Part shown: positions 1 through 64,000 of the stretch, piece by piece | Position numbering within the stretch: the stretch's first letter is position 1 | How the letters are laid out: every line of letters begins with the position of its first letter | NCBI GenBank assembly: GCA_942491855.1 | Contig: CALOCL010000003.1 | Location: 39,497-103,496, forward strand | Source: an uncultured Bacteroidales bacterium | GTDB taxonomy: Bacteria > Bacteroidota > Bacteroidia > Bacteroidales > GCA-2711565 | Length of the DNA: 64,000 nucleotides | Direction of reading: 5' to 3' | The notes under the pieces: model-generated | What the model saw: only the letters and a program-made list of their open reading frames with translations | Told to the model about the DNA's origin: nothing | Databases searched by the model: none | Made by a program: the position numbers and the translations under genes

Positions 1-647
1 AAGAATCGGATAATTATCAGGTAACTAAAAACGTAATAAATGAAATTGTAAGGTTAAATGCTGAAACTAAGATTTCTGATGAGTTACTGCAAATTTTGCT
101 GAAAGATGAGATTTATAAGTTAAATGTAAATGATGAAATCATGTTTGATTTCCAAACTTTATGCAAAAACAATACATATATATCTAACCTTAATGATTCA
201 TACCAAACATACAAAAAAATTCTGCCTGGTATGCCTGTTTCAGATTTTAGATTTATTGACCAAATGGGGAAAGTTTATACCTTATCAGATTTCAAAGGAA
301 GCTACCTATATATTGATGTGTGGGGTCTTTACTGTTCTCCATGCTTAAAAGCGATGCCTAAGTTCAATGAAATAAAAAACTTTTTTAAAGGGAAAAAGAT
401 AAACTTTATTGGGGTTTGTAGAGAATTACCTAAAAATAAAGATAGATGGATTAAGAGAATGAGAGAATACAATGTAATGGGTCTTCAATTTTTACCCGAG
501 AATGAAAAACAATTTTTAAAAGATTATCTAATCGGAGAAATTCCACGCTATATACTCATCGATAAAGAAGGGCGTTTTATGAATGCTAATGCTACTAAGC
601 CTTCAGATGAGTTATTAAATGAATTATTAAAAATTAAGGATTTATAA
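1..647 (+). CDS. TlpA/ResA-like thiol-disulfide oxidoreductase (thioredoxin fold), 5' end outside window
   Basis: The frame of ORF 96..647 stays open back to base 3, so the gene is cut by the window edge. CxxC motif in WGLYCSPC preceded by DFKGSYLYIDVW, a typical redoxin layout. Confidence 0.8.
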   Translation, partial: ESDNYQVTKNVINEIVRLNAETKISDELLQILLKDEIYKLNVNDEIMFDFQTLCKNNTYISNLNDSYQTYKKILPGMPVSDFRFIDQMGKVYTLSDFKGSYLYIDVWGLYCSPCLKAMPKFNEIKNFFKGKKINFIGVCRELPKNKDRWIKRMREYNVMGLQFLPENEKQFLKDYLIGEIPRYILIDKEGRFMNANATKPSDELLNELLKIKDL

Positions 648-721
648 TAAGTGATATCGAGAATGCCGGAACTATCAATTTACTGCAAGTAGAAATAAAT
701 GTTAATTGGTCAAGGAACATT

Positions 722-2941
722 ATGAAAAAACAAATCTATATATTCATTTTAGTGATACTTATTATTTTAAATTTTAAATATGGGTTATCTCAAGAGAAAT
801 CAATTTCCGAAGTGCTTACACCTATTTATAATAAGTTTGGGATTGATTCTACCATAAAGACTTACTTGTTATTGAAGAATGAAGAAACTCAAGTATATGA
901 TTTTACAGAAAATCAATTAAATAATTTGGGGATCATTCTAATAAGAGAGGAAAAATTTGAAGATGCAATAAAGATCTTCGATTTGAATTCTTCTATGTTC
1001 CCTAATTCATGTAATGCAATTAATAATCTTGCCCGGGCTTATTTCTATTCTAAAGACTATTCTACTTCAAAGAAACTCTATGAAAAGGCCCTTAAACTCG
1101 ATTCTAATAATGTAGCAAAATATCAAATAGAAAGTATTTATAATGTATTAAATTATGATAAAAGGGAGTTCAATATTCCAATGCGGGATGGTGTTAAATT
1201 GCATACTCAAATCTACATTCCAAAAGATCAATCTAAAAACTATCCATTTTTAATAAATAGAACTAGTTACTCAACTTTTCCTTATGGTACATTTCCATAC
1301 AATTACAAAAATAAATTAGGTCCTACATGGGGATATAATCAAGAAGGATTCATTTTTGTTTATCAAGATGTAAGAGGAAGGTTTTTGTCTGAAGGAGAGT
1401 ATACGGAAATGAAACCATATAATCCTAATAAGGCAGAAGATGAGTCAGATGAGAGTTCGGATGTTTATGATACAATAGAATGGTTATTAAGGAATATTTC
1501 TAATAATAATGGTAAAGTTGGGCTATATGGCTACTCTTATCCTGGCTTTTATTCATTGATGGGACTTATTGATCCACATCCAGCACTAGCAGCTGTTATC
1601 CCTAAAGCCCCTATAGTCGACTGGTTTAAAGGTGATGATTTTCATCAAAATGGTGCATTCATGCTTCTTGCAGCATTAAATTATTTCAGGAGATGGGGGC
1701 ATGATAGCATAAGAAATACTACAAAAGTTCCAAATCCTATCTTTTCATTTGATCAAGAAGATTTATACACATACTTGTTAGAAAAAGGTTCTGCAAAGAA
1801 TATAGGAACTATTCTACTTAATAATAAAGTTCCTTTCTGGGATGATTTAATGCAACATGGAAACTATGATGATTTTTGGCAGACACGAAATGTTTCAGCA
1901 AATATTAATAAAGTAAGTATCCCTGTCTTAAATGTCGGTGGTTGGTTTGACAGAGAGAATATATATGGAACCTTAAATTCATTTAAAACCATTGAAAGTA
2001 AAAACCTAAAGAATAAAAATTCAATAATTGTAGGGCCTTGGTTTCATGGAGGATGGTATTTTGCTAATAACAGTGATTATCTTGGAGCATCAGATATTAA
2101 TGTAAAACAAAAAAGCACTGTTGAGATTTATAAAGATTTGGAAAAGAAATTCTTAAATTATAATTTAAAAAACCAAGGAGGAAATTCTGCTTCGAAAGCA
2201 TCTATGTATGATATTGGAATAAATAAGTGGAGATATTTTAATCAGTGGCCACCGAAAGAATTTGAAAGAAGGCAATTGTTTTTCGATAAGAATCAGACCC
2301 TTAGCTTTGATCAACCTCTTTCAAGAGAATCAAGCTCGAAATATATAAGTGATCCTTTAAATCCTGTTCCTGTAATGGGAAAAGTAATGCCTGATTTAGT
2401 TCCTGAACATGTGATTTGTGACCAGCGATTTGCAGAAAATCGTAAAGATGTTCTGGTTTTTCAAAGTGAAATACTGAAAGAAAACCTAACAGTTATTGGC
2501 CCAATTCAAGCAAATTTATTTGTGTCAACTTCTGGAACAGATTCTGATTGGATTATTAAAGTCATTGATCAATTCCCAGAAGATGTAGATGAATATCAAA
2601 ATGATGGTGAAAAGAGAGCTAATATGAAAGGATATAAAATGCTTTTAAGATATGGAGTTATGAGAGGAAAATTCAGAAATAGTCTTGAGTTTCCAGAACC
2701 ATTTATTCCAAATCAAATCACAAGTGTAAATTTCGAACTAAATGATGTTTGCCATACTTTTAAGAAAGGTCATAGAATAGTCATTTATGTTCAAAGCTCT
2801 ATGTTCCCCGCAATCGATAGAAACCCACAAATATTTACAGATATATATTCTGCTAAACCGAATGATTATAAGTCTGCTACTAATATACTATTTCATTCTA
2901 AAAAGCACTCATCTCATATAGCTTTTAAAATTCTAAAATAA
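722..2941 (+). CDS. CocE/NonD family hydrolase (peptidase S15-like) with N-terminal TPR-like module, exported
   Basis: 739-aa ORF with hydrophobic N-terminus and a TPR-like stretch (NLARAYFYSKDYSTSKKLYEKALKLD). S15 signatures FNIPMRDGVKLHTQIYIP and nucleophile elbow GLYGYSYPG, then a long C-terminal beta-sandwich-like region. Confidence 0.85.
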   Translation: MKKQIYIFILVILIILNFKYGLSQEKSISEVLTPIYNKFGIDSTIKTYLLLKNEETQVYDFTENQLNNLGIILIREEKFEDAIKIFDLNSSMFPNSCNAINNLARAYFYSKDYSTSKKLYEKALKLDSNNVAKYQIESIYNVLNYDKREFNIPMRDGVKLHTQIYIPKDQSKNYPFLINRTSYSTFPYGTFPYNYKNKLGPTWGYNQEGFIFVYQDVRGRFLSEGEYTEMKPYNPNKAEDESDESSDVYDTIEWLLRNISNNNGKVGLYGYSYPGFYSLMGLIDPHPALAAVIPKAPIVDWFKGDDFHQNGAFMLLAALNYFRRWGHDSIRNTTKVPNPIFSFDQEDLYTYLLEKGSAKNIGTILLNNKVPFWDDLMQHGNYDDFWQTRNVSANINKVSIPVLNVGGWFDRENIYGTLNSFKTIESKNLKNKNSIIVGPWFHGGWYFANNSDYLGASDINVKQKSTVEIYKDLEKKFLNYNLKNQGGNSASKASMYDIGINKWRYFNQWPPKEFERRQLFFDKNQTLSFDQPLSRESSSKYISDPLNPVPVMGKVMPDLVPEHVICDQRFAENRKDVLVFQSEILKENLTVIGPIQANLFVSTSGTDSDWIIKVIDQFPEDVDEYQNDGEKRANMKGYKMLLRYGVMRGKFRNSLEFPEPFIPNQITSVNFELNDVCHTFKKGHRIVIYVQSSMFPAIDRNPQIFTDIYSAKPNDYKSATNILFHSKKHSSHIAFKILK

Positions 2942-3080
2942 AAAATAATTTTTATGAAAACATATTGCTTTTTACTCTTGTATTATTTTTTTGTTTTTCA
3001 GGATTTAAAGACACTTCGGGCGAGAAATAGCAGTATATTATGAAATTTTATATTAAAAAATGAAAGGTGGTAAATATGTA
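2714..3080 (+). repeat. Direct repeat copy 1 (last 75 codons of the S15 gene, spacer, first codons of a small ORF); partner at 11887..12265
   Basis: Manual alignment: about 20 substitutions in 228 coding nt. Spacer blocks TTTTCAGGATTTAAAG and GAAATAGCAG are shared, as is GGTAAATATGT at the small-ORF start. Confidence 0.85.
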
Positions 3081-3219
3081 ATAACAAAAAAAATCTAATT
3101 TTATTGAATGTTACTATTCTGCGTTGTTAAATCTCCATAAAACACATAGTGCTGGTTTTTATACGATTAAAGACATGAAATCAGCAAGTGGCTTTAGTAA
3201 TGTATGTTATGATGAATGA
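3060..3219 (+). pseudogene. Frameshifted paralogue of small ORF 12244..12534
   Basis: ATG 3060 gives MKGGKYVITKKI* with the stop right after an A8 run (3086-3093). Removing one A gives MKGGKYVITKKSNFIECYYSALLNLHKTHSAGFYTIKDMKSASGFSNVCYDE*, which parallels KGKYVITKHSPILF...STGFFHL...FRVVCH of the 12244 ORF. Confidence 0.55.
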
Positions 3220-3357
3220 GAAAATTTATATATTAAAAGCAACCCAGAGTGTAATTCGAACATTATTGAAAATTTTTAGTTAGACAGGATACAATAGGAC
3301 TGCTTATTAAGCGACATTACATCTAAAATTATAATCATTAAAAGAGATGAACATAAG

Positions 3358-4833
3358 ATGAAAATTCTAGGTAAAAGTACTATTATTATAATCACTTGTC
3401 TATTATTCACATTATTAACTGGATGCCTTCTAAATGAGAATAAGTCAAAAGACAAAAAGATTAAAGACTTAATGGATCAATACCACGATCTAGGTCAGTT
3501 TAACGGTTCTGTTCTGGTTTCGAAAGGTGATAATATTATTTATAAGAGTGGGTATGGGCTAGCAAATAGAGAATGGAATACTTATAATGATCCTGAAACA
3601 AAGTATAGACTGGGCTCCATTACTAAACAATTTACGGCTGCCATTATTCTAAAATTGGTGGAAGATGGCAAACTAAGCTTAGATCAGAAGATTATTGAAA
3701 TCCTTCCAAATTTTAATCAAGAAAGCGGTTTAAAGGTAAGCATACATCATTTACTAACCCACACATCAGGGATTCCCATGCCTCAATTATCTCGTGAAGA
3801 ATATGATGACATTTTTCAAAATAAACAAAGTACCGAACAACTTATAAAAAAATTATGCAATGAAGACTTAGCATTTAATCCAGGCTCAGAATTCAGATAT
3901 AGTAGTGCAGGTTACATAATCTTAGGTGCCATCATTGAACGAATAACAGCAAAAACTTGGGAAGAAAGCATCAAGGAATATATTCTTGACCCTTTAGAGA
4001 TGAACGATACAGGTGTTGATGATTACGAAAAAATTATTCCTAAAAGAGCTTCCGGATACCAAACCAATTATGGAAATGGTAACGCTCACTTTAAGTATAT
4101 GCCAAGTTCCTTTTCATCGGGTGCATTATATTCTACGGTTGAAGATATGCATAAGTGGTTTGTGGGATTGTGCAACAATAAAGTAATTTCCTCAAATCTG
4201 AAAGATTTAATGTTTTCAAAACATATTGGAAAACACCCTAGATATTTTGGATACGGGTGTTTTGTGGATGAGGTTGAGGTTAATGATTCAATAGTCAAAA
4301 TGATTTCTCATGCTGGAGATGTACATGGTTTCAGTGCCATCATTCTAGGAAACCCTCAAAATCAGGAGGCGGTTGTTCTTCTTTCTAATCAAGAAGGTAC
4401 TCACTATTACGAAATCGCTAATAATCTATTCAATATTCTAAATGACCTTGATGTTGATACACCAAAAAAATATGTTGCGGATGTATTAAGAGAAACCATT
4501 TATGCATCTGGAATTGAAATGGCCAAAAATAAATATTATGAAATGACAGAACTAGGATTTGAAAATTTCAATACTGACATTAGTGAATTGATTGAATTAG
4601 CCCAAGATTTGCAATATACCGGTAAGATTAAGGAGTCAATTGAAGTATTGAATATTACCTCCAGCTTACATCCTGATTCATATTATGTATTCGAATGCCT
4701 TGGTGAAGCTCTCTTTATTGAGAAAAACTTCAAATTAGCAATTCAGAATTTTAAGAAATCTTATACATTAAACCCTGAGAATATAAACGCTTTACATAAG
4801 ATTAATGAAATTGAAAAGATGATTGAAAAATAA
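3358..4833 (+). CDS. Beta-lactamase-fold serine hydrolase (S12-like) with C-terminal TPR-like tail, lipoprotein
   Basis: 491-aa ORF with lipoprotein-type signal (LLTGC). SxxK motif in LGSITKQFTA, YSSAGY (YxN-like) motif, TPR-like helical repeats at aa ~400-491. Confidence 0.85.
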   Translation: MKILGKSTIIIITCLLFTLLTGCLLNENKSKDKKIKDLMDQYHDLGQFNGSVLVSKGDNIIYKSGYGLANREWNTYNDPETKYRLGSITKQFTAAIILKLVEDGKLSLDQKIIEILPNFNQESGLKVSIHHLLTHTSGIPMPQLSREEYDDIFQNKQSTEQLIKKLCNEDLAFNPGSEFRYSSAGYIILGAIIERITAKTWEESIKEYILDPLEMNDTGVDDYEKIIPKRASGYQTNYGNGNAHFKYMPSSFSSGALYSTVEDMHKWFVGLCNNKVISSNLKDLMFSKHIGKHPRYFGYGCFVDEVEVNDSIVKMISHAGDVHGFSAIILGNPQNQEAVVLLSNQEGTHYYEIANNLFNILNDLDVDTPKKYVADVLRETIYASGIEMAKNKYYEMTELGFENFNTDISELIELAQDLQYTGKIKESIEVLNITSSLHPDSYYVFECLGEALFIEKNFKLAIQNFKKSYTLNPENINALHKINEIEKMIEK

Positions 4834-4851
4834 TAATTAAAAAACAGAAAA

Positions 4852-6075
4852 ATGAAAACTTTTTTTATACCAATGTTTATCTTGTTTTCTGGATTTAGTT
4901 TGATCGCTCAAATTCCGAATGACCCATTTTTTAAATACCAAATTACAATGAATGGGTTTCAAGATGATACAATCTCTATTCCACTTTATAATAATCGCAA
5001 GAAAAACAAAGATTTAAGAGTAAATCCTGAATTTCTATTGAATTTTACTAAAGTCTGGGAAATAACAACAGGAAGTAAGAAAGTTATTGTTGCGCTTTTA
5101 GAAGATGGTTTTTTTTATGAACATGAGGATATAATTGATAATATTTGGGAAAATCCTGGAGAGATTGGATTAGATAAAAATGGGCTTTCTAAGGATGCTA
5201 ACGGAATTGATGATGACCAAAATGGTTATGTGGATGATGTCATGGGTTATGATTTCATTTTTAATGATCCTGATCCAGACCCTTATATTTATGATGGAAT
5301 GGATAGAAATTCAATCCAACCAGCGTGGCATAGCATAGGTATTATGGGTATTATTGGGGCAAAAGGCAATAATCGAATTGGAATAGCAGGAATAAATTGG
5401 GATGTTTCTATGATGCTATTAAAAATTGGTGCACAGGGATTAAGAATGAATGAACTCGATCCCTTAAAACCAGAAAGAATTGCTAAAGCAATAAAATATG
5501 CAGTTGATAATGGAGCAAGAATTATTAATTGGTCAGGATTTATAAATCACAAAGATTCTACATCAATAAGTAAAATATCAGAGGCTATAAGATATGCTGA
5601 AGATAATGGAGTCCTACTTGTAACTTCTGCTGGGAATTATTACAAAAACATTGACAAACTAGAGAATTTTATAGTTCCAACTGGTTTAAAATTTTCTAAT
5701 ATAATTAGAGTAGGGGAAATTGATTTTGATGGTACTATTACTAAGCGAGTAACTATGCGTGGAGATACCTTAGGATCATCCTATGGTAAAAATTCTGTAG
5801 AAGTAGCTGCAATTGCAAAACATTTTACTACAAATCTGTATAATAATATTAGTACTTATAGAATAGTACCGGGAGGAACATCTAATTCAGCACCAGTTGT
5901 TACAGGCATAGCTGCTCTTATGCTATCAGTAAATCCTTCCTTAACTCCCCAAGAAATTAGAAAAATAATTATTAATACAGCTAAACCTGTTGTTGAACTA
6001 GATGAATATTTTATTTCTGGAGGAATTGTAAACCCCTTGAAAGCTGTGTTAGAGGCGATAGAATCAAAAAGATAA
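4852..6075 (+). CDS. S8 family (subtilisin-like) serine peptidase, exported
   Basis: 407-aa ORF with signal peptide. Triad contexts VALLEDG (Asp), WHSIGIMGIIGA (His) and GGTSNSAPVVTG (Ser). Confidence 0.8.
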   Translation: MKTFFIPMFILFSGFSLIAQIPNDPFFKYQITMNGFQDDTISIPLYNNRKKNKDLRVNPEFLLNFTKVWEITTGSKKVIVALLEDGFFYEHEDIIDNIWENPGEIGLDKNGLSKDANGIDDDQNGYVDDVMGYDFIFNDPDPDPYIYDGMDRNSIQPAWHSIGIMGIIGAKGNNRIGIAGINWDVSMMLLKIGAQGLRMNELDPLKPERIAKAIKYAVDNGARIINWSGFINHKDSTSISKISEAIRYAEDNGVLLVTSAGNYYKNIDKLENFIVPTGLKFSNIIRVGEIDFDGTITKRVTMRGDTLGSSYGKNSVEVAAIAKHFTTNLYNNISTYRIVPGGTSNSAPVVTGIAALMLSVNPSLTPQEIRKIIINTAKPVVELDEYFISGGIVNPLKAVLEAIESKR

Positions 6076-6119
6076 TTACAATATCGCATAATTTATCAAG
6101 TTTAAATCTAATAATTATT

Positions 6120-8048
6120 ATGAAAAGCTATAAAAATATCATTAAAAGATTAGGTTTGTTTTTTTTCTTTTTAATAGTCCTATTAATTCTTTTTCCCATA
6201 GTAATATCTGTTTTTAAGCTAACTCCTGATTATACTAAAAAATATACTATAGCTGGCTTTCCTATTAACACAATTAAATATATACAATTGGACAAGGAAA
6301 CAAATATTTGGATTAGTGTATGGTTGCCAGAAAATTTAAGTGCTAATAAAAAAATTTCAACACTAATTGAAACAAGTAGGTATGCTGAACATTTTGAAAT
6401 GGGATGGTTTTATAAAAGCTTGCAAGTTTTATCATTAGAGGATGATAACAGTTTCAAATCTGCTAAACCCAAGTTAGATAATGGATATGCTTACGTGTGG
6501 ATTCAATCTCCCGGATCATGCCAATCAAGTGGAGCTCGAAATATTGAATATCCCCCAAATGAAATTGATGCAATAAATACTGTAATTGAATGGATAATTA
6601 AGCAACCATGGTCAAATCAGAAGGTAGGAGCAATAGGTGGATCCTATTCTGGAACAACAGCAGAAATGAGTTGTGCTACAATGCATCCTGCACTTAAGGT
6701 CGTAGTATCTAAAGCACCTGATTTTGATCCTTATCAGGTAAATGCGCAACCAGGTGGATTGATGTCAGAAACATTTATAAAGACCTGGGCCAATATGATA
6801 TATAAAATGGATCAAAATGATGTTGTTGGAGTTGTAGAAGCGATTAATGGTGAAATGTCATTTATAGAAAAGATTATTCTTAAATCTCAGGTAAAAAAGT
6901 TAAAAGAACCTAACGAAGAGGATATTGATATTTATAACTTAGCTATAGAAAATCATAAAAATAATATTAAACCTGAAGAGCTTATTAAACTAATTGAATT
7001 TAAAGACCTTAGTGATACAAGGAGATCTAATCTTTCAATTGGTGATATTGCATTATATAACTACAAGGATAAAATTGAAGAAGCACAGGTGAACACATAT
7101 ACTTTAGTTGGATGGATGGATGCTGCTGTTGCCGAAGGAGCTTTACAAAAATATTTAACAATAAATTCTCCACAAGTTCTTACAATTTACCCAACAGGTC
7201 ATGTTTTAAGTAAATTGTCTGATCCATATGATACCTTGAAAACATTTAGTAAAAATGAAAAGGAAACCTTTGAAAATAATTATTGGAGTTATCTTGATAA
7301 GAATTTAAATTCTTGTTGTGAGAAAGAAGGAAGGAAAATTCGGTATTTCACATATGGAATTAATAAATGGCAAGAAACAACTGTATGGCCACCCAAAGGG
7401 GCTGAATATAAAAGATGGTACTTTAACGAAAATAATTCTTTAAAAACATCCAATCCATTAGTAAACAATGGCCTTGATAAATATATAGTTGATTTTACTG
7501 CAACTACAGGATCTAAAAATAGATGGATATCACAAATGGGGAAACATGTTATTTATAATGATAGAACAAATGAAGATACGAAGTTATTAACTTATACAAC
7601 TGATCCTTTAATTGAAGATATAGAAATAACAGGAAGTCCTACTGTAACATTATTTGTCTCCTCAACACACAAAGATGGGTCTTATCATATTTATCTTGAA
7701 GATATTACTCCGAATGGAGAAGCAATTTATTTAACAGAAGGTCTTTTAAGAGCGATTCATCGAAAGGAGTACCCCATCGAAGATGCACCTTATGTTCCGC
7801 TGGGAGTTTATCATTCATATTCTCAGTTAGATACAACATCCTTAGTTCCTGGGGAAGTTACCAAAATCAAAATATCATTATATCCGATTTCAACGGTATT
7901 TAAAAAAGGACATTCAATAAGGGTTTCAATTGCAGGCTATGATGCTTCAATGCAAAGCAAATATCCACAAGAGGGAACTCCAGTATTAAATGTTGAACGC
8001 AATTTGTTTTATAAATCAAATATTGAGATGCCAGTGATAAAAAGATAA
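6120..8048 (+). CDS. CocE/NonD family hydrolase (S15-like), membrane-anchored, highly diverged from 722..2941
   Basis: 642-aa ORF with N-terminal TM anchor (LGLFFFFLIVLLILFPIVISVF) and nucleophile elbow GAIGGSYSG. Size and C-terminal domain pattern match S15 hydrolases. Confidence 0.75.
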   Translation: MKSYKNIIKRLGLFFFFLIVLLILFPIVISVFKLTPDYTKKYTIAGFPINTIKYIQLDKETNIWISVWLPENLSANKKISTLIETSRYAEHFEMGWFYKSLQVLSLEDDNSFKSAKPKLDNGYAYVWIQSPGSCQSSGARNIEYPPNEIDAINTVIEWIIKQPWSNQKVGAIGGSYSGTTAEMSCATMHPALKVVVSKAPDFDPYQVNAQPGGLMSETFIKTWANMIYKMDQNDVVGVVEAINGEMSFIEKIILKSQVKKLKEPNEEDIDIYNLAIENHKNNIKPEELIKLIEFKDLSDTRRSNLSIGDIALYNYKDKIEEAQVNTYTLVGWMDAAVAEGALQKYLTINSPQVLTIYPTGHVLSKLSDPYDTLKTFSKNEKETFENNYWSYLDKNLNSCCEKEGRKIRYFTYGINKWQETTVWPPKGAEYKRWYFNENNSLKTSNPLVNNGLDKYIVDFTATTGSKNRWISQMGKHVIYNDRTNEDTKLLTYTTDPLIEDIEITGSPTVTLFVSSTHKDGSYHIYLEDITPNGEAIYLTEGLLRAIHRKEYPIEDAPYVPLGVYHSYSQLDTTSLVPGEVTKIKISLYPISTVFKKGHSIRVSIAGYDASMQSKYPQEGTPVLNVERNLFYKSNIEMPVIKR

Positions 8049-8057
8049 ACTAAAAAA

Positions 8058-8226
8058 ATGAGATATATTATGGAAGAGCAGAAAGCAAGTTGAATAAGCG
8101 AAAAAACACCAAGAATGAAACTTTAATTGCAAGAAAAAAACAATATCAAAGAAATCAATTAACTTAGAATTAATACTCTCTTAGATTTTAACTGCTAAAA
8201 AGTTTAAATTTCGCTGGTGACGTACA
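8058..8226 (+). mobile_element. Relic of an IS3-family element: last ~35 codons of orfB plus right inverted repeat
   Basis: Translation 8060-8164 EIYYGRAESKLNKRKNTKNETLIARKKQYQRNQLT* parallels DVYYGRGEQILNERKKLKNQAFIYRRNEYKKF of the intact orfB (10559..11560). The downstream AATACTCTCTTAG and terminal GACGTACA (ends 8226) match the intact IRR at 11567-11615. Confidence 0.8.
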
Positions 8227-8379
8227 TCACTACAAATATGGATTTTCAATCTGCAATCTATTGCCTAGCTTGCAATTGATTTTTCAGCTAGATAAATACT
8301 GTAACAAGAGCGTTTTAAGCTCGTTTATATTATTAGTATTTAAAAAGAATTTTTGATTTTAAATTTTAACACCTTAATA

Positions 8380-9726
8380 ATGATGATTAGAAGAACTATA
8401 ATTACGATAATCCTTTTCACTTTTGGATTATCCAACCTTGTCTTTTCCCAAAACCCAACTATAAATAATGTGGTATTTTCGAGGAGTGAATTAATTGAAG
8501 ATCTAAATATGCTGCGAGACACCCTGAAAGTTCATCCCAAATTGTATGAGTTTACCAATAAATATGAGTTTGATAAAATCTATCAAAGCATCAAAAATCA
8601 GCTCAAAGATGGGATGACTGCCGACGATTTTTTAAAAATCGCCTATCCATTGGTTGAACGAATTGGATGTGGACATTCGTCACTTTTCCCACCAATGAGT
8701 TATATTGCTAATCCTGAAGGAAAGACGATCCCTTTAGATATAAAAATTGATCAGGATGATATTTATATACTTTCAACATTTCCTGAAGGACTAATTCCAA
8801 GCGGGAGTAAATTACTTGCTATAAATAATAGGTCTTCAAAGGAAATTATTGCAAAACTTATGGATTATGTTTCGGTGGATGGCCTAAACAATCTTTCGGC
8901 CAAAAAATTCGGAGCTGAAAAAATGTTTGGAATGATATATCCCAAGTTTTTTACTCCTACCAACAACTATAAAATTCATTATCAGCTACCTTTCTGCGAA
9001 ACAACAGAAGAAATCATTTTAGAATCCTATAGCATTAAAGAAATCTGGATGCCTAAAATGAGTATTAAGAATCCATTCAGCTATAAATATCGAGAAGACC
9101 TAAATGCACTTATCCTTACTATAAAATCTTTCTATTTTAATGGAAATAACGACGAATTTTATACCTTTTTAGAAGAAGCTTTTGCAAAAGCTAAAAATGA
9201 AAAGATTGAGAATATTATTTTAGATTTACGAGGCAATGGTGGAGGCGATCCCTTGGCTGCAGGGCGTTTATTCTCCTACCTCATCCCAAAACCCCTAAAA
9301 TATTTTTCTGATGTTTTCTCTGATAAATATGCAAAGCTTGCCACGTCGATAAAACTTGCTGCGAATCACTTTGATGGTGAACTTTATACCTTAATTGACG
9401 GAGGAGGGTTTTCGACAACAGGTCATTTCGTATCCTTACTTAAATATCTTCAGATTGGAAAAATTATCGGTTCGGAACTAGGATCTACCTTTACTTGTAA
9501 CGATAATTGTATTTATGTAACTTTAAAAAACACTGGATATTTGGCAAAAATTGCACGATCAACTTTTTCAACCGCCGTTGAAGGAATGAGAGCAGATCAG
9601 GGGGTACTTCCCGACGTTCATGTTGCATTCTCTATCAAAGACTATGTCGATGGTGTTGATTCAGAAATAGAAACAATTAAAAAAATGATCATTAAACGAA
9701 AACAGACTAGATTAAAATCTAATTAA
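8380..9726 (+). CDS. S41 family peptidase, exported
   Basis: ORF 8353..9726, with the likely ATG at 8380 (MMIRRTIITIILF signal). S41 signature ILDLRGNGGGD and downstream GGGFSTTGH. Confidence 0.8.
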   Translation: MMIRRTIITIILFTFGLSNLVFSQNPTINNVVFSRSELIEDLNMLRDTLKVHPKLYEFTNKYEFDKIYQSIKNQLKDGMTADDFLKIAYPLVERIGCGHSSLFPPMSYIANPEGKTIPLDIKIDQDDIYILSTFPEGLIPSGSKLLAINNRSSKEIIAKLMDYVSVDGLNNLSAKKFGAEKMFGMIYPKFFTPTNNYKIHYQLPFCETTEEIILESYSIKEIWMPKMSIKNPFSYKYREDLNALILTIKSFYFNGNNDEFYTFLEEAFAKAKNEKIENIILDLRGNGGGDPLAAGRLFSYLIPKPLKYFSDVFSDKYAKLATSIKLAANHFDGELYTLIDGGGFSTTGHFVSLLKYLQIGKIIGSELGSTFTCNDNCIYVTLKNTGYLAKIARSTFSTAVEGMRADQGVLPDVHVAFSIKDYVDGVDSEIETIKKMIIKRKQTRLKSN

Positions 9727-10184
9727 ATTAAATAGATACAGTGAAAAAATCAGAATTCGTATCTGATAAAAAAGAAAGATGAATATTCGAGGATTATATT
9801 TAATGTTAATACTGGTTTTTTCTAGTATTCAATAACATAATAATTAACCGGTTTTTAATTAATGTGACAGAACCATAAAAAGAGGTAATATGAAAATTAA
9901 ATATTTAAATAAGTTATTCTATTCACATAGAAGCATCAGACTTATATGGGCTATTTTAGCTGTGATGATATTGATATTTGCCGGAGAGTTAATATTCGTT
10001 GATTCGTTTGTCAAGTTATTACCAAAGTTAGGATTATCATAAGTTACAGGTGTTATTGCTAATAATTGGTCAGAATCTTTAGGGGAGTCGTTGAAAAGAA
10101 TCATATGTAAATCGTCAGCATAAAGTGGACTGATTTAGACAAAAACTAAGAGAGTGTTTTCCAAATCTTTAAATTTGATATGTT

Positions 10185-10538
10185 ATGAAAACACAGAAGA
10201 GACAAACTAGCGAGAATTACATCAAAGAGATTCGCAGAAAAACCAGAAGGATCTTTAGCTCTGAACAGAAACTTCAAATTGTTATGGAAGCATTAAGAGC
10301 AGAGACCTCTATTGCTGAATTATGCAGAAAGTATGCCATTAATGAATCCCAATTTTACAAGTGGAACAAAGAGTTTTTAGAAGCTGGCAAAAAACGATTG
10401 GCAGGAGATACGACAAGAGAAGCTACCAGCGATGAAGTATCGGAACTTAGAAAAGAAAACCAACGGTTAAAAGAACTGGTTGCTGATTTAGTACTTCGAT
10501 ACGATATTGTAAAAAAAAGCTTATCCATGCTGGATTAA
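10185..10538 (+). CDS. IS3-family transposase OrfA (HTH)
   Basis: 117 aa. HTH region SIAELCRKYAINESQFYKWNKEF followed by a leucine-zipper-like ELRKENQRLKELVADL. Confidence 0.9.
   Translation: MKTQKRQTSENYIKEIRRKTRRIFSSEQKLQIVMEALRAETSIAELCRKYAINESQFYKWNKEFLEAGKKRLAGDTTREATSDEVSELRKENQRLKELVADLVLRYDIVKKSLSMLD
10511..10518 (+). promoter_or_regulatory. Programmed -1 ribosomal frameshift site (A-AAA-AAA-A) joining OrfA to OrfB
   Basis: A8 run read as GTA AAA AAA AGC in the orfA frame. The -1 frame is open from here (KKKLIHAGLTVKFKKYM) into orfB. Confidence 0.75.
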
Positions 10539-10558
10539 CTGTAAAATTTAAAAAGTAT

Positions 10559-11560
10559 ATGCGTTTTACAGTATCAGAAAAACAAGAAATCATCCATATG
10601 GTGGTTCGCTCAGAGCTTGGGGTAAATAGAACACTCAAGCAGATTGGTATTAATAAAAGTACCTTCTACAATTGGTATCATGCTTATAGCCAATATGGAG
10701 TTGAAGGATTAATACCGAATAAAAGATGCTCCAATCGTCAATGGAACAGTATTCCTCAGGAACAAAGGAATCTCGTTGTTAGATTTGCATTGGATTACCC
10801 AGAGTTATCATCGAGAGAATTAGCCTACAAAATAACCGATGAACAACAAATATTTATCTCTGAATCGAGTGTTTATAGAATCTTAAAAGCACGAGGGTTA
10901 ATTACTGCTCCAGCTCATATTTTTCTTAGTGCAGCTGACGAGTTTACCACCAAGACAAGCTTTATTCATCAGATGTGGCAAACCGATTTTACCTACTTTA
11001 AAATCCTGGGTTGGGGCTGGTATTACCTGAGTACCATTTTAGACGATTACAGCAGATATATCGTACACTGGGAGCTTTGTTCTAATATGAAAGTTGAGGA
11101 TGTGAAAAGAACAATAGATAGAGCTATTGTAAAAGCTAAAATCATCAGCAAACAAAGGCCTCGGCTACTATCAGATAATGGTTCTTGTTACATCGCAGCA
11201 GAATTGAAATCGTATTTGAAGGATTATCATCAAATGGATCAGGTTCACGGAAAACCTAATCACCCACAAACACAGGGAAAAATCGAGCGCTATCATAGAA
11301 CGATGAAAAATGTGGTGAAACTTGATAATTACTATGCTCCTGAAGAACTGGAAAGAGCTTTGGAGAAGTTTGTTTATCGCTATAATAATGAGCAATATCA
11401 TGAATCAATAAACAACTTAACCCCAGCAGATGTATATTATGGGCGAGGTGAGCAAATTTTAAATGAACGTAAAAAACTAAAAAATCAAGCCTTTATATAC
11501 AGAAGAAATGAGTACAAAAAATTTAAAAAATTAACTAAACAAGTAAATTATTATCTTTGA
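10559..11560 (+). CDS. IS3-family transposase OrfB (DDE/rve integrase core)
   Basis: 333 aa. WQTDFTYF (first D), LLSDNGSCY (second D) and GKIERYHRTMK (E) form the DD(35)E pattern. Confidence 0.9.
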   Translation: MRFTVSEKQEIIHMVVRSELGVNRTLKQIGINKSTFYNWYHAYSQYGVEGLIPNKRCSNRQWNSIPQEQRNLVVRFALDYPELSSRELAYKITDEQQIFISESSVYRILKARGLITAPAHIFLSAADEFTTKTSFIHQMWQTDFTYFKILGWGWYYLSTILDDYSRYIVHWELCSNMKVEDVKRTIDRAIVKAKIISKQRPRLLSDNGSCYIAAELKSYLKDYHQMDQVHGKPNHPQTQGKIERYHRTMKNVVKLDNYYAPEELERALEKFVYRYNNEQYHESINNLTPADVYYGRGEQILNERKKLKNQAFIYRRNEYKKFKKLTKQVNYYL

Positions 11561-11771
11561 AATTAAAACCTAAATACTCTCTTAGGAAAAGTCCAAATTA
11601 GTTTGAAGACGTACAATATAATCAAAATTGAAATTGCTTACACTTAATGTGTCCGTAAATATTTTGTAACCTGCAGTTTGTGCATACATCCTATTAAACA
11701 TATTGGCCATAAACTAATACGAGTTTGATAAATTAAACTATTCACACTAACAACATTGAGTCTTATTGGTC

Positions 11772-11860
11772 TAGCTGAAGTTTGTTTCAGCTAAACCTGC
11801 CTGACGAAGGCTGTGGGCTGGTCTTAATTGCTTCGTGCTTCGCACCCCTGTAATTAAGAC
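11772..11860. other. Two adjacent stem-loops in an unassigned, locally GC-richer 270-bp segment (possible structured RNA or element relic)
   Basis: Hairpin 1: TAGCTGAA-gtttgt-TTCAGCTA (11772-11793). Hairpin 2: GTCTTAATT (11821-11829) pairs with AATTAAGAC (11852-11860) and encloses GTGC-ttc-GCAC (11835-11845). Confidence 0.3.
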
Positions 11861-11883
11861 TTATTTGATTCTATGAGGATCTA

Positions 11884-12114
11884 CACCAAATTACAAGTGT
11901 AAATTTCGAACTAAATGATGTTTGGCACACTTTTAAGAAAGGTCACAGAATTGTAATTTATGTTCAAAGCTCTATGTTCCCGGTAATCGATAGAAACCCA
12001 CAAGTATTTACAGATATATATTCTGCTAAACCGAATGATTGTAGGTCTGCTACTAATATACTATTTCATTCTAAAAAACATCCAACTAATATAACTTTTA
12101 AAGTTCTTAAGTAA
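11884..12114 (+). pseudogene. 5'-deleted fragment (last ~76 codons) of a paralogous CocE/NonD hydrolase gene
   Basis: Translation HQITSVNFELNDVWHTFKKGHRIVIYVQSSMFPVIDRNPQVFTDIYSAKPNDCRSATNILFHSKKHPTNITFKVLK* aligns with the C-terminus of the 722..2941 product. An upstream in-frame stop and loss of similarity occur before 11884. Confidence 0.85.
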
Positions 12115-12243
12115 AAAATAATTTTAATAATAACACTTTGTTTTTTCTTTTGTAATGCTGATTTTTTTTGATTTTCAGGATTTAAAGATGCCTTGAGTAA
12201 GAAATAGCAGTGTCCAATCAAATCTTTACTTAAAAAATGATTG

Positions 12244-12534
12244 ATGAAAAAAGGTAAATATGTGATCACAAAGCATTCTCCAATTTTATTTATTCAAGGA
12301 ATCAAGCATAGTGAAATAGATTCTAATGCATGTAGTACAGGATTTTTTCATCTAATCGAGGATCCAAAATCCGATGAAGAGTTTCGGGTTGTTTGCCATT
12401 CGATGTCTTCTGTTTTGGGTTCTGGATTCGATTTCTTAGTCTTTGTCTTTACTCCGACTCTTCTTCCCGTTGTTCGCTTCAATAAAGATGTACATTTATT
12501 GTGTAATAATTACCCGTTTCAAATTAAACAATAG
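12244..12534 (+). CDS. Hypothetical small protein (96 aa)
   Basis: ATG at 12244. The N-terminal ~55 aa have a decayed paralogue at 3060..3219, which argues this part is or was coding. No family recognised, and the C-terminal half is hydrophobic and low in complexity. Confidence 0.45.
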   Translation: MKKGKYVITKHSPILFIQGIKHSEIDSNACSTGFFHLIEDPKSDEEFRVVCHSMSSVLGSGFDFLVFVFTPTLLPVVRFNKDVHLLCNNYPFQIKQ

Positions 12535-12569
12535 TTTATAATAGGCTGTAATATAACAAGTTGAAAGTT

Positions 12570-12585
12570 TGGCATTAAGATTGAT
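12570..12585 (+). promoter_or_regulatory. Sigma-54-like -24/-12 element TGGCAT-N5-TTGAT upstream of the FtsX permease gene
   Basis: TGGCATTAAGATTGAT has GG-N10-GA spacing identical to the element at 35009-35024 and lies 34 nt upstream of ATG 12619. Confidence 0.4.
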
Positions 12586-12618
12586 TTACTGAGAAAGCAT
12601 CAATTAAAAATATACATA

Positions 12619-14952
12619 ATGTTTAGAAATTATTTGATAATTATCTTAAGGAATTTTAAACGAAACTTCACATTTTCCTTAATCAATATTTTAGGCCTTA
12701 CTATTGGTCTAATAGTAAGTGTTTTGATTCTATTATATGTTGTAAATGAATTAACATATGATTCCTATCACAAAGACGCGAATAGAGTATACAGAATAAC
12801 TACCAAGATGGATATTGCTCAAATGAATGCACAGATGCATGACAATAAAGCAGTAGCACCTTTAGGTCCATTCTTAGTAGCTGGGTATCCAAAAATAACA
12901 GAATATACTAGAATCTCAGAAAAAGAGAACATTCAATTCTTACATAATAACAATCTATATAAAGAAGAAATATTTTACGCTGATTCGAGTTTTTTTGAAA
13001 TATTTACCGTCAACTTTCTTTATGGAAATCCAAGGAGTGCTTTAGTTGAACCAAATTCAATAGTTATAACCAAAGCAATTGCAGATAAATTTTTTGGAGA
13101 ATCAAATCCTTTAGGGAATTTTATCATTACCGATAAGAAAGAGCAATACAAAGTGACAGGTGTTGTAGAGTCCATTCCCGAAAACTCTCATTTTAAATTT
13201 GATATTCTTACTTCATTTTCCAAATTAGGCAGAAAGGATTCTTGGAATAACATCAATGACAAATACTCGACATACATTAAAATAGCATCAGATTATACTC
13301 CTTCAGAAGTTGATGTGGCGCTTTTACAAATAATTAAAGATCATTTATCAAGCAATCCAATGTTTGAGATATCCCTTTCCTTAGAACCTTTACAAGAAAT
13401 ATATCTTTATTATGGAGGAGGTGGAAATCTATCTAGGATCTTGTTATTTTCTGCCATTGGAATTTTCGTCTTACTAATTGCAAGTATAAATTTCATGAAT
13501 CTAAGTACAGCCCAATCAGCTACCAGAATGAAAGAAGTTGGGGTGCGAAAAGTAATTGGAGCCTATCGCAAGCAATTAGTCATGCAGTTTCTAGCTGAAT
13601 CTATTGTTTTTTGTTTGCTTGCTCTATTCCTTGCTCTGACAATTGCTGAATTATTAATCCCATCTTTTAATGGGTTTTTGCAAAAAAACTTAAAGATTAA
13701 TTACATTACTCAGTGGCCTCTAACCCTGGGATTTATATTCTTGGCCCTTTTTGTTGGTTTCTCAGCTGGAAGTTATCCTGCATTCTTTTTATCCTCTTTT
13801 AAACCTATAACAGCACTCAAAGGAAAATTTGTTGTTGGTACAGGCCAAAGTATATTACGAAATATTCTAGTTACATTTCAGTTTACAGTTTCCATATTTC
13901 TAATCTGCAGTACAGGCATTATTTACATGCAACTTAATCATATCAATAATACAGATCTAGGGTTTAAAAAAGAAGGTATAATGGTAATTGATTTACATAC
14001 AGGAAATGTAAACCCCGATTATTTAAAAAACGAGTTACTAAAATTACCTGAAATAGAGCAATTAACACTTGCGTCTAATTTTCCCTTTTTTGGCTTGAAT
14101 ATTACAAGCTTTCAAACAGAAGAATCTGAACAAGAATTTCAAGGATCCTTCAGCAGTGTTGATTTTAATTTTATCGACCTACTAGGTCTCGAAATAATTA
14201 AGGGCAGGCAATTTCTGAAAGAAAATTCAACTGATGATAAAAGTATAATTATTAATGAAACATTAGCAAAAGAACAAAATTGGGAAAACCCAATTGGCAA
14301 AACAATAAAGTACAAGGATGAGGATTATCGCGTTATCGGTGTAGTTAAAGATTATCACTATTCTCCTTTACACAATCGAATAAAACCAATATTTCTAATA
14401 TTATCTGATTTCTATATTTCAGAGGTTGGCTTAAAAATAGCTACTGATAATATTCAAGAAACAATCAAAAAAATTGAATCTGTATATAAAGATGTTGATG
14501 ATTCCGGAGAATTCAATTTCAGTTTCATGGATGAAAAAATCAAGAAAATGTATTTAGAAGAAAATCGTACAGGTAAAACTTTTATACTATTTACAATATT
14601 GGCCATATTCATTGCATCCATGGGGTTATATGGTTTAGCATCATTTGTAGCTAAACAGAGGACCAAAGAAATTGGCATAAGGAAGGTTTTAGGCTCAACG
14701 ATTAACGAAATTGTGATTAACCTTTCAACAGATTTCCTAAAACTGATATTAATAGCTACAGTAATAGCGATTCCAACATCCTGGTATTTTACAGAAAACT
14801 GGCTTCATAATTTTGCATATCAAGTGGGAAATCGCTGGTGGATTTTCGTTCTCTCAACAGTAGTTGCAGTTTTTATTGCATTTATCACAATACTTCATCA
14901 ATCTCTTAAAGCAGCAAAAGCAAATCCTGTAGATACTATTCGACATGAATAA
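12619..14952 (+). CDS. FtsX/MacB-like ABC transporter permease (no adjacent ATPase)
   Basis: 777 aa. N-terminal TM, MacB-like periplasmic domain, and two FtsX 4-TM modules each preceded by a conserved loop (EVGVRKVIGAYRKQL and EIGIRKVLGSTINEI). Confidence 0.9.
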   Translation: MFRNYLIIILRNFKRNFTFSLINILGLTIGLIVSVLILLYVVNELTYDSYHKDANRVYRITTKMDIAQMNAQMHDNKAVAPLGPFLVAGYPKITEYTRISEKENIQFLHNNNLYKEEIFYADSSFFEIFTVNFLYGNPRSALVEPNSIVITKAIADKFFGESNPLGNFIITDKKEQYKVTGVVESIPENSHFKFDILTSFSKLGRKDSWNNINDKYSTYIKIASDYTPSEVDVALLQIIKDHLSSNPMFEISLSLEPLQEIYLYYGGGGNLSRILLFSAIGIFVLLIASINFMNLSTAQSATRMKEVGVRKVIGAYRKQLVMQFLAESIVFCLLALFLALTIAELLIPSFNGFLQKNLKINYITQWPLTLGFIFLALFVGFSAGSYPAFFLSSFKPITALKGKFVVGTGQSILRNILVTFQFTVSIFLICSTGIIYMQLNHINNTDLGFKKEGIMVIDLHTGNVNPDYLKNELLKLPEIEQLTLASNFPFFGLNITSFQTEESEQEFQGSFSSVDFNFIDLLGLEIIKGRQFLKENSTDDKSIIINETLAKEQNWENPIGKTIKYKDEDYRVIGVVKDYHYSPLHNRIKPIFLILSDFYISEVGLKIATDNIQETIKKIESVYKDVDDSGEFNFSFMDEKIKKMYLEENRTGKTFILFTILAIFIASMGLYGLASFVAKQRTKEIGIRKVLGSTINEIVINLSTDFLKLILIATVIAIPTSWYFTENWLHNFAYQVGNRWWIFVLSTVVAVFIAFITILHQSLKAAKANPVDTIRHE

Positions 14953-14999
14953 AAAATAATCAATTCAATTTAATCTTAACAAACTTTAATTTTAAAACA

Positions 15000-15716
15000 A
15001 TGAAAAAAAGTATTCTAATATCAATATGCATCTATTTTTTAACTAGCCAGATAAATCTTTACGCTCAAGATAATAGTTCTGGAATCATTACATATTTAAA
15101 AAATACAGATATGCATGCATCTACTAAAAATGAACAGGTTAAAGCAATGATACCCCAATTTAGTGAATGTCAAATAATACTAAGTTATATGGATCGCTTT
15201 GCTCGTACTGAAAAAGTAGAAGGTAACTCTGAAGGATTTAGAACTTTTTATTTCGGTCTTTCTGATAATTGTATTTATGATTATAAAGAAAATATTTATC
15301 ACAATTTTGTTTGGTTACCAACAGGTAATTTTCTTGTAACTGGTAAAATCAAGGAAAGCAGTGCTGAAATAAAAACTGAAATAAAAGAAATTTTAGGTTA
15401 TTCATGCCGCAAAGCAGTTATCAAAACAGAGGACAAGGATATTGAAATTTGGTTTACTGATCAGATACCTGTACAAGTTTCACCTATGGGAGATCTAGGT
15501 GTTTCAGGGGCAGTCCTTGAAATCAATTCAATTAGTAGTCATACAACCTATACAGCTGCTTCTATTGACTTTAAGCCTATTGAAAGTAGTTTATTTATAA
15601 TTTCCGATGATATTAATAAAAAATATAAAAGAATGAGTTTTGAAAAATTCGATGAGATGATTAAAAACTTGAAAAAAGCTAAAAAAGGAAAAAAAGCTTA
15701 CACAATATCAAATTAA
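15000..15716 (+). CDS. GLPGLI family protein
   Basis: 238 aa with signal peptide. C-terminal region ILGYSCRKAVIK...EIWFTDQIPVQVSPMGDLGVSGAVLEI matches the W-T-x-x-IP / GP-x-GLPGLI-type pattern of this Bacteroidota family. Confidence 0.65.
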   Translation: MKKSILISICIYFLTSQINLYAQDNSSGIITYLKNTDMHASTKNEQVKAMIPQFSECQIILSYMDRFARTEKVEGNSEGFRTFYFGLSDNCIYDYKENIYHNFVWLPTGNFLVTGKIKESSAEIKTEIKEILGYSCRKAVIKTEDKDIEIWFTDQIPVQVSPMGDLGVSGAVLEINSISSHTTYTAASIDFKPIESSLFIISDDINKKYKRMSFEKFDEMIKNLKKAKKGKKAYTISN

Positions 15717-15801
15717 CATTTATCTTGTGCAAATAGCGGTCATAATTCTCATAAATTAGCTATTCTAATAAGGAGATAGTAATAGATTTTAAGAAATAAG
15801 T

Positions 15802-16163
15802 ATTCTTCTTCCATAAGATAATGCATCACTCATAAAATCAACAGACCATGTTTGATTGAGTGTAGTAGGTACAATTAGTGGTTCTTTTACTCTTGAAGGC
15901 AAGCGCCTTTTTCGTTTTCTACGGATATTTAACCCCATACTTCTATAAACCCTTAAGACACGCTTCCTGTTCCATTTTAAGCCTTCATTGCGTATGCGGT
16001 TGTAGTACTCATCAAAACCTCGTGTGGGGTGTTTCTCTGCCAGCTCATTAAGCCTGTCAATGACCGCTGTGTCATCCCGTTTGTTTTGATAGTACCACAT
16101 GGAGCGATGTAAATCAACCACCAAGCACGCCCTGTTTACACTTATTTGATATTCTTCTTGCAA
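15802..16163 (-). pseudogene. 3'-truncated IS3-family transposase OrfB
   Basis: ORF 15789..16163 matches the first 121 aa of the 277-aa OrfB at 27764..28597, then runs into unrelated flank. Confidence 0.9.
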
Positions 16164-16195
16164 ATAGCTTACCCGCTCTTTCTTTTCACAGGGCT

Positions 16196-16462
16196 TTAGA
16201 ACTTTTTTCCAAGTACGTCTTTTAACATCTCGTGGTCAAGACTAAGATCTGCATACATCCGTTTTAAACGCCTGTTCTCTTCTTCCAGTTCCTTGAGCTT
16301 TTTTAATTGATGGCTATCCATCCCGGAATACTTTTTCTTCCAATTATAGAATGTAGCTCTTGATATGCCATAGTCACGGCACAGATCTTTTACTTCTCTG
16401 CCAGCTTCATACTCCTTCAGTATCTTGATAATCTGGCTTTCACTAAATTTAATTCTTTTCAT
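16196..16462 (-). CDS. IS3-family transposase OrfA (copy in truncated element)
   Basis: 88 aa, identical to the product of 28630..28896. HTH region VKDLCRDYGISRATFYNWKKKY. Confidence 0.85.
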   Translation of the reverse strand: MKRIKFSESQIIKILKEYEAGREVKDLCRDYGISRATFYNWKKKYSGMDSHQLKKLKELEEENRRLKRMYADLSLDHEMLKDVLGKKF

Positions 16463-16527
16463 AATGACAATTTAAAGTTAAACATTTTGTCTAATTTTAA
16501 ACTGTCCGATTTTTAGGGAAGGCTACA

Positions 16528-17072
16528 TGGATACTTACAAAACCAAGTATCCCTTCAATATTTTAGAAGATAAACGTCAAAATGAACTCAATGATTTTCT
16601 GGATAAAATTGCAAAATACCAGGCAACGAAAATTTTAGTTTAATGGAACAGAATAAAATCAGAAAGTATTACAAACGTCAGGTATCAAGCCTTTTTGGGC
16701 GGTAATTTTGATTTGAGTAAAAAAACGAATGAAGTGTATCTGTAGCCTTCCCTAAAAATGTAGCCTTCCCTAAAAACCGTTCAAACCCTATGTGAGTAAC
16801 TGTTCATGCTTAACAGAAACGAAAACCGATTAAAAAATCATCAAGCCTATTTAACAAACATACTGGAAGGAGCCGGGGATAATTATCTGGGATCAGATGC
16901 CACCGCTAATTGGTATCGCAGAAACCTGAGAATTTTCGCTGACGCCTATGATTTAACCAATTTCGATCAACAAGAACGACTCTTGTTGATTTATGAATCG
17001 GGGTATGTATGGAAACTTCGGCAATTATTCACCGATTCGCCCGACTACGATTATGTGGAGGTAAATATTTAA
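16528..17072 (+). pseudogene. Disrupted hypothetical gene (resembles DUF5694-type Bacteroidota proteins)
   Basis: The fragment DTYKTKYPFNILEDKRQNELNDFLDKIAKYQATKILV-stop(TAA 16641-16643)-WNRIKSESITNVRYQAFLGGNFDLSKKTNEVY abuts IS ends on both sides. The C-terminal part (16806..17072, ...WYRRNLRIFADAY...LLLIYESGYVWKL) resumes after the solo IS-end doublet. Family assignment is from memory only. Confidence 0.6.
16741..16776 (+). repeat. Solo doublet of the 18-bp IS terminus TGTAGCCTTCCCTAAAAA, inverted relative to the truncated IS copy
   Basis: Two perfect tandem units (16741-16758, 16759-16776). They are followed by CCGTTCAAACCC instead of the IS interior sequence TCGGACAG. Confidence 0.9.
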
Positions 17073-17188
17073 AATTATACAAGTCTAAATTATTTTTTGA
17101 TTTGTCTTATTCACAATTGACACAAGTCTTATTTTTTTTGTCAAACTTCATTTTTCAATTAAACGTATCTTCGCAAAAAGTTTGTTTT

Positions 17189-18478
17189 GTGAATAAAGAA
17201 ATCCTTCGCATAGCTATTCCCAATATCATTAGCAATATTACCATCCCACTACTGGGCATGGTTGATTTAGCAATACTTGGGCATCTAGAATCTGGCATCT
17301 ACATTGGTGCTGTGGCCTTAGGTAGCATGATTTTCAATTTTATCTATTTTGCTTTTGGCTTTTTGCGAATGAGCACTTCTGGCTTTACTGCCCAAGCATT
17401 TGGAGCTAAAAACAATCAGGAAATCATCCTAACTTTAAGCCGAGCCATCACTGTGGCGCTAATCGGAAGCTTTTTTATCATCGCCCTGCAATTCCCCATT
17501 GCTTTATTAGGATTTGAATTAATCGCAGGAAGTCCGGAAGTTGAGACATTAGCCAAGGAATATTTCCACATACGCATTTTTGCCGCTCCGGCAGCCATCA
17601 GTTTGTTTGCCATCACAGGATGGTTTTTGGGAATGCAAAATGCACGTTATCCTATGATTATTGCCATTGTCATTACCATCCTAAATTTATTTTTCAACTT
17701 GATTTTCATCTATGTTTTAGGAATGAAAGCTGACGGTGTTGCATGGGGAACACTCATTGCGCAGTATTCCGGTTTGGGCTTGGCGATTATTCTTTTCTTA
17801 AGGAAATACCGATCTTATTTAAAATACTGGAACTATCAGTCCATGATGAAGCTGGTTGCGCTCAAACGCTTTTTTATGGTTAACCGAGATATTTTTATCC
17901 GAACCATGTTTTTGGTAATAACCCTTTCGTTCTTTACTGCTGAATCAGCCAAACTAAGTGATGAAATTTTAGCAGCCAACACTATTTTATTGCAGTTTTT
18001 CTTTATTTATTCATACTTAATCGATGGTTTTGCTTATGCTGCAGAGGCTTTAGTAGGTAAGCAAATTGGAGCCAGAGATAACACCAAGTTGAAACAAACC
18101 ATTCGGAATTTATTTAAATGGGGATTAGGAATCAGTTTGGTTTTTACGGCTGTGTATTTTTTAAGTGGCAAAAGCATACTTTACATCATCACCAACGATT
18201 CAAGTGTAATAAAAGATGCCACTCCTTATCTTCCATGGATGGTGAGTATTCCTCTACTCACTTTTGCGGCCTTTATTTGGGATGGCATTTTTATTGGGGC
18301 AACCGCTTCTTCCTCACTGCGAAATTCGATGTTTATTTCAAGCGTAACTATTTTCTTTCCTGTTTATTATTTAATTGGAAAAGATTTAGGAAACCATGGT
18401 TTATGGATGAGCCTGATGCTGTTTATGCTTTCTCGCGGCTTAGTTCTAACACTTTTTTCGCATAAAATTCGAGTTTAG
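17189..18478 (+). CDS. MATE family efflux transporter (DinF-like)
   Basis: 12-TM protein. The opening NKEILRIAIPNIISNITIPLLGMVDLAILGH is typical of MATE. ORF-track start 17009 overlaps the upstream pseudogene, and an in-frame GTG at 17189 fits the family N-terminus. Confidence 0.85.
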   Translation: MNKEILRIAIPNIISNITIPLLGMVDLAILGHLESGIYIGAVALGSMIFNFIYFAFGFLRMSTSGFTAQAFGAKNNQEIILTLSRAITVALIGSFFIIALQFPIALLGFELIAGSPEVETLAKEYFHIRIFAAPAAISLFAITGWFLGMQNARYPMIIAIVITILNLFFNLIFIYVLGMKADGVAWGTLIAQYSGLGLAIILFLRKYRSYLKYWNYQSMMKLVALKRFFMVNRDIFIRTMFLVITLSFFTAESAKLSDEILAANTILLQFFFIYSYLIDGFAYAAEALVGKQIGARDNTKLKQTIRNLFKWGLGISLVFTAVYFLSGKSILYIITNDSSVIKDATPYLPWMVSIPLLTFAAFIWDGIFIGATASSSLRNSMFISSVTIFFPVYYLIGKDLGNHGLWMSLMLFMLSRGLVLTLFSHKIRV

Positions 18479-18649
18479 AACTGATAAAAATGAATTTTGA
18501 ACACCAAAATTTCTCATTTAAGGGTTCATACTAAAAAACATTTAAACTTTCCAAGCCTTTAATCTCAGCCCCTATCAGCCTTACTTACAAAGCATAACTG
18601 AACAATCAAAACTACAAATAGTACTTTAGATCGCCTATTAATTTATTAT

Positions 18650-18680
18650 TTTTAGTACTTTGTCTTGCATAGTACTAAAA
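18650..18680. promoter_or_regulatory. Inverted repeat TTTTAGTACT-N11-AGTACTAAAA, candidate PadR operator
   Basis: Perfect 10-bp arms directly upstream of the padR-like gene. A third AGTACT box lies at 18620-18625. Confidence 0.35.
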
Positions 18681-18699
18681 AATGAGTTATGTTTGTATC

Positions 18700-19035
18700 A
18701 TGAATATTGAAAAAACAAAAGCACAGATGAAGAAAGGGGTTTTGGAATTATGTATTTTATCCATAATTACCGGAAAAGAAGTGTATGCCTCCGATATTCT
18801 GGAAGAATTAAAAACTTCCGAGCTCATTGTCGTAGAAGGTACACTTTATCCCCTCCTCACCCGATTAAAAAATGATGGCTTGTTGAGCTATCGTTGGGAA
18901 GAATCAAAATCAGGCCCTCCTCGTAAATATTATGAGATTACCGAGATCGGAAAAAAGGTCTTAACGGAATTAGATGTCAGTTGGAAAGAATTGGTAAAAG
19001 CAGTTCAAACCCTAACTAAAATCAAAAAAGTATAA
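18700..19035 (+). CDS. PadR family transcriptional regulator
   Basis: Winged-helix signature EGTLYPLLTRLKNDGLLSYRWEESKSGPPRKYYEIT. ORF-track start is 18682; the ATG at 18700 (MNIEKT) is more likely. Confidence 0.9.
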   Translation: MNIEKTKAQMKKGVLELCILSIITGKEVYASDILEELKTSELIVVEGTLYPLLTRLKNDGLLSYRWEESKSGPPRKYYEITEIGKKVLTELDVSWKELVKAVQTLTKIKKV

Positions 19036-19057
19036 AAATTTAAAACACCATAAGAAG

Positions 19058-20731
19058 ATGAAAAAAACATTCACGATAAATATAAGCGGAATAATTTTTC
19101 ACATTGATGAGGATGCCTATTCAAAATTGAATGCTTATCTGAGTAGTATTAAATCACACTTCAACAATTTGGAAGGTAAGGAAGAAATCATTTCAGATAT
19201 TGAAAGTCGTATCGCTGAAATACTTCAATCAAAACTCAACGATGCCAAACAGGTAATTGTTTTGGCTGACATTAATGAGGTTATAGGAATAATGGGACAA
19301 CCCAGCGATTTTTCGGATGAGGAAGAAGAACCCGTAAAACAATCCTACAGTTATCAACAAACCGGATACAAACGATTGTATCGAGATCCTGAGAATAAAA
19401 TGATTGGCGGTGTAGCTAGTGGAATTGGGGCCTATTTGCATGTTGACCCACTATGGATTCGAATTTTATTTATCATTTCATTATTCACTACCCTGGGTGC
19501 TTTTATCTATATCATTTTATGGATCGTTGTTCCAGAAGCACTAACGACTTCCGAACGATTAGAAATGAAGGGTGAAAAGGTCAATATTTCGAATATCGAG
19601 AAATCGATTAAAGATGAATTTGATCACTTAAAAGGAAAGATAAATGACTTAACACAACAAGCCAGAGAGACCGTTAAAAAAAAAAGTGATATACCAAAAA
19701 CCATATTCGAGGACATCCTAGAATTATTTATAAATATTGCCAAAGCATTTTTTAAAGGCTTCGTGATCCTGCTCGGTATCGTGATCATGGTCACCGGACT
19801 TTCTCTTATTCTCGCTTTTGTAGCAGCATTTTTTGGACGAGGTTTATTCATATTTGATGGCCCCGAAATGGGAGTTTTACCCGCCTTCCAACTGATGGAT
19901 CTGTTCTTGAGCAGTTCAGGAAATATCGGATTATTAAAAGTTGGATTGTTCTTTCTGATAGGAATACCTTTAATTATGTTGATGTATGCAGGAATCCGCA
20001 TGATCTTTGGATTTGACAGAATCAGGCATTTGGGATCAACAGCCTTTGTACTTTGGCTCATCGGACTGGCATTAACCATTTCGTTCTCGTACAAAATGTT
20101 CCATAATTTCAGGTATGAAGTTGAGGATAAGGAAGAATACGCTATTGAACAACCAGACGGAAATGAAATCTTTTTATCTACCTCTGATTCTTATGATAAT
20201 TCCTACTACGCTTTCGATGATTTTATCGAACTGGATGATTTGGAAATTGCCATTGCCAAAGATGGATATTACATCAATCAAGCAAGATTGGAAATTCGAA
20301 AAAGCAATACCAATAGGGTTAGTTTGATTAAGCATTCAACGGCCAGAGGTAGGTCTGGTTTCGATGCCAAAGAAAGAGCTGAACAAACTGAATATCATTT
20401 TAAACAAGTTGGAAACCGTTTCATTTTCGATGATTTTTACAAAATTCCCAGAGATGTAATTTGGGCAGATCAGGAGATTTGGTTAGAATTGCGTGTGCCG
20501 GAAGGGATGAAAATTCAGATGGACGACAACATGTACCATTTGCTTAAAAATCGTTCAAGGTATTACTACTACAGCTGGTCTGATCGCGATTACATTATGA
20601 CTGAAGACGGACTCGAGAGATTAAATAAGGCAAAAGAAAAAAAGAAGGATTCTATTCAAAAAGGTTATTCAGGATTAAACAGTATTTCAAATAATTTCAT
20701 TGGATGGTCATTTAATTTCTTTCTCAAGTAA
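19058..20731 (+). CDS. PspC domain-containing membrane protein
   Basis: 557 aa. PspC motif MIGGVASGIGAYLHVDPLWIRILFII followed by several TM segments, directly downstream of PadR. Confidence 0.85.
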   Translation: MKKTFTINISGIIFHIDEDAYSKLNAYLSSIKSHFNNLEGKEEIISDIESRIAEILQSKLNDAKQVIVLADINEVIGIMGQPSDFSDEEEEPVKQSYSYQQTGYKRLYRDPENKMIGGVASGIGAYLHVDPLWIRILFIISLFTTLGAFIYIILWIVVPEALTTSERLEMKGEKVNISNIEKSIKDEFDHLKGKINDLTQQARETVKKKSDIPKTIFEDILELFINIAKAFFKGFVILLGIVIMVTGLSLILAFVAAFFGRGLFIFDGPEMGVLPAFQLMDLFLSSSGNIGLLKVGLFFLIGIPLIMLMYAGIRMIFGFDRIRHLGSTAFVLWLIGLALTISFSYKMFHNFRYEVEDKEEYAIEQPDGNEIFLSTSDSYDNSYYAFDDFIELDDLEIAIAKDGYYINQARLEIRKSNTNRVSLIKHSTARGRSGFDAKERAEQTEYHFKQVGNRFIFDDFYKIPRDVIWADQEIWLELRVPEGMKIQMDDNMYHLLKNRSRYYYYSWSDRDYIMTEDGLERLNKAKEKKKDSIQKGYSGLNSISNNFIGWSFNFFLK

Positions 20732-20771
20732 AAATTTCAATGCTCGTTTATTACTTAATTCTGCGTTTTCT

Positions 20772-21566
20772 TTAGGTAAACTGACGACAGTAGCGATAGA
20801 GTTCTTCTATCGCTACTGTATTTTTACTAAACTGGCATTCTTTTAATTTTTTATACTCAAAGTATTTTCCTGTAAGATTTTTTAAATCCGGATTGGTGGC
20901 CAACCAAACCGGTGTTTCAGCTCCTAATTCAGGAGACTCATGCCCTCCGAATCCTAAATTATTGCTTAACTTAGAATTAACCTCTCCGGGATGGCATGAA
21001 TTAACCGTTATTCCTTTACTCATAAAAAGTTCAGCAAAAGCAACTGAAAGCATTCGATTAGCCTGTTTTGATTGTCTGTAGGCTGCATTATTGTTGTAGG
21101 ATCGATGTTCGAATTGAAGATCATTCAGATCCAAATCCCCAGCCCAGTAACTTGCCACATTCACAATTCGGCTATCCTCCTGATTAATCATAAATTCATT
21201 AAAAAAGTGCATCATCCGGAAATAGCCCAAAACATTGCATGCAAATTGCAATTCAATTCCTTCGGTAGTCACCCTGCGATCGCGTGGTGTTGTTGAAGCA
21301 TTATTGATAAGGACATGTAATGGGCCATTCCAATTTTTGTAGAGCTCTTTTATAGAAGAAAGGTTTGATAGATCAACAATCTCGTACCAAACAACGGCAT
21401 TCGGATTAAGTGCCTGGATAGTGGTAACTGCTTCTTCAAGCCGACGCTCGCTCCGCCCAACAAGAATAACTTCATAATTTAAAGAAGCTAATTTTCGAGC
21501 AATAGCAAAGCCAATTGCGCCGTATGCTCCTGTAACAATCGCTGTTTTTTGAATTAATTTTCCCAT
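20772..21566 (-). CDS. SDR family oxidoreductase
   Basis: TGAYGAIGFAIA (TGxxxGxG cofactor motif), NNAS, and YRQSK (YxxxK catalytic motif). Confidence 0.9.
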   Translation of the reverse strand: MGKLIQKTAIVTGAYGAIGFAIARKLASLNYEVILVGRSERRLEEAVTTIQALNPNAVVWYEIVDLSNLSSIKELYKNWNGPLHVLINNASTTPRDRRVTTEGIELQFACNVLGYFRMMHFFNEFMINQEDSRIVNVASYWAGDLDLNDLQFEHRSYNNNAAYRQSKQANRMLSVAFAELFMSKGITVNSCHPGEVNSKLSNNLGFGGHESPELGAETPVWLATNPDLKNLTGKYFEYKKLKECQFSKNTVAIEELYRYCRQFT

Positions 21567-21704
21567 TCAAAATTTGATCTTATCCCGAATATAATGAATC
21601 TCACCTACTTAAGTCAATATTTGTTAATAAGTTGCCGCTATTGTGAATTTTTTATTTATAATCATTTTAATTAGCTTTGCTCTGAATTGAAAGACCAGTT
21701 AAGA

Positions 21705-24119
21705 ATGACGGAAATAAAGGACGGAAAAAGTTTTTTAAAACACCTTAGTAAGGAGGAAATTTTAAATGATTTTCGCATTGCGAATGAAAGCCGTCAGGTG
21801 AGTATTTTAGGCAGGCGTGAAGTATTAACAGGGAAGGCTAAGTTCGGAATATTTGGAGATGGGAAGGAAATTCCACAATTAGCTATGGCGAGGGTTTTCC
21901 AAAAAGGCGATTGGCGTTCGGGCTACTATCGCGATCAAACCTTTATGTTCGCTGCTGGCATGATGAGCTTGGAAGAGTTTTTTGCACAACTTTATGGCGA
22001 TCCCGATCAGAAATTTAACCCCGGCACTGGTGGCCGTTTAATGAATAATCATTTTTCTACGCATACCATCGATAAAAATGGGGAATGGCTCAAGCTTTCA
22101 GAATTAAAAAATTCTGCCACAGACACCTCTCCTACTGCCAGTCAAATGCCCCGATTGCTGGGTTTGGCTCAGGCTTCAAAAATGTTTAAAGAAAATCCTC
22201 AATTAAAAAATCACAAACAATTTTCAAATAAAGGGAACGAAGTGGCTTTCGGTACGATCGGCGATGCAAGCACCTCCGAAGGACAGTTTTTTGAAACCAT
22301 TAATGCGGCAGGTGTTCTGCAAGTACCAATGGCTATTTCAATCTGGGATGATGGATGGGGGATTTCTGTTCCCAATAAATTTCAAACCACTAAAAGCAAT
22401 ATTTCAACTGTACTCAAGGGATTTGAAAGAAATGAAGATGGAGATGGTTTTATCTTTGTACATGCCAAAGCCTGGGACTATCCCGATTTAATTCGCAAGT
22501 ATGAGGAAGGGATAAAAATTTGCAGGAATAAACATATTCCGGTATTTTTTCACATCACCGAAGCCACTCAGCCACAAGGACATTCCACCTCAGGATCGCA
22601 TGAACGTTACAAAACAAAAGCACAGCTTGAACTGGAGAAGGAACGGGATGGTATTAGGGTGATGAGAGCATGGCTGATTAATTCGGGAATTGCCACAGAA
22701 CAAGAAATTGTTCAGATTGAAACGAATGCCATCAAGCGTGCTAAAGAGGCTAAGAAAAATGCCTGGAATAATTTCCAACAACCGATTAGAAAGAAACAAC
22801 AGGAATTTTTAAAAATGGTGAATGTTACAAGCTGTAACTGCGCCAAAACGGATAAAATAGAACGAATAAAAACAGACTTATCGAAAGTTGGCGAACCCAT
22901 TTATAAAGATTTGATGTCTTCCGGGAAGAAAATTCTGCGCCTCATTTGTAATTCGTGTAGTAATCCGGAAAATTCGTTAAAAATAAATGTTACCAATTGG
23001 TTGAATAAGGAAATGATTGATAGTCAGGATAAATTTAACTCCCAATTGTACAGTCAATCAAAACCTAAAGCCAAAGAGATTAAAGCTGAGTATGGAGAAA
23101 ATCCGGATTCAATTCCCGGGCGTGAAATTCTTCAAAAAAACTTCGATTACATTTTCAACAAGTATCCCGAGTCATTGATCTTCGGAGAGGATGTTGGAAA
23201 AATTGGAGGGGTGAATCAATGCCTTGAGGGTTTGCAGAAAAAATACGGAGCCTTAAGAATAGCTGATACAGGCATCAGAGAAGCAACCATCATAGGTCAG
23301 GGAATTGGATTAGCCATGCGAGGTTTACGTCCCATCGCCGAAATTCAATACTTCGATTACCTGCTTTATGGTTTACAGTTGTTAAGTGATGATTTGGCTA
23401 CCCTGCGTTATCGAAGTAGAGGCACTCAAAAGGCACCGTTAATCATTCGAACAAGAGGCCATCGATTAGAGGGCATCTGGCATTCAGGTTCACCATTGAG
23501 CATGGTGATTAACTCAGTAAGGGGCATGCACGTGCTGGTTCCCAGAGATATGACCCAGGCTGCAGGTTTTTACAATGCCATGATGGTTTCTGATGATCCT
23601 TCTTTGATTATTGAGCCTTTAAATGCCTATCGAATCAGGGAAAAATTACCATCAAACATTGGCGAATTTACGGTAATACCGGGTCAGGCAGAAATCCTAA
23701 AAGAAGGGACAGATCTTACTTTGGTTACTTATGGTTCCTGTGTAAGAATCGCACAAGACGCAGTAAAGCAACTCGAAGAATTCGATATTGATATTGAATT
23801 AATCGATGTACAATCCCTCCTGCCATTTGACACCAATCAATTAATCAGGAAATCGATAGGTAAGACCAATAAAGTTCTTTTTTTCGATGAAGACGTTCCG
23901 GGAGGTGCAACTGCCTTCATGATGCAAATGGTTTTAGAAGAGCAAAAAGCATTTGAATTGTTAGATGCTGAACCTAAAACATTAACAGCTAAAGCACATA
24001 GAGCAGCTTACAGTACAGATGGAGATTATTTTTCAAATCCGAACGCAGAGGACGTTTTTGACACCATCTACAACATGATGCACGAGTATAACCCAATAAA
24101 GTATCCAAAGATTTTTTAA
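21705..24119 (+). CDS. Fused alpha/beta E1 component of a 2-oxoacid dehydrogenase (TPP-dependent)
   Basis: The N-terminal half is E1-alpha-like (GTIGDASTSEGQFFE). The C-terminal half is E1-beta/transketolase-like (IADTGIREATIIGQGIGLAMRGLRPIAEIQYFDY). The first ATG is at 21705; ORF-track start 21687 is TTG. Confidence 0.85.
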   Translation: MTEIKDGKSFLKHLSKEEILNDFRIANESRQVSILGRREVLTGKAKFGIFGDGKEIPQLAMARVFQKGDWRSGYYRDQTFMFAAGMMSLEEFFAQLYGDPDQKFNPGTGGRLMNNHFSTHTIDKNGEWLKLSELKNSATDTSPTASQMPRLLGLAQASKMFKENPQLKNHKQFSNKGNEVAFGTIGDASTSEGQFFETINAAGVLQVPMAISIWDDGWGISVPNKFQTTKSNISTVLKGFERNEDGDGFIFVHAKAWDYPDLIRKYEEGIKICRNKHIPVFFHITEATQPQGHSTSGSHERYKTKAQLELEKERDGIRVMRAWLINSGIATEQEIVQIETNAIKRAKEAKKNAWNNFQQPIRKKQQEFLKMVNVTSCNCAKTDKIERIKTDLSKVGEPIYKDLMSSGKKILRLICNSCSNPENSLKINVTNWLNKEMIDSQDKFNSQLYSQSKPKAKEIKAEYGENPDSIPGREILQKNFDYIFNKYPESLIFGEDVGKIGGVNQCLEGLQKKYGALRIADTGIREATIIGQGIGLAMRGLRPIAEIQYFDYLLYGLQLLSDDLATLRYRSRGTQKAPLIIRTRGHRLEGIWHSGSPLSMVINSVRGMHVLVPRDMTQAAGFYNAMMVSDDPSLIIEPLNAYRIREKLPSNIGEFTVIPGQAEILKEGTDLTLVTYGSCVRIAQDAVKQLEEFDIDIELIDVQSLLPFDTNQLIRKSIGKTNKVLFFDEDVPGGATAFMMQMVLEEQKAFELLDAEPKTLTAKAHRAAYSTDGDYFSNPNAEDVFDTIYNMMHEYNPIKYPKIF

Positions 24120-24149
24120 TAATTTTACATTAAAAATTATCAATCAAAC

Positions 24150-25130
24150 ATGAAATCAAGCACCATCATTTTATTTCTTCTACTAGGATTCAGTTCTTCA
24201 GGTCTTACGCAGGAGAATTACAAATCTACTACCGCTAAAAACGGAGAGGGAATTATGAGCTTGCTTAGAAGAAATGGATTGGATCCTGTAAAATTTTTAG
24301 AGGAATTTAAGGAGATCAATAAGCCGAAATTGAATAAAAAGAATGAGCTGGTGGCCGGTGCTAAGTATTTACTGCCCGGCTCTACAACATCCGAAACTTA
24401 CGCCATATTTGGAAAAGAATTCGAAATGGTTCCAATACTTGATCAGCAGTTAAAAGGAGCTACATATTACCTTATTAGCGGGCATGGCGGACCCGATCCG
24501 GGGGCAGTTTCCATTGTTGGAAATCAGCAGGTTTGCGAAGATGAGTACAACTACGATATTACACTTAGGCTTGCCAGAAAACTGATTCAACATGGAGCCC
24601 TGGTTTATTTAATTACCCGAGACATTAATGATGGGATTAGAGATCAACGTTTTTTACATGCCGATCACGATGAGCTTTGTTATCCTGACAAAAAAATGCC
24701 ACGAAATCAGCTTTTAAGACTTCGCCAAAGAACCAATGCCGTAAATAAATTATATCTGGCCGATAGAGATAGGTTTCAAAGAGTAATCATTACACATATG
24801 GATTCGCGAGAAAAAAGTGAAGACCTGGATGTTTATTTCTATTACGACAAGCGTAGCAAAAGTGGTAAAAAGTTATCGAATATCTTACTCAATAAACTGA
24901 AAGAAAAGTATAACGAACATCAACCAGGCAGAGGATATGACGGAACAGTTACAACACGAAATCTTTATGTATTGCAAAATACCTATCCCACAGCCACCTT
25001 TATTGAACTTGGTAATATGAATCACAAACAAAACCAGAAACGATTCTTAATTGCGGATAACCGTCAGGCTTTAGCAAACTGGCTTGCCGAAGGTTTAATT
25101 CAGGATTTTAATGAGGATGAATCCAAATAA
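24150..25130 (+). CDS. N-acetylmuramoyl-L-alanine amidase (Amidase_3 type), exported
   Basis: Signal peptide, motif LISGHGGPDPGAV, downstream ITHMDS and FIELGNMNH. Confidence 0.8.
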   Translation: MKSSTIILFLLLGFSSSGLTQENYKSTTAKNGEGIMSLLRRNGLDPVKFLEEFKEINKPKLNKKNELVAGAKYLLPGSTTSETYAIFGKEFEMVPILDQQLKGATYYLISGHGGPDPGAVSIVGNQQVCEDEYNYDITLRLARKLIQHGALVYLITRDINDGIRDQRFLHADHDELCYPDKKMPRNQLLRLRQRTNAVNKLYLADRDRFQRVIITHMDSREKSEDLDVYFYYDKRSKSGKKLSNILLNKLKEKYNEHQPGRGYDGTVTTRNLYVLQNTYPTATFIELGNMNHKQNQKRFLIADNRQALANWLAEGLIQDFNEDESK

Positions 25131-25140
25131 AATTTGAAGA

Positions 25141-25881
25141 TTAAATTTGAGCCTCAAGTTTGGCTTCTTCCATGATTACCTCATAAACATAACCAGCACC
25201 AAAATCTTTATTTAAATTGATTACACCGGTAAAAGTAACCACATCACCTACTTTTACAACATCGGCAGTAGTAATGGTTAAATCAAATGCTTCTCCTGTA
25301 CCTGAACCATCCTGGATGTGAACCCAGTTTTTGCCCATAATTGCTTCGTTGTATTTAACAACCTCACCTTTAATTTTAACGGTTTTACCTTTAAAACTTT
25401 GTGGGTTTGCAAACAATTCACCTAAGGTAATTCCACCTTCAGCCTTCTCAACTTTAATTTCTTTTTTTACAGCCTCCTGAATCATTCCATAAGGTACTGG
25501 AGATGCGTTTGCAGGAGTTTGCAGTGAACCCGGTTCGAATCCAACTTCGTTCAGAAAATAAACCAGTTCAAATGTTTTACCAAGTTCTTTACTTTCAAAA
25601 TTTTCCATGGCCAAACCATCCGTGAAATATACTACTTGATCTACGGAAAAATCTTGCTTTGTACAAGCCACCCAAAAAGTTTCTTTATTTTCTTCAACCA
25701 ATAAATAACTATAAACAGAGGTCTGAAGGACTACTTTCACTGTTGCTTTATGCTGACCAGCAGCTTTTGTAACAGTAGTTTCGACTGCTTCAACTGAATC
25801 AGCATTGGTTGATCTTAATTTACAATCAGTTACAGATACAAACAATATCATTAATAGGAAATAGTTTTTGAATTTCATCAT
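25141..25881 (-). CDS. Hypothetical lipoprotein with C-terminal OB-fold-like domain
   Basis: Lipobox LFVSVTDC. The C-terminal FKGKTVKIKGEVVKYN...WVHIQDGSG...DVVTFTG pattern resembles tRNA_anti-like OB folds. Function unknown. Confidence 0.55.
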   Translation of the reverse strand: MMKFKNYFLLMILFVSVTDCKLRSTNADSVEAVETTVTKAAGQHKATVKVVLQTSVYSYLLVEENKETFWVACTKQDFSVDQVVYFTDGLAMENFESKELGKTFELVYFLNEVGFEPGSLQTPANASPVPYGMIQEAVKKEIKVEKAEGGITLGELFANPQSFKGKTVKIKGEVVKYNEAIMGKNWVHIQDGSGTGEAFDLTITTADVVKVGDVVTFTGVINLNKDFGAGYVYEVIMEEAKLEAQI

Positions 25882-26319
25882 TATAAGTTTAGTAGTATAG
25901 TTAAAAATTAGCATTGCCATTACTCATCAATGCTTGCCAAAAATAGTTATTTTTTTAAATACTAAAGGAGAAAGTAAGATGATATATTTCAGATTTCCGA
26001 TTAACTTTTGCCAAAAATCAGTACAAGCCTTCGTTTACTATATTTACCTGAGTAGAAAGAATTATGACCAATTACATACATCAATACTCTTATATTCAAT
26101 AACATATGAAGTTTGACATAAATTACTTTTTCAGAAAAAATATTAAACATTTAATGAGCAACGGTTTACTACACCTTCAATTGCTTTTTCAATTTAGCCC
26201 AAGTATTAAAACAAAAGGGCTCTCTTTTCATTATTTATTATAGCACAAACATACACCGGTCACCCTCATATATAGGTATATGGAAATATATTTCAAAATA
26301 CATAAATTAATTTTACATC

Positions 26320-26340
26320 ATACATAGCTTAACTATGTAT
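26320..26340. promoter_or_regulatory. Perfect palindrome ATACATAG-cttaa-CTATGTAT, candidate PadR operator
   Basis: 8-bp arms, 20 nt upstream of ATG 26360 and just upstream of a TATATTTG -7-type box (26348-26355). Confidence 0.4.
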
Positions 26341-26359
26341 TTTTATTTATATTTGCAAT

Positions 26360-26692
26360 ATGAATAATTTATTTATACATAAATGGACGGCTCAGGTTAA
26401 GAAAGGAGTACTTTCTTTTATCGTATTAAATCTTTTAAAAGAAAGCACCTATTATGGATATGAACTAATTGAAAAAGTGAAAATTAGTACAGATATGGAT
26501 ATTGCTGAAGGAACTTTATATCCTTTGTTGATAAAATTAAATAAAGAGAATCTGGTCACTTCAAAATGGGTAGAACAAAAGTATGGGATTCCTAGAAAAT
26601 ATTATTCATTATCTGAAGAAGGAAAAATCACCCTTCAGAAGATGAAAGAATACTGGTTACTTATGAGTGATTCTATTCAAAAAATATCGTAA
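26360..26692 (+). CDS. PadR family transcriptional regulator
   Basis: 110 aa with EGTLYPLLIKLNKENLVTSKWVEQKYGIPRKYYSLS. Confidence 0.9.
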   Translation: MNNLFIHKWTAQVKKGVLSFIVLNLLKESTYYGYELIEKVKISTDMDIAEGTLYPLLIKLNKENLVTSKWVEQKYGIPRKYYSLSEEGKITLQKMKEYWLLMSDSIQKIS

Positions 26693-26694
26693 AG

Positions 26695-27270
26695 ATGCAG
26701 CATATTAAATTATCATCAACAACATCTCAGCGCATTTATAATAATTATCTGAAGAGAGTTAAAAAATGCATTGAAATTTTATCTGAAACGGATAAAGAAG
26801 ATATCCTAATGGAATTAAACAGTCATATTTTTGAGGGCATGCAAAGGTTTTCGAACGAATCCGAAGCTGATAAACTACTTATAATTATTGAAAAACTTGG
26901 TATTCCTGAGGAATTCTTAAAACCAATTACTGCTGAAAAGAAAATTGAACAAGCCATCCGAACATTTAATCCAAAACATATATTTCAAGGATTAGTTTTA
27001 AATTTAAAAAATAGTTTAAAATACAGTATTTTTTCAGTTCTATATTTATCATTATTTGCGTTTGTATTTCTTATAGCTGCAAAGATTATTTTTCCTTCAC
27101 AAACAGGTTTGTTCTATTTAAATGGCAAATTTGTGGCCCTAGGCTTTACGAGTAATGCTGAATCAATGAATGAAGTTCTAGGTTTTTGGTTTATCCCATT
27201 ATCCATAATAACAATTGTACTGCTTTATACATTTATAACCTTATTTCTTCGATTTACTAAGAAGAGGTAA
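26695..27270 (+). CDS. Membrane protein of the DUF1700-like type found after PadR genes
   Basis: 191 aa with a soluble helical N-terminus then TM segments. Its start lies 3 nt after the padR stop. Confidence 0.55.
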   Translation: MQHIKLSSTTSQRIYNNYLKRVKKCIEILSETDKEDILMELNSHIFEGMQRFSNESEADKLLIIIEKLGIPEEFLKPITAEKKIEQAIRTFNPKHIFQGLVLNLKNSLKYSIFSVLYLSLFAFVFLIAAKIIFPSQTGLFYLNGKFVALGFTSNAESMNEVLGFWFIPLSIITIVLLYTFITLFLRFTKKR

Positions 27271-27763
27271 AAATTTTTATATGATTACATAGTATAACAA
27301 TGTATTTTAAAAAAATAACAATAATGAAAAAAACGATATTATTAACATTATTCTGTACAGCATGTTTTTTTGTAATGCACAAATAAACAAACAGATATTT
27401 GCTAAACCACTTGATAACATAAATGTTATCGTAATGAAATTAGATGGGAATACAATCATTGAAAGCACACAATCAAATAAAATTAATATACTCTCCTTTT
27501 AAATAAGAGTGGCAGTGTCTGGGGATGGCGAAAACCAATGAAAAGAAATCTATTTGAAATAAAAAGCAAAGAATCTAATGACACTCTATTTGTATCAACC
27601 CCATTCTTTTTTAATTATACAAGTATCGGAATAAATACTTATAAAGAAACGATAGAGAATATAATCCGAATTTCAAGTAATAAGAATATAATTATACAAG
27701 AAGTAGACAATTTGACCTTCAAAGGTGAATTTGCGATGTAAACTTACCCTTTATCGGACAACA

Positions 27764-28597
27764 CTAATATAGACATTTCTCGGTTATTTTATTGTTTTTT
27801 CTCAGGAAGTTAACTTCCTGAGAAAAAGTTTCTGCATACTTTTTCGGACTCATCTTATTAAGCGAACTATGTGGATGATAGTTGTTATAGTCCTCCATCC
27901 ATTGTTCAATAAGTATTTTAAGTTGGCTAATGTTATCAAAAAGATAGGCATCTAGTATATCTTCCCTAAACAGTCTGTTGAATCGTTCAATGTAAGCATT
28001 TTGAACTGGTTTTCCCGGTTGGATATACTTAATCTCGATTCCCTGGAACTCGCACCAGTTAGTAAATACCCTGGATATAAATTCAGGACCATTATCAACA
28101 CGGATACTTTTAGGCTTCCCTCTGAAAAATATTACTTCTTTCATGACACGGATCAGTTGTTCTGCTGGGAATGAAAAGCCTGGTTCTACGGCAAGGGCTT
28201 CCCGGTTATAATCATCAATAATATTCAAAATACGGATTCTTCTTCCATAAGATAATGCATCACTCATAAAATCAACAGACCATGTTTGATTGAGTGTAGT
28301 AGGTACAATTAGTGGTTCTTTTACTCTTGAAGGCAAGCGCCTTTTTCGTTTTCTACGGATATTTAACCCCATACTTCTATAAACCCTTAAGACACGCTTC
28401 CTGTTCCATTTTAAGCCTTCATTGCGTATGCGGTTGTAGTACTCATCAAAACCTCGTGTGGGGTGTTTCTCTGCCAGCTCATTAAGCCTGTCAATGACCG
28501 CTGTGTCATCCCGTTTGTTTTGATAGTACCACATGGAGCGATGTAAATCAACCACCAAGCACGCCCTGTTTACACTTATTTGATATTCTTCTTGCAA
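27764..28597 (-). CDS. IS3-family transposase OrfB (DDE/rve)
   Basis: 277 aa with WSVDFMSD (D), RVDNGPEF (D) and NAYIERFNRLFRED (E). The annotated start is TTG, so expression as an OrfAB fusion is expected. Confidence 0.9.
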   Translation of the reverse strand: MQEEYQISVNRACLVVDLHRSMWYYQNKRDDTAVIDRLNELAEKHPTRGFDEYYNRIRNEGLKWNRKRVLRVYRSMGLNIRRKRKRRLPSRVKEPLIVPTTLNQTWSVDFMSDALSYGRRIRILNIIDDYNREALAVEPGFSFPAEQLIRVMKEVIFFRGKPKSIRVDNGPEFISRVFTNWCEFQGIEIKYIQPGKPVQNAYIERFNRLFREDILDAYLFDNISQLKILIEQWMEDYNNYHPHSSLNKMSPKKYAETFSQEVNFLRKNNKITEKCLY

Positions 28598-28629
28598 ATA
28601 GCTTACCCGCTCTTTCTTTTCACAGGGCT

Positions 28630-28896
28630 TTAGAACTTTTTTCCAAGTACGTCTTTTAACATCTCGTGGTCAAGACTAAGATCTGCATACATCCGTTTTA
28701 AACGCCTGTTCTCTTCTTCCAGTTCCTTGAGCTTTTTTAATTGATGGCTATCCATCCCGGAATACTTTTTCTTCCAATTATAGAATGTAGCTCTTGATAT
28801 GCCATAGTCACGGCACAGATCTTTTACTTCTCTGCCAGCTTCATACTCCTTCAGTATCTTGATAATCTGGCTTTCACTAAATTTAATTCTTTTCAT
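28630..28896 (-). CDS. IS3-family transposase OrfA (HTH)
   Basis: 88 aa: MKRIKFSESQIIKILKEYEAGREVKDLCRDYGISRATFYNWKKKY plus the coiled-coil LKELEEENRRLKRMYADL. Confidence 0.9.
   Translation of the reverse strand: MKRIKFSESQIIKILKEYEAGREVKDLCRDYGISRATFYNWKKKYSGMDSHQLKKLKELEEENRRLKRMYADLSLDHEMLKDVLGKKF
28636..28642 (-). promoter_or_regulatory. Programmed -1 frameshift heptamer A-AAA-AAG
   Basis: Minus-strand sequence GGA AAA AAG TTC TAA at the end of orfA. The -1 frame reads GKKVLKPCEKKERVSYLQEEYQIS into orfB. Confidence 0.8.
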
Positions 28897-28943
28897 AATG
28901 ACAATTTAAAGTTAAACATTTTGTCTAATTTTAAACTGTCCGA

Positions 28944-29015
28944 TTTTTAGGGAAGGCTACATTTTTAGGGAAGGCTACATTTTTAGGGAAGGCTACATTT
29001 TTAGGGAAGGCTACA
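28944..29015. repeat. Four perfect head-to-tail copies of the 18-bp IS terminus TTTTTAGGGAAGGCTACA
   Basis: Units at 28944-28961, 28962-28979, 28980-28997 and 28998-29015, with no spacers. Confidence 0.95.
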
Positions 29016-29225
29016 GCGAAACTAAAAGTTAATAACTCCAGAAAAACAAACTACCAATCAATTAAAAAATCAGAAACAAAAATATTGAAATGTACAGCAA
29101 ATAAAAATTTAATAATTAATGGTGAGTTAAAGAAAAATGATTATGAATTTAGGGGATTGGGGATTAATTGTATCAGTTTAGATGCGAATAAAATCAAGAT
29201 AGATATACACTAAAATAAAAATATC

Positions 29226-31163
29226 ATGAATAAATATGTACAAAAATCAAAGACGAGATTTAACAATAAATCTAAATTAGTATTTATAATAAGTCTACTA
29301 TTAAATTTTTCTTTTACATTTTTAGTTCATCAAAAACCAATGGCTAACAAGCAAGAAGAAGCTAGTCAAATTGAAACTTTAGATGATTTAAAATTAGAAA
29401 TTGAAAAAATCTTAAGGAATACAAACACACCTGCTGTTGGTATTGCATTAATAGATGGGAACGGGTCTCAATGGATTGGAAGTATAGGGAAAGCAAATGT
29501 TGAAGATAATATTGATGCGGATGAAAATACAATGTATCGTATAGGTTCAACTTCAAAAATATTTGTCTCTTTGGCAATTCTTAAATTGCAACAGGAAGGG
29601 TTGATAAGCCTAAAAAACAAGGTAAAGGATCTAGTGCCAGAAATTGAATATGAAAACAAATGGGAAGCGAGCTCTCCTATTCTTGTCGAACATTTGCTTG
29701 AACACACTACTGGTTGGGATGATATTCACATAGCAGAATATGCGCATAACGATCCCAACCCAACTAGCTTAAAAGAGGCATTAGATTTCCACCCAGATTC
29801 AAGAATATCACGTTGGATACCCGGAACACGCATGTCTTATTGTAATTCTGGCCCATGCGTCGCAGCTTATATTGTTGAAAAAATAACGGGCGAAACTTTT
29901 GAAGACTATATTAAGCATAATTTTTTTCAACCCTTAGGGATGGAAGAAATGACATACTTTGCTTCAGATGCTGTTAGACAACATGGAGCAACACTCTATG
30001 CTAATGGGAAAGCTGAAAAATACTGGCACTATCTCTTACGTGCATCAGGCTCAATTAATGCTAGTCCAAAAGACATGGCTAAAATGCTTAATTTCTTTAT
30101 TAATAGAGGCCGTGTAAATGACTCACAGATCATAAGCGAAACTTCTTTAAAACGAATGGAAACACCCTCAACATCATTAGGAGCCAAAGCTGGTATGGAA
30201 AGTGGTTATGGATTAAATAATTATTCTTCTACTCATAAATCTTTCATTTTCAGAACGCATGGTGGTGGCGTTCAAGGAGGAAATACGTCCTTTTCCTACC
30301 TCCCGAAATATAATTCAGGTTATGTTATGATGCTCAATTCTGGTAATATTAGTGTTTACTATAAAATGAATAAACTTATACGCGATTACCTAACAAGAAA
30401 CTATTCTGCAAATGACATTACCCCAGATACAACTTTAACAAAAAAGCATGCACAAATTTCCGGATATTACCTACCCATAAACCCAAGATCGCAAATAACA
30501 TATTTTATAGAAAGAATTATAAATGCACAACACGTTTGGTATAAAAATGATAGTATTTTTAGGAAGAGCTTAATAGAAGGTCAAGTCTATAAATATCTTC
30601 CAGCAAAAGGTTGCCGATATAAAAGAGCTGAAAGTGGGCTAATTGACATGGTTCAAGCAGAAGATCCTTTAGCCGGTGATGTAATTCATGTCAACTGGGA
30701 AGTTCTAAAACAGGTTTCTCCCATACTAGTTTATGGTCAATTTATCTTAAGTGCATTATGGTTAATCATGATGTTATCAAGTATTATTTGGGGATTCTTT
30801 TGGTTGATACGTTTTTTGATAAACAAAAAAACTAAAAAACTTACTATTAAAGTGCAATTATGGCCACTTATTTCGAGTTGGTTCATAATGTTAGCAATAA
30901 TAGTTTTAATAAGTGTTATCGGAAATATCTCACTTTCATTTGAGCAGTTAGGTAACGTTAGTGTAATTTCTGTAAGTATTATGTTACTAACCATTGGCTT
31001 TGCACTGTCTTCCTTATGGTCAGTAATTCTCATTATAAAAAACCGGCAGCTCAAGTTAAATAGATATGTTTATTGGTATTCGGCTATTTTATCAAGTTTA
31101 CATTTAATTGTGAGCTGTTACTTAACTTGGCATGGTATCATAGGCATACAAACATGGGCCTAA
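29226..31163 (+). CDS. Beta-lactamase-fold serine hydrolase fused to a C-terminal 4-TM domain
   Basis: 645 aa. SxxK in IGSTSKIFVS and YCNSGP (YxN). The C-terminal ~150 aa form four hydrophobic helices. Confidence 0.85.
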   Translation: MNKYVQKSKTRFNNKSKLVFIISLLLNFSFTFLVHQKPMANKQEEASQIETLDDLKLEIEKILRNTNTPAVGIALIDGNGSQWIGSIGKANVEDNIDADENTMYRIGSTSKIFVSLAILKLQQEGLISLKNKVKDLVPEIEYENKWEASSPILVEHLLEHTTGWDDIHIAEYAHNDPNPTSLKEALDFHPDSRISRWIPGTRMSYCNSGPCVAAYIVEKITGETFEDYIKHNFFQPLGMEEMTYFASDAVRQHGATLYANGKAEKYWHYLLRASGSINASPKDMAKMLNFFINRGRVNDSQIISETSLKRMETPSTSLGAKAGMESGYGLNNYSSTHKSFIFRTHGGGVQGGNTSFSYLPKYNSGYVMMLNSGNISVYYKMNKLIRDYLTRNYSANDITPDTTLTKKHAQISGYYLPINPRSQITYFIERIINAQHVWYKNDSIFRKSLIEGQVYKYLPAKGCRYKRAESGLIDMVQAEDPLAGDVIHVNWEVLKQVSPILVYGQFILSALWLIMMLSSIIWGFFWLIRFLINKKTKKLTIKVQLWPLISSWFIMLAIIVLISVIGNISLSFEQLGNVSVISVSIMLLTIGFALSSLWSVILIIKNRQLKLNRYVYWYSAILSSLHLIVSCYLTWHGIIGIQTWA

Positions 31164-31237
31164 GTATGTATAATTTGTAAATATTGATTTTTTTATGAAA
31201 TGACAATAAATAATCTTTTTATGTAAAACAGTAAATC

Positions 31238-32039
31238 ATGAAAAATAATAACAAACACATTTTTGCTTTTTTATCAATCACAATAATTATTAGTGCAATC
31301 TTAAATTATTTCATTATAAAAAGTGGGGGTTTAAAAAGCGCAGGGGAAATACTGATAATATCTATCATGTGGACGCCAGGTATAGCAGCATTATTAACAC
31401 TAATAATTTTCAAACAATCACTAAAAAAAATATTATGGAAAATCGGCAAGCCAAAATATCTACTTCAAGCTTATTATATTCCTTTGATTTATATTTCGGC
31501 AGCCTATCTACCATTGTGGTTATTTGGTTATTACGATTCGAATAAACAACTTACAATTCAGAGCATTTTGATTCCATTATTTGGGGCATTCATAAATATT
31601 ATTGCAACTCTTGGGGAGGAGATCGGATGGAGAGGATTTTTGTTTCCAGAACTCGAAAAAAAAAATGAACTTTACAAAAGCTGCTATATTAACTGGATTT
31701 ATATGGGCAATTTGGCATATCCCTGGATTATTAATGACTGATTATGGAAATAATGCTCCATGGTACACAGCATTGCCTATCTTTATTATAATTTTAACAG
31801 CCATAAGCTTACCCATTGCATATCTATGTAAAAAAGCAAATAGTATATGGCCTGCAGTATTATTTCATGCTGCACATAATTCATTTATCCAAGCGTTTTA
31901 CGATCCTTTTTCAATAAAAAATGAGGTAACTCAATTCCTAATAGGAGAAACTGGATTAGCCTTATTAATCACATCGTTGATATTACTATTTACCTATATA
32001 AAAAAGAGTAAATGCTTTTTAAAAATAACTCTTCAATAA
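31238..32039 (+). pseudogene. CPBP family intramembrane glutamic endopeptidase (CAAX/Abi type), frame broken in an A10 run
   Basis: ORFs 31238..31741 and 31602..32039 overlap across A10 (31656-31665). The EExxxR motif GEEIGWRG is in the first ORF; FIWAIWH and FHAAHN motifs are in the second. Confidence 0.8.
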
Positions 32040-32189
32040 TATTTCATAAATTATTGGTTTCTATTAGAAAAATCAGGGGTATGGGATGTTTTTCAATTTC
32101 CATATTTAATTACTCAAAGGAATGAACTTGAAAATTGCATTTTAATATTACAGATGAACACTTTTACTCTTCATGGTAAGAAATACTAA

Positions 32190-33533
32190 TTAGTTTACAC
32201 CGAAAGTTAATACAAACAAAGCGCCTCTTCCGTTATTAGAATGCGCGGAAATACTTCCTCCCAGCATAATCATCACTTGTCGTGCTAAACTTAAACCAAT
32301 ACCTGAGCCTTCAGAGCGAGTAGTGAAAAATGGGATAAATATTTTATCTAACAACGCTTCATCAAACCCAATACCTGTATCTCGAACCTCAATCTGAATC
32401 CTATTGTTTAAGGTCAGGAAGGCTTTGACCGAGATTTTTTTCTCTTTACTTTCATTTAAAGCCCACACCGCGTTTTTAATTAAATTGATTAATACTTGTT
32501 CGATTTGTTCTCGGTCTGCATTTAACATCAAATTATTGGGCTCGATGCTACAGCTAAATTCGATTTTTGATTGTTCGAAAATTTCTTCAAATAAAATGGT
32601 GAGTTCATTCATCAAATCCTTTACCGGAACCTCAGTGATTTGAGGTAACGGAAGAATAGCAAGGTTTCTGTACTTTCTAACAAAATCCATCATCCCCTCA
32701 CCCCTGTTCTTAATCGTTGACAAACCTTTATCGAGTTTACTTTTCATTTTTGATTCGGAAACATCCTCTTTTTTAATCAAATCCGATAAGGAATTGGCCA
32801 AAGAAGTAATTGGTGACACTGAATTCATAATTTCATGAGTTAAAATCCGAATCATTTTCTGCCATGTTTCAGTTTCTTTTAAATCCAACTCAGGCTTAAT
32901 ATTTTGTAATGAAATCAGGTTTAATTCTTCGTCTGCAATTTTATACTTTGTAACACTTGCCGCCAATTGTAAGCTTTCTGTGGCTCTGTTTAACTCAAGT
33001 AACTGTTGCTGTCCGGGTAACAAATGTTTAAGAAATTTACTCAAATTTGGATGAAGATAATCGAGTGTGAAGATATTTTTCAATCGGGTTAAACCAAATA
33101 TTTTCAGGGCCTCTGAATTTATAAATCTTATTGAGCCTCTGGAGTCGAATGCAAAAATCCCAATTCCTACGTGCTCGATAACTGCTTTAAAATATTCGTC
33201 CTGTTCTTCACGTTTTAAAACAACTTCTTTAAAATGCCTTGACAGTTTATCCAGTTGCGCATTCAGTTCAGAAAACTCACCTGAGCCATTATCGGCTGTA
33301 AAAACCACATTGTAATCATCTGTTTTTACCGACTCGAAAAACAAAGAAAGTTTTCGATTAATTTTATTGATATAACGAAGCAGTAACGCAATTTGAGCAA
33401 CAGTGAGTAGGATTAAAAATAGTTGAACATAGAGCAGATTGGATTCATTAATTAATAGAAGAAAAGTAAAACCGGTGATAAATATTAGGATAATTCGGAA
33501 AACAACCCGGGCAAAAAAACGATTATAAACCAT
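32190..33533 (-). CDS. Sensor histidine kinase (NtrB-like partner of the sigma-54 activator)
   Basis: Two N-terminal TM segments and a PAS-like segment. H-box LTHEIMNSVSPI and ATPase boxes NLIKNAVWAL, DTGIGF, GSGIGLS. Overlaps the regulator gene by 11 nt. Confidence 0.9.
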   Translation of the reverse strand: MVYNRFFARVVFRIILIFITGFTFLLLINESNLLYVQLFLILLTVAQIALLLRYINKINRKLSLFFESVKTDDYNVVFTADNGSGEFSELNAQLDKLSRHFKEVVLKREEQDEYFKAVIEHVGIGIFAFDSRGSIRFINSEALKIFGLTRLKNIFTLDYLHPNLSKFLKHLLPGQQQLLELNRATESLQLAASVTKYKIADEELNLISLQNIKPELDLKETETWQKMIRILTHEIMNSVSPITSLANSLSDLIKKEDVSESKMKSKLDKGLSTIKNRGEGMMDFVRKYRNLAILPLPQITEVPVKDLMNELTILFEEIFEQSKIEFSCSIEPNNLMLNADREQIEQVLINLIKNAVWALNESKEKKISVKAFLTLNNRIQIEVRDTGIGFDEALLDKIFIPFFTTRSEGSGIGLSLARQVMIMLGGSISAHSNNGRGALFVLTFGVN

Positions 33534-34881
33534 ACTTTTTCATTTTATTGTAAATGGTTTGACGTGTGATACTCAATTCTCTCGCTGCCCTGATCATACT
33601 TCCGTTGTGTTTTTTAATAGCCGCTAAAATGGCCTGTTTTTCAATTTCTTCTAAACTTCCAGTGGGTAGCTGAGCAGATTGTTTGCCTTCAATATCTATA
33701 TCCTTATCAGTTAAAATGCCATCCTGATTCAGGATAACACATTTCTCAATTAAGTGTTCCAGTTCTCTGATATTACCAGGCCAATCATAGGTTTTTAATT
33801 TTTGAATAAAAGAAGGTGTCAGTTTCAATTTATCTCTTTTGTACTTAGCACTAAACTTCTCTAAAAAACTTTGAATTAAGGTTTCAATATCCTCAATTCG
33901 GTTTCTGAGTGCGGGAATTTCGATAGTGATGGTATTTATTCTGTAGAATAAATCTTCTCTGAATTCATTTTTACCAATTAACGCTTGTAAAGGCTGATTT
34001 GTGGCTGTAACCAGTCGAATATCTAAATTTTCAACCTGATTGGAACCCAATTGTGTAATTTTTTTTTCCTGTAACGCGGCAAGTAGTTTCATTTGTAAAT
34101 TCAGGGAGAGATTCCCTATTTCATCCAGAAACAAGGTTCCTCCCTTCGCAGTACTCATTCTACCCGGTTTATCTGTTTTAGCATCGGTAAATGCACCTTT
34201 CTTGTACCCGAACAATTCACTTTCAAACAAACTTTCGCTAAGCGATCCAAGATCGACTGTCACGAAGGCTTCATTTTTCCGATTTGATTGTAAGTGAAGT
34301 TCACGAGCTAGTAAGCTCTTACCTGTTCCGTTTTCGCCTGTTAATAGTACATTTGCATCTGTTGGGGCTACCTTTTTGATGGTCTCCAAAACCTTTTTAA
34401 AGGCAGGTGCTTTCCCAATTATTTCATCCTTTGAACGTGCAATTTCTTCCTCTAAATATTTTTTTTGCATTTTTAACTTAGAGGTGGTTTTTTGAGCCAG
34501 ACTAAGCTTGACTGCCGTCTTTAGTGTAGCAGTTAATTTATTATTATCCCAGGGTTTAAGTACGAAATCACTGGCACCTTCTTTCATTGCATTAACAGCA
34601 ACATGAACATCACCAAAGGCAGTAAACATGATTACTTCAATGCTTTCATCCAATTCTTTAATCTTTTTCAACCAAAATATTCCTTCATTGCCGGTGTTAA
34701 CCTTGGTCGAAAAATTCATATCCAAAAGTATTACATCAGGATGTTTTGATTGGATGACATTGGGTAATAGATTAGGATTATTGATAGTTAACAACTCATT
34801 GAACTCATCCTCCAACAAAACTTCTAATGCACTTAGTACATCTTTGTTATCATCTACAATTAGAACTACACCTGCGATCAT
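33523..34881 (-). CDS. Sigma-54-dependent Fis-family response regulator (NtrC-like)
   Basis: REC domain (LIVDDNKDV, DVILLDMNF), AAA+ domain GENGTGKS, GAFTDA (GAFTGA variant), ESELFGY, and a C-terminal HTH ARELSITRQTIYNKMKKYG. The first in-frame ATG is at 34881. Confidence 0.9.
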   Translation of the reverse strand: MIAGVVLIVDDNKDVLSALEVLLEDEFNELLTINNPNLLPNVIQSKHPDVILLDMNFSTKVNTGNEGIFWLKKIKELDESIEVIMFTAFGDVHVAVNAMKEGASDFVLKPWDNNKLTATLKTAVKLSLAQKTTSKLKMQKKYLEEEIARSKDEIIGKAPAFKKVLETIKKVAPTDANVLLTGENGTGKSLLARELHLQSNRKNEAFVTVDLGSLSESLFESELFGYKKGAFTDAKTDKPGRMSTAKGGTLFLDEIGNLSLNLQMKLLAALQEKKITQLGSNQVENLDIRLVTATNQPLQALIGKNEFREDLFYRINTITIEIPALRNRIEDIETLIQSFLEKFSAKYKRDKLKLTPSFIQKLKTYDWPGNIRELEHLIEKCVILNQDGILTDKDIDIEGKQSAQLPTGSLEEIEKQAILAAIKKHNGSMIRAARELSITRQTIYNKMKKYGL

Positions 34882-34925
34882 ATGATATGCAATTACATCC
34901 AAATGTAAATAAAATTGACAAACAA

Positions 34926-34944
34926 CTGTAAAATATTTTTACAG
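34926..34944. promoter_or_regulatory. Perfect palindrome CTGTAAAA-tat-TTTTACAG, candidate activator binding site (UAS)
   Basis: 8-bp arms, 65-83 nt upstream of the -24 element. A weaker TGTAAA-N5-TTGACA lies at 34907-34923. Confidence 0.35.
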
Positions 34945-35008
34945 TACTGAATAAAAAAAGAAGAGTAAAACTTGCTTTACAATCTAATATTCAGTGAATA
35001 GCAGATGA

Positions 35009-35024
35009 TGGCACATCATTTGAC
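35009..35024 (+). promoter_or_regulatory. Sigma-54-type -24/-12 promoter TGGCAC-N5-TTGAC
   Basis: TGGCACATCATTTGAC matches the TGGCAC-N5-TTGC consensus except for C to A at -12. It lies 31 nt upstream of ATG 35056, in the spacer shared with the divergent NtrC-like gene. Confidence 0.6.
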
Positions 35025-35055
35025 TATGGTTTAGTTCATTATTAAACCAAAAGTG

Positions 35056-37479
35056 ATGATCAAAAACTATTTTAAAACTGCTTTAAGAAACATTGTGAGA
35101 AATAAACTATTCACATTTCTAAACATTTTAGGCCTTTCATTAGGTCTCGCAACCGCTATCCTTATTTTATTTTGGGTTCAGGATGAACTGAGTTATGATC
35201 GATACCACAATAACTCAGAGAATATTTATAGGGTGACCGGGGACTTTGTTTTGAGTGGAAACAGAACACATACTGCAGTGGCTTCCCCTCCAATGGCTAT
35301 GACAATGATACAGGATTACCCAGAAGTAATGAATGCCTGTCGACTCAGACAAGTTGGTTCAAGAATATTAGGTGTTGGTAATGTCAGATATAAGGTGGAT
35401 GAAGTAACCTATGCCGATTCTACCTTTTTTGAGCTCTTCAATATACCTGTACTCGAAGGCGATAAAAATAACTTGCTCAACCAACCCAACCTGATTGTAT
35501 TAAGCAGAGAGACGTCAGAACGATTTTATGGGGATAAAAACGCCGTTGGAGAATTAATTAAGGTCGGTTCTAGAACATATATGGTTTCCGGAATTTACGA
35601 TAACATCCCCGAGAATACACATTTTCATTTCGATATTCTATTCTCGATGCCAAGTTTAGAAGATAGCTTCAGTCAAATGTGGCTTAACAATAATTACCAC
35701 ACATATATCGAGGTTCATCCAACGACAGATATCGAGAAGTTAGAAGATCAGATGCAGGAAATGGTTGTTAGATATTTGGGGCCAGATATTGAAAGATTTG
35801 TTGGAAAAACACTGGATGAATTTATAGGTGACGGTTCAGCAGCTTATCATTTACAAAAGCTAACGGATATTCACTTAAAGTCAGACTTAATAGCTGAACT
35901 TGAAGTAAACAGCGATATCAGTAATGTTTATATTTTTTCATTCATCGCACTATTCATTTTGATTATTGCCTGCATTAACTTTATGAATATGGCGACAGCC
36001 CGTTCAGAAGGGCGTAGCAAAGAGGTTGGGATTAGAAAAGTTGCCGGTGCAATCCGTGGTCAAATTATCTTTCAGTACCTTTTAGAATCATTTGTTATTA
36101 CCTGTATATCCTATTTTCTAGCCATGATATTGGTTGAGGTCTATTTACCAAGTTTTAATGCACTTTCTGACAAATCAATAAACATTCAGTATTTTGAACC
36201 ACAAACCTTATCGGTTTTACTGTTAATTATTTTATTCACTAGTCTATTGGCTGGTAGTTACCCCTCATTTTACCTTTCCTCTTTCCAACCTATTGTAAGT
36301 TTAAAAGGTGGCATTAAATCAGGTAAATCAAGTGGCAGATTAAGAAATATTTTGGTTGTCGTTCAATTTTTTACGACCATCATCCTTATCAGCAGTAGTA
36401 TTTTTGTTTACAAGCAATTAGGTTTTATTCTTACAAAGAAACTTGGGTTCGAAAAAGAACAGTTGTTATGCCTTCACAATATGAATGCGCTTGGTGATAA
36501 GTCTGAACTTTTAAAACAAGAGTTATTAAACTACCCGGAAATCATCAATGGAACAATATCCTCTTTTTTACCCGTACCTTCCAGCTCAAACAACTCAGTG
36601 GTTTTCCCTGATGGAGATCAAACCAAGTTAGTTACTTTTTACCAATGGGTTGTTGATGAAGATTATGTTGAAACCTTTCAGATGAAATTGGTTGAAGGAA
36701 GAAATTTATCGAATGAATATGGGACAGACTCATTGTCGGTGGTGGTTAACCAGGCAGCTCTTAAACAATTTGGTTGGGAGACCGCTAAAGGTCATTTTAT
36801 ACAACTATATCTGGACGATGATGGCAATACTGCAGATTATAAGGTTGTAGGTGTACTTGAAGACTTCCATTTTGAATCACTTAAAGATCCGATAAATCCA
36901 ATGCTAATGAGCCTTGGCAACCTAATGGGGTTGAGTAATACTGGCTTTTATTTGACCTTAAGATATGATGCTCAAAACACTGAAAAAGTCATCCGTTTAT
37001 TAGAAGATAAGTGGGCTGAGTTTGTACCCAATTATCCATTTGAATACTCGTTTATTAGCGACCGTTTTAACAGCATGTATGATCAGGAGAATCGAATGGG
37101 TGAAATTATGAAGATTTTTACCATACTGGCAATTATAATCGCTTCACTGGGTTTATTTGGGCTAACTGCTTTCATTGCTGAGAAGAGAACCAAAGAGATT
37201 GGTATCCGAAAAGTGAATGGCGCAAGTTTTATGAATATATTCATGCTCTTTACAAAAGACATTGCCAAACTTATAATCATAGCATTTATTCTCGCAGTAC
37301 CTTTAACCTGGTACGTCATGGACAATTGGCTAAACAACTTTACCTATCGTATTCAAATAAATTGGATCGTATTTATTGGTGCTGGTATCATGGCATTCAT
37401 ATTAGCCATCATTACCATTTCTTATCAGGCGATTAAAGCTTCTTCACAAAATCCGGTAGATTCATTGAAATACGAATAA
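35056..37479 (+). CDS. FtsX/MacB-like ABC transporter permease (no adjacent ATPase)
   Basis: ~807 aa with the same architecture as 12619..14952. Loops EVGIRKVAGAIRGQI and EIGIRKVNGASFMNI. Confidence 0.9.
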   Translation: MIKNYFKTALRNIVRNKLFTFLNILGLSLGLATAILILFWVQDELSYDRYHNNSENIYRVTGDFVLSGNRTHTAVASPPMAMTMIQDYPEVMNACRLRQVGSRILGVGNVRYKVDEVTYADSTFFELFNIPVLEGDKNNLLNQPNLIVLSRETSERFYGDKNAVGELIKVGSRTYMVSGIYDNIPENTHFHFDILFSMPSLEDSFSQMWLNNNYHTYIEVHPTTDIEKLEDQMQEMVVRYLGPDIERFVGKTLDEFIGDGSAAYHLQKLTDIHLKSDLIAELEVNSDISNVYIFSFIALFILIIACINFMNMATARSEGRSKEVGIRKVAGAIRGQIIFQYLLESFVITCISYFLAMILVEVYLPSFNALSDKSINIQYFEPQTLSVLLLIILFTSLLAGSYPSFYLSSFQPIVSLKGGIKSGKSSGRLRNILVVVQFFTTIILISSSIFVYKQLGFILTKKLGFEKEQLLCLHNMNALGDKSELLKQELLNYPEIINGTISSFLPVPSSSNNSVVFPDGDQTKLVTFYQWVVDEDYVETFQMKLVEGRNLSNEYGTDSLSVVVNQAALKQFGWETAKGHFIQLYLDDDGNTADYKVVGVLEDFHFESLKDPINPMLMSLGNLMGLSNTGFYLTLRYDAQNTEKVIRLLEDKWAEFVPNYPFEYSFISDRFNSMYDQENRMGEIMKIFTILAIIIASLGLFGLTAFIAEKRTKEIGIRKVNGASFMNIFMLFTKDIAKLIIIAFILAVPLTWYVMDNWLNNFTYRIQINWIVFIGAGIMAFILAIITISYQAIKASSQNPVDSLKYE

Positions 37480-37493
37480 TTAAATCTCCAGTA

Positions 37494-39893
37494 ATGATCA
37501 TAAATTACCTAAAAACAGCATTAAGAAACATTGCAAGAAATAAATTATTTACATTTTTAAATATTTTAGGGCTCTCACTAGGTCTGGCGACAGCTATCCT
37601 TATTCTATTTTGGGTACAGGATGAATTGAGTTACGATAAGTATAACAAAAACGCAAAAAACATTTATCGAATCACCAGTGATTATCAATTACCAGGAGAA
37701 AAATTTAAAGGGACTACAACATGTCCGCCAATGGCAGGAACATTAATTAATGATTACCCTGAAATACTAAATGCATGCAGATTCAACAGAAACATTGGTG
37801 GAAATTTAAGCGTTGGAGATAAGAAATTTAGCATTTCTAATCTTGCCTACGTCGATTCAACATTCTTTGATTTGTTCAGTGTTGCTCTATTAAAAGGAGA
37901 TAAAAAAAACCTTTTAAACCATCCAAACTATCTGGTATTGAGCGAAACAACTGCAAAACAACTATTTGGAGAAAAGGATCCCATCGGAAAATTAGTCACA
38001 GTGGGAAATGAATCTTTTTTGGTCAAAGGTATTTATGCTGATATTCCGGAAAATTCTCATTTCCATTTCAATATTTTGTTTTCAATCTCAAGCTTGAAAG
38101 CTAGTTTGAGTCCGGTTTGGTTGGACAATAATTATTACACTTATATTCTTTTGTATCCTGAAGCGGATCCTGAAAAGCTAGAACAACAAGTACATGAAAC
38201 GGTCATGAAACATATTGGTCCGGCTCTTGAAAATGCAACCGGACAAACGATGGATAAATTAATTGGAGATGGTTCCATTTCATTTGAGCTTCAAAAGTTA
38301 ACCGACATTCATTTACATTCCCATTTGATGGGAGAACTAGATGTAAATGGGAATCTTTCAAATGTTTATATCTTTTCTTTTATCGCTCTTTTTATTCTGA
38401 TTATAGCTTGTATCAATTTCATGAATATGTCTACAGCTCGATCCGAAAGTCGAAGCAAAGAAGTTGGTATTCGCAAAGTTTCAGGCGCAGCAAGAGGTCA
38501 AATTATTTTTCAATTTCTACTCGAATCATTCATTATTACGTTGCTATCCTACTTTTTCGCAATGATTTTAATTGAGATTTATCTACCCAGCTTCAATACG
38601 CTCTCAGGAAAAAACATTAACATCAACTATTTCGAGCCTTTTACTCTTTTCATCCTCTTCGGCATAATTATTTCTACCAGTTTCATATCAGGGAGCTACC
38701 CTGCATTCTACCTATCTTCATTTCAACCTATCGAAACTATGAAAGGAGCTTTAAAGGGCGGCAAATCGAGCGGAAGACTCAGAAATGTATTAGTTATTAT
38801 TCAATTTTTCACAACAATTATTCTAATCAGTAGTAGCATTTTTGTATACAATCAATTAAAATTTATTCAAACAAAAGAACTGGGATTTGACAAGGAGCAA
38901 CTAATATGTATTGGTAATTTAAATGCCTTAGATGATAAAGCCAATAATTTTAAACAAGAACTACTAAACCATCCCGAAGTAATTAGTGCAACCATTTCTT
39001 CCTTCTTGCCGGTACCTTCCGCCGGGTATCATGACGCTGTTTATCCGGATGGTGATAAAAATAATATGGTGGGGTTGTATCAATGGTTTGTGGATGTGAA
39101 TTATATTGAAACCCTTAGGATGAAGATTAAAACGGGAAGAAACTTCTTAGAAGAATCCGGAACTGATTTGCAAGCGGTACTGATTAATGAGAAGGCACTA
39201 AAGCAATTTGGATGGGAAACATTTGAAGGACATTTTATTACCAGAAAATCAAGCCAAGAGGCAACTAAATACAAAGTTATTGGTGTGCTGGAAAATTTCC
39301 ATTTCGAATCCTTGAAAAAAACAATTTCACCAATGATTATGCAATTAGGAGAAGGTGGGTATTATTTAACAATGAGGTACAATGCCACCAACGCCCAAGA
39401 CATCATTCAATTATCGGAGAAAAAGTGGAAAGAATTTGCACCGAATGATCCATTTGAATATTCTTTTGTTGATGATCGCTTCAATAATATGTATTCTCAG
39501 GAACAACAAGTTGGTAAAATCATGAAAACATTCACCTTTCTGGCAATCATAGTTGCATCTCTTGGTTTGTTTGGATTGGCCGCATTTATTGCCGAAAAAA
39601 GAACCAAAGAAATTGGAATCAGAAAAGTGAACGGAGCCAGTTTGATAAATATTTTTATGTTATTCACTAAAGATATCACCATACTAATTCTAATTGCTTT
39701 TATTCTGGCCGTGCCATTAACATGGTACATCATGAATCAATGGTTAAATAATTTCACCTATCGGGTCGATATAAACTGGCTGGTATTTTTGAGCGCAGGA
39801 TTACTTTCTTTTGTGATTGCAATGCTAACTATTTCGTACCAAGCTTTCATGGCCTCTTCGCGAAATCCAATTGAATCCTTAAAATACGAGTAG
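37494..39893 (+). CDS. FtsX/MacB-like ABC transporter permease, tandem paralogue of 35056..37479
   Basis: 799 aa. The N-terminal 45 aa are nearly identical to the upstream paralogue (NYLKTALRNIARNKLFTFLNILGLSLGLATAILILFWVQDELSYD). The start is 14 nt after the upstream stop. Confidence 0.9.
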   Translation: MIINYLKTALRNIARNKLFTFLNILGLSLGLATAILILFWVQDELSYDKYNKNAKNIYRITSDYQLPGEKFKGTTTCPPMAGTLINDYPEILNACRFNRNIGGNLSVGDKKFSISNLAYVDSTFFDLFSVALLKGDKKNLLNHPNYLVLSETTAKQLFGEKDPIGKLVTVGNESFLVKGIYADIPENSHFHFNILFSISSLKASLSPVWLDNNYYTYILLYPEADPEKLEQQVHETVMKHIGPALENATGQTMDKLIGDGSISFELQKLTDIHLHSHLMGELDVNGNLSNVYIFSFIALFILIIACINFMNMSTARSESRSKEVGIRKVSGAARGQIIFQFLLESFIITLLSYFFAMILIEIYLPSFNTLSGKNININYFEPFTLFILFGIIISTSFISGSYPAFYLSSFQPIETMKGALKGGKSSGRLRNVLVIIQFFTTIILISSSIFVYNQLKFIQTKELGFDKEQLICIGNLNALDDKANNFKQELLNHPEVISATISSFLPVPSAGYHDAVYPDGDKNNMVGLYQWFVDVNYIETLRMKIKTGRNFLEESGTDLQAVLINEKALKQFGWETFEGHFITRKSSQEATKYKVIGVLENFHFESLKKTISPMIMQLGEGGYYLTMRYNATNAQDIIQLSEKKWKEFAPNDPFEYSFVDDRFNNMYSQEQQVGKIMKTFTFLAIIVASLGLFGLAAFIAEKRTKEIGIRKVNGASLINIFMLFTKDITILILIAFILAVPLTWYIMNQWLNNFTYRVDINWLVFLSAGLLSFVIAMLTISYQAFMASSRNPIESLKYE

Positions 39894-39918
39894 TTACCGG
39901 CAAATGTAAAATTCAATT

Positions 39919-39948
39919 AGACCTTGAGCATTAAACAGGGTCTTTTTT
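39919..39948 (+). terminator. Rho-independent terminator
   Basis: AGACCTTG-agcattaaa-CAGGGTCT followed by T6. Confidence 0.7.
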
Positions 39949-40044
39949 GTTTACATCTAGATTTATTCAATAAGAGCTTGCAAAACGCCCGATTATTATC
40001 GAACTTTGGTCGATATCTTAAAACAAACTTAAAACCTGATTGTC

Positions 40045-40641
40045 ATGAAAAGTAAACTTGTTAAAAGCACTTTAATCATTGTCGCAATGGTTCTTATTTC
40101 AACCCAGTTATGGGCACAAGAAAAACCTTTCCGTATTGGTGTGAAAGCTGGCTTTCCCAATGTTTTAAGCGGAAACATTGAATTCGTAACACCTCTAGCC
40201 AATGAGCGGTTAGCACTAATGATCGATTATTCAAAATTTGCATTTAGCGTAGAAGGTGTTGAACTTGACTATTCGTATTTTGAAGGAGGAATTAATTATT
40301 ATCTGCGTCGTGAAGGTCATGGACCGTATGTTTCGGTAAGTTATACTAATATGAGCCTGGATTTGTTTTATGATGATGTTGAGTCTGATGTTACCAACGG
40401 ATTAATTGGTAGCGCTTCAACGGATATTGGACTGAACACCTTAAGTATAAAACTCGGTGCAAAATGGGGTGGGTTATTTTATTTCAGGCCGGAAATTGGC
40501 TATATGTTTACGGCATTACCCAACACTGTTGAAATAGAAGTTGATTTTGTTGGAGCACCCACAGAAATCCATGTAGAAGAAGTACCTACTTCCATTGCCG
40601 GTGGACTCATTTTTAATATCGGTTTTGGTTTTTCATTTTAA
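40045..40641 (+). CDS. Small outer-membrane beta-barrel protein
   Basis: 198 aa with signal peptide (LWAQE), an alternating hydrophobic strand pattern and a terminal GFGFSF. Confidence 0.6.
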   Translation: MKSKLVKSTLIIVAMVLISTQLWAQEKPFRIGVKAGFPNVLSGNIEFVTPLANERLALMIDYSKFAFSVEGVELDYSYFEGGINYYLRREGHGPYVSVSYTNMSLDLFYDDVESDVTNGLIGSASTDIGLNTLSIKLGAKWGGLFYFRPEIGYMFTALPNTVEIEVDFVGAPTEIHVEEVPTSIAGGLIFNIGFGFSF

Positions 40642-40669
40642 TTTATAATACGCCTTAATTTTAATTGTC

Positions 40670-41185
40670 ATGAAACGCATTCTGATTATTTTCTCTATCA
40701 TCCTTTTACCTGTTTATTTAATAGCCCAGGTTCAAAATATTAAGAGTAAAAAGGAGATTCGTGCAGAAAAAAAAGCAAAAATAGAACAGTCGGTTAAATC
40801 TTTGCTGAAATCTAAGCATTTCACGTTTGTTGTTAGAACTGCCAATCCGATGGTCGGGCCGACGATTGCGCTTACATCTGACTATGATATTAAAATTACC
40901 AAAGATTCAACTTATAGCTTCCTGCCCTATTATGGAGAAGCATATCAGGTGAAATATGGGAATACAGATGGGGGCATAAAATTTGAAACAGTCATGTACA
41001 ATTATGAAATTGAGTTTAATGACAGAACCAGCTTTTATGAAATTAAATTTGAAGTGATCGACCCCATCGAAACCTTTAAGGTTAATTTAAACATTTCTTC
41101 ATCAGGCTACGGAAATCTTAAAATTATCAGTAATACACGTCAAGCCATCAGTTATGATGGAATTTTGGATATGCTACTTGAATAG
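40670..41185 (+). CDS. DUF4251-like exported protein
   Basis: 171 aa with signal peptide and an FLPYYGEAY motif. Size and pattern are as I recall for DUF4251. Confidence 0.5.
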   Translation: MKRILIIFSIILLPVYLIAQVQNIKSKKEIRAEKKAKIEQSVKSLLKSKHFTFVVRTANPMVGPTIALTSDYDIKITKDSTYSFLPYYGEAYQVKYGNTDGGIKFETVMYNYEIEFNDRTSFYEIKFEVIDPIETFKVNLNISSSGYGNLKIISNTRQAISYDGILDMLLE

Positions 41186-41186
41186 T

Positions 41187-41963
41187 TTATTCAAGGTAGA
41201 GATTTAAAAATTTAATCACCTGTTCCCAATATTTATCATTTCCTTGGTGTGCTTCCCAAAGAGCGCGAGAGCCATGGTATCCATCGAAATCGGGAACATA
41301 ACTCATCTTGTATTTTGAGGGGATAGACTCGTAAATTCCTTTCCAGTTATTTTCCTCATTTTTTGATGAAGTAATAAATACAGGCATCTGCAGGTTTGCA
41401 GCAAATTCAGGAATGCTTTTATCTTCGAAGGTGAAATATTCACCTGGTGAAAATGCCAAAACACCATCAAGCAACTCCTGATTTTTCTCAGCCAATACAA
41501 AACTGAGTGCAGCAGAATAAGAACTACCCCATATTAAAACTGTTTTTGGGTCGAATTTTTCATAAACATAATTAAGCGCTGCCTGTAAGTCGGGGTATGC
41601 ATCGGGAAAGTTCATCGCTAAGCCTTTATCTTTTGCTCTCGCTGCGGTTTCATTTTTTATCTCTCTAACCAAATTTCCGGAACGTTGATCAATTGCCAGA
41701 CAGTTAAATCCCAATCTATTCAACTTGGGTGCAATTTCTCGGTAAGATCCTCTACTCCACCCTGCCTGATGAAAAAGAAGAATAAAACGAGATAATGCTT
41801 CATCCGTTAAATATAAATCTGCCGTAATCTTTAACTCATCCAGCGAAGGGAATTCAATGGTTTGTCCTTTAAAATCGGTTGTTTGAGCATTGACCGAATT
41901 TGGCAATATCAATATTGTGATCAAGATCAATTTAAAAAACCGGATGGCATATCTTTCTTTCAT
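41187..41963 (-). CDS. Alpha/beta hydrolase, exported
   Basis: 258 aa with signal peptide, nucleophile elbow IWGSSYSAA and a C-terminal GYHGS. Confidence 0.75.
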   Translation of the reverse strand: MKERYAIRFFKLILITILILPNSVNAQTTDFKGQTIEFPSLDELKITADLYLTDEALSRFILLFHQAGWSRGSYREIAPKLNRLGFNCLAIDQRSGNLVREIKNETAARAKDKGLAMNFPDAYPDLQAALNYVYEKFDPKTVLIWGSSYSAALSFVLAEKNQELLDGVLAFSPGEYFTFEDKSIPEFAANLQMPVFITSSKNEENNWKGIYESIPSKYKMSYVPDFDGYHGSRALWEAHQGNDKYWEQVIKFLNLYLE

Positions 41964-41985
41964 AATTTCAATTTTTATAAAAATA

Positions 41986-42780
41986 CTATTTATTTTTTAT
42001 AATCAATCCAACCAGTTCTTTCAGAAGCTTGGCAGCTAAAGCGGCAGTGATTCCAGCTGGGTCACGATCAGGGTTTAATTCAACAATATCTGCACCAACA
42101 ATTGGATTTTCAATTTGATGCAAAATATCAATTACCTGTCGTGTAGTTAATCCACCGGGTTCGTAATGCGAAACACCAGGTGCAAATGCAGGGTCAAATC
42201 CGTCTAAATCAATGGAAATGTAGAGAGGTAAATCAAATTTCAATGGCTTCATTTTCTCAACATCCTTCATCATGATAATTTCTATCCCAAATTTCTCGGC
42301 TTGCGCCTCAAGGTGAGGTGACATATTTCTGATTCCAACCGAAACCATTCTGCCAATCATGCCAGACTCCATTATCCGAGCAAAAGGGCAGGCATGTGAA
42401 AATCGATCTCCTTCAAACTCATCATAAATATCAGGATGGGCGTCAAAATGTAAGACATCAATTTTTGTGTAAACGGTTTTTAATGCCTGTGTAATTGGAT
42501 ATGTCAAAGAATGGTCTCCTCCCAGAAATATGCTTGGGTTTTTTAAGTTAATTTTTTGTACTATCTGAGAGGCGATTTGGTGGTAATCTACGATTTTCAG
42601 GTCACCATGATCAAGAGTTTTAAAATCCTTTAAAATATCAAATCCTGTTTCGCTCATAAAATTTGAAGAACCATCATGCAAACTTTTTCTTATTTGCTGA
42701 GGCGCTTTTGCTGTTCCTTTTAAATATGATGATTTATCATCAAATGGCAATCCAAGAATGTTTAATTGATTTTTTTTCAT
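41986..42780 (-). CDS. Ureohydrolase family enzyme (agmatinase-like)
   Basis: Mn-binding motifs GGDHSLTYP, HFDAHPD and SIDLDGFDPAFAPGVSHYEPGG. The probable start is MKKNQL at 42780. Confidence 0.85.
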   Translation of the reverse strand: MKKNQLNILGLPFDDKSSYLKGTAKAPQQIRKSLHDGSSNFMSETGFDILKDFKTLDHGDLKIVDYHQIASQIVQKINLKNPSIFLGGDHSLTYPITQALKTVYTKIDVLHFDAHPDIYDEFEGDRFSHACPFARIMESGMIGRMVSVGIRNMSPHLEAQAEKFGIEIIMMKDVEKMKPLKFDLPLYISIDLDGFDPAFAPGVSHYEPGGLTTRQVIDILHQIENPIVGADIVELNPDRDPAGITAALAAKLLKELVGLIIKNK

Positions 42781-42908
42781 CGAATAAAATATTGATCTGT
42801 ACAAAGATAATTTTTCATACTAACAGTTCTAAAATATTTAATAAAAGCACGGGATTCAAGCCCAAATTCTTGCTTTAAATTCCTTACATTTATAAAAAAA
42901 ACTTATCG

Positions 42909-44150
42909 ATGAGCCTCCGCAGCAGATTTAAATCAATTGGACCCGGCATCCTTGTAACAGCAGCCTTTATCGGCCCAGGTACAATTACTACTTGTACCTT
43001 AACCGGAGCAAGTTTCGGCTATGCCTTGTTATGGGGATTACTATTCTCCGTCTTTGCTACCATCATTCTACAAGAAATGACTGCTCGATTGGGTATTATT
43101 GGGCGCCTTGGACTCGGTGAAGCCTTGCGTCAACAATTCAAAAATCCAATTACAAAAGCTGTTGCTGTAATTTTAGTACTATCAGCTATCTTTATTGGAA
43201 ATGCCGCTTACGAGACAGGCAACATTTTAGGTGCATCCTTGGGCTTAGAAGAGATGACAAAATATTCTGGCATCGAATTCAATAATGGTTTCGTTTTAAA
43301 GATATGGGGCCCCATCATCGGAATTCTTGCATTTCTTCTTTTAATCCTTGGAAATTATAAATACCTCGAACGTGCGCTGATTGCACTTGTGCTCATCATG
43401 AGTGTTTCGTTCATTGCAACCATGATTATTATTGGACCTGATTTACCACAGCTACTTAAAGGTGTTTTCATTCCTAAATTGCCTCCAGGAAGTACATTGA
43501 TGCTAATTGGTTTAATTGGCACCACTGTTGTTCCCTATAATTTATTCCTTCATGCCTCTACCGTGCAGGAAAAGTGGAAAGACAAAAAAGACTTAAAGGT
43601 TGCACGTGTTGATTTAGCACTTTCAGTGATTTTAGGCGGTATGATTTCAATGTCCATTGTGATCACTTCAGCTGTGGCATTTTTTGGCACCAACACCGAA
43701 ATCCGAGGTGCTGCAGACCTTGCTACACAGTTAAAGCCATTTTTAGGCGACTGGGCAGGCATTTTCATGTCCATCGGCTTATTCGCCGCTGGAATCTCAT
43801 CAGCTATCACTGCACCCCTTGCTGCAGCCTATGCGACCTCTGGAATTTTAGGATGGAAAACTGAATTAAAATCGAAACGATTTAAAGCAGTTTGGATGAC
43901 CATCTTGTCCATAGGCATTGTTTTCTCAGCCATGGGCTTCAGTCCGATAAAAGCCATCATGTTTGCGCAGGTTACGAATGGAATTTTACTGCCAGTTATT
44001 GCCATCTACCTTTTAATCATCATGAACAGCAAAAAGATATTGGGCGAGAACTCAAATCGGTTATTTCAAAATATTCTGGGCTTGTTAATTGTATTAATCA
44101 TGGTCGTTCTTGGAGGCAAAAGTATTCTTCTGGCATTCGGTTTATTATAA
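42909..44150 (+). CDS. NRAMP-family membrane transporter (YcsG-like, associated with 5-oxoprolinase genes)
   Basis: 413 aa, ~11 TM, N-terminal IGPGILVTAAFIGPGTITT. Sits immediately upstream of pxpA, as ycsG does in Bacillus. Confidence 0.8.
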   Translation: MSLRSRFKSIGPGILVTAAFIGPGTITTCTLTGASFGYALLWGLLFSVFATIILQEMTARLGIIGRLGLGEALRQQFKNPITKAVAVILVLSAIFIGNAAYETGNILGASLGLEEMTKYSGIEFNNGFVLKIWGPIIGILAFLLLILGNYKYLERALIALVLIMSVSFIATMIIIGPDLPQLLKGVFIPKLPPGSTLMLIGLIGTTVVPYNLFLHASTVQEKWKDKKDLKVARVDLALSVILGGMISMSIVITSAVAFFGTNTEIRGAADLATQLKPFLGDWAGIFMSIGLFAAGISSAITAPLAAAYATSGILGWKTELKSKRFKAVWMTILSIGIVFSAMGFSPIKAIMFAQVTNGILLPVIAIYLLIIMNSKKILGENSNRLFQNILGLLIVLIMVVLGGKSILLAFGLL

Positions 44151-44160
44151 ATTTTAAAGG

Positions 44161-44928
44161 ATGAAGAAAGTAGATATTAATTCAGATTTAGGAGAAAGTT
44201 TCGGCAATTATAAAATTGGAAACGATGCAGAAGTGATGAAGTATATCAGCTCTGCAAACATTGCATGTGGATTTCATGCAGGTGATCCCTTAGTTATTCA
44301 AAACACCATTAAACTGGCACTTGAAAACCATGTTGCCATTGGTGCTCATCCGGGTTATCCCGATCTGATGGGATTTGGACGACGATCGATGAATTTAAGC
44401 CCCAAAGAAATAAAAGCCTACATGCTCTACCAGGTTGGAGCACTTAAGGCAATGACAGAAGCCATGGGTGGGAAATTACAACATGTAAAAGCTCATGGAG
44501 CCTTGTACAATGACGCATCAGCCAACAAATCTATTTCAACTGCTATTGCAGAGGCAATTTATTTAATTGATCCTGAGCTCATTTTTATGGGATTGGCAAA
44601 ATCAGAAATGCTGGTGGTTGCTAAAAAACTTGGTCTAAAAACTGCAAGCGAAGTATTTGCTGATCGAGCTTATATCAAATCCGGCACCTTGGTTTCACGA
44701 GCGATTCCCGGAGCTGTGATTCACGATTCAAACATATGTAACAAGCGGGTTTTAAAAATGATTAACGAAGGGAGCGTAACTGGAATTGATGGAGTTGAGA
44801 TACAAATTGATGCCGAAACCATTTGCATTCACGGCGATAATCCTTCAGCCATTGAAATGGCTAAATCTTTAAGAGAATATTTAGAGAAAAATAAAATAAC
44901 GATTCAAGCATTAAGTAATGACAAGTAG
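44161..44928 (+). CDS. pxpA: 5-oxoprolinase subunit A (LamB/YcsF family)
   Basis: INSDLGESFG, ACGFHAGDP and VKAHGALYN motifs. Confidence 0.85.
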   Translation: MKKVDINSDLGESFGNYKIGNDAEVMKYISSANIACGFHAGDPLVIQNTIKLALENHVAIGAHPGYPDLMGFGRRSMNLSPKEIKAYMLYQVGALKAMTEAMGGKLQHVKAHGALYNDASANKSISTAIAEAIYLIDPELIFMGLAKSEMLVVAKKLGLKTASEVFADRAYIKSGTLVSRAIPGAVIHDSNICNKRVLKMINEGSVTGIDGVEIQIDAETICIHGDNPSAIEMAKSLREYLEKNKITIQALSNDK

Positions 44929-45613
44929 CAGCGTAAAAATCATCCTATCCGGAGATTCCGGAATAATCGTAAGATTTGGAAATTCCATAACCGAAGAAAT
45001 CAACAAAAAAGTTCACAACCTTCAATTAATGCTTGAAAGCATGAAGACCGAAGGAATTACAGAAATGGTGCCGGCCTACACCGACTTGCTAATTTTATAC
45101 AATCCTTTGGTTAATTCGTACAAGAATATGATCCAGGCAATTGAGAAAGCGATTGATACCCCAAGCCCATCCAATACTCAAACTCAAAGATTGATTGAAA
45201 TTCCGACCTGTTATGAAGGTGAATATGGTGAAGACCTGAAAGAGGTTTCAGAAAATACAGGACTTTCAGTAGCAGAAATAATTAAAATTCATTCTTCAAC
45301 TCAATACCTGGTTTACATGCTTGGCTTTACTCCTGGTTTTAGTTATTTAGGTGGAATGGATGAAAGAATTGCATGCACCAGAAAAAAAATCCCACGACAG
45401 GTTATCCCTGCAGGCTCAGTTGGAATAGCAGACAAACAAACCGGAATTTACCCCATTGAAAGTCCGGGAGGTTGGCAATTAATCGGAAGAACTCCCCTAA
45501 ATCTTTTCGATCCTGATCGGGAAGAAGTATTTCTTTGTAATGCAGGAGATCGATTACAATTTGTACCAATCACAAAAAAAGAATTTGAATTACTAAAAAA
45601 AGATCAGAATTAG
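44918..45613 (+). CDS. pxpB: 5-oxoprolinase subunit B (KipI / allophanate hydrolase subunit 1-like)
   Basis: 231 aa. YMLGFTPGFSYLGG, and IPAGSVGIADKQTGIYPIESPGGWQLIGRTP typical of the cyclophilin-like KipI fold. Overlaps pxpA by 11 nt. Confidence 0.85.
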   Translation: MTSSSVKIILSGDSGIIVRFGNSITEEINKKVHNLQLMLESMKTEGITEMVPAYTDLLILYNPLVNSYKNMIQAIEKAIDTPSPSNTQTQRLIEIPTCYEGEYGEDLKEVSENTGLSVAEIIKIHSSTQYLVYMLGFTPGFSYLGGMDERIACTRKKIPRQVIPAGSVGIADKQTGIYPIESPGGWQLIGRTPLNLFDPDREEVFLCNAGDRLQFVPITKKEFELLKKDQN

Positions 45614-45615
45614 TC

Positions 45616-46548
45616 ATGGGAAAGCTTAAAATCATCAACAGTGGAATGCTAACCAGCATTCAAGATTTTGGAAGATATGGATATCAAAAATTCGGGATGC
45701 CAATTTCTGGTGCAATGGATACACATTCGATGCAACTGGCTAATTGGTTGGTTGGAAATGATAGAAATGAAGCGTGTTTTGAAATTACTTACCTCGGGCC
45801 GGAAATTGAATTTCTGACCGACACCACCATTGCCATCAGTGGAGCCATGATGCATGCAACGGTCAACGATGAGCCTGTTAGAATGAATGCAACAATTCAG
45901 ATTTTTGAAGGAGATCGATTAATTATGGGGGCGGTAAAAAAAGGGATGAGAGCTTACTTATCCATTGCCGGCGGTATTTCAGTGACAGAAGTGATGGGAA
46001 GCAAGTCGACTTATTTAAGAGGGAAAATTGGAGGATTTAAAGGACGTAAAATAGAAAATGGCGATGAAATTGAAATTGGTAAAAATGCTGAGCTACCATA
46101 CAAAGAAGTCCCGGGACAACTTTTATTTATCTATCCTTCCGTTCAAACCATTCGGATTATTCGAGGAACAGAAATTGATCGTTTTACAGAAAAAGGCTTA
46201 AAAACTTTTTTGAATTCTAAATACACCGTTAGTAATGAAAACGACAGGATGGGATATCGCTTATCCGGACCTGCAATTGAGCATAAAAATGGAGCTGATA
46301 TTATTTCTTCAGGAATTGTAAATGGAAGCATACAGGTACCAGGTCATGGCGAGCCCATTATCATGATGGCTGATCATCAAACTGTTGGTGGATATACCAA
46401 AATTGCGAATGTGATAACGGTTGATCTTCCTATTCTGGCACAAATGAAAGCCGGTGATAAAATAAAATTTAAAGAAATTAAACTTGAAGAAGCCCAGGAT
46501 TTACTGGACAAGCAAAATCAAAATATCGAAAAATTATATCAACTATAA
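45616..46548 (+). CDS. pxpC: 5-oxoprolinase subunit C (KipA / allophanate hydrolase subunit 2-like)
   Basis: 310 aa with TSIQDFGRYGYQKFGMPISGAMD, MGYRLSG and ADHQTVGGYTKIA. Confidence 0.85.
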   Translation: MGKLKIINSGMLTSIQDFGRYGYQKFGMPISGAMDTHSMQLANWLVGNDRNEACFEITYLGPEIEFLTDTTIAISGAMMHATVNDEPVRMNATIQIFEGDRLIMGAVKKGMRAYLSIAGGISVTEVMGSKSTYLRGKIGGFKGRKIENGDEIEIGKNAELPYKEVPGQLLFIYPSVQTIRIIRGTEIDRFTEKGLKTFLNSKYTVSNENDRMGYRLSGPAIEHKNGADIISSGIVNGSIQVPGHGEPIIMMADHQTVGGYTKIANVITVDLPILAQMKAGDKIKFKEIKLEEAQDLLDKQNQNIEKLYQL

Positions 46549-46551
46549 AAT

Positions 46552-47673
46552 ATGATTTCACAAAAAGCTAAATCACTGATCTCAGGAATTTTCATTCTAA
46601 CTTTAATAATTCAAACCAATCATTTACTGGCAGAAGAAAATGAAGTTAAACTTGAAATCCATCTAACACAAGAAGTGGCTTCGGGCTTTGTACACCTGGC
46701 ACTGAATTGTGTACAAAAAGAGTATCCCAATAAAACAGGTCACGTAATGAATGATGTTACTGATGTTTTAACTCCATCACAAATGCATCCGGCATTTTAC
46801 GGTTGCTACGACTGGCACTCATCAGTACATGGGCACTGGATGCTGGTCCGTATTCTTAAGCTATTCCCAGAAATTCCTGAAGCTGCCGAAATCCGTCAAT
46901 CTTTAAACAAAAATCTTAGTGCAAGAAATATTTTAAAAGAAGTTGAATATTTTAATCAGGAAGGTCGTAAATCTTTTGAGCGAACCTACGGCTGGGCCTG
47001 GTTATTAAAACTTGCCGAAGAATTGCATGGATGGGAAGACATAGATGGACGAAACTGGGAAAAGAATCTGTTACCACTTACCAAACGGATCATAAAAAGT
47101 TATACCGACTTTCTACCAAATCAAACTTACCCTGTTCGTACCGGAGTGCATCCTAATTCTGCTTTTGGGATTTCTTTTGCACTGGATTACGCTATGAAAG
47201 TTAAAAACGAAAGCTTTGCTGATTTTTTAATCGAAAGAAGTAAGACTTACTACCTGAAAGACAAAAACGGACCAGCTATCTGGGAACCGGGAGGTGAAGA
47301 TTTTCTTTCTCCTGTTTTAGTGGAAGCCGACTTAATGTATCGGGTGTTAAACCCAAAAGATTTTACCCAATGGTTTCATGATTTTTTACCAGGATTTAAA
47401 ACTCAGGAATATAAAAATCTTACCTCGCCCGCCATCGTATCTGATCGAAGTGATCCCAAAGGCGTACACCTTGATGGTTTAAATTTAAGTCGTGCCTGGT
47501 GCATGCTCGGAATATCAAAAGCTTTACCTGACGGAGATCCGGTTAAGGAAATTTTATTAAAAGCGGCAAATGTACATGCAAACAGTGCTTTGTTGAATGT
47601 AGCTACCGGAAGTTACGCAGGGGAGCATTGGCTCGCCTCCTATGCAGTTTATATGCTTTCGCTGAAACAATAA
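46552..47673 (+). CDS. DUF2891 domain protein, exported
   Basis: 373 aa with signal peptide and HPAFYGCYDWHSSVHGHW. The start is 3 nt after the pxpC stop. Confidence 0.7.
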   Translation: MISQKAKSLISGIFILTLIIQTNHLLAEENEVKLEIHLTQEVASGFVHLALNCVQKEYPNKTGHVMNDVTDVLTPSQMHPAFYGCYDWHSSVHGHWMLVRILKLFPEIPEAAEIRQSLNKNLSARNILKEVEYFNQEGRKSFERTYGWAWLLKLAEELHGWEDIDGRNWEKNLLPLTKRIIKSYTDFLPNQTYPVRTGVHPNSAFGISFALDYAMKVKNESFADFLIERSKTYYLKDKNGPAIWEPGGEDFLSPVLVEADLMYRVLNPKDFTQWFHDFLPGFKTQEYKNLTSPAIVSDRSDPKGVHLDGLNLSRAWCMLGISKALPDGDPVKEILLKAANVHANSALLNVATGSYAGEHWLASYAVYMLSLKQ

Positions 47674-47697
47674 ATGTGAATCAATCAGACTTTTAAA

Positions 47698-47732
47698 CCT
47701 CCGAGTGTCTTAAATACTCGGAGGTTTTTTTT
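47698..47732 (+). terminator. Rho-independent terminator
   Basis: CCTCCGAGT-gtcttaaat-ACTCGGAGG followed by T8. Confidence 0.85.
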
Positions 47733-47752
47733 ATCTTTCGCAATTAATAATC

Positions 47753-47834
47753 TCATTTCGCCCGAAGGGAGAAATTCTAAATAATTTTGACTTTTTATGG
47801 CGATTTCTCAGTCGTTTCACTCCTTCGAAATGAC
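47753..47834. repeat. Pair of inverted short palindromic units (REP-like) between convergent genes
   Basis: Unit 1: TCATTTCGCCCGAAGGGAGAAAT (47753-47775). Unit 2: GATTTCTCAGTCGTTTCACTCCTTCGAAATGAC (47802-47834). They share the TCATTTCG and GAGAAAT ends in opposite orientation. Confidence 0.4.
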
Positions 47835-47847
47835 AAATAAAAGTTGA

Positions 47848-48594
47848 CTACCAACTCTTAAGTTTCGCAGCATCAACCTTTGAAATTAAAGCCCTGGCCA
47901 AAACGAGGGTTGTATCGATTAAAGGGATACCATTAAAATATTTATCAGGATAAGCCAATGGCAATTCGGTACAACCTAAAACAATCACCTGAGCTCCTTT
48001 ATCCATTAAAGAATGAAAAGCTCTCTTTAAAATATCCATTGACTCGGGACTGATTTTTTCAGGATCGGATTTAATGCCATAAACCGGATGATAAATAGAC
48101 TGATGAACTTCCTCAACTTCAGTTTCTGAAACGTTTATCACTTCTAAACCAAATTTTTCAATTCGGTTATACTGTTTGGTTTTATAGGTACCCGATGTTC
48201 CAAGTATGCCAATTTTTTTAAACTCGGGGAATTGAGCCAAAATAAATTTTCCAACTTCTTCAATCAAGTGGAGTAGCTCAATCCGGGCATTCTCTTTTTC
48301 TAACTGTTGCTTAACCACTCCAAAAATTTCAGGGGCATGGGCCGAATTACATGGTAATCCGGCTACAGTAGCACCTAAATCATCTAACTTCAACAAAATT
48401 TTTGAAATTGCGTAAGCCGGATTTTCATCGATAATTCCTAAAATATATTCCGTTCTATCCCCAATAAATTCAGGCGTTGAAAACAAAATCTGAGAAATGT
48501 GATCCTGATCTTTACCGGCAATGGTTTGGTTCACTATTTTTTTTGAGAGATAGATTCCGGCTATGGGACCCATACCTCCAACAATTCCAATCAT
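47848..48594 (-). CDS. Aspartate/glutamate racemase family protein
   Basis: 248 aa with IGIVGGMGP and the two catalytic Cys contexts GLPCNSAH and LGCTELP. Confidence 0.85.
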   Translation of the reverse strand: MIGIVGGMGPIAGIYLSKKIVNQTIAGKDQDHISQILFSTPEFIGDRTEYILGIIDENPAYAISKILLKLDDLGATVAGLPCNSAHAPEIFGVVKQQLEKENARIELLHLIEEVGKFILAQFPEFKKIGILGTSGTYKTKQYNRIEKFGLEVINVSETEVEEVHQSIYHPVYGIKSDPEKISPESMDILKRAFHSLMDKGAQVIVLGCTELPLAYPDKYFNGIPLIDTTLVLARALISKVDAAKLKSW

Positions 48595-48820
48595 TCCTTT
48601 TTTAATTTTTACTTATCATTTGCTGCAATAATATTATTAGGTAAAACTTTGATCTTTGGCATTCGTCGATAATTTGATCGTTCGAAATTGAACCATTGAA
48701 AATATTCCTAAATTAGTACTGAACTTTTTCATTTTAAGTTAGATATTAAATAATATATGAATTAAAATTATCAATTTTATTGCAAATATTAACCAAACCA
48801 TGAATTTTAAACTTATTAGT

Positions 48821-50353
48821 ATGAACAAATCGAAAATAACTTTTATTTTGATTATTTTAAGCACATTTTTGTTATCATGTGTAAGTGATCAAAAATCCAA
48901 AAAATATAAAATTGGAGTTGCAACTTTCTCTCATGAAACCTGTACTTTTTGTCCAACACCCACCGGAATTGAGGAATTTGAATACTACGGTGCACCGTTA
49001 AAAGGTGATGAAGTACTGCAAGCTGGCAATTACATTGAAGGTTTCGTTAACCAATCAAGTGAATTTGAACACCTGGAACTAGTTGGATTGACTTCTCCAA
49101 GAGATGCTAAAGGAGGTTCTTCGGGTAGTTGGATCACGCAAGAGGCATTCGATAAATATGTCGGCTTAATGGCTAAAGATTTGGAAGAACAGAGTCCATT
49201 CGATGGTGTTTATCTTTCGTTACACGGCGCTATGGCAGTAACAGGTATTCCAAAACCTGAGGCTGAAATAGTTCGACGATTAAGGAAAGTAGTTGGCAAT
49301 ATCCCCATTTTTGTTACCCTCGATCTTCATGCCAACGAAGATCATGAATTATGTGATGCAGCAGATGCTGTTTTTATCATTAAACGATATCCTCACTACG
49401 ATGCCTTTCTACAAGGTGAACGTGCTGCCCGTTTGATGAATCTCACATTGAATGGAAAGTATAAACCAACCATGGCCACCAGAAAACCAGGAATTATTAC
49501 CCCAAGTGTCTATCAGGGAACCGGTGTTTCTCCTGCTATGGAAATTATGGAAAAGGCCAGAAGGATTGAGGAAAGATATCCCGGCGTTTATGTTTCTGTA
49601 GCTTTTGGCTTTGCTTATGCAGATGTGCCGGATGCTGGGGCAACCATCATGGTCGTCACGAACGACAATCAGAAATGGGCTGATGAAATTGCCGATGACA
49701 TGAATGATTTTATTTGGCGACAACGATTGGCCTTTGCGGGCAAAAAATTACCTAAAACTGAAGAGGGTGTTAAATTGAGCATTGCTGCTGCAAAGGCTGG
49801 CAAAAAGCCAGTTGTTATTGCTGATCACGCTGACAGAACCGGGAACTCAACCCATATCCTGGAGCAATTGATGAAACAAGGTGGAGAAAATTTCTGTATT
49901 GCAACCATTTCTGATGTCAGGGCAATTGATAAATTAGAAGCTAATGCCAATAAAGCAGGAGACATCGTTGAGTTGGAGATTGGAGGATATGAAGACGAAT
50001 ATGCAGGAAATCCTGTTAAGATTAAAGGTGAGCTTGAGTTTTACAACAATGTCGGCCGATTTAACAAAAAGGTTGCAGTACTTAAGTTTGGGAAGAACAA
50101 CCGTGTTATCATTACTCCAGTTTTACATCAAATCACAACACTTGGGATTTTTCAAGAATTAGGTTTAGAACCTAAAAAAATGTATATCATTTCGTTAAAA
50201 TCAAGAGTGCATTTCCGCAGAGGATTTTATGAATCAGGCTTTGCCGGATCAATTTTTGAGATTGATGCACCCGGATTGGGGCCAGCTGACTTAACTACTA
50301 TTGAATACAAAAACATACCCAAGGATATTTATCCTGTTTACAAAAGGGATTAG
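48821..50353 (+). CDS. M81 family metallopeptidase (MlrC-like), lipoprotein
   Basis: Lipobox FLLSC. N-terminal IGVATFSHETCTF and HGAMAV, LDLHAN motifs typical of MlrC N-/C-domain proteins. Confidence 0.8.
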   Translation: MNKSKITFILIILSTFLLSCVSDQKSKKYKIGVATFSHETCTFCPTPTGIEEFEYYGAPLKGDEVLQAGNYIEGFVNQSSEFEHLELVGLTSPRDAKGGSSGSWITQEAFDKYVGLMAKDLEEQSPFDGVYLSLHGAMAVTGIPKPEAEIVRRLRKVVGNIPIFVTLDLHANEDHELCDAADAVFIIKRYPHYDAFLQGERAARLMNLTLNGKYKPTMATRKPGIITPSVYQGTGVSPAMEIMEKARRIEERYPGVYVSVAFGFAYADVPDAGATIMVVTNDNQKWADEIADDMNDFIWRQRLAFAGKKLPKTEEGVKLSIAAAKAGKKPVVIADHADRTGNSTHILEQLMKQGGENFCIATISDVRAIDKLEANANKAGDIVELEIGGYEDEYAGNPVKIKGELEFYNNVGRFNKKVAVLKFGKNNRVIITPVLHQITTLGIFQELGLEPKKMYIISLKSRVHFRRGFYESGFAGSIFEIDAPGLGPADLTTIEYKNIPKDIYPVYKRD

Positions 50354-50386
50354 TAGCAAACGAACTAATCAATAAAATGATAAGTG

Positions 50387-50421
50387 AAAAAGGGCGACAA
50401 CTTCTAAGATGTCGCCCTTTT
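50387..50421. terminator. Bidirectional stem-loop terminator between convergent genes
   Basis: AAGGGCGAC-N12-GTCGCCCTT, flanked by an A-run upstream and a T-run downstream. Confidence 0.7.
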
Positions 50422-50427
50422 CATTGT

Positions 50428-51540
50428 TTATTCTTTGATAATTTCAAGAACTTCTTTAATTGGAATGGCTTTTACAGTATGTCCTCTATCTCCAGATGTT
50501 GTGGTTGCCATAAATAAAGAATTGTAAACGGCTTCTTGAGTGGCTTCCTCTACTGCCTGGAATAAAGCTGTCATGGCACCATTAACAAGCAATGGAGGCA
50601 CCTCAAATGTTTTCTTTTCACTTTGATAAGGGATGCGATAGGCCGTTGAAAAGGCAATGGCAAAATCGCCGGATGAATTAGACATTACGTTAGTGGTTCT
50701 TCCCATTCCGATAAAAGCACGCCTTGCCAATCTTTTTAAATTCCGAGGCGATAATGGTGCGTCTGTTGCAATCACAATCATGCAAGATCCATCTTCTGTC
50801 TTCTTTATTTCATTCGCTTTAATCTTAGTTGTAACAGGTACGCCATTTAAGTATAGTTCTCTTCCAAAATTAGATTGAAGTAAAACTCCAACAGTATATT
50901 TTTTCCCATCAATAGGAACCGTCACTCTTGAAGCCGAACCTATTCCTCCTTTAAAACCTAAAGCTGTAGTACCTGTTCCTGCACCTACACAACCTTCATC
51001 AAATACACCAGTTTTGGCATTTTCAATAGCCTTAACAATATGTTCACCTTTGATATGTTGACCTCGGATGTCATTCAAAAATCCATCATTTGTTTCACCT
51101 ACCACAGCATTAACCGATCTCACATCTTCATTTCCTTTTTGGTTAAGAGTATATTTAACGAGGGCTTCAACTCCTGTTCCAACGCTTAAGGTATTCGTTA
51201 GAATAATTGGAGTCTCAATGTTACCAAGCTCCTCAACTTGAGTAAATCCCGCCAATTTCCCAAAGGCATTAAAGCAGAAAATTCCGGCAGGTACCTTACC
51301 CTGAAATATATTACCATCATGAGGTAAAATTGCGGTAACACCTGTTCTAATATTAGTCTCTTGCTTCAGTGTTAAATGCCCGACCTTGACACCTTCAACA
51401 TCGGTAATCATATTTAAAGACCCTTTTTGGAGTGTTCCAACGTCAATACCAAAATCGGAAACTCTGCCCCTCTTTTCTTGAGCAAATAAAGCAATATTAA
51501 TACAAGTAACTAAAATAAATAATGTGGTGATTTTTTTCAT
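50428..51540 (-). CDS. P1 family peptidase (DmpA/BapA-like aminopeptidase), exported
   Basis: Signal peptide from MKKITTLFILV. GVTAILPHDGN, and GAGTGTTALGFKGGIGSAS containing the self-processing/nucleophile region. Confidence 0.8.
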   Translation of the reverse strand: MKKITTLFILVTCINIALFAQEKRGRVSDFGIDVGTLQKGSLNMITDVEGVKVGHLTLKQETNIRTGVTAILPHDGNIFQGKVPAGIFCFNAFGKLAGFTQVEELGNIETPIILTNTLSVGTGVEALVKYTLNQKGNEDVRSVNAVVGETNDGFLNDIRGQHIKGEHIVKAIENAKTGVFDEGCVGAGTGTTALGFKGGIGSASRVTVPIDGKKYTVGVLLQSNFGRELYLNGVPVTTKIKANEIKKTEDGSCMIVIATDAPLSPRNLKRLARRAFIGMGRTTNVMSNSSGDFAIAFSTAYRIPYQSEKKTFEVPPLLVNGAMTALFQAVEEATQEAVYNSLFMATTTSGDRGHTVKAIPIKEVLEIIKE

Positions 51541-51765
51541 GATAACTCTTTTAAACATTCTTTCTTTTAACATAAAACCATACATATAAGCTAACTACAA
51601 TTTTGTTCGAAAGTTAAGAAATAAATTCAAGGATTTATGATATATATCATTGGTTAATCAATTATCGGCTTATCTTATTATGTATATATTTGTATATCTA
51701 ATTATGTTGATGAAAAAACCACTAAATAATTGAATCAAACTCAAAATCAAACAAAACTAAATCTT

Positions 51766-53034
51766 ATGAAACGATCACAATTTTTAAGAAGCAAATTAAT
51801 AATGCTAACACTCGTACTTGTACTTGCGAGTAGCAATGCTTTTGCAACAGACGGCTATTTTGGAGCTGGTTATGGTACTAAAAGTAATGGAATGGCTGGC
51901 GCAGGAATTGCCTTGTATCAAAATTCACTTTTTGGAGCAAACAATCCTGGAGCCTTAGTATTTTTAGGAGATAAATATGGTATCAGTTTAGCCGCTTTTA
52001 ATCCCATACGTTCTTACGATATTACCGGAAATCCAAGTGGGTATCCTAATACATTCGGGCTAGCACCTGGTAAAGTAGAAAGTGAATCAAATTTATTTAT
52101 TATGCCTGCTTTAGCAGCTAACTGGATGTTAAATGATGAAAGTGCTTTTAATATTTCTTTATTCGGGAATGGCGGAATGAATACTGACTACCAAACGGCC
52201 ACTTTCCATGGGTCAAACCCAACCGGTGTAAACCTAATGCAAATGTTCGGAGCCTTTACCTATTCTCGCAAAATCAGTGAGAACTGGAGTGTTGGATTAT
52301 CTGCAATTGCAGCATGGCAATCGTTCGAAGCCCAAGGCTTAGAGGCATTTGGCGGATTTTCTATGGATGGAACAAAATTAACAAACAATGATGCCAGCAC
52401 AGCCTTTGGCTTTGGAGCAAAAATTGGTATTTACGGTATCATCACTGAAGATTTAACTTTTGGTGCCACTTACCAATCAAAAATTTCAATGGGTGAATTT
52501 GATGAGTACGCTGGATTATTTGCCGAAAATGGAGACTTTGATGTTCCTGCTACTTGGACAGCTGGTATCGCTTACGAATTCGTACCTGAAAAATTGGTTC
52601 TCGCTTTAGATTTCAAACAGATTTTTTATAGCAAAGTGGCATCCATTGCAAACCCAATGATGGGTGCAGCTGGCCCAAATTTCCCAATGGGAACTGCTAC
52701 CGGAGCAGGTTTTGGCTGGGAAGACATGACCATCATTAAAGCTGGTGTTGAATATTCAGTCAGTGATGATTGGACTTTAAGAGCCGGATATTCACACGGA
52801 ACTAACCCGGTACAAGAAAGTGAAGTGATGTTCAACATTTTAGCACCCGGAGTTATTGATGACCACATTACTTTTGGTTTTTCAAAGAAAATGGGGAAAA
52901 ACGAATTAATTTTTGCCGTTGTGCATGCGTTAGAAAATACAGTTACAGGTCCTAACCCAATGGAAGCACCTGATCAGCAAACTATTGGTTTAAATATGAG
53001 TCAATGGATTTTTGAAATTGGATTTACATTCTAA
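51766..53034 (+). CDS. FadL/TodX family outer-membrane channel for hydrophobic compounds
   Basis: Signal peptide ending NAFA, the TDGYFGAGYGTKSNGMAGAGIA opening typical of the family, and a terminal aromatic (GFTF). Confidence 0.8.
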   Translation: MKRSQFLRSKLIMLTLVLVLASSNAFATDGYFGAGYGTKSNGMAGAGIALYQNSLFGANNPGALVFLGDKYGISLAAFNPIRSYDITGNPSGYPNTFGLAPGKVESESNLFIMPALAANWMLNDESAFNISLFGNGGMNTDYQTATFHGSNPTGVNLMQMFGAFTYSRKISENWSVGLSAIAAWQSFEAQGLEAFGGFSMDGTKLTNNDASTAFGFGAKIGIYGIITEDLTFGATYQSKISMGEFDEYAGLFAENGDFDVPATWTAGIAYEFVPEKLVLALDFKQIFYSKVASIANPMMGAAGPNFPMGTATGAGFGWEDMTIIKAGVEYSVSDDWTLRAGYSHGTNPVQESEVMFNILAPGVIDDHITFGFSKKMGKNELIFAVVHALENTVTGPNPMEAPDQQTIGLNMSQWIFEIGFTF

Positions 53035-53055
53035 ATAAAGCATCTAATAATTTAA

Positions 53056-53083
53056 AAGGCTGTTCAGTTGAACAGCCTTTTTT
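53056..53083 (+). terminator. Rho-independent terminator
   Basis: AAGGCTGTT-cagttg-AACAGCCTT followed by a T-run. Confidence 0.85.
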
Positions 53084-53166
53084 CGTTTTACTAATCCTTA
53101 TTCAAAACTTGCCACAACTAGCCAGGAATATTTTTTAGTATATTTGCCCGAACTAAAAAAATACAG

Positions 53167-53958
53167 ATGTTCGATTTCCATAAAGACAAAGCCAGGTATT
53201 TTGATATGCAGTATCGCAATTCTAAGGAATACATAATTCCATTTGTTGAACCGTATCTTGATTTGAGCAAGAATCTTAATATTTTAGAAATCGGTTGTGC
53301 GGAGGCAGGTGTTCTTAAGGCTTTTCTAGAAACTGGACAACATTGTACTGGCATTGAACTGAATGCTGGAAGAGTTTTAGATGCGAAGACCTTTTTAAAA
53401 AGAGAAATCGAGTCAGGAAAGGCAGAAATTATCAACAAAAATGTTTTTGAGATTGATACGGAAGATTTTGAATTGAAATTCGATTTAGTCATTTTAAAGG
53501 ATGTAATTGAACACTTCCCAAATCAAGAGAAATTTATTCAAGAGCTAAGTAGATTTCTTAATCCTGATGGACATATATTTTTTGGTTTCCCTCCTTGGCA
53601 AATGCCTTTTGGCGGACACCAACAAATATGTAAAAATCGTTTTGCAAGTCTATTTCCGTACTACCACCTTTTTCCTAAATTTTTATATCGAATCGCACTA
53701 AAGATATTTGGAGAGAGAGAAGATACTATTAACGAACTTTTCGAAATAAAGGACTGTGGGATTTCAATAGAAAGATTTGAGAAAATTGTAAAATCCAAAG
53801 ATTTTCATGTTGTGAATAAAACTCATTTTTTAATCAATCCAATTTATAAATACAAGTTTAATTTAAAAATCAGAAAACAAATTAAATTGATAAGTGCCAT
53901 CCCCTATCTGAGGAACTTCTTTACCACAGCTGTTTACTACCTCATTAAAAAAAATTAA
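53167..53958 (+). CDS. Class I SAM-dependent methyltransferase
   Basis: Motif I ILEIGCAEAG, an acidic post-I residue (GIELN) and DLVILKDVIEHF. Confidence 0.8.
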   Translation: MFDFHKDKARYFDMQYRNSKEYIIPFVEPYLDLSKNLNILEIGCAEAGVLKAFLETGQHCTGIELNAGRVLDAKTFLKREIESGKAEIINKNVFEIDTEDFELKFDLVILKDVIEHFPNQEKFIQELSRFLNPDGHIFFGFPPWQMPFGGHQQICKNRFASLFPYYHLFPKFLYRIALKIFGEREDTINELFEIKDCGISIERFEKIVKSKDFHVVNKTHFLINPIYKYKFNLKIRKQIKLISAIPYLRNFFTTAVYYLIKKN

Positions 53959-54707
53959 AAGTTTAAAACATTTTTTAACGCTTTGTATCCATTAGCACTT
54001 ACTTTTAGTTTTGAAGCATCTTTAAGAATAGCAACATAACAATCTTTCTCATAGCGCTCAATTTTATCCAATTCATTCACGTTTAAAATAAATGAGCGGT
54101 GAATTCGAACAAACTGCTCGGGATTCAAATGGGTCTCAAAAAACTTCATTGTTTTCTCTTTCAAATAGGTCCTTCCTTCCGAATGAATTTTTACGTAATC
54201 ATCATCAGATTGCAAATAACTTATTTTCTCGACAGGTAAAACCTTAATATGATTGCCTGACCTAATTGCAATTCTGTTTAATTCTTCGATTGAATCATCA
54301 ATTGTTTCGATAATTTTATGATTGGATTGCGAAGTAATTTCTGCATCTTCAGATTGCGAAATTATCTTATCAATTGCCTGGGCAAATCGATCTTTCGAAT
54401 AAGGTTTAAGTAAATAATCAATGGCATTTTGCTCAAACGCCTTGATGGCAAACTGATCAAAAGCTGTTGAAAAAACGATAAAAGGCTTTGAATCGATTAA
54501 CTCAAGAATCTCAAATCCTGTTAACTTTGGCATTTGGATATCCAAAAAAACAACATCAGGTTTTAACTGGTTAATTAACTGTACCCCCTCCAAACCATTA
54601 CTTCCTTCACCAATTATTTCGAATGCATTATATTCTGATAAATACTCACGAACCAACGATCGGGCTGGTTCTTCATCATCAATAATTAAACATTTAAATG
54701 TTTTCAT
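53955..54707 (-). CDS. LytTR family response regulator
   Basis: REC domain (CLIIDDEEPAR, DVVFLDIQMP) plus a C-terminal LytTR domain (FVRIHRSFILNVNELDKIE). Confidence 0.9.
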   Translation of the reverse strand: MKTFKCLIIDDEEPARSLVREYLSEYNAFEIIGEGSNGLEGVQLINQLKPDVVFLDIQMPKLTGFEILELIDSKPFIVFSTAFDQFAIKAFEQNAIDYLLKPYSKDRFAQAIDKIISQSEDAEITSQSNHKIIETIDDSIEELNRIAIRSGNHIKVLPVEKISYLQSDDDYVKIHSEGRTYLKEKTMKFFETHLNPEQFVRIHRSFILNVNELDKIERYEKDCYVAILKDASKLKVSANGYKALKNVLNF

Positions 54708-55764
54708 TTTTAATTTTATATGGAATAAATAATTCTACTTTAAAAAAATTGTCAATTTTGTAAGTCTTTAGTAATTGATCATGTTTATAAATCAATCGTA
54801 AGCGATCCTTAATATTTTTCAACCCAATGCCTGCCCCCTTTCGTTGTATGGCATCTCCATCAAAATTATTGGTGATTGTAATTAAAAAATGATCTTCTTG
54901 CATTTTACATTCGGTTGTGATATGCACTGTTTCAGCACTTTCATAAACACCATGTTTGACTGCGTTCTCGTAAAGCGGCTGCAAAATCATAATGGGGATC
55001 ATTTGTTTTTCACAATCCATACTAAATTTAAAATCGAATTGAAGCTTGTCCCCAAAACGAACTTTTTCAATTTCAAGATATCGGGTGATATTCTCAATTT
55101 CCTTTCCGAACTCACTAAAACGCAGATTATCTTTGGAAACGGTATACCTTAAAAAATCGGAAAGTTTGATGATCATATCTCGGGCTTTCTCTCCATTAAC
55201 AACCGTAAGCGAACTAATTGAATTAAGACTGTTAAACAAGAAATGTGGATTTATCTGAGATTTTAATAAGTTCAACTCACCTTCTACAATGGTTTCTTTC
55301 AACTGGATTTCATTTTTGTGACGGGCCTGTAAATCACGATAGTAAATGATGAGGTAATAGATAAGGGCATTTATTGAGTAAAAGAATACGGCGCTAATCA
55401 CTCGCCAGGGAACCGATTGTTTCAGTAAAGATTGATATTCGACTTCCGAAACCAGCGACCTGGCAATGTACGAGCCCAAACTGATCCAAATGATATTGAT
55501 AATCGTCACGGAAGTGATGTGATTAAAAATGACACTATACAGATTTGAACTGGTTGGTTTTGAAAAACTCACAGCAAACCATAATGACAATCCAAAAAAA
55601 GCAAACAAAGTATTAAATACCAATGTATCAGTAAGAGCGACTTCTATACTTTGATTATAAAAGCCGAACAAAAAGAAAAAATGGATTCCCATGATAAGAA
55701 CCCAAATCATTACATATAAGATGAATGAACGTATCGATTTAAAAACTGGATGATCAATAATCAT
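54694..55764 (-). CDS. Sensor histidine kinase (LytS/His_kinase type)
   Basis: Multiple N-terminal TM segments, H-region QINPHFLFNSLNSISSL and an ATPase region GAGIGLKNIKDRL. Confidence 0.9.
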   Translation of the reverse strand: MIIDHPVFKSIRSFILYVMIWVLIMGIHFFFLFGFYNQSIEVALTDTLVFNTLFAFFGLSLWFAVSFSKPTSSNLYSVIFNHITSVTIINIIWISLGSYIARSLVSEVEYQSLLKQSVPWRVISAVFFYSINALIYYLIIYYRDLQARHKNEIQLKETIVEGELNLLKSQINPHFLFNSLNSISSLTVVNGEKARDMIIKLSDFLRYTVSKDNLRFSEFGKEIENITRYLEIEKVRFGDKLQFDFKFSMDCEKQMIPIMILQPLYENAVKHGVYESAETVHITTECKMQEDHFLITITNNFDGDAIQRKGAGIGLKNIKDRLRLIYKHDQLLKTYKIDNFFKVELFIPYKIKNENI

Positions 55765-55770
55765 AGCTGA

Positions 55771-56496
55771 TTAATAGCTTTTAATTTCACCTCCGCCAAA
55801 AATGCAGGTCCCTTTTATAATTAACATCTTTGAATCATCGGCTCCTTGTTTTATGATGGTTCGTTTATCGCTAAAGCCACCAAATATCGAAACCACATCG
55901 ATTCTTACATTCCAATCGGCCGGAACAACCATACCTACTCCACCGAATATGCAGTGAATTTCAAGAACATTCTCTCCTTCATTTAAAATGGCTTGAGTCA
56001 TATCTAGTTCTGAACCTCCAAAAATATTGTTCAGCTCTCCACCTTTGAAAACCTGATTCGCGATTCGTCTCTTAGATCCCCCGAACACATTAAACTCACT
56101 AATATAGCCGCTATCAAGTGGTCTCTCTCTGCGATTAACATTCCAATCCGATCTTCGACGCCCAAGAAAAATCAATGAGACACCAACACCTATAAGCAAT
56201 ACAGGCCAAAATAATTTAACGAAACTGAATGAAAATCGAAACACATCGGGTATGAGAAAGAATGCACCTATTCCAATTAAAATAATTCCTGTCGTTTTAT
56301 TTTCTCTGCTAACAAGATTGATCAATCCAATTGCGATTAATAACATTTCCCAAGAAAAGAATATCCGTCTGGTATGATATGGTAAGTATCCAAAATTAGA
56401 GGCCATTAACAGCGCTCCAATTACAACTACGATAATTCCAAAAGTAACTTTTTTCATACGCTTACTATCTGAGTAATTTTCCGTGAACTTTTCCAT
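55771..56496 (-). CDS. LiaF/DUF2154-like membrane protein (cell-wall stress module)
   Basis: Four TM segments followed by repeated FGG-containing beta-strand motifs (VFGGSKR, IFGGSEL, IFGGVGM, IFGGFSD, IFGGGEI). Lies upstream of the HK-LytTR pair. Confidence 0.7.
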   Translation of the reverse strand: MEKFTENYSDSKRMKKVTFGIIVVVIGALLMASNFGYLPYHTRRIFFSWEMLLIAIGLINLVSRENKTTGIILIGIGAFFLIPDVFRFSFSFVKLFWPVLLIGVGVSLIFLGRRRSDWNVNRRERPLDSGYISEFNVFGGSKRRIANQVFKGGELNNIFGGSELDMTQAILNEGENVLEIHCIFGGVGMVVPADWNVRIDVVSIFGGFSDKRTIIKQGADDSKMLIIKGTCIFGGGEIKSY

Positions 56497-56644
56497 TGAA
56501 TGAATTTTTAAAGTTAGTAATTTTAGATGAAGCAAAGATATATCGCAAGTACTTTTCTGAAAAGCATGAATCGGTAAATTGCCGAATAAGTACGGTGTAT
56601 GCTTTTTTTATATATTTACTTTAAAGATTTAAACCCACTTGACA

Positions 56645-57955
56645 ATGAAGAATATCCTTTTTTTTATCGCTATTTTATTCACCATCAATCTGAGTGCTCA
56701 ACAAACTTTACTTCAATCTGGTCCCATGTTAGGGTATTCCGAAATGAAGGAGACTGTCATTTGGATTCAAACAACAGAAAAAGCGGATGTACAAATTGCT
56801 TATTGGAAGGATGAAGATCAAAAATTTTGGACCTCAAAACACGAAACAAAAAAATCAGATGCATTCACTGTAAAATTAATCGCCAACCAAATAGAACCCG
56901 GCAACACTTATCATTACCAGGTTTTTATTAATGACGAGCCTCTGAAATTAAATTATCCAACCACTTTTCAATCCGCACCCCTCTGGAAATACAGAGGCGA
57001 TCCTCCAGAATTTTCTTTAGCTACAGGTAGCTGTGCCTACATTAATGAAGAACAGTATGATAGACCAGGAAAACCCTATGGTGGTGATTACGAAATTTTT
57101 GAAGCAATACATCACAAAAAACCAGATTTAATGATTTGGTTGGGAGATAATTTATACTATCGAGAAGCCGACTGGAATTCATGGACAGGAATTTTGCATC
57201 GAAATACACATACCCGTTCCACTTCAGAATTACAACCACTTTTGGCCTCAACCCATCACTATGCCATTTGGGATGATCATGACTACGGCCCGAATAACAG
57301 CGATCGGGGCCTATGGAATAAAGATCAAACCTACGACGCATTTAAGCTTTTCTGGCCCAATCCATCCTTTGGAATTACCAATGCAAAAGGCGCTATCAGT
57401 TTTTTTCAATGGGGTGATGCCGATTTTATTTTACTCGATAACCGAACTTATCGATCTCCAAATAATTTAAAGGAGAACCATAAAACAATTTTGGGTGCTA
57501 CTCAGTTGCAATGGTTAAAGGATGTTTTAGTAAGCAGCGAGGCAACCTTCAAGATAGTAGCAATGGGAGGCCAATTGCTAAACAGTGCTGAAGTTCATGA
57601 AACTTATTCAAATAATGGGTTTAAAGATGAAAGAAATGAAATTATAAAATTCATTTACGATCATAACATAAAAGGTGTGGTGTTTCTTAGTGGTGATCGG
57701 CACTTTACCGAGCTAAGTTTGCTTCAGGAAGAAGGAAAACCGAATATTTACGACCTCACAACTTCATCTCTTACAGCAGGTGTAAATACAAATGGAGGCG
57801 AGGAAGTTAACAAATATCGAATCCTGAATACCTTAGTGATGAGGCATAATTTCAGTCTTTTAAAATTCACTGGCCCTTTAAATGATAGAAAGTTGATCAT
57901 TGAGAATTATGATTTTTTGGGTAGAAAAATGTGGGATTACACTATCCCTGAATAA
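56645..57955 (+). CDS. PhoD-like alkaline phosphatase/metallophosphatase, exported
   Basis: Signal peptide, WLGDNLYY, WDDHDYGPNN and LSGDRHF. Confidence 0.8.
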   Translation: MKNILFFIAILFTINLSAQQTLLQSGPMLGYSEMKETVIWIQTTEKADVQIAYWKDEDQKFWTSKHETKKSDAFTVKLIANQIEPGNTYHYQVFINDEPLKLNYPTTFQSAPLWKYRGDPPEFSLATGSCAYINEEQYDRPGKPYGGDYEIFEAIHHKKPDLMIWLGDNLYYREADWNSWTGILHRNTHTRSTSELQPLLASTHHYAIWDDHDYGPNNSDRGLWNKDQTYDAFKLFWPNPSFGITNAKGAISFFQWGDADFILLDNRTYRSPNNLKENHKTILGATQLQWLKDVLVSSEATFKIVAMGGQLLNSAEVHETYSNNGFKDERNEIIKFIYDHNIKGVVFLSGDRHFTELSLLQEEGKPNIYDLTTSSLTAGVNTNGGEEVNKYRILNTLVMRHNFSLLKFTGPLNDRKLIIENYDFLGRKMWDYTIPE

Positions 57956-58619
57956 CTTTTTTCGCTCTTAAAAACTCTCTTTTCCCAATCGGTCCAGGGA
58001 GTTTCTCTAAGGTAAAACCGGCTGATCTTAAAGCTCGTTTCACCGTTCCTTTCACCGAATAAGTAACCAGTATCCCATCTTGTTTCATCGAATCATAAAT
58101 TTTCCGAAAAACTTCTACACTCCATAATTCAGATTGAACATCGGGTGCAAAGGCATCAAAATAAACCAAATTAAAATAATTTTCGGGAAGCGATATGTCT
58201 TCAATTTTTTGTTTAAGCTTTTGTAATCTGAAATTAGGAAACAGTTCTTGACACTCATTCCATTCAAGTTCATGAATTCGTTTCAAATTCTCAGTGCTAT
58301 TTTTACTTTCAATCAACGCATCAAAGTTTAATTTAAGCAAAAGTTCTGCCTCAACAGGAAAGGGTTCGACACCCCAATAATCGATTAAAACCTTATTTTG
58401 AAATGATTGCTCAAGACTAAGAAAAGCATTTAAACCTGTTCCGAATCCAACCTCAAGCAGGTTGATATCTTTACAGTTTTGTATTTGAGGCCTCAAACCT
58501 GCTTCTATAAAAATATGTTTCGATTCCTGAATCGCACCAAAAGTTGAATGATAATGTTCATTCAATACTACATTGTACAAGGTATGAGAACCATCTTCTG
58601 TGACAACCAATTTAATCAT
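57942..58619 (-). CDS. mnmD: tRNA U34 (5-methylaminomethyl-2-thiouridine) methyltransferase, stand-alone MnmC methyltransferase domain
   Basis: 225 aa with VTEDGSHTLYN...EHYHSTFGAIQESKHIFI and LEVGFGTGLNAF. Confidence 0.7.
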   Translation of the reverse strand: MIKLVVTEDGSHTLYNVVLNEHYHSTFGAIQESKHIFIEAGLRPQIQNCKDINLLEVGFGTGLNAFLSLEQSFQNKVLIDYWGVEPFPVEAELLLKLNFDALIESKNSTENLKRIHELEWNECQELFPNFRLQKLKQKIEDISLPENYFNLVYFDAFAPDVQSELWSVEVFRKIYDSMKQDGILVTYSVKGTVKRALRSAGFTLEKLPGPIGKREFLRAKKVIQG

Positions 58620-58698
58620 ATGCGAAGATACGCATTAAAGCATTTTACAGCCGAATTGGAGATATTTTTAAATTTACGGTATAAAAAAGAAAAACTTC

Positions 58699-59409
58699 AT
58701 GTTAAAAGACATTAAACTACATCGTATTTTATTTATCGATATTGAAACCGTACCTGCATACCCCAGCTATGCTGAAATGCCTGATAATTTTCAATTATTG
58801 TGGGATCAAAAGGCCGAAAGATTAAAAAAAACGGATAAAGATACGCCTGATCAAATCTATAACAAAGCAGGAATTTACGCTGAGTTCGGGAAAATCATTT
58901 GCATTTCTGCTGGTTACTTTTACAATGAAGAATTCAGACTAAAGTCATTTTATTCGGATGATGAGAAACTTTTGCTCACAGCGTTTAATGAATTATTAAA
59001 CAGTCATTTTAGCAGCCGCCAACATTTACTATGTGCCCATAATGGTAAGGAGTTTGACTATCCTTACATTGCCAGGCGCATGCTCATCAATGGAATTCAA
59101 CTTCCCTCTATTCTCGACATGGCTGGTCAAAAACCCTGGAACATTCCTCATCTTGATACCATGGAATTGTGGAAATTTGGCGATTACAAACACTATACAT
59201 CACTGGCATTACTTGCTTCAATTTTTGATATTTCCACTCCAAAAGACGATATTGACGGAAGTGATATTGCGAGAGTTTATTGGCAGGATCATGATTTGGA
59301 ACGTATTGCCAAGTACTGTCAAAAGGATGTTTTAACCGTAGCTCAACTTTTCCTAAAATACCAAAACAAAACCCTACTCGATCAAAATCAAGTGGTAGTT
59401 ATTCCTTAA
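58699..59409 (+). CDS. 3'-5' exonuclease, PolB-exonuclease-like (RNase H fold)
   Basis: ILFIDIETVP (ExoI), CAHNGKEFDYPYI (ExoII) and YCQKDVLTVAQL (ExoIII-like). Confidence 0.75.
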   Translation: MLKDIKLHRILFIDIETVPAYPSYAEMPDNFQLLWDQKAERLKKTDKDTPDQIYNKAGIYAEFGKIICISAGYFYNEEFRLKSFYSDDEKLLLTAFNELLNSHFSSRQHLLCAHNGKEFDYPYIARRMLINGIQLPSILDMAGQKPWNIPHLDTMELWKFGDYKHYTSLALLASIFDISTPKDDIDGSDIARVYWQDHDLERIAKYCQKDVLTVAQLFLKYQNKTLLDQNQVVVIP

Positions 59410-59536
59410 TTATTATTTAGAATATTTTTGAATTAAATCTTGTTGTTAATTTCCTAACATCTGTTTAGCAAGGCTCATATAATTATTTTATATTTGCCTA
59501 ACTATCTAATTACCTATTAAAAAAATCAATTCAATT

Positions 59537-60763
59537 ATGAAAAAACTTTCGATATTATTTTTTGTCATTCTGCTGCCTGTTTTGATGATGGCGCAAGATC
59601 AATCAAAATTTGGGATTAAATTTACGGGTTTTGTTAAGAGTGATATTTACTACGATTCACGTCAGGGAGTTTCTGCTCGCGAAGGACATTTTTATTTATA
59701 TCCAATGAATGAATCCCTGGATGTAAATGGTGTTGATATCAATGGAAAATCCACCTTTAACATGTTGAGCATCCAAACAAGGCTTACAGGAGTAATTACA
59801 GGCCCTGATGCTTTCGGTGCAAAAACCTCAGCCTTGATTGAAGGAGCATTCTTTGGTCACACAGCACCTGACATTAACGGTTTCCGCTTACGACACGCAT
59901 TTGCCAAACTTACTTGGGATAACACAGAACTTTTGGTAGGTCAGTTTTGGCATGCCATGTTTATTACTGATTGTTTTCCGGGCACGGTTTCCTTTAATAC
60001 CGGAGCCCCATTTCAGCCATTCTCACGAAATCCACAAATTAGATTTACTCAAAAATTTAATGATGTAAAAATGATTTTCACTGCCATGTCGCAACGCGAT
60101 TTCACAAGTACAGGACCAGCGGGTGCAAGTACAGCTTACCTAAGAAACAATGTTATACCAGAATTAAATTTGACGCTTCAGTACAGCACAAAAGGAGAAA
60201 ATGGAAACTCATTCTTAGCAGGAGTCGGGGCTGATTACATGTCAATTATTCCAATGATTGAATCTGAGGCCGGATTAGCAGTGGATGAACCTGTAACAGG
60301 ATTCTCAACCATGGCTTTTATGAAATTCACTACCAAAGATATTACAGTGAAATTTGAAGGAGTATTGGGACAAAACACCACTCATCTTACCATGTTGGGT
60401 GGTTATATAGGTTATGTTGAAACTAATCAATTTCAAGAATTTTCACCTATAAAAACTGCTTCAATGTGGACAGACATTCATAGTAATGGCAAGAAAGTTC
60501 AAGTAGGTTTGTTTGCTGGGTTTACGAAAAACCAAGGTTCAGATAAAGACAACCGAAATGCATTTTTTAGCCGCGGGTCAAATATTGACTACATCTATCG
60601 TTTCTCTCCACGAATCAATTTTAATTCTGGGAAAATGCGTTTCTCTGGTGAGATTGAATACACAACAGCTGCATATGGAAACCCTATAGAAGACAGTACC
60701 ATTGCTAACAGCAATGAAGTTAATAACTTACGTTTATTAATTGGTGTTTACTACTTTTTTTAG
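59537..60763 (+). CDS. Outer-membrane beta-barrel porin-like protein
   Basis: 408 aa with signal peptide (MMAQD), a beta-strand-rich pattern and a terminal YYFF. Confidence 0.55.
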   Translation: MKKLSILFFVILLPVLMMAQDQSKFGIKFTGFVKSDIYYDSRQGVSAREGHFYLYPMNESLDVNGVDINGKSTFNMLSIQTRLTGVITGPDAFGAKTSALIEGAFFGHTAPDINGFRLRHAFAKLTWDNTELLVGQFWHAMFITDCFPGTVSFNTGAPFQPFSRNPQIRFTQKFNDVKMIFTAMSQRDFTSTGPAGASTAYLRNNVIPELNLTLQYSTKGENGNSFLAGVGADYMSIIPMIESEAGLAVDEPVTGFSTMAFMKFTTKDITVKFEGVLGQNTTHLTMLGGYIGYVETNQFQEFSPIKTASMWTDIHSNGKKVQVGLFAGFTKNQGSDKDNRNAFFSRGSNIDYIYRFSPRINFNSGKMRFSGEIEYTTAAYGNPIEDSTIANSNEVNNLRLLIGVYYFF

Positions 60764-60818
60764 AGAAATGAATTAAGCTTTAAAATTTGCGCTTACTTTG
60801 TAATAATTATATTGTCAA

Positions 60819-60850
60819 CTCCCTTCAGTTTCCTGAAGGGAGTTTTTTTA
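60819..60850 (+). terminator. Rho-independent terminator
   Basis: CTCCCTTCAG-tttc-CTGAAGGGAG followed by T8. Confidence 0.9.
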
Positions 60851-60902
60851 TCTTTATCAATTAGATCATCTCAAACTAAGCTAATATTCATTACTACTCA
60901 AA

Positions 60903-62342
60903 ATGGAAAAACACCTTTTATCAAAATCAACATTTATTCGAAGTACGCAATGTTTAAAATCACTTTATTTACACAAACGCAGGCCTTTTTTACGTGATAG
61001 ATTATCGGCAGAACAATTGGCCAAGTTTAAAAGAGGAACAGATGTTGGAATACTCGCCCAGCATTTATTTCCAGGAGGTGCGGATTTACAACCTAAATCA
61101 CCGGCTCAATACAGAAAGTCGGTGGTAGCAACTGGTGAACAATTAGAAACCAAAGATGATTTTACCATTTACGAGGCCTCCTTCCAAAGTGATCAAATCC
61201 TAATTATTCTTGACATTTTAGAACAAAAAGAAGGAAAAATTTATGCTTATGAAGTAAAAAGCTCACTGGCCATTTCTGAAACTTACCTAAAAGATGCAGC
61301 TTTGCAGTTCTATGTAATCGAGGAATCTGGTACCAAGATCGAAGATTTTTTCATTGTTTACATCAACGAGGATTATCAATTTACAGAGGATGAACTAGAT
61401 TTAAATCAATTCTTTAAAATTGAATCGGTCCTAAATAAAGTATTGGAACTTCAATCTTACATAAAAAAGCAGATCCCAAAAGCAAAAGAAACTTTAACCT
61501 TGAAGCACTCTCCTGAAATAAGTATTGGGCCTCAGTGCCATTCTCCCTATCCTTGCGACTTTAGGCGACATTGCTGGAAACATTTGCCCAAAGAATCAAT
61601 TTTTGATCTGCCTTTTCTATCAGAAGCTCAGAAATTTGAGATGCATTCCAAGGAAATCTTCGAAATTTATGAAGTTGAAAATTATTTCAATTTGAGTGAG
61701 ATTGAAAAGATTAAATTAAATTGTCATTTGAACCAGAATACTCATTTTAACAACTCAAAGATTAAAAGCTATATCGATGAAATCAATTATCCAATAAATT
61801 TTATCAATCTGTCGAATATCTCCTCTGCTGTGCCCAGATGGAAAAACTGCAAACCTTTCGAGCCTATCCCATTTCATATTTCGATTTTAACTTTATCTGA
61901 AGATCAACAGTACAGCACATCATCATTTATGCTTAGTTCAGATGAAACTTCTCCAAAAGAAGCGATTGGAAGCTACCTTACAGAAGCAATGAGTCCTAAT
62001 TCCAGCATTGTTATTTTCGATCAAAAGGAAATACTGAAAAAGATTCCGGGGTTTACAGAAGAATTCCAAATCAATGATTTGGTTGATTTGATAAGTGAGA
62101 ATGTTGTTTATCATCCAGGAATTACAGAACAGATTAGTCTTCAAGACATTAACACTGAATTACTAAAAAACAAAAGAAATAAGAGCATGCTTAGTCAACT
62201 TCAGGTTCATCAAAAATTGAATACTTTTCTGGATGATGAAGATGAACAAAAAAACATCATAAAAGAAGTTGAACAGAGTGGTGAAGCAAATAACCAGGTA
62301 ATGCTTGAATTTTGGAAGATACTCCAAGGAATTGTTGAATAA
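60903..62342 (+). CDS. DUF2779-like protein with N-terminal PD-(D/E)xK / Cas4-type nuclease features
   Basis: 479 aa. The opening LSKSTFIRSTQCLKSLYL, YAYEVKSS (ExK) and the Cys cluster CHSPYPCDFRRHC are as I recall for DUF2779. Confidence 0.65.
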   Translation: MEKHLLSKSTFIRSTQCLKSLYLHKRRPFLRDRLSAEQLAKFKRGTDVGILAQHLFPGGADLQPKSPAQYRKSVVATGEQLETKDDFTIYEASFQSDQILIILDILEQKEGKIYAYEVKSSLAISETYLKDAALQFYVIEESGTKIEDFFIVYINEDYQFTEDELDLNQFFKIESVLNKVLELQSYIKKQIPKAKETLTLKHSPEISIGPQCHSPYPCDFRRHCWKHLPKESIFDLPFLSEAQKFEMHSKEIFEIYEVENYFNLSEIEKIKLNCHLNQNTHFNNSKIKSYIDEINYPINFINLSNISSAVPRWKNCKPFEPIPFHISILTLSEDQQYSTSSFMLSSDETSPKEAIGSYLTEAMSPNSSIVIFDQKEILKKIPGFTEEFQINDLVDLISENVVYHPGITEQISLQDINTELLKNKRNKSMLSQLQVHQKLNTFLDDEDEQKNIIKEVEQSGEANNQVMLEFWKILQGIVE

Positions 62343-62426
62343 TAGACACTTAAGGGGTAATATTTTTTTATTAACAATAGGCATATTTTTATCAACTAAA
62401 GCTTCATATTTTTATATATTTGACCC

Positions 62427-63959
62427 ATGGAAGATGCTTCAAAGAAGAGAATAGAAAGTTCACGAAAACGGACTAAACAATCAGGTCAAACAGGTGGGCT
62501 TTGGGAACATGGAAAAGTTCCACCACAAGCTACTGACCTAGAGGAAGCTGTTCTTGGAGCAATCATGCTGGAAAAAGATGCCTTAACCCAGGTTATCGAC
62601 ATTCTCAAACCTGAAGTATTTTACAAAGAATCACATAACATTATTTTTGCCGCAATCTCTCGTTTATTCGGTAAATCAGAGCCCGTTGATATTTTAACCG
62701 TAACCAATGAATTAAAAAACAGTGGTGAACTCGAAATGGTGGGCGGCCCTTATTACATCACTCAATTAACAAACCGAATTGCTTCCGCAGCGAATGTTGA
62801 ATATCATGCAAGAATTATTTCACAAAAATTCATTCAACGCGAATTGATTCGAATTTCTTCAGAAATTATTAAAGACGCTTTTGAGGATACTACTGATGTT
62901 TTTGATTTGCTGGATAGAGCCGAACAAAATCTATTTTCGGTAAGTGAAAGCAATTTAAGACGTAGTTACGATGATATGCAGTCATTGGTTACTGATGCGA
63001 TAAAAGAAATTGAAGCCGGTAAAGGTCAGGAAGGTCACCTCAGAGGAATTGCTTCGGGTTTTACCGATTTGGACAGGGTTACCAATGGCTGGCAAAAATC
63101 TGACTTGGTCATTTTAGCCGCCCGTCCGGGTATGGGTAAAACTGCTTTTGTACTTTCTATGGCGCGTAATGCGGCCATTGATTTCAACAAAGCGGTTGCA
63201 TTTTTCTCCTTGGAGATGTCATCTATCCAATTGGTTACACGTCTTATCTCTAGCGAAACTCAACTATCAGCCGATAAACTGAAAAAAGGGAATCTGGAAA
63301 GTTACGAATGGGAGCAACTTCATTCTAAAATCAGCAATCTTACGGAAGCAAAACTGCTGATTGATGATACTCCGGCATTAACAGTTTTCGAACTCCGTGC
63401 CAAATGTCGTCGATTAAAAGCCCAGCACGATATCCAAATGGTGATTATCGATTACCTACAGTTAATGAGTGGAAGTGGAGATTCCAAAGGAAACAGGGAA
63501 CAGGAAATTAGTACCATTTCACGCTCGCTTAAAGCGCTCGCAAAAGAATTAGAGATTCCGGTCATTGCATTATCTCAGTTAAGTCGTGCCGTTGAAACCC
63601 GTGGCGGGTCAAAAAAACCCATTCTTTCAGATTTACGTGAATCGGGTGCCATTGAGCAGGATGCGGACATGGTAATGTTTATTTATCGACCCGAATATTA
63701 TAAAATTGAAGTTGACGAAGACGGTAACTCTACGGCGGGAATTGCAGAAATCTGTATCGCAAAACACCGTAACGGTGCCCTAAAAGATGTTCCACTGCGA
63801 TTCATTGATAAGTTTGCTAAATTCGCTGATCTTCATACCGATGGAGATGGGGAAGCGTATACAGGATTCGATGCCAACGAAGATTTTGATGCAGGAATTC
63901 CAACCCGTACCATTCCTTCAAAAATGAATGATATGAGTGAAGACGATATTCCATTTTAA
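62427..63959 (+). CDS. dnaB: Replicative DNA helicase DnaB
   Basis: 510 aa. N-terminal domain PPQATDLEEAVLGAIML, Walker A ARPGMGKTAF, Walker B MVIIDYLQLM, and RecA-like motifs ALSQLSRAVE and DADMVMFIYR. Confidence 0.95.
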   Translation: MEDASKKRIESSRKRTKQSGQTGGLWEHGKVPPQATDLEEAVLGAIMLEKDALTQVIDILKPEVFYKESHNIIFAAISRLFGKSEPVDILTVTNELKNSGELEMVGGPYYITQLTNRIASAANVEYHARIISQKFIQRELIRISSEIIKDAFEDTTDVFDLLDRAEQNLFSVSESNLRRSYDDMQSLVTDAIKEIEAGKGQEGHLRGIASGFTDLDRVTNGWQKSDLVILAARPGMGKTAFVLSMARNAAIDFNKAVAFFSLEMSSIQLVTRLISSETQLSADKLKKGNLESYEWEQLHSKISNLTEAKLLIDDTPALTVFELRAKCRRLKAQHDIQMVIIDYLQLMSGSGDSKGNREQEISTISRSLKALAKELEIPVIALSQLSRAVETRGGSKKPILSDLRESGAIEQDADMVMFIYRPEYYKIEVDEDGNSTAGIAEICIAKHRNGALKDVPLRFIDKFAKFADLHTDGDGEAYTGFDANEDFDAGIPTRTIPSKMNDMSEDDIPF

Positions 63960-64000
63960 GCTATCCAATCTTAGATTACATACATCTTTAATAATTTCCA

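Follow-up and report, generated by a model that had tools for sequence, protein, structure and literature searches.

An orphan 3' end of a CocE/NonD hydrolase gene

Near one end of the 64-kb stretch of Bacteroidales DNA analyzed here (the window), an intact peptidase S15 gene is followed, 9.2 kb farther on, by what looks like the tail of a second one. How did an orphan 3' end come to lie so close to a complete copy, and does it do anything there? The first-pass annotation, made from the sequence letters, had read the fragment as a 5'-deleted relic of a paralogous hydrolase followed by its downstream small open reading frame (ORF). It had offered two histories: partial deletion of a tandem hydrolase-plus-small-ORF module next to an insertion sequence (IS), or duplication or insertion of the 9-kb interval between the repeats.

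The intact gene (positions 722 to 2941, plus strand) encodes a 739-amino-acid (aa) TPR plus CocE/NonD (peptidase S15) protein. Pfam searches identified Peptidase_S15 (PF02129; 1e-53, 183 bits) and PepX_C (PF08530; 4e-31, 109 bits), and the NCBIfam model TIGR00976 (CocE_NonD) scored 269 bits against a cutoff of 66. With a full-length catalytic domain, a PepX_C domain and scores above the curated cutoffs, this protein belongs to the CocE/NonD family.

The fragment (11887 to 12114, plus strand) comprises 75 codons and a stop codon, about the last tenth of the gene. It encodes positions 151 to 216 of the 217-position profile of PepX_C, the noncatalytic C-terminal domain, and nothing else of that family (30.7 bits), has neither a start codon nor a catalytic domain, and its reading frame is closed by a stop codon 8 codons upstream of 11887, where similarity to the intact gene also ends. 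Judged by its sequence, it is a relic of a CocE/NonD member and not a functional member itself. When the full S15 protein was used as a tblastn query against the window, only residues 664 to 739 were found, at 11884 to 12111; no other piece of a second S15 gene was detected in the window. Since any remnant as young as this tail would be obvious and none was found, the 5' part of the second hydrolase gene appears to have been deleted rather than merely to have decayed. The closest relative of the fragment is the intact copy (87% aa identity), ahead of all other homologs, and the two have derived residues in common that set them apart from the homologs P0003, P0004 and P0005.

The fragment is part of a two-copy direct repeat

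A single blastn alignment pairs positions 2714 to 3105 (copy 1) with 11887 to 12290 (copy 2), both on the plus strand, at 82.7% identity over 405 columns with 4 gap openings (E ~1e-116). In copy 1, this high-similarity tract runs from the last 75 S15 codons through the spacer to codon 15 of a small gene, here small gene 1. The two modules lie in the same orientation, 9.2 kb apart, and are the only such pair; neither a self-comparison of the region against the whole 64-kb window nor a MAFFT view revealed a third copy of the repeat.

Divergence is distributed unevenly along the tract. The coding part (2714 to 2941 versus 11887 to 12114) contains 20 substitutions in 228 nucleotides (nt) (91.2% identity) and no indels, so that the frame stays open; 10 of these substitutions are synonymous and 10 nonsynonymous. 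The longest exact blocks between the copies (36, 33 and 32 nt) lie within these 228 nt. The remaining, noncoding part has 41 mismatches in 164 ungapped columns, which corresponds to 75% identity, or 69.9% when gap columns are counted, and within it TTTTCAGGATTTAAAGA and AGAAATAGCAGT recur as exact blocks in both copies. Also inside the tract lie the small ORF's first 15 codons, which begin MKGGKYVITK in one copy and MKKGKYVITK in the other.

These results uphold the first-pass reading of the fragment at each point. The estimate of about 20 substitutions in 228 nt, made by hand, proved exact, and the frame is indeed intact. Likewise, the closed frame and the end of similarity upstream, and the continued similarity through the spacer (including both quoted blocks) into the small ORF, all hold; the repeat limits, for which blastn had been proposed as a check, are those given above. 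The partial PepX_C match, the closed frame and the closeness to copy 1 together support a relic of a paralogous S15 hydrolase gene that lost its 5' part, accompanied by its small ORF.

Each module has a spacer of about 120 nt between the hydrolase and the small gene. The module 2 spacer (12115 to 12243, plus strand) is about 70% identical to its counterpart at 2942 to 3059. We considered regulatory RNA, promoter and terminator roles for the spacer and rejected them, as folding was not significant (z-scores of -0.9 to +0.2), promoter and terminator signals showed no excess, and Rfam returned no match. Exact blocks of 17 and 12 nt in the spacer are unsurprising given 75% identity.

A very rare small-protein family is represented in both modules

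Small gene 2 (12244 to 12534, plus strand; 96 aa) initially resembled an orphan ORF, since a word-indexed search returned only itself. This interpretation was overturned by a full HMMER (phmmer) scan of 1.84 billion cluster representatives, which matched it to P0246 (77 aa; E 8e-11, 57% identity over residues 1 to 56) and P0247 (97 aa; E 1e-6). Three further HMMER matches are long repeat proteins and look spurious. From this alignment (A4) and tblastn, residues 1 to ~58 of small gene 2 belong to the family, and the last ~38, which are encoded by T-rich DNA, are unlike the family C terminus. The N-terminal ~55 residues of the family follow the pattern GKYxIT..PILF..I.HS...S.G.F.L..D....F.V.C, and both small genes proved homologous to it.

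Small gene 1 (3060 to 3279, plus strand) is full length but broken. Its lesions are an A8 run at 3086 to 3093 and an in-frame TGA at 3217 to 3219, ahead of a final TAG at 3277 to 3279; in the window assembly, the ORF appears to end after 12 codons. We compared this region with an independent short-contig assembly, the Logan assembly of run ERR9669565, in which contig L023 (equivalent to window positions 2875 to 6904) carries A7 at 3086 to 3093. This restores the frame, which then reads MKGGKYVITKKSNFIECYYSALLNLHKTHSAGFYTIKDMKSASGFSNVCYDE, a stop codon, ENLYIKSNPECNSNIIENF and a second stop codon. The TGA is thus present in both assemblies and the frameshift in the window assembly only. The A7/A8 difference separates two assemblies of near-identical strains and might reflect a phase-variable (contingency) locus, but the window and L023 differ by two further homopolymer indels, and it may be an error.

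The reconstructed 72-aa product of small gene 1 matches P0246 along its whole length by BLASTP (E 8e-15, 41% identity over 75 aa). Even the part beyond the nucleotide repeat matches the family profile A4 (hhalign, E 1.6e-8), and a tblastn search of the window with P0246 hit 3148 to 3282 (E 9e-9) as well as 12259 to 12417. Small gene 1 is therefore not cut at 3105: the A7 run in L023 and the homology to 3279 rule out a rearrangement breakpoint at 3105/3106. Because protein homology in copy 1 extends to 3279, we are dealing with two whole modules and not with a gene tail beside a chance ORF.

The family gave no match in Pfam, NCBIfam, PADLOC or PDB, and the AlphaFold prediction for the small protein (pLDDT 50) was unusable. 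On the strength of these alignments, it is a real but very rare family, represented by 3 to 4 members in the 1.84 billion cluster representatives. Besides this genome, only two contigs bear it, neither with an S15 gene adjoining, and none of the three closest S15 homologs (P0003, P0004 and P0005) is followed by a gene of this family. The S15-spacer-small gene pairing is thus peculiar to this genome, yet present in it twice, which suggests that it arose once and was duplicated as a unit.

Divergence between the modules is mosaic

The S15 fragment retains 87% protein identity to copy 1, while small proteins 1 and 2 are only 35% identical overall and 21% identical beyond codon 15, and neither resembles the other more than it does P0246 or P0247. 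Nucleotide similarity past 3105/12290 falls to noise (z = 1.7). Where both copies have codons for the same residue, 10 of 64 codon pairs differ in the S15 fragment, compared with 6 of 9 in the small gene past codon 15 (Fisher P = 0.003), a comparison of small numbers in which the alignment of the diverged part is uncertain. Synonymous divergence is therefore lower in the tract than in its homologous flank, the pattern by which gene conversion is recognized, at P = 0.003 and on the same small numbers. By this measure, the 392-bp tract evidently dates from much later than the remainder of the small genes, which are near saturation. The simplest reading of this mosaic is gene conversion or recombination between older paralogs, an explanation contained in neither of the two histories first put forward.

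We next asked how long the fragment has been dead. Compared with copy 1, it has a dS of 0.26, a dN of 0.058 and a dN/dS of 0.23 (NG86), with an excess of synonymous change (P = 0.003). Had it been dead ever since the copies were identical, at least 24 nonsynonymous differences would be expected at the neutral rate obtained by pooling synonymous sites and spacer (d = 0.29); 10 were observed (P <= 6e-4). This implies that the fragment has been dead for ~0 to 30% of the divergence. A weaker test, which conditions on the total of 20 substitutions, reaches no more than P = 0.05 to 0.10 against a history that was half neutral.

Polarizing the substitutions with P0004 and P0005 as outgroups assigned 2 synonymous and 3 nonsynonymous changes to the copy 1 branch and 3 and 6, respectively, to the copy 2 branch, with 6 ambiguous. 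The copy 2 counts are compatible with neutrality, and the rates of the two branches do not differ significantly (9 versus 5 polarized changes). Conserved positions changed radically on the copy 2 branch, among them one from Cys to Trp and one from Tyr to Cys. Taken together, these patterns fit a second hydrolase gene that stayed under selection while most of the divergence accumulated, truncation coming later.

The interval contains hydrolase genes, relics and an IS3 element

The interval between the modules (3280 to 11886) contains genes, relics, an IS3 element and 284 bp of other DNA. As first annotated, it holds four hydrolase genes, an IS relic and an intact-looking IS3 element. The hydrolase genes encode a beta-lactamase-family protein (3358 to 4833), an S8 subtilase (4852 to 6075), a distant S15 paralog with 24% identity (6120 to 8048) and an S41 peptidase (8353 to 9726), and an IS3-OrfB-like relic lies at 8060 to 8152. 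Downstream of these, tblastn revealed a relic of a membrane-protein gene (9890 to 10105, plus strand; 72 codons, with an in-frame TAA at codon 51). It corresponds to the first 72 residues of the gene directly 3' of P0003 in contig L027 (57% identity, E 5.6e-22); homology stops 23 bp before the IS3 element and does not resume past it. A minus-strand ORF of 105 codons that runs in frame across the IS3 element is an antisense shadow of this relic. So too is the "YADD" motif of an antisense frame, which with the upstream structure had suggested a retron; this reading was also rejected on size.

The IS3-family element (10129 to 11602, plus strand; ~1.47 kb) is delimited by 31-nt terminal inverted repeats with 74% complementarity (10129 to 10159 and 11572 to 11602). 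OrfA (10185 to 10538) and OrfB (10559 to 11560) are in a -1 relation, with an A-run slippery site at 10511 to 10518 in the frame overlap. The element matches HTH_Tnp_1 (9e-15) and rve (8e-21) in Pfam and scores 163.2 for NF033516 (IS3) against a cutoff of 160, compared with 191 against a cutoff of 224 for IS481. The two-frame transposase, the -1 slippery site and the score above the cutoff identify it as an IS3 member. No target-site duplication of 3 to 5 bp was evident when its flanks (...AGTGG and TTGAA...) were read by eye, a hint that one end was rearranged afterwards. Elsewhere, the window contains a second IS type in one complete and one truncated copy (15794 to 16528 versus 28228 to 28962, 99.7% identity).

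Between the IS3 element and the breakpoint lie 284 bp (11603 to 11886), not the 270 bp first reported, when the right end of the element is set by its inverted repeats at ~11602. The right-hand 130 nt of this DNA (11755 to 11890) are strongly structured (minimum free energy z-scores of -4.2 on the plus strand and -3.6 on the minus strand). Positions 11603 to 11886 showed no similarity to the rest of the window, to 27 fetched loci or to viral contigs, no family match, and no Rfam match at E <= 1. It is conceivable, though very improbable, that an undescribed mobile element or noncoding RNA ends in this structured stretch and lies behind the truncation. On the far side of module 2, outside the repeat, the next gene encodes a MacB/FtsX-type permease (12619 to 14952, plus strand; Pfam MacB_PCD and FtsX).

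The first 16 kb of the window, which include both modules, the interval, the FtsX gene and the gene after it, are AT-richer than the other 48 kb (GC3 of 0.18 to 0.28 versus 0.31 to 0.39). Several other gene relics occur in these 16 kb, which suggests that decay and rearrangement are common there. The interval has the same base composition as its flanks, the whole of the first 16 kb being uniform, so a compositionally foreign interval was rejected and composition provides no support for its separate arrival.

Relatives and a second assembly

To place the locus among its relatives, we examined the best other S15 proteins among 5.8 billion, which were P0003 (77% identity), P0004 (73%) and P0005 (64%), the last encoded beyond the window on the 162-kb contig that contains it. 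No S15 protein in this collection fell between 77% and 100% identity, so it records no allele with a full second copy. A scan of genome contigs for relatives with a full second S15 gene gave at most 47% identity to the S15 query. In metagenome scans, the conserved spacer motif had no match, and the FtsX protein reached at most 38% identity and revealed no syntenic relative. Exact-protein lookups matched only short contigs of the same strain. No relative turned up that has a second complete gene or that lacks the 9-kb interval, and the history proposed below therefore rests on one genome. DnaB, encoded at the other end of the window (62427 to 63959), assigns the window to Bacteroidota; it matched named Bacteroidales/Bacteroidetes metagenome-assembled genomes (MAGs) at 70 to 88% and other relatives at up to 96%. 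The 96% match is P0127, encoded on a 4.05-Mb contig, and P0129 to P0132 reach 91 to 92%.

In the Logan assembly, L023 reproduces the 3' part of copy 1 and its continuation, and contig L001, which starts at window position 12048, does the same for copy 2. Both contigs break within the 33-nt exact block common to the two copies. The junction at 11886/11887 is covered by the window assembly and lies outside the second one.

A proposed history of the locus

Our reading starts from the direct repeat, the truncation, the small-gene family and the mosaic divergence as observed. From these we infer that a full second gene once stood at this site, that a conversion event occurred and that events took place in the order given here. 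We consider it probable that the locus derives from two paralogous modules, of which module 2 had its hydrolase gene truncated after the tract had been homogenized by conversion or recombination.

In this model, a whole module, consisting of a CocE/NonD (S15) hydrolase gene, a ~120-nt spacer and a small gene, would have been duplicated long ago. While the second hydrolase gene was still full length and selected, conversion or recombination between the paralogs would have homogenized a stretch reaching at least from the 3' end of the hydrolase gene through the spacer to about codon 15 of the small gene. The homogenized tract (392 to 404 bp) would later have diverged to 83% identity. The first ~664 codons of the second hydrolase gene would then have been removed by deletion or rearrangement, leaving the junction at 11886/11887. 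Module 1 (722 to 3279) retains an intact hydrolase gene beside a broken small gene, and module 2 (11887 to ~12420) is a stump whose small gene keeps only the conserved N-terminal ~58 codons.

The two histories of the first-pass annotation fare differently against this evidence. The partial deletion of a tandem module stands as far as the truncated paralogous module is concerned; the part assigned to the IS gains no support, as the IS3 element ends 284 bp from the breakpoint. The alternative, that 392 bp were duplicated in place by a 9-kb insertion, is disfavored by the count of nonsynonymous differences. In its fuller form, this alternative has a single ancestral module split in place by an inserted ~8.8-kb hydrolase/IS block, with the 392 bp duplicated and no second full gene at any time. 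It accounts for the S15 gene running unbroken into copy 1 and copy 2 running unbroken into small gene 2, and it agrees with the shared base composition of the interval and both flanks. However, copy 1 has its own full-length small gene past the repeat, so there is no simple insertion footprint; the small genes approach saturation, against 83 to 91% identity in the tract; and the nonsynonymous differences are too few for a fragment that was neutral from the start. We therefore regard a split module as quite improbable, whether by way of a long target duplication or a replication-repair duplication.

The signature of purifying selection could also be explained without a second full gene ever having been present in this genome, if the stump was imported already truncated from a related donor by homology-assisted integration (Campbell-type or one-sided anchoring). 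The AT richness of the first 16 kb fits such an import, as do the frequent IS elements and relics and the lack of close homologs for the genes of these 16 kb in the searched collections, even though DnaB relatives reach 96%. Against it, several separate novel junctions would be required (~10105, 11886/11887 and ~12420), hallmarks of a donor or a mobile element, such as an integrase or att sites, do not adjoin the stump, and the derived residues common to the fragment and copy 1 suggest an origin within the lineage. We think that import is unlikely, and with it the corollary that the divergence of the copies is older than their co-residence.

A chimeric join in a metagenome-assembled contig is a different kind of concern, since the source looks like a draft or MAG contig and the critical junction falls outside the coverage of the second assembly. 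Yet the copies differ at 17% of positions, too many for a pile of reads that had been collapsed or duplicated; a false join would be expected inside a shared exact block and not at the edge of similarity; and independent contigs reproduce the copy-specific sequences and both downstream continuations. An artifact of this kind is extremely improbable.

Could the fragment instead be functional, as a silent donor cassette for recombinational variation of the hydrolase C terminus or the small gene, or as a short expressed peptide or RNA? Its intact 75-codon frame and dN/dS of 0.23, the A8 versus A7 difference in small gene 1 between near-identical strains, and the structured 130-nt element that abuts it might all be read in this way. 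But the fragment has no start codon and a frame closed upstream, the spacer lacks significant structure and any promoter or terminator excess, the copies are direct repeats and only two in number, no recombinase adjoins them except the IS3 transposase, the copy 2 branch has changed conserved residues (Cys to Trp and Tyr to Cys), and the two further homopolymer indels in the same contig pair fit assembly noise. We give this explanation almost no credence. Also very improbable, if marginally less so, is a maintained two-state arrangement, in which recombination in the tract excises and reinserts the 9.2-kb block and homopolymer slippage switches small gene 1. If it were true, excision would restore a single chimeric "S15 + small gene 2" module adjoining the FtsX permease gene, and the repeat would be a programmed switch for a secreted-hydrolase island rather than debris.

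Returning to the two-module history, the fragment at 11887 to 12114 likely has no function of its own, the only plausible activity for such a sequence being that of a homology patch. Exact blocks of 36, 33 and 32 nt are enough for rare RecA-type exchange, at a rate strongly reduced by divergence. Rare recombination between the copies could thus delete or duplicate the 9.2-kb hydrolase block; deletion by such an exchange is predicted to leave a single S15 gene, chimeric but intact, with small gene 2 downstream of it. The locus is an ordinary product of duplication, conversion and deletion, genome wear and not a new system.

Implications and comparison with known systems

The significance of this locus beyond annotation is small. 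The fragment should be annotated as a pseudogene remnant, 3060 to 3279 as a disrupted small gene and 9890 to 10105 as another relic. Beyond this, it illustrates cleanly, on a small scale, how paralogous modules can diverge as a mosaic, a young and apparently converted tract lying inside old sequence, and how an AT-rich accessory region of an undersampled Bacteroidota lineage decays piece by piece. A mildly useful by-product is the very rare small-protein family, here paired twice with a CocE/NonD hydrolase.

Each component of the locus resembles a known system in part. The transposable element has the OrfA/OrfB arrangement in -1 relation, A-run slippery site, 31-nt inverted repeats and ~1.47-kb length of the IS3 family; unlike family members in general, it has no evident 3- to 5-bp target duplication. 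Copy 1 matches both domains of the CocE/NonD hydrolases (TIGR00976) end to end, with the addition of an N-terminal TPR extension, whereas the fragment matches the last third of PepX_C and lacks the entire alpha/beta-hydrolase catalytic domain. As an orphan 3' end without start or catalytic domain, flanked by IS elements and other relics and most closely related to an intact paralog nearby, the fragment resembles the 5'-truncated paralog relics of IS-rich accessory regions. It differs from them in that no IS lies at its junction, from which the IS3 element is separated by 284 bp of partly structured DNA.

Gene conversion and concerted evolution between bacterial paralogs are a general phenomenon. 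In this single genome, one edge of the tract is visible (~3105/12290), the other having been lost with the deleted 5' part. As in gene conversion, low synonymous divergence is confined to a tract with a sharp boundary, and the modules that contain it are otherwise near saturation.

The first 16 kb of the window is probably an accessory island

GC3 ranges from 0.18 to 0.28 in the first ~16 kb (1-16000) versus 0.31 to 0.39 in 16000-64000, making the first part AT-richer. No close homologues of its genes were found in the searched collections, whereas relatives of DnaB reach up to 96%. This stretch probably represents an accessory island whose right edge lies near a truncated insertion sequence (IS) at 15794-16528. 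A second IS3-type element (HTH_21, rve, and rve_3) is present twice on the minus strand, once as this truncated IS and once at 28228-28962. The copies are in direct orientation and 99.7% identical across 735 bp, with the rve half missing from the copy at 15794. Short inverted matches of 36 to 39 nt are present at 16740-16779 and 28941-29016, and a perfect palindrome of 32 nt (27796-27827) lies within or beside the second copy. A 31-codon relic resembling the C terminus of the IS3 OrfB (8060-8152; 45% identity, E value of 2e-4) comes straight after the distant S15 hydrolase gene (6120-8048).

Comparison of the window with L023, a Logan contig of a near-identical strain, revealed 7 single nucleotide polymorphisms in 4 kb as well as differences in homopolymer length, which may represent phase variation or assembly error. 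In small gene 1, the run at 3086-3093 is A8 in the window and A7 in L023, and the A7 version restores the frame. For the S8 gene (C4 versus C3 in L023, at 5947) and the distant S15 gene (T8 versus T7, at 6159), it is the window version that keeps the long ORF.

A structured element and a rare gene family flank the hydrolase stump

Directly left of the breakpoint of the orphan S15 fragment (11886/11887) is a structured stretch of 130 nt (11755-11890) with a G+C content above that of the flanking DNA. It folds far better than shuffled sequences (z of -4.2 on the plus strand and -3.6 on the minus strand), and the predicted fold comprises two hairpins, one of 8 bp and one of 12 bp with a nested GUGC/GCAC stem; UUAUUUGAUU comes next. 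The element has no second copy within the window and no match in Rfam; possible identities include a terminator, a REP-like element, and the end of an RNA.

Downstream of the stump, small gene 2 (12244-12534) belongs to a family of ~77- to 97-aa proteins that includes L025 254-487 and L026 9257-9550 on two other contigs, the latter neighbored by NHL/PD40 propeller, beta-lactamase-family, and S41 genes. Among 1.84 billion representatives, the family counts only three to four members. They share the pattern GKYxIT..PILF..I.HS...S.G.F.L..D....F.V.CYGES...KSNP.KD.KIIKDF and have no match in Pfam, NCBIfam, PADLOC, or PDB. The FtsX-type permease that lies downstream of the stump (12619-14952) shares 36% protein identity with tandem MacB/FtsX paralogues at 35038-37482 and 37476-39896, which are 66% identical to each other in nucleotide sequence.

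Neighbors of the S15 homologues

Two S15 homologues are each followed by a His_kinase (PF06580) gene and a LytTR response regulator gene: the paralogue P0005 (in L019 5492-9622), located beyond the window on the same 162-kb contig, and P0004 (in L018 357-4415). This recurrent pairing of a hydrolase with a two-component system is absent from both hydrolase modules of the window. On L027, the closest S15 homologue is directly followed by a gene for a membrane protein, to which a plus-strand relic in the window corresponds (9890-10105; N-terminal 72 codons, with an in-frame TAA at codon 51). The homology ends 23 bp short of the IS3 element (10129-11602). The L027 protein ends in ...EEAFFRGF, which resembles motif 1 of CPBP/CAAX proteases.

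Follow-up and report, generated by a model that had tools for sequence, protein, structure and literature searches.

Among the families of bacterial insertion sequences, IS3 is one of the largest. Its elements move by a copy-out, paste-in route, the chemistry of which is known from a handful of single-tip elements. In IS150, orfA and orfB are connected by a -1 frameshift at an A6G motif, the transposase is of the DDE type, the ends are TG..CA and the element is flanked by a 4-bp duplication. Its inverted repeats follow the layout TGTA-N5-CCC-(A5/T4)-N2-3-GGACAG, with an A-run at one end and a T-run at the other. Read from the genome of E. coli K-12, the two ends are TGTACTGCACCC-ATTTTGTT-GGACG and TGTACTGACCCC-AAAAAGTT-GGACAG, the right repeat as a whole being TGTACTGACCCCAAAAAGTTGGACAGTT. 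As far as we know, and as far as the literature searched shows, IS150 and the other described members of the IS3 family have one tip per end. The function of the parts of such an end has been studied for IS911, whose transposase binds the subterminal repeat with its N-terminal domain, so that the terminal part is left free for the catalytic domain (PMC2909936).

More than one end-derived motif at the same place is seen in other contexts. When IS911 and IS30 are targeted to inverted repeats, or form (IS)2 junctions, the transposase recognises a resident end as a target, which places the ends of two elements next to one another. Tn7, Mu, IS21 and Tn402/Tn5053 carry several copies of an end-derived motif at the transposon terminus; it is the subterminal binding site which is reiterated in these elements, in a number that is constant for a given end, and of these copies the outermost alone lies beside a cleavage site. 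Nearly precise excision of Tn10, and the transposase/IEE-dependent excision of IS629 and ISApl1, make use of short repeats or microhomology near the ends and leave behind a small end-derived remnant, which retains the target duplication. MITEs have both complete ends and create duplications. Together with solo repeats they make up short, non-autonomous, element-derived DNA across the Bacteroidota, some of it with tandem repeats; in Porphyromonas gingivalis, for example, a minisatellite has been described inside a MITE (PMC4596501).

Here we analyse a 64,000-nucleotide stretch (hereafter the window) of a contig from an uncultured Bacteroidales bacterium (GCA_942491855.1, CALOCL010000003.1). It contains an insertion sequence which shares the features listed above with IS150, the frameshift being predicted, except that in elements of this kind the outer 17-18 nt are reiterated up to four times. 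A further difference to IS150 is that the tip units also occur as orphans and as mini-palindromes. Unlike in Tn7, Mu, IS21 and Tn402, it is the cleavage-proximal module that is reiterated, and the number of copies is variable and usually one. Unlike MITEs, the units are half-repeats, consisting of the outer module only, which are stacked directly on the tips of elements. The earlier note on this DNA knew of no description of multiplied ends of this kind in the IS3 family. Our full-text literature search likewise recovered no published description of reiterated IS3-family tips. The array is one case of a habit which is widespread in this lineage of elements and apparently undescribed.

Results

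A fourfold tip array inside a target-site duplication

The 18-mer TTTTTAGGGAAGGCTACA has seven exact matches in the window, compared to 0.01 expected in shuffled sequence. On the plus strand it is found four times in tandem at 28944-29015 and once at 16510-16527, and on the minus strand twice in tandem at 16741-16776, which amounts to one, two or four units per site. The fourfold run consists of perfect tandem copies of the outer module of a minus-strand element (TGTAGCCTTCCCTAAAAA), the innermost unit being 28944-28961 and the outermost 28998-29015. TRF assigns to it a period of 18, 4.1 copies and 100% matches. The exact search and TRF therefore both recover the four perfect tandem 18-mers that had been noticed before.

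The tetranucleotide GCGA is present at 27733-27736 and again at 29016-29019. Deleting 27737-29019 restores an ORF of 130 aa, in line with the earlier observation that this deletion rejoins a single reading frame, and public data contain exactly this protein (P0001, with identity and coverage of 100%). It is encoded on L118, a 3.8 kb contig from Logan run ERR9669565, which aligns to positions 25734-27736 and 29016-30831 of the window with 99.9% identity. GCGA is single in L118, and the two blocks of the alignment have these 4 bp, and no more, in common. Thus, the inserted DNA corresponds to 27737-29015 and includes all four units, which bears out the proposal that the array lies within the target-site duplication. 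L118 represents an empty site, and the insertion is recent.

The host ORF that is split by the insertion (plus strand, 27538-29213, in two parts at 27538-27736 and 29020-29213) has no family match. It is the third gene of a cluster (26360-29213) in which it lies downstream of genes for a PadR protein and a HAAS-domain membrane protein, and which is intact in L118. For the orfA of the window and for the neighbouring proteins, public look-ups had no other copies on record.

Anatomy of the element

Counted with one tip unit, the canonical element occupies 27737-28961 on the minus strand and is 1225 bp long, with TG...CA ends. The closest relative among the matches listed is an element in L015, which also measures 1225 bp and shows 88.5% identity over the full length. 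Relatives bounded by the same ends are 1203-1231 bp long, and several of them have 4-bp duplications. The first frame, orfA (minus strand, 28630-28896), encodes 88 aa with a helix-turn-helix and matches the N-terminal part of the NCBIfam profile NF033516 (IS3 family transposase). A related orfA has more than 5,400 homologues, most of which are exactly 88 aa long. The second frame, orfB (minus strand, 27764-28642), encodes the DDE catalytic part and is recognised by the same profile with 212.7 bits at a cut-off of 160. Where the two frames overlap there is an AAAAAAG motif (28636-28642), at which a -1 frameshift is predicted to open a 377-aa OrfAB fusion.

The inverted repeats of the element, with their TG...CA ends, are imperfect. 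The left one reads TGTAGCCTTCCCTAAAAATCGGACAG, or by module TGTAGCCTTCCC-TAAAAA-TCGGACAG, and the right one reads TGTAAACTTACCCTTTATCGGACAAC, or by module TGTAAACTTACCC-TTTA-TCGGACAA. Seen inward on the plus strand, the right repeat (27737-27762) begins with the outer module TGTAAACTTACCCTTTA, followed by the inner module TCGGACAAC. Its layout of outer module, A-T spacer and GGACA is common to the left repeat and to the repeats of IS150. At 28936-28943 the left repeat has its inner module (minus strand, TCGGACAG), which is single and adjoins the innermost unit of the array only. It reads T(A/C)GGACAG in relatives, and the right repeat of IS150 has GGACAG.

A DDE profile, overlapping frames with A6G, TG...CA repeats and the 4-bp duplication GCGA are all present, and by every sequence-level criterion the element is an IS3-family insertion sequence. 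Judged by repeat architecture alone, it resembles IS150. The module layout shared with IS150, taken together with the binding pattern of the IS911 transposase, indicates that the reiterated 18-mer is the outer, cleavage-proximal module. The unit had been assigned earlier to the tip of an IS3-family element, as the first 18 nt of its transposase-proximal inverted repeat, and this is hereby confirmed. Moreover, in six complete relatives the TG..CA tips are flanked by 4-bp direct repeats (GCCG, GGAG, CTAT, CCTC, AGTG and GGTT), and since these duplications lie outside the tips, the unit must move together with the element. We also considered that the unit might be one half of an independent host palindrome with the element in its loop. 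This was ruled out by the duplications, both in the six relatives and in the window, and by the IS150 architecture.

A truncated second copy and an orphan doublet

A second copy of the element is located at 15802-16527 on the minus strand and carries a single tip unit at 16510-16527. The earlier note had called it a sister copy with one unit, and it is indeed 100% identical to the full copy (726 of 726 positions), but it consists of the left 726 bp only and is thus a truncated fragment rather than a whole element. The claim that unit number varies between otherwise identical sequences needs to be divided. It holds for the array and the partial copy, which have four units and one unit, respectively, across 726 identical bp. 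It does not hold for the doublet, which is a deletion scar and not the state of an intact element.

The two units of the doublet (plus strand, 16741-16776) had been described as an isolated repeat. Instead, they sit within a DUF5694 pseudogene (plus strand, 16528-17072; Pfam PF18950, homologues P0002-P0038), and alignment A1 shows that, compared to 8 homologues, 65 codons (195 bp) are missing exactly at the doublet. On the left, the host sequence ...GTG TAT C is followed by the first unit, which makes this junction the original insertion point. On the right, the second unit ends with 9-11 nt (TCCCTAAAAA) that at the same time serve as codons for the host residues S-L-K(T). At this point GATTCCCTGAAAACC is read in L124, one of the homologues, and the deletion junction therefore sits in microhomology. 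On this evidence the doublet is the scar of a microhomology-mediated deletion, which removed a third copy of the element together with 195 bp of the DUF5694 gene. The Pfam match had looked contiguous, as expected for a simple 36-bp insertion; this explanation was dismissed because the homologue alignment shows that the 65 codons are absent. The pseudogene has three lesions in all, the N-terminal truncation by the partial copy, the 65-codon internal deletion and two in-frame stops.

Being made of two direct outer modules with no target duplication, the doublet also differs from a MITE or a solo repeat, for which both ends and a duplication are expected. Its junction in microhomology fits a published model in which the transposase-dependent excision of copy-out elements occurs by strand switching (bioRxiv 10.1101/2023.06.07.543989). 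By analogy, the doublet resembles the remnants of nearly precise excision, and the mini-palindromes described below may do so as well.

Elsewhere in the window a repeat of about 370 nt is found at 2707-3074 and 11880-12251, 9.17 kb apart and with 75-86% identity. It covers the 3' end of a 739-aa ORF and sequence downstream of it. No long ORF extends over the second copy (11880-12251); it may represent part of a paralogous gene.

Stacked tips in other genomes

We searched one genome per species for exact matches to the 18-mer and found it in at least 117 loci. Among the matches listed, to which all counts in this paragraph refer, nearly all belong to the Bacteroidota, namely to Flavobacteriales, Bacteroidales, Cytophagales and Chitinophagales. 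The exact unit forms 124 runs, of which 40, or about one third, are stacked. In 51 of the 124 the inner module follows, as in an ordinary left end. Ten runs are mini-palindromes, composed of the unit and an inverted outer arm of a right end, 23 directly abut another TGTAGCC-like tip, 14 are followed by other sequence starting with TG and 23 by unrelated sequence, and the remaining three terminate at the end of a contig. When left ends, mini-palindromes and contig-end runs are excluded, TG comes next after 37 of 60 runs (62%), compared to about 6% by chance. Extra abutting units are present on 8 of the 47 left ends with readable upstream sequence (approximately 17%), the other 39 being single. 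Thus, the array is not peculiar to this copy but an instance of a feature that recurs across the lineage.

All 50 unit-to-unit joins among the matches listed are direct and head-to-tail, the only spacer being the 4-6 nt of A/T between modules, and none of the 50 is a head-to-head tip junction. This distinguishes them from the targeted insertions of IS911 and IS30, which, in work ascribed to Loot and colleagues in 2002, reportedly give head-to-head ends with a spacer of 2-4 bp. It also disagrees with the processing of abutted-end junctions, which had been suggested as a possible origin of the array and which predicts head-to-head tips with a 3-4 nt spacer. Head-to-head tips were found at no locus searched, and we therefore rejected abutted-end junction remnants as the source of the stacks.

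Stacking is not restricted to units of one type. Left-type units are found on right ends (L003, L016, L053, L058, L086 and L101), and left ends may carry the right-type unit of the same element (L052, L064 and L115). In L106 the order is left, right, right, followed by the left end of the element. One such stack, left-type units on the right end of the L092-type element, is represented among the matches listed by five loci, which lie in four genomes and differ in their flanks. Even another kind of IS3-type element, TGACCTCC..., has left-type units on its ends (L061, L062 and L011). In these three genomes the 18-mer lies 0-1 nt outside the tip of the TGACCTCCTCCC... element (L061 6530-7767, L062 2547-2600, L011 1436-1480). 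A scan of metagenomes for arrays of at least three units recovered a threefold array on a left end, present at one and the same site in two independent metagenome assemblies (L119 and L120), and, on a metagenome contig, a fourfold array of left-type units stacked onto a different species of element at its right end.

Many of the stacked ends are solo-repeat remnants without a transposase gene and, for this reason, are of little informative value regarding current activity. When loci were sampled via orfA homologues instead, a directly abutting stack was found at none of about five independent sites, which indicates that stacks are a minority. The elements sharing the exact 18-mer are otherwise 64-76% identical (L001-L117) and vary in the outer modules of their right ends, but the contrast between the conserved 18-mer and the variable right ends is inflated because the scan selected exact matches.

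Several loci show further arrangements. L104 contains, at 7725-7760, a doublet of a different outer module, TGAAGGCTTCCCTGTTTT, followed by TCAAACAG, and tip stacking therefore extends beyond the exact 18-mer. In L083 (2270-2338, the locus also represented by L127-L134) an orphan tip doublet is separated by 16 nt from a complete element, on the outer side of its left end, a position which hints that elements tend to insert near orphan units. Stacked copies are also nested in related elements, at a distance of 74 nt from a left tip (L027 1355-1680) and of 67 nt from a right tip (L119 734-860); they look like element graveyards or the result of a preference for insertion near ends. Finally, one and the same element copy is combined with differing flanks across metagenomes (L127 versus L129; L135, L136 and L138). 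This shuffling indicates homologous recombination between copies, which accounts for the fact that about half of the complete copies are without duplications. In the three other complete stacked elements, L101, L064 and L061, no duplication was found outside the stack.

Mini-palindromes

The mini-palindromes are 31-35 bp long and combine a left outer module with an inverted right outer arm, as in TGTAGCCTTCCCTAAAAAGGGTAAGGCTACA (L014 319-349). The sequence of the arm agrees with right ends that belong to several different species of element. An extra unit stands beside the mini-palindrome in L032, L060 and L088. Around the nine mini-palindromes examined (L014, L017, L022, L030, L039, L047, L051, L088 and L110) no target duplication was found, in contrast to the excision remnants of Tn10, IS629 and ISApl1. 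A deletion similar to that at the doublet, across the CTAAAAA that is common to both ends, may have given rise to them.

Discussion

The explanation we prefer, and in which we place about even confidence, is that the array represents a stack of nested tips which is heritable and whose copy number drifts by slippage or by the choice of tip. Each unit corresponds to the outer module, the catalytic-contact part of the left repeat, and has its own TG/CA cleavage dinucleotide, and only the innermost unit lies beside the GGACAG inner module, where IS3-family transposases bind. Transposition from the outermost tip would carry the whole stack along. This appears to have happened here, given that the 4-bp duplication flanks the stack as a whole, although the same pattern is also expected if the fourfold array expanded in place after the insertion of an element with one or two units. 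The number of units would then change quickly. Slipped-strand mispairing of the identical 18-bp units, the probable source of the copy number of four, could raise or lower it, and it would fall whenever an inner tip is used. A stacked element would be lost by microhomology-mediated deletion at the A-run, and its outer units would stay behind as orphans.

None of the models tested above and below accounts for all observations on the first extra unit; what they leave is an event that is tip-precise, one-sided and without duplication. Our favoured guess is a transposition-coupled event in the synaptic complex. It might be a one-ended strand transfer, or else a template switch at the point where synthesis stalls at the transposase-bound inner module; in both cases the tip of an element would become attached to a resident outer module at its inner edge.

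At both multi-unit sites of the window, and thus at two of its three insertion sites, the outermost tip abuts intact host sequence. With approximately 17% of left ends being stacked, independent formation at two of three sites seems less likely than inheritance. Both this and the heterotypic stack recovered at five loci speak indirectly for the earlier suggestion that the units are nested alternative ends; that the outermost tip can serve as a transposon end is the part of it which we infer. If the spacing of the two modules is fixed, a tip displaced by another 54 bp relative to the inner one may serve poorly as a substrate.

A more radical view, which we put forward tentatively and consider rather unlikely, is that the 18-bp module is an autonomous and portable tip, which is cleaved and transferred without the inner module and stacked onto ends by an undescribed joining reaction. 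The 3'-OH of a tip, or a stalled nascent strand, would join the edge of a module, and the resulting stacks would be inherited. If this were true, each array would be a molecular record of end-processing events, and a left-type tip capping a right end would provide the element with perfect 18-bp termini.

Alternatively, the array could be a minisatellite that grew in place by slippage or unequal sister-chromatid exchange, with no role for the transposase and with outer units that are never used as ends. That the four units are identical, that their number differs between otherwise 100% identical copies and that growth in place leaves the duplication outside the array is all in line with this idea. 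Its first step is difficult, however, since the first duplication would have had a microhomology of only 1 nt (T) to start from, and yet in dozens of cases that are independent of one another the repeats begin and end exactly at the element tip and at the edge of the module. The units of the fourfold array in the window are homogeneous, as in a slippage minisatellite, whereas the wider stacks are heterotypic and always bounded by a tip or a module edge. Local slippage cannot generate left-type units on right ends, right-type units on left ends or a fourfold array on another species of element, and multi-unit arrays at two of the three insertion sites in the window also argue against it. We therefore regard an origin by slippage alone as unlikely.

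Somewhat less probable again is self-targeting, in which a new copy integrates at one of two places, the A/T spacer within a resident inverted repeat or the loop of an end-derived mini-palindrome, and homologous recombination or end choice then yields a one-sided stack. A hidden 4-bp duplication of AAAA would make the units look unspaced, and 14 nt plus AAAA gives exactly the 18-nt unit. The homotypic and "opposite-type" stacks predicted in this way are both observed, mini-palindromes exist and some are flanked by an extra unit (L032, L060, L088), and there is a precedent in the IS3-family elements IS1397 and ISKpn1, which insert into the loops of palindromic units. However, the reciprocal junction of tip, AAAA and inner module is absent from the 117 genome loci listed, from L118 and from the window, and none of the complete elements among the matches listed has extra units on both sides. 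Furthermore, the far ends of L101, L064 and L061 are without AAAA or TTTT, and the seven observed duplications are GC-rich and not A-tracts. We thus discarded nested insertion into the spacer of an inverted repeat, as the predicted reciprocal junction was present at no locus searched, and also insertion into the loop of a mini-palindrome, as there was no two-sided product and the far-end flanks of L101, L064 and L061 did not match.

The array might also be a designed multi-site end, in which transposase-binding sites are reiterated, as in Tn7, Mu, IS21 and Tn402, in order to build a larger transpososome or to tune activity. Stacks do recur across genomes, and the conservation of 18 out of 18 positions between elements that are 64-76% identical suggests more constraint than a bare cleavage site would impose, but this conservation is inflated by the selection of exact matches. 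Moreover, the number of units ranges from one to four instead of being fixed, 39 of 47 left ends among the matches listed are single and many stacks are on dead remnants. In place of a fixed number of reiterated subterminal sites we find a single inner module, and what is reiterated is the TG-bearing tip module rather than the subterminal binding module. All this makes such a design improbable. Least credible of all is that the assembler inflated one unit to four, since, even though tandem repeats are sometimes mis-assembled, the array is only 72 bp long and thus shorter than ordinary short reads, and arrays of two to four units are present in many independent assemblies, including the threefold array at the same site in L119 and L120.

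If the stacks were inert products of slippage, the finding would be a curiosity. Natural nested tips, in contrast, being phased to the boundary between the catalytic-contact and the binding module, would provide a test of the distance that is allowable between cleavage site and binding site, and would also probe which side reactions the transpososome performs. Finally, stacks, orphans and mini-palindromes constitute an unannotated class of short repeats in the Bacteroidota, which marks past activity of the elements and the sites of deletions.

Follow-up and report, generated by a model that had tools for sequence, protein, structure and literature searches.

A predicted sigma-54 promoter and putative tandem activator sites between an NtrC-class two-component operon and FtsX-type permease genes in an uncultured Bacteroidales bacterium

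In the 64,000-nucleotide stretch of DNA analysed here (the window, 64 kb), genes for a two-component system and for two FtsX-type permeases are divided by a divergent spacer of 174 bp, and the question raised by this locus is whether the regulator controls the permeases and, if so, by what kind of promoter. Duplicated permeases of the FtsX/MacB type account for some of the largest groups of paralogous transporters known from Bacteroidota and Acidobacteria, and to our knowledge both their substrates and their regulation are essentially unknown. It was originally predicted that the histidine kinase and the NtrC-like regulator activate the permease genes through sigma-54.

The regulator gene (nt 33523–34881, minus strand) specifies a 452 aa protein of the NtrC class, with a receiver domain, a Sigma54_activat AAA+ domain and a C-terminal Fis-type HTH. 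All of its Pfam domains score above cut-off, namely Response_reg (1e-20), Sigma54_activat (1e-64), AAA_lid_14 and HTH_8 (1e-14). The receiver carries D54 (in LLDMNF), the Walker A motif is GENGTGKS and the HTH reads ITRQTIYNKMKKYGL. The sigma-54 contact loop is GAFTDA, not GAFTGA, and the original prediction of an AAA+ sigma-54 interaction domain with GENGTGKS and GAFTDA was confirmed both by Pfam and by the translation. GAFTDA is a hallmark of this regulator family: 79 of 80 genome homologs carry it, and when all loci are counted 156 of 161 loops have this sequence. The unrelated enhancer-binding proteins (EBPs) encoded in the same loci carry GAFTGA or GSFTGA. As the variant is conserved, it is presumably functional, though non-canonical. 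Neither rpoN nor a second EBP gene was found within the 64-kb window. The regulator gene overlaps by 11 nt the gene for a 447 aa histidine kinase (nt 32190–33533, minus strand; Pfam PAS_8 and HATPase_c), the layout of which, read from the translation, is two N-terminal transmembrane helices joined by a loop of a few residues, a PAS domain, an H-box (THEIMNS) and HATPase_c. Of 61 kinase homologs, 55 share this pattern of two helices and a short loop in their hydropathy profiles, the commonest loop being 5 residues between 19-aa cores. The minimal loop indicates a kinase that has no periplasmic sensor domain.

On the other side of the spacer lie permease 1 (nt 35056–37479, plus strand, 807 aa) and permease 2 (nt 37494–39893, plus strand, 799 aa), each with doubled MacB_PCD and FtsX domains (Pfam). 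The start of permease 1 is placed at the ATG at 35056, giving M-I-K as in the orthologs, and not at the GTG at 35053 chosen by the ORF finder. Permease 2 begins 14 nt downstream of permease 1 and is 64% identical to it; since orthologous loci with long enough flanks (L001 and L003) carry one copy, it is a tandem duplicate, and the two genes are presumably co-transcribed. A search for open reading frames with the ABC ATPase signature (Walker A followed by LSGGQ) found none in the 64-kb window, while the control loci L039 and L027 were positive. Further downstream (nt 40045–41185, plus strand) are orf198, which has a signal peptide and a C-terminal GFGFSF and may, from its sequence, be a small outer-membrane barrel, and a gene for a DUF4251 protein. 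The same two genes come after the permease gene in L001 and L003. The 151-nt spacer between permease 2 and orf198 (nt 39894–40044) holds a conserved promoter-like block of its own, so that orf198 and the DUF4251 gene may be members of the permease operon or may be transcribed from this internal block.

The candidate promoter of the permease genes is TGGCACATCATTTGAC (nt 35009–35024, plus strand), a predicted sigma-54 type -24/-12 element identified by motif scan and by conservation in six orthologs. TGGCAC occupies 35009–35014, with the GG at 35010–11; G(-13) falls at 35022, and at 35023, where the consensus has C(-12), there is an A. The element ends 31 nt before the permease 1 ATG, and every part of the initial description (a match to TGGCAC-N5-TTGC, GG-N10 spacing, one deviation at -12 and 31 nt to the ATG) was reproduced. 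The doublet GC is a near-invariant feature of the -12 region of sigma-54 promoters. From canonical sigma-54 geometry (12 nt past -12), transcription is predicted to start at 35034–35036, and a start near 35035 would make the leader about 21 nt long, which fits the median leader lengths of 24–32 nt reported for Bacteroidetes (PMC9723704).

Judged within the window alone, the exact promoter match is not significant. TGGCAC-N5-TTGM occurs once against 0.26 expected, and with one mismatch permitted the count rises to 9, where 5.6 are expected. A position weight matrix derived from 39 promoter-like sites in distant relatives, when run over the window, left 35009 outside the top 20, with chance matches in coding regions ranked first; the matrix holds little information beyond TGGCAY, and positional analysis was used in its place. 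TGGCAY occurs 75 times on the two strands of the window (7 intergenic), and just two of the 75, at 35009 and 12570, are correctly oriented and followed by a start codon within 60 nt. Each stands before an FtsX permease gene, the site at 12570 before that of a third FtsX permease (nt 12619–14952), which has no regulator gene adjacent. Position and conservation indicate more than a chance match. The alternative is that TGGCAC-N5-TTGA is fortuitous, the permeases being transcribed from an ordinary sigma-A promoter and the regulator acting elsewhere, and in its favour are the off-consensus -12 position and the frequency of exact matches in shuffled sequence (at least one per 64 kb in 22 of 100 shuffles, about 22%). 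Against a sigma-A promoter, a motif scan found no TAnnTTTG on the plus strand of the spacer, this being the Bacteroidetes sigma-A -7 consensus (PMC9723704), which leaves the permeases with the sigma-54 element as their sole recognisable promoter. Sites of the sigma-70 style (-35/-10), when scanned for in this region, were no more numerous than in shuffles; scans of this style are unsuited to Bacteroidetes.

Conservation of the spacer was assessed by scanning the regulator protein against one-genome-per-species contigs and metagenome contigs, which yielded 160 loci, none of them from outside Bacteroidota and the related Ignavibacteria. Five of these are orthologous to the window, with regulators 63–76% identical to that encoded in it. 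The same divergent permease was found by protein search in L001, L002, L003 and L082, and in L081, which has a short flank, the conserved permease start can be seen. L003 belongs to the complete chromosome OY787449.1 of a close relative. The six-way spacer alignment (window plus five) has a mean column identity of 69%, and its control region comprises three conserved islands, CAAATGTA, TGTAAAATATTTTTACA and TGGCA[CT]A.C.TTTGA, between which the sequence has diverged; the permease start codon is likewise conserved. Within the promoter island TGGCA is invariant and the -13/-12 doublet is GA in all six, at the correct spacing of 10 bp past the GG. The deviation at -12 noted at the outset is thus present, and the alignment refines its status: as TTGA is kept in the six orthologs it is a feature of this clade rather than a sporadic mutation. 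TTGA also recurs at -12 in L043, L065 and L054, and across the wider regulator family the -12 region is degenerate. Retention of the motif in six orthologs while the flanks diverged argues against a fortuitous match.

The same alignment bears on an inverted repeat, CAGATGATGGCACATCATTTG (nt 35002–35022), that overlaps the promoter element and could be read as a DNA or RNA hairpin, acting as a terminator or attenuator, in place of a promoter. A consensus terminator scan does flag it (9 pairs, then a weak T run), but L002 and L003 retain TGGCACAGCATTTGA without the complementary upstream arm, no plus-strand gene ends upstream of the repeat, and the symmetry is partly intrinsic to TG-GCA-CA. Compensatory changes that would preserve the stem were sought in the orthologs and none was seen. 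As the stem is not conserved, the terminator or hairpin was rejected, and we give this reading almost no weight.

Across the related loci, the regulators that are 45–52% identical to that of the window are nearly always followed by a homologous kinase gene. Among the cultivable relatives that share the layout are Ohtaekwangia, Pontibacter, Dokdonia and Aequorivita. The usual divergent unit is a complete MacAB-like operon encoding an HlyD-family protein (~416 aa), an ABC ATPase (~230 aa) and 1–3 permeases (~800 aa), sometimes headed by a TolC gene. A permease directly adjacent to the regulator, as in the window, occurs in 10 of 60 loci. ATPase and HlyD-family adaptor genes are absent from the window and from its orthologs L001–L003; more widely, adaptor and ATPase genes are missing in the window and a dozen related loci (15 checked, including the window and five orthologs), and no Walker A...LSGGQ ORF was detected in any directly-adjacent locus checked. 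The original prediction took orphan permeases as the target of the regulator, which applies here, but most of its relatives face a full HlyD-ATPase-permease operon, and the orphan-permease layout is one architectural variant among the loci of this family. By sequence, a single control module appears to serve both complete MacAB-like operons and permease genes that have no ATPase gene beside them.

The promoter-like element recurs with the layout. On the operon strand, TGGCAY is present in 46 of 59 genome spacers (1 of 59 on the opposite strand; shuffles gave a mean of 3.0 and a maximum of 7) and in 38 of 50 metagenome spacers (5 on the opposite strand; shuffle mean 2.6). Together this amounts to 84 of 109 related spacers, or 85 of 110 with the window, against 6 on the opposite strand, and the 16-mer most often ends 22–33 nt before the ATG. 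It is absent from 25 of the 110 family spacers. In a crude test on the fetched loci, 5 of 50 FtsX-type genes with a non-coding stretch upstream carried a TGGCAY of their own, which suggests that the promoter goes with whichever gene comes first in the unit opposite the two-component system and not with permease genes generally. This strand asymmetry and position across the family are hard to reconcile with a fortuitous motif, and together with the ortholog footprint and the lack of a plus-strand -7 box they make an ordinary sigma-A promoter for the permeases very improbable.

The spacer also holds two predicted activator-binding sites, both of 17 bp and of the form TGT-N11-ACA. The perfect palindrome CTGTAAAAtatTTTTACAG (nt 34926–34944) was found at the coordinates first proposed for it, 65–83 nt upstream of the promoter element, and its core is the proximal dyad TGTAAAATATTTTTACA (nt 34927–34943, centre near -100). 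The distal dyad, TGTAAATAAAATTGACA (nt 34904–34920), has its centre near -123, 23 bp from that of the proximal one. The palindrome had been taken for a single activator site; it is indeed conserved, and is now seen to be the promoter-proximal member of a tandem pair. TGT-N11-ACA occurs 12 times in the window, and its only two intergenic copies are this pair, giving two dyad-symmetric sites within the range (~80–150 bp upstream of the promoter) typical of an enhancer. All 17 positions of TGTAAAATATTTTTACA are invariant in the six orthologs, and the distal dyad keeps TGTAAA and TTGAC in four of the five, being degenerate in L082. The spacing between the proximal dyad and the promoter is 81–82 nt in four of the five orthologs and differs through indels in L082. 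A possible A-tract or bend lying between the dyads and the promoter, AATAAAAAAAG at about 34950–34960, was considered and rejected, being not conserved in the orthologs.

Tandem dyads are also found well beyond the orthologs, in 17 of 60 spacers including that of the window (0 in 300 shuffles) and in 18 of 50 others (0 in 200 shuffles), that is, in 34 of 109 related spacers or 35 of 110 with the window. Their centres are 21–23 bp apart, and 22 bp in 25 of 31 cases, which would place both dyads on the same face of the helix. The loci form two classes by how far the GG lies from the proximal dyad, 61.5–63.5 bp (26 loci, mostly Flavobacteriia) and 72.5–75.5 bp (5 loci, including the window), which differ by about one helical turn.

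The regulator side of the spacer shows a further feature. TACATTTG (nt 34900–34907, minus strand) is the single TAnnTTTG in the spacer, with 18 nt between it and the regulator ATG. All six orthologs keep it unchanged, as they do CAAATGTA, and from its motif it is likely the sigma-A type -7 box of the regulator-kinase promoter. The distal dyad overlaps this box and is separated from the regulator ATG by 23 nt, an arrangement that suggests negative autoregulation, the bound regulator probably damping its own synthesis. The overlap and the short distance also favour a different view of the dyads, namely that they are chiefly an operator through which the regulator, or some other protein, represses the regulator-kinase operon, and are not an enhancer of the permease genes. 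In Flavobacteriia, however, the dyads lie about 80 nt from the regulator ATG, and the rigid distance between dyad and GG in both classes implies that spacing is constrained relative to the sigma-54 promoter. A chiefly repressive function is accordingly improbable, and the dyads likely serve as both enhancer and operator. Activator and repressor roles coexist in the same way for NtrC at glnA/glnL.

Whether the dyads are sites for the adjacent regulator was judged from its recognition helix. The helix TRQT[IL]YNKMK goes with the half-site TGTAAA...TTTACA in the window and in L001, L003, L008 and L046, and the L008 and L046 regulators share both helix and half-site with it, yet are only about 48–51% identical to it overall. 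Other helices go with other half-sites: SRTTLYFK with TGTTAAG...CTTAACA, TR[TA]ALYRRL with TGTATC...CGAACA, and GRTTLYRK with GTTTCAC...GTGAAAC. This co-variation provides the strongest computational support for the dyads as cognate sites of the adjacent regulator. It also weighs against the possibility that the promoter is real but is activated by another EBP encoded elsewhere, the adjacent regulator being merely syntenic. That possibility gains something from the third permease gene (12619), which has a similar promoter-like site and no adjacent regulator, but a divergent FtsX-type permease faces the regulator in 51 of the 60 loci whose upstream sequence extends for 4 kb or more, and helix and half-site co-vary family-wide. 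An activator from elsewhere is, on this evidence, most unlikely.

From the gene content, motifs, conservation, spacing and protein-DNA co-variation, the following circuit is predicted. Sigma-54 holoenzyme would sit on 35009–35024 as a closed complex unable to open alone. The kinase would phosphorylate D54 of the regulator, which would then assemble on the two same-face 17-bp dyads, with centres near -100 and -123 from the predicted start, and reach the holoenzyme through DNA looping, ATP hydrolysis opening the promoter. The transcript would begin near 35035 and span both permease genes, and possibly orf198 and the DUF4251 gene. In the opposite direction, the regulator-kinase operon would be read from the sigma-A -7 box TACATTTG (34907–34900), and regulator bound at the distal dyad over this box would probably lower regulator-kinase synthesis. 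The signal is presumably an envelope or membrane-active stress or compound, this being the most plausible guess from the class of transporter and the topology of the kinase. Activation of the sigma-54 promoter of the permease genes by the phosphorylated NtrC-class regulator, bound at the two dyads, is in our judgement probable: phylogenetic footprinting of the spacer, phylum-wide recurrence of the layout and co-variation of helix and half-site all point to sigma-54 activation by the adjacent regulator, and the original prediction of a kinase and NtrC-like regulator acting through sigma-54 on FtsX permeases is supported by them. Points that weigh against this circuit are the GA doublet in all six orthologs and the degenerate -12 region of the wider family, the GAFTDA loop, the lack of an rpoN gene in the 64-kb window, the exact match being not significant within the window, the low rank of the site under the matrix from distant relatives, and the 25 family spacers that lack TGGCAY.

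As a rule, the gene for an EBP adjoins its sigma-54 target, and the proximity of the two here is not in itself a surprise. The circuit is mechanistically conventional and was already anticipated statistically. A scoring-matrix survey published in 2025 (PLoS One, PMC12316311) examined the genes that follow predicted sigma-54 promoters and found an enrichment of COG0577/FtsX-like permeases among them in three groups, Bacteroidia, gamma-Proteobacteria and Opitutia; it describes this as first evidence of a link between sigma-54 and FtsX. The enrichment is statistical, and the survey gives no cognate activator, upstream sites, locus architecture or experiment. Canonical sigma-54 promoters have been validated experimentally in Flavobacterium psychrophilum, by a start-site map and promoter mutagenesis (PMC9723704), and the same study describes heat-shock genes (groES, dnaK, grpE) of Bacteroidetes as dependent on sigma-54. 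In the searchable literature we found no experimentally characterised link between sigma-54 and FtsX or MacB, the only report being the computational one (PMC12316311). There is no mention of such a link in the portion of Francke et al. 2011 available to us (PMC3162934), and term searches of Kazakov et al. 2015 (PMC4641369) returned none. The original statement that no characterised example is known therefore still holds, but the link itself has not gone unreported (PMC12316311, 2025).

What the present analysis adds, as read from sequence, is a putative cognate activator family, a predicted two-dyad enhancer with a recognition code, its fixed phasing and a kinase apparently free of a sensor domain. 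To these can be added two family-specific departures from the canon, the GAFTDA loop and the degenerate -12 region (TTGA in the clade of the window). The locus and its related loci, about 190 in number (158 fetched with a paired kinase, and relatives that were not kept), give a concrete regulatory model in which a GAFTDA activator family, a 17-bp dyad code and a fixed geometry are combined. This opens a search for the inducing signals, for regulons defined by the dyads and for the way in which permeases are powered when no ATPase gene is nearby, and moves the statistical link of 2025 from enrichment towards a predicted mechanism.

Among characterised two-component systems, the closest parallels are NtrB-NtrC/glnAp2, ZraSR and AtoSC of Enterobacteria, in which the regulator likewise combines a receiver with D54, an AAA+ domain and a Fis-type HTH and shares an operon with its kinase gene. 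Further common features are tandem dyads of 17 bp lying about 100–125 bp upstream of a GG-N10 sigma-54 promoter and, as in zraP-zraSR, a target operon divergent from the two-component genes. The nearest NCBIfam matches of the regulator are the PEP-CTERM response regulator, AtoC, ZraR and NtrC, all below their equivalog cut-offs. The present locus departs from these systems in its predicted target, an FtsX/MacB-type permease, in a kinase free of periplasmic or nitrogen-sensing input, in the GAFTDA contact loop, in the TTGA of the -12 region and in its half-sites, TGTAAA...TTTACA as against TGCACC...GGTGCA.

The permeases themselves recall MacAB-TolC (type VII ABC) in their MacB_PCD and FtsX modules, and most relatives of the regulator face a (TolC)-HlyD-ATPase-permease operon. 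They differ in being internally duplicated proteins of 800 aa, as against the fused ATPase-permease of that system, and the window encodes neither an HlyD-family adaptor nor an ATPase along with them. With ADOP (Acidobacterial duplicated orphan permease) and with DarB, the permease of the darobactin exporter, they share two FtsX and two periplasmic domains, and ADOP genes also lack an adjacent ATPase gene; each permease of the window has its two FtsX domains in one chain and no ABC ATPase gene adjacent. ADOP (TIGR03434) is their best NCBIfam match, followed by DarB, both below cut-off (255 and 241 bits for ADOP, cut-off 622; 162–179 for DarB, cut-off 700). The proteins are ADOP-like in architecture and not members of ADOP: the scores are far under the curated cut-offs, and the lineage here is that of Bacteroidota. 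The usual partner of an ADOP gene is a PadR-type regulator, unlike the permeases here, which are paired with a sigma-54 two-component system.

A last comparison is with the BceRS-BceAB modules of Firmicutes, which sense and detoxify peptide antibiotics. There an FtsX-family permease is encoded beside a two-component system, the kinase spans the membrane with two helices that have hardly any extracellular loop between them, and the two-component system induces the transporter, a step that for the present locus is a prediction. A two-helix, minimal-loop kinase next to an FtsX-type permease is what the window contains. In the Bce systems the regulator is OmpR-type and works with sigma-A, BceB has 10 helices and one extracellular domain, and BceA is a dedicated ATPase. 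The window instead has an NtrC-type regulator with a sigma-54 promoter, doubled MacB_PCD-FtsX permeases and no adjacent ATPase gene, and an OmpR-type regulator, a 10-helix permease and a dedicated ATPase are all lacking at the locus. It is conceivable, though on balance unlikely, that the whole set of two-component system, sigma-54 promoter and permease is the Bacteroidota equivalent of Bce-type flux sensing. The kinase would then read the activity or conformation of an FtsX-type permease, as its having no extracellular sensor domain suggests, and would drive synthesis of the permease from a promoter held tightly off until the activator is present, with the GAFTDA loop and the TTGA at -12 as co-adapted parts of such a circuit.

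The window carries a third ADOP-like FtsX permease gene (nt 12619–14952, + strand), which shares 36% identity with permeases 1 and 2 of the main locus. A second sigma-54-like element (TGGCATTAAGATTGAT, nt 12570–12585, + strand) lies 34 nt 5' of its ATG and has TTGA in the -12 region, as does the predicted main-locus promoter. The gene has no adjoining regulator gene, and the TGT-N11-ACA dyad is absent upstream of it. Two small palindromes occur upstream of the element, ATGTACAT (nt 12489–96) and GTAATAATTAC (nt 12503–13), the latter approximately 63.5 bp from the GG. Within the long non-coding stretch 5' of this permease, nt 11880–12251 duplicates nt 2707–3074 (86%/75% identical), a segment consisting of the 3' end of an S15 peptidase gene (nt 722–2941) and the spacer downstream of it. 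The copy is adjoined by an integrase-core (rve) transposase gene (nt 10559–11560), and the region looks rearranged. Elsewhere in the window there is an IS3-family element encoding orfA (88 aa) and orfB (277 aa) at nt 27764–28896, with a second, truncated copy at nt 15789–16462 (both on the - strand); the two share a 300 nt repeat of 99% identity (nt 15794–16093 and 28228–28527).

Two overlapping ORFs directly downstream of the kinase gene (nt 31238–31741 and 31602–32039, + strand) share the sequence of an Rce1-like CAAX protease between them, a split that may reflect a frameshift or a pseudogene. On the other side of the locus, a spacer of 151 nt (nt 39894–40044) separates permease 2 from orf198 and includes a block, CTTGCAAAA...TTATCGAaCTTTGgT, that is kept in the close orthologous loci L001 and L003 and may be an internal sigma-A-like promoter of orf198-DUF4251. 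A GC-rich insert (L001 nt ~5800–6000) makes the divergent spacer of L001 about 200 nt longer than those of the other loci. This insert contains internal inverted repeats (gacgtcagtcgaaagactgacagc; cttgccgtcaggcaag) and resembles a small mobile element or repeat. It is placed between the dyads and the regulator gene, leaving the control elements undisturbed.

Further genes of the envelope-stress type are found within the same 64 kb, specifying a PspC-domain protein (nt 19058–20731, + strand) and a LiaF-like protein adjoining a His_kinase/LytTR two-component pair (nt 53955–56535, - strand). The window additionally encodes several beta-lactamase-fold proteins and peptidases, together with a MatE exporter.

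The sigma-54 contact loop of the window regulator reads GAFTDA (residues ~240–245; nt ~34150–34170, - strand), as in 156 of the 161 regulator-family members across all loci (L001–L160). In enhancer-binding proteins from the same loci that are unrelated to this family, the loop remains GAFTGA or GSFTGA. GAFTDA is a variant, specific to the regulator family, of a motif commonly regarded as invariant.

Follow-up and report, generated by a model that had tools for sequence, protein, structure and literature searches.

The region at positions 41187-53034 of the window (here, the whole 64-kb stretch of DNA that was analysed) holds eleven genes, and all eleven calls of the first-pass annotation hold in coordinates and family (Pfam, NCBIfam; Table 1). 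The signal peptides, the lipobox and the catalytic motifs are borne out as well, and the transcription units, which it had put at five or more, number six. The hairpins listed in Table 1 are strong ones. The DNA belongs to a relative of the Bacteroidales.

The signal peptide of the alpha/beta hydrolase, as read from the sequence, ends at VNA before Q. Window 41195-42000, which carries this gene, is an indel with no counterpart in relative L122, and the hydrolase is a separable gene outside any conserved unit. The ureohydrolase narrowly exceeds the cut-off of the agmatinase equivalog TIGR01230 (180.9 versus 174.3 bits), carries the GGDHS, DAHPD and SIDLD metal motifs and is syntenic in L001, L002, L121 and L122; passing the SpeB equivalog cut-off suggests an agmatinase of the usual polyamine pathway.

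The pxpTABC operon (42909..46548, + strand) encodes an ATP-dependent 5-oxoprolinase and its transporter. This operon type has been characterised in C. glutamicum and suffices alone for free 5-oxoproline (PMC13274462), and the equivalent ycsF-ycsG-kipI-kipA operon has been characterised in B. subtilis (PMC10448178), with the 5-oxoprolinase function going back to Niehaus 2017 as cited in PMC10448178. The cargo of the NRAMP protein, 5-oxoproline or Mn2+, is a matter of ongoing debate (PMC13274462, PMC10448178). As in those operons, one strand carries the gene of an NRAMP-family transporter and then pxpA, pxpB and pxpC, with neighbouring genes closely spaced or overlapping; unlike them, the window has a DUF2891 gene 4 bp past pxpC and no GntR-type PxpR regulator beside the operon. 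The DUF2891 protein matches PDB 8IEU (Cj0554) at E 8e-80, and Foldseek with its AF2 model (pLDDT 85.6) returned only Cj0554 and weak (alpha/alpha)6 carbohydrate-active folds. Linkage of DUF2891 to Pxp was observed solely among Bacteroidales relatives, and Pxp genes are not near the DUF2891 orthologues of four other lineages.

Most genes of the region had been said to act on unusual amino acids or peptide bonds. The named families stand, but no result points to action on peptides by DUF2891, the alpha/beta hydrolase or FadL, which has weak PorV/PorQ similarity. The clustering is also less striking than it first appears, because four of the genes are one known operon and three are one cassette, and because the whole window is rich in peptidase and amidase genes, with seven more outside the 12-kb region and such genes accounting for roughly 10 of its 47 ORFs that reach 150 aa or more.

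Table 1 Features of the region and further peptidase and amidase genes of the window.
Feature	Position	Strand	Basis or remark
Exported alpha/beta hydrolase	41187..41963	-	Weak Hydrolase_4/Abhydrolase_1 matches (Pfam)
Agmatinase-type ureohydrolase, cytoplasmic	41986..42804	-	Arginase family, 225 bits
NRAMP-family PxpT/YcsG-like transporter	42909..44150	+	Pfam/NCBIfam above cut-offs
PxpA	44161..44928	+	Pfam/NCBIfam above cut-offs
PxpB	44918..45613	+	Pfam/NCBIfam above cut-offs
PxpC	45616..46548	+	Pfam/NCBIfam above cut-offs
DUF2891 protein	46552..47673	+	PF11199, 466 bits; signal-like N-terminus
Cassette span (racemase, beta-lactamase remnant, M81, S58)	47674..51635		140 bp in L122 at this place
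Hairpin terminator, 14-bp stem	47695..47727		Between convergent DUF2891 and racemase genes
PLP-independent aspartate-type racemase, cytoplasmic	47848..48594	-	TIGR00035, 126 bits (cut-off 93.1)
Remnant of deleted beta-lactamase-fold (PF00144) gene	48640..48732	-	Signal-peptide codons, then stop codons
M81 (MlrC-like) zinc metallopeptidase, lipoprotein	48800..50353	+	PF07364, PF07171; lipobox LLSC
Hairpin, 16-bp arms (inverted repeat I4)	50388..50421		Between convergent M81 and S58 genes
Exported S58/P1 Ntn-hydrolase (DmpA/BapA family)	50428..51585	-	PF03576, 381 bits; signal peptide
FadL/TodX-type outer-membrane channel	51730..53034	+	Toluene_X, 78 bits; signal peptide
Terminator hairpin	53054..53081	+	3' of FadL gene
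S15, beta-lactamase-fold, S8, S15 and S41 genes	722-9726		Further peptidases of the window
Amidase_3 gene	at 24150		Further amidase of the window
Beta-lactamase-fold gene	at 29226		Further member in the window

Enzymes of the cassette

The true start of the M81 protein is probably Met8 at 48821. The zinc ligands of MlrC, E39, D167, H169 and H191 (PMC9982164), correspond to its E46, D175, H177 and H199, which are invariant in 15 orthologues. Against MlrC it scores 95 bits, where the model cut-off is 999, and it matches PDB 7YLQ at E 9e-26. The orthologues belong to MAGs of Bacteroidales, Acidobacteriota, Aminicenantes and Gemmatimonadota. At the place of the PF00144 remnant, L001, L002, L003 and L096 have a PF00144 gene of 355-356 aa, to which the remnant is 61.5% identical over the first 26 residues (tblastn), and about 1035 bp have been lost at the site (blastn). 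A 355-aa beta-lactamase-fold gene adjoins M81 in 11 of the 80 loci scanned below, a Fidelibacterota genome included. The beta-lactamase-fold hydrolase is M81's usual partner, deleted in the window. Of 52 long loci, 32 have the M81 orthologue next to other unusual amide hydrolases, namely beta-lactamase-fold, M20, GGT, S9, amidase and PGA_cap genes.

In the S58 protein the self-processing site between Gly266 and Ser267 is conserved, and the GS nucleophile lines up with those of its PDB matches 2DRH (E 9e-94) and DmpA (1B65, E 8.5e-56). A signal peptide is present in each of the 21 S58 proteins examined. S58 enzymes cleave L- and beta-amino substrates too, so specificity for D-residues is not established. 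Signal peptides were absent from all 18 racemases examined. The window racemase has the cysteine motifs PCNSAH (residue 81) and GCTELP (207), with C82, C208, R47 and K175 invariant in alignment A2, and its best PDB match is the P. horikoshii aspartate racemase 1JFL (E 8e-29). The top-scoring model is the cysteate racemase CuyB, yet below its cut-off (152.8 versus 190 bits), so aspartate is not certain as the substrate, which could be another acidic amino acid.

Gene order across relatives

An M81-anchored scan with one genome per species and 10-kb flanks gave 80 loci, with M81 orthologues of 59-90% identity from seven or more phyla. At 76 of them none of the region's other genes lies within 10 kb. 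The full block occurs only in L001 and L002, near relatives in which synteny extends to unrelated flanking genes (LytTR, histidine kinase, LiaF, DUF4251), and S58-FadL adjacency is likewise seen only where flanking genes are syntenic. L122 has agmatinase-pxpTABC-DUF2891-FadL without racemase, M81, S58 or alpha/beta hydrolase, and is colinear with the window save for three indels: the alpha/beta hydrolase, a sugar-gene block of L122 and the cassette span, with colinearity breaking at 47673 and restarting at 51636 (blastn). A FadL orthologue of 82% identity lies immediately 3' of DUF2891 in L121 and L122, and in L081 and L091 the cassette has no FadL next to it; FadL is a backbone gene, independent of the cassette.

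The racemase-M81-S58 block occurs in at least three other contexts on other contigs, and is found elsewhere without FadL, DUF2891 and Pxp. It is flanked by a FA desaturase on one side and AhpC and Omp28 on the other in L081/L092, by aminotransferases and DHDPS on one side and 2-hydroxyacid dehydrogenase and penicillin amidase on the other in L091, and by PNPOx and CBAH on one side and FadL on the other in L096/L003. Since the backbone occurs without the cassette in L122 and the cassette in other contexts, the 12-kb stretch reads as a mosaic and not as a single functional unit. Agmatinase, pxpTABC, DUF2891, FadL and a methyltransferase form a backbone of lineage-specific synteny, on which the alpha/beta hydrolase and the racemase-M81-S58 cassette are indel components. 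We favour this reading, together with a cassette that would handle D- or beta-amino peptides, with moderate confidence.

The first-pass annotation had linked the region to cyanobacterial and other non-ribosomal peptides, and its whole 12 kb could be read as dismantling these jointly, with separate genes for guanidino groups, pyroglutamate, D-acidic residues and beta/D N-termini and a hydrophobic tail passing through FadL. The families are as stated, the ancestral cassette pairs M81 with a beta-lactamase-fold hydrolase much as MlrC goes with MlrB, which belongs to that fold family, and M81 orthologues do neighbour unusual amide hydrolases; at L091 and L125 penicillin amidase, M28 and Tricorn genes are loosely clustered. 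However, backbone and cassette occur apart, the other genes are absent at nearly all M81 loci, and the score of the window M81 is far from that of MlrC. Genes of MlrA or MlrD type are absent among the region's ORFs, the agmatinase is of SpeB type, pxpTABC acts alone on free 5-oxoproline, the modelled DUF2891 fold gives no apparent hint of peptidase activity and the window is peptidase-rich overall. Joint action of the whole region is therefore very improbable and the link to such peptides is unsupported, although the idea that D-residues and D- or beta-amino N-termini are handled is plausible for three genes (racemase, M81 and S58).

Linkage does hold for S58 and the racemase. Anchoring on S58 gave the pair in L081, L083 and L084, and anchoring on the racemase gave it in 13 of 30 metagenome loci; overall it occurs in 20 of 35 racemase-bearing loci, at which S58 is the sole recurrent neighbour, M81 comes next (8/35) and every other family is found at no more than 4. 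Pairs fall into at least five clades with GC contents of 30 to 56%, between which S58 is 52-60% and the racemase 41-50% identical, and occur in both gene orders, some genes overlapping by 8 or 14 bp. One pair clade bears a Balneolaceae name. The pair is thus robustly conserved, but the unpaired S58 of L085, L086 and L088 are nearer to the window S58 than some paired ones, which indicates that pairing was repeatedly lost or gained and is not obligatory. M81 joins the pair within a Bacteroidales subclade, being linked to S58 and racemase at only 4 of the 80 M81 loci. The trio is rearranged in L004, and L084 has a different M81 subfamily (45% identity), yet with beta-lactamase-fold genes, S58 and racemase.

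That all these adjacencies, S58-racemase-M81 included, are mere inherited gene order in related Bacteroidota is hardly credible. It would suit the full block and the S58-FadL adjacency, both confined to syntenic flanks, but not an S58-racemase adjacency kept over at least five clades at 41-60% identity, in either order, amid differing flanks and with some overlapping coding sequences. Nor does it suit a racemase that retains no other neighbour, or a trio that recurs rearranged and with another M81 subfamily. The cassette is the only part of the region with conserved gene linkage; the 12-kb set as a whole, complete in near relatives alone, shows none, an outcome that the first-pass annotation had itself named as refuting its reading.

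Proposed role and known systems

The analysis establishes the families, catalytic residues and predicted localisation of these enzymes, together with the conserved S58-racemase and M81/beta-lactamase-fold pairs. The likely role of the cassette, salvaging peptides whose N-terminal residue is a D- or beta-amino acid, is inferred, as are the substrates and direction of flux that follow. The exported S58 and the M81 lipoprotein, ancestrally with the exported beta-lactamase-fold serine hydrolase, would trim, outside the cytoplasm, oligopeptides bearing D- or beta-amino residues not removed by common peptidases. The freed acidic D-amino acid, most likely D-Asp, would be imported by a transporter encoded elsewhere, as no transporter gene is linked to the cassette, and the cytoplasmic racemase would convert it to the L-form for assimilation. 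Separately, pxpTABC is known as the operon that takes up 5-oxoproline and opens it to glutamate at the expense of ATP. The cassette's four genes lie on alternating strands, so that co-regulation cannot be presumed, and, given the loss of the beta-lactamase-fold member, the module may be partly decayed in the window.

The flux might instead run towards the envelope, the racemase making a D-amino acid, for instance D-Asp, and the three exported enzymes (S58, M81, beta-lactamase-fold) installing or trimming it in peptidoglycan or a different envelope polymer. In some Firmicutes the D-Asp of peptidoglycan cross-bridges comes from aspartate racemases, beta-lactamase-fold proteins include DD-peptidases and DmpA-family enzymes can catalyse aminolysis; all three hydrolases are predicted to be exported, and the L001 beta-lactamase-fold protein weakly matches the R61 DD-carboxypeptidase (PDB). 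Yet no ligase or export gene linked to the cassette was found among the neighbours of the 35 racemase-bearing loci, and at other loci M81 lies beside catabolic peptidases (M20, GGT, S9, amidase). The cassette is also patchy in close relatives, being absent from L122 and without its beta-lactamase gene in the window, a pattern more in keeping with an accessory catabolic trait than with synthesis of the envelope. We consider an envelope role unlikely and retain peptide salvage.

Among characterised enzymes, the P. horikoshii racemase is a distant sequence match that shares both catalytic cysteines with the window racemase, whose Arg and Lys align with R48 and K164 of PhAspR, the residues that bind the side-chain carboxylate. 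DmpA of O. anthropi, BapA and PH0078 (2DRH, the closest solved structure) match the window S58 over the full length of the family, Gly-Ser autoprocessing nucleophile included. The window S58 differs in being exported and, in many lineages, paired with an aspartate-type racemase; a search of the accessible literature found no paper naming both DmpA and aspartate racemase.

The characterised mlr enzymes include MlrC (M81) and MlrB (PMC4810221). Likeness to the mlr cluster lies in the M81 fold with all four zinc ligands and in relatives that pair the M81 gene with an exported beta-lactamase-fold serine hydrolase. The window differs in its only distantly MlrC-like M81, in substrate-binding residues (MlrC N41 aligns with C48), in the missing MlrA and MlrD types and in the deleted partner, and the M81 orthologue MAGs are not from known microcystin degraders. 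Peptidase and epimerase pairs also serve murein-peptide recycling, as in E. coli mpaA-ycjG and B. subtilis ykfABCD. Those systems use an enolase-superfamily dipeptide epimerase with M14 or NlpC peptidases, where the window has a two-cysteine Asp/Glu-type racemase, S58 and M81, and the window cassette is without a linked transporter. By analogy, both would follow one plan, in which hydrolases that release D-products are encoded beside a cytoplasmic enzyme that inverts their configuration.

Gene content and mosaic structure of the region

ORF listing and profile searches confirmed all of the genes, with their coordinates, that a first-pass annotation had named in the 12-kb region at 41187-53034. 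The window has a G+C content of approximately 35%, and its nearest relative is a Bacteroidales MAG (OY775914.1, M81 identity 91%); an exact look-up of the M81 protein gave no match. The annotation had read the genes as one functional neighbourhood for non-ribosomal or cyanobacterial peptides. As written, this finding is largely not supported, and a smaller conserved module remains. The region is a mosaic: its eleven genes make up only a few evolutionary units.

Features of the window by position, with the length of the corresponding stretch in the related locus L122 for the three indels
Feature	Position	Strand	Basis or remark
Five peptidase-type genes	722-9726	+	S15 X-Pro dipeptidyl peptidase with TPR repeats, beta-lactamase fold, S8 subtilase, second S15, S41
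Transposase gene (IS element)	10559-11560	+	rve integrase core
Amidase_3 gene	24150		
Lower-G+C region	26-28 kb		27.8%
Transposase gene (IS element)	27764-28597	-	rve integrase core
Beta-lactamase-fold gene	29226		
Two tandem MacB/FtsX-type permease genes	35053-39893	+	
Alpha/beta hydrolase	41187-41963	-	ORF listing and profile searches
Indel 1	41195-42000		74 bp in L122; alpha/beta hydrolase, window only
Arginase-fold enzyme	41986-42804	-	Agmatinase equivalog TIGR01230, 180.9 bits versus 174.3, a marginal pass
NRAMP-family transporter	42909-44150	+	PF01566, 321.6 bits
PxpA, PxpB, PxpC	44161-46548	+	Family profiles
DUF2891	46552-47673	+	Profile searches
Indel 2	47674-51635		140 bp in L122; racemase, M81, S58, window only
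Hairpin terminator	47695-47727		
Asp/Glu-type racemase	47848-48594	-	TIGR00035 passed
Beta-lactamase-fold pseudogene remnant	48732 to 48640	-	31 codons
M81/MlrC-like peptidase	48800-50353	+	PF07364, PF07171
Hairpin terminator	50388-50421		
S58/P1 peptidase	50428-51585	-	PF03576
FadL/Toluene_X barrel	51730-53034	+	Profile searches
Hairpin terminator	53054-53081		
Indel 3	53084-53132		4.3 kb in L122; sugar-nucleotide genes, L122 only
LiaF-like, His_kinase (PF06580), LytTR response regulator	53955-56535	-	Three-gene module

Terminator hairpins and strand changes divide the region into six transcription units; a promoter scan gave 40 hits, in line with the 39.5 expected from shuffling. From their N-termini, the alpha/beta hydrolase, DUF2891, S58 and FadL are predicted to be exported, the M81 N-terminus carries a lipobox (LLSC), and the racemase and agmatinase N-termini contain no signal peptide. 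The agmatinase, in which the binuclear Mn motifs GGDHS, DAHPD and SIDLDGFDP are present, the FadL gene and the alpha/beta hydrolase are ordinary genes. The FadL-type barrel passes the Toluene_X model and has weak similarity to PorV/PorQ of type IX secretion (46.6 bits, cut-off 90).

The M81 protein has thousands of homologues, of which the best 120 listed are 64-91% identical and span several phyla. One genome per species was scanned with a query alignment of 15 orthologues, and the best 80 of at least 575 relatives were kept with 10-kb flanks. They represent Bacteroidales, Marinilabiliaceae, Rikenellaceae, Acidobacteriota, Aminicenantes, Gemmatimonadota, Fidelibacterota and further groups, and each of the 20 proteins encoded at 35-58 kb of the window served as a tblastn query against them. 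The complete 12-kb block occurs in only two of the 80 (L001 and L002, M81 87-90% identical), and since unrelated flanking genes (DUF4251, LytTR regulator, histidine kinase, LiaF) are kept there too, the block in these loci is inherited synteny. Another locus (L003, M81 76%) retains racemase, M81, S58, FadL and a methyltransferase, and in one from Marinilabiliaceae (L004, M81 73%) racemase and S58 form an operon that diverges from M81. Neither S58 nor racemase, FadL, Pxp, DUF2891 or agmatinase genes were found in 76 of the 80 loci (tblastn, E 1e-3, without coverage filter).

A Bacteroidota MAG (loci L121/L122) carries a DUF2891 homologue of 74% identity, and the order there is hypothetical, DUF4251, arginase-fold, NRAMP, PxpABC, DUF2891, FadL. 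By nucleotide alignment the window and L122 are colinear apart from the three indels. This colinearity makes FadL a backbone gene, which touches S58 only because the racemase-M81-S58 cassette sits between DUF2891 and FadL. The cassette keeps other company elsewhere: in L091 (M81 89%) aminotransferase and DHDPS genes flank it on one side and the opposite flank has 2-hydroxyacid dehydrogenase and penicillin amidase genes, and in L096 it adjoins PNPOx and choloylglycine-hydrolase-family genes. At its borders in the window we found no integrase genes; the only direct or inverted repeats there were short matches at chance level and the two terminator hairpins. DUF2891 orthologues also occur without adjacent Pxp genes in Latescibacteria, Blastocatellia, Fidelibacterota and one further lineage. 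Taken with the 76 M81 loci and the L122 backbone, this leaves the proposed 12-kb neighbourhood without linkage beyond inherited synteny.

The NRAMP-PxpABC unit matches the experimentally characterised pxpTABC operon (PMC13274462; PMC10448178, citing Niehaus 2017). By profile and layout it is predicted to be this already known operon type. PxpA matches PF03746 (LamB/YcsF, 339 bits), PxpB matches PF02682 (CT_C_D, 259 bits) and TIGR00370 (224.9 versus 145.55), and PxpC matches PF02626 (CT_A_B, 320 bits) and TIGR00724 (332 versus 230.2). The three genes are adjacent with overlapping or 3-bp junctions, and the YcsG/PxpT-type NRAMP gene, whose product falls far under the MntH subfamily cut-off (188.6 versus 430), stops 10 bp before pxpA.

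DUF2891 directly follows pxpC in the window and matches Cj0554 (8IEU/8IEV), whose fold (8IEU) is an (alpha/alpha)6-type toroid. Its AlphaFold model (pLDDT 85.6) has, beyond Cj0554, only weak matches to (alpha/alpha)6 carbohydrate enzymes and LanC-like proteins (TM <0.5), and neither sequence match nor fold search gave a sign of action on peptides. We rejected it as a pyroglutamate-related enzyme on these weak fold matches and the four distant orthologues that lack Pxp genes nearby. In Campylobacter jejuni (cj0552-cj0554), DUF2891 directly follows DUF969-DUF979, a proposed 5-oxoproline transporter (PMC12795558). DUF2891 is thus found beside 5-oxoproline genes in two remote lineages (Bacteroidales and Campylobacter), while four others show no link; the co-location is a small lead on a DUF with a solved structure.

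Peptidase genes are common in the wider window. The five neighbouring genes at its start form a second, denser peptidase cluster, an Amidase_3 gene and a further beta-lactamase-fold gene follow, and among the 47 ORFs of 150 aa or more in the 64-kb window, about 10 are of peptidase or amidase type. In a genome this rich in peptidase genes, a shared theme among neighbours is weak evidence and comparative genomics is the right test. A plausible run of annotations in such a genome can be a mosaic of unrelated units, and this warrants caution. Other features of the surroundings are two transposase genes with lower-G+C DNA nearby, tandem permease genes upstream of the region, and a LiaF/His_kinase/LytTR module downstream that is syntenic in L001, L002 and L096.

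The S58-racemase pair and its fusion with M81

The S58-racemase pair recurs well outside the close relatives of the window. S58-anchored look-ups gave racemase pairing in three of six cases. One locus (L081/L082, S58 76%) carries S58, M81, a small ORF and racemase in the same order as the window, with different flanks (FA desaturase on one side; AhpC, Omp28 and purE on the other). S58 and racemase are co-oriented without M81 in L083 (S58 72%). The order in L084 (S58 69%) is beta-lactamase, M81, beta-lactamase, S58, then pdf and racemase; the M81 there is only 45% identical to that of the window, so that a different M81 subfamily shares these neighbours. Calditrichota, Melioribacteraceae and one further lineage each have an S58 homologue (60-65% identity) that stands alone.

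A query alignment built from eight racemases brought up 30 loci in metagenomes, 13 of which have S58 directly adjacent on the same strand, and the adjacency persists down to 41-47% racemase and 52-56% S58 identity. In the pooled set of 35 loci, which adds the window and the loci found before, the racemase has S58 next to it in 20, M81 in 8 and FadL in 4, the FadL cases being close relatives throughout; every other family is limited to 4 or fewer. Identity matrices resolve at least five clades of S58-racemase pairs, with matching S58 and racemase trees. These clades range from 30 to 56% G+C and include both gene orders; in L111 and L099 the coding sequences of the pair share 8 bp and 14 bp, respectively. 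Identical proteins carry names that assign one paired clade to Balneolaceae and a second to a 'Bacteroides sp.' MAG. Signal peptides are predicted for all 21 S58 proteins and for none of 18 racemases. Three unpaired S58 genes (61-66%) are nearer to the window S58 than the distant paired clades are. S58-racemase is conserved as a gene pair by itself, although its distribution is patchy. Pure inherited synteny without functional linkage is a very unlikely account of the module and is excluded for this pair. A search of the accessible literature library returned no paper that connects aspartate racemases with peptidases of the DmpA type, or M81 with S58.

M81 has a partner of its own. An exported beta-lactamase-fold gene of 355-356 aa, with signal peptide and SxxK motif, lies intact between racemase and M81 in L001, L002, L003 and L096. 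The window lacks approximately 1035 bp at this position and keeps a pseudogene remnant of signal-peptide codons followed by stops. The 355-aa type is the commonest M81 partner in Bacteroidales and adjoins M81 in one Fidelibacterota genome too. From the intact gene in relatives, the remnant and the usual partnership with M81, the ancestral cassette comprised racemase, beta-lactamase-fold hydrolase, M81 and S58, and one member has been lost here. No known enzyme could be assigned to the beta-lactamase-fold partner, which gave only distant matches (NylB-like, Lsa45, R61). Within one subclade of Bacteroidales, two conserved pairs, S58-racemase and M81/beta-lactamase-fold, have joined into a single cassette.

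Clustering of ORFs within 6 kb of M81 gave as recurrent neighbours the M20 peptidase (15 of 80 loci), beta-lactamase-fold types a (11) and b (7), gamma-glutamyltranspeptidase (9), DPP-IV/S9 (8), Amidase (6) and PGA_cap (6). At least one of these seven families is present in 32 of the 52 M81 loci that are at least 12 kb long. This catabolic company, together with the patchy, accessory distribution of the cassette, stands against a service to the cell envelope, which we consider unlikely.

Cassette proteins and predicted function

The S58 protein matches PF03576 over the entire profile (381 bits, positions 1-307 of 307), and its closest solved structures are PH0078 (2DRH, E 9e-94) and DmpA (1B65, E 8.5e-56). 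The Gly|Ser self-processing nucleophile falls at Ser267, where DGS267 aligns with DmpA RGS250 and PH0078 KGS. It is therefore assigned to the S58/P1 (DmpA-like) family and predicted to be self-processing; 'D-aminopeptidase', the source name of S58 homologues, is an annotation only. The position of Arg281, 14 residues past Ser267, holds Arg in all 18 S58 proteins linked to a racemase; three without an adjacent racemase have Q, G and G there. This is the sole column that separates linked from unlinked proteins, a comparison of low power with three unlinked sequences, and Arg is also the majority residue in close homologues (94 of 120). Arg281 may recognise an acidic side chain and is a possible specificity residue.

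The M81 protein matches PF07364 (232 bits) and PF07171 (80 bits), the DUF1485 and MlrC_C domains. Its E46, D175, H177 and H199 are invariant in 15 orthologues and align with the MlrC zinc ligands E39, D167, H169 and H191 (PMC9982164); the position of the MlrC general base E70 aligns poorly. These residues and domains place it in peptidase family M81. The orthologues share an invariant HETCTFCP motif with two cysteines, for which the MlrC counterpart is TETNSFSP. Between Bacteroidales and Acidobacteriota, Gemmatimonadota, Aminicenantes or Fidelibacterota, M81 identity is 59-71% (best tblastn segment), and at least seven phyla are represented overall. Such cross-phylum conservation suggests strong constraint or horizontal spread.

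The racemase passes TIGR00035 (126.2 bits, cut-off 93.1), and the cysteine motifs noted in the first-pass annotation are present, PCNSAH at residue 81 and GCTELP at 207. Alignment A2 has C82, C208 (GCTE), R47 and K175 as invariant positions. Among solved structures, the P. horikoshii aspartate racemase PhAspR (1JFL, E 8e-29) is the best match, and R47 and K175 align with its R48 and K164, two residues with a role in binding the side-chain carboxylate. The cysteate racemase model CuyB scores above the TIGR00035 match and below its own cut-off. An acidic amino acid is the likely substrate.

The hydrolases of the cassette are predicted to be exported and the racemase to be cytoplasmic, with catalytic residues that appear intact. 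The cassette would salvage peptides in which D- or beta-amino residues protect the N-terminus or internal bonds from ordinary peptidases, and a released acidic D-amino acid would be inverted in the cytoplasm. The first-pass idea of D- and beta-residue substrates is thus kept as plausible for S58, M81 and the racemase, but its guanidino, pyroglutamate and hydrophobic-uptake parts are dropped. It is possible, if doubtful, that S58 and racemase form an operon of two genes that is widespread in Bacteroidota (Bacteroidales, Marinilabiliaceae, Balneolaceae), fused in some lineages with the M81/beta-lactamase-fold pair and dedicated to salvage of D-aspartyl or related D-/iso-acidic N-termini from aged protein or cell-wall debris.

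The S58-racemase pair offers a testable functional hypothesis for two large protein groups that are almost uncharacterised, the exported S58/P1 peptidases and those M81 peptidases that are not MlrC. The M81 loci are mostly from uncultured metagenome-assembled genomes, and if the module salvages D-amino-acid peptides, it would bear on necromass recycling by such organisms.

Comparison with known systems

The cassette resembles the MlrB/MlrC pairing of the mlr microcystinase system in fold only. The window M81 is only distantly related to MlrC (NF041767 95.1 bits, cut-off 999; PDB 7YLQ, E 9e-26). In place of an MlrB-like partner the window has only the 31-codon beta-lactamase-fold remnant, and the intact gene in L001 has no match to the MlrB model at E <= 0.01. 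Neither MlrA (the ring-opening protease) nor MlrD (the PTR2 transporter) is found among ORFs of at least 100 aa in 41187-53034, which all fall in other families except a 104-aa ORF antisense within the M81 gene. The cassette does not qualify as an mlr system, and the cyanobacterial and non-ribosomal peptide framing is abandoned. Known pairs of a peptidase with an epimerase recycle murein peptides. The cassette is like these pairs in logic, but it is built from different families.
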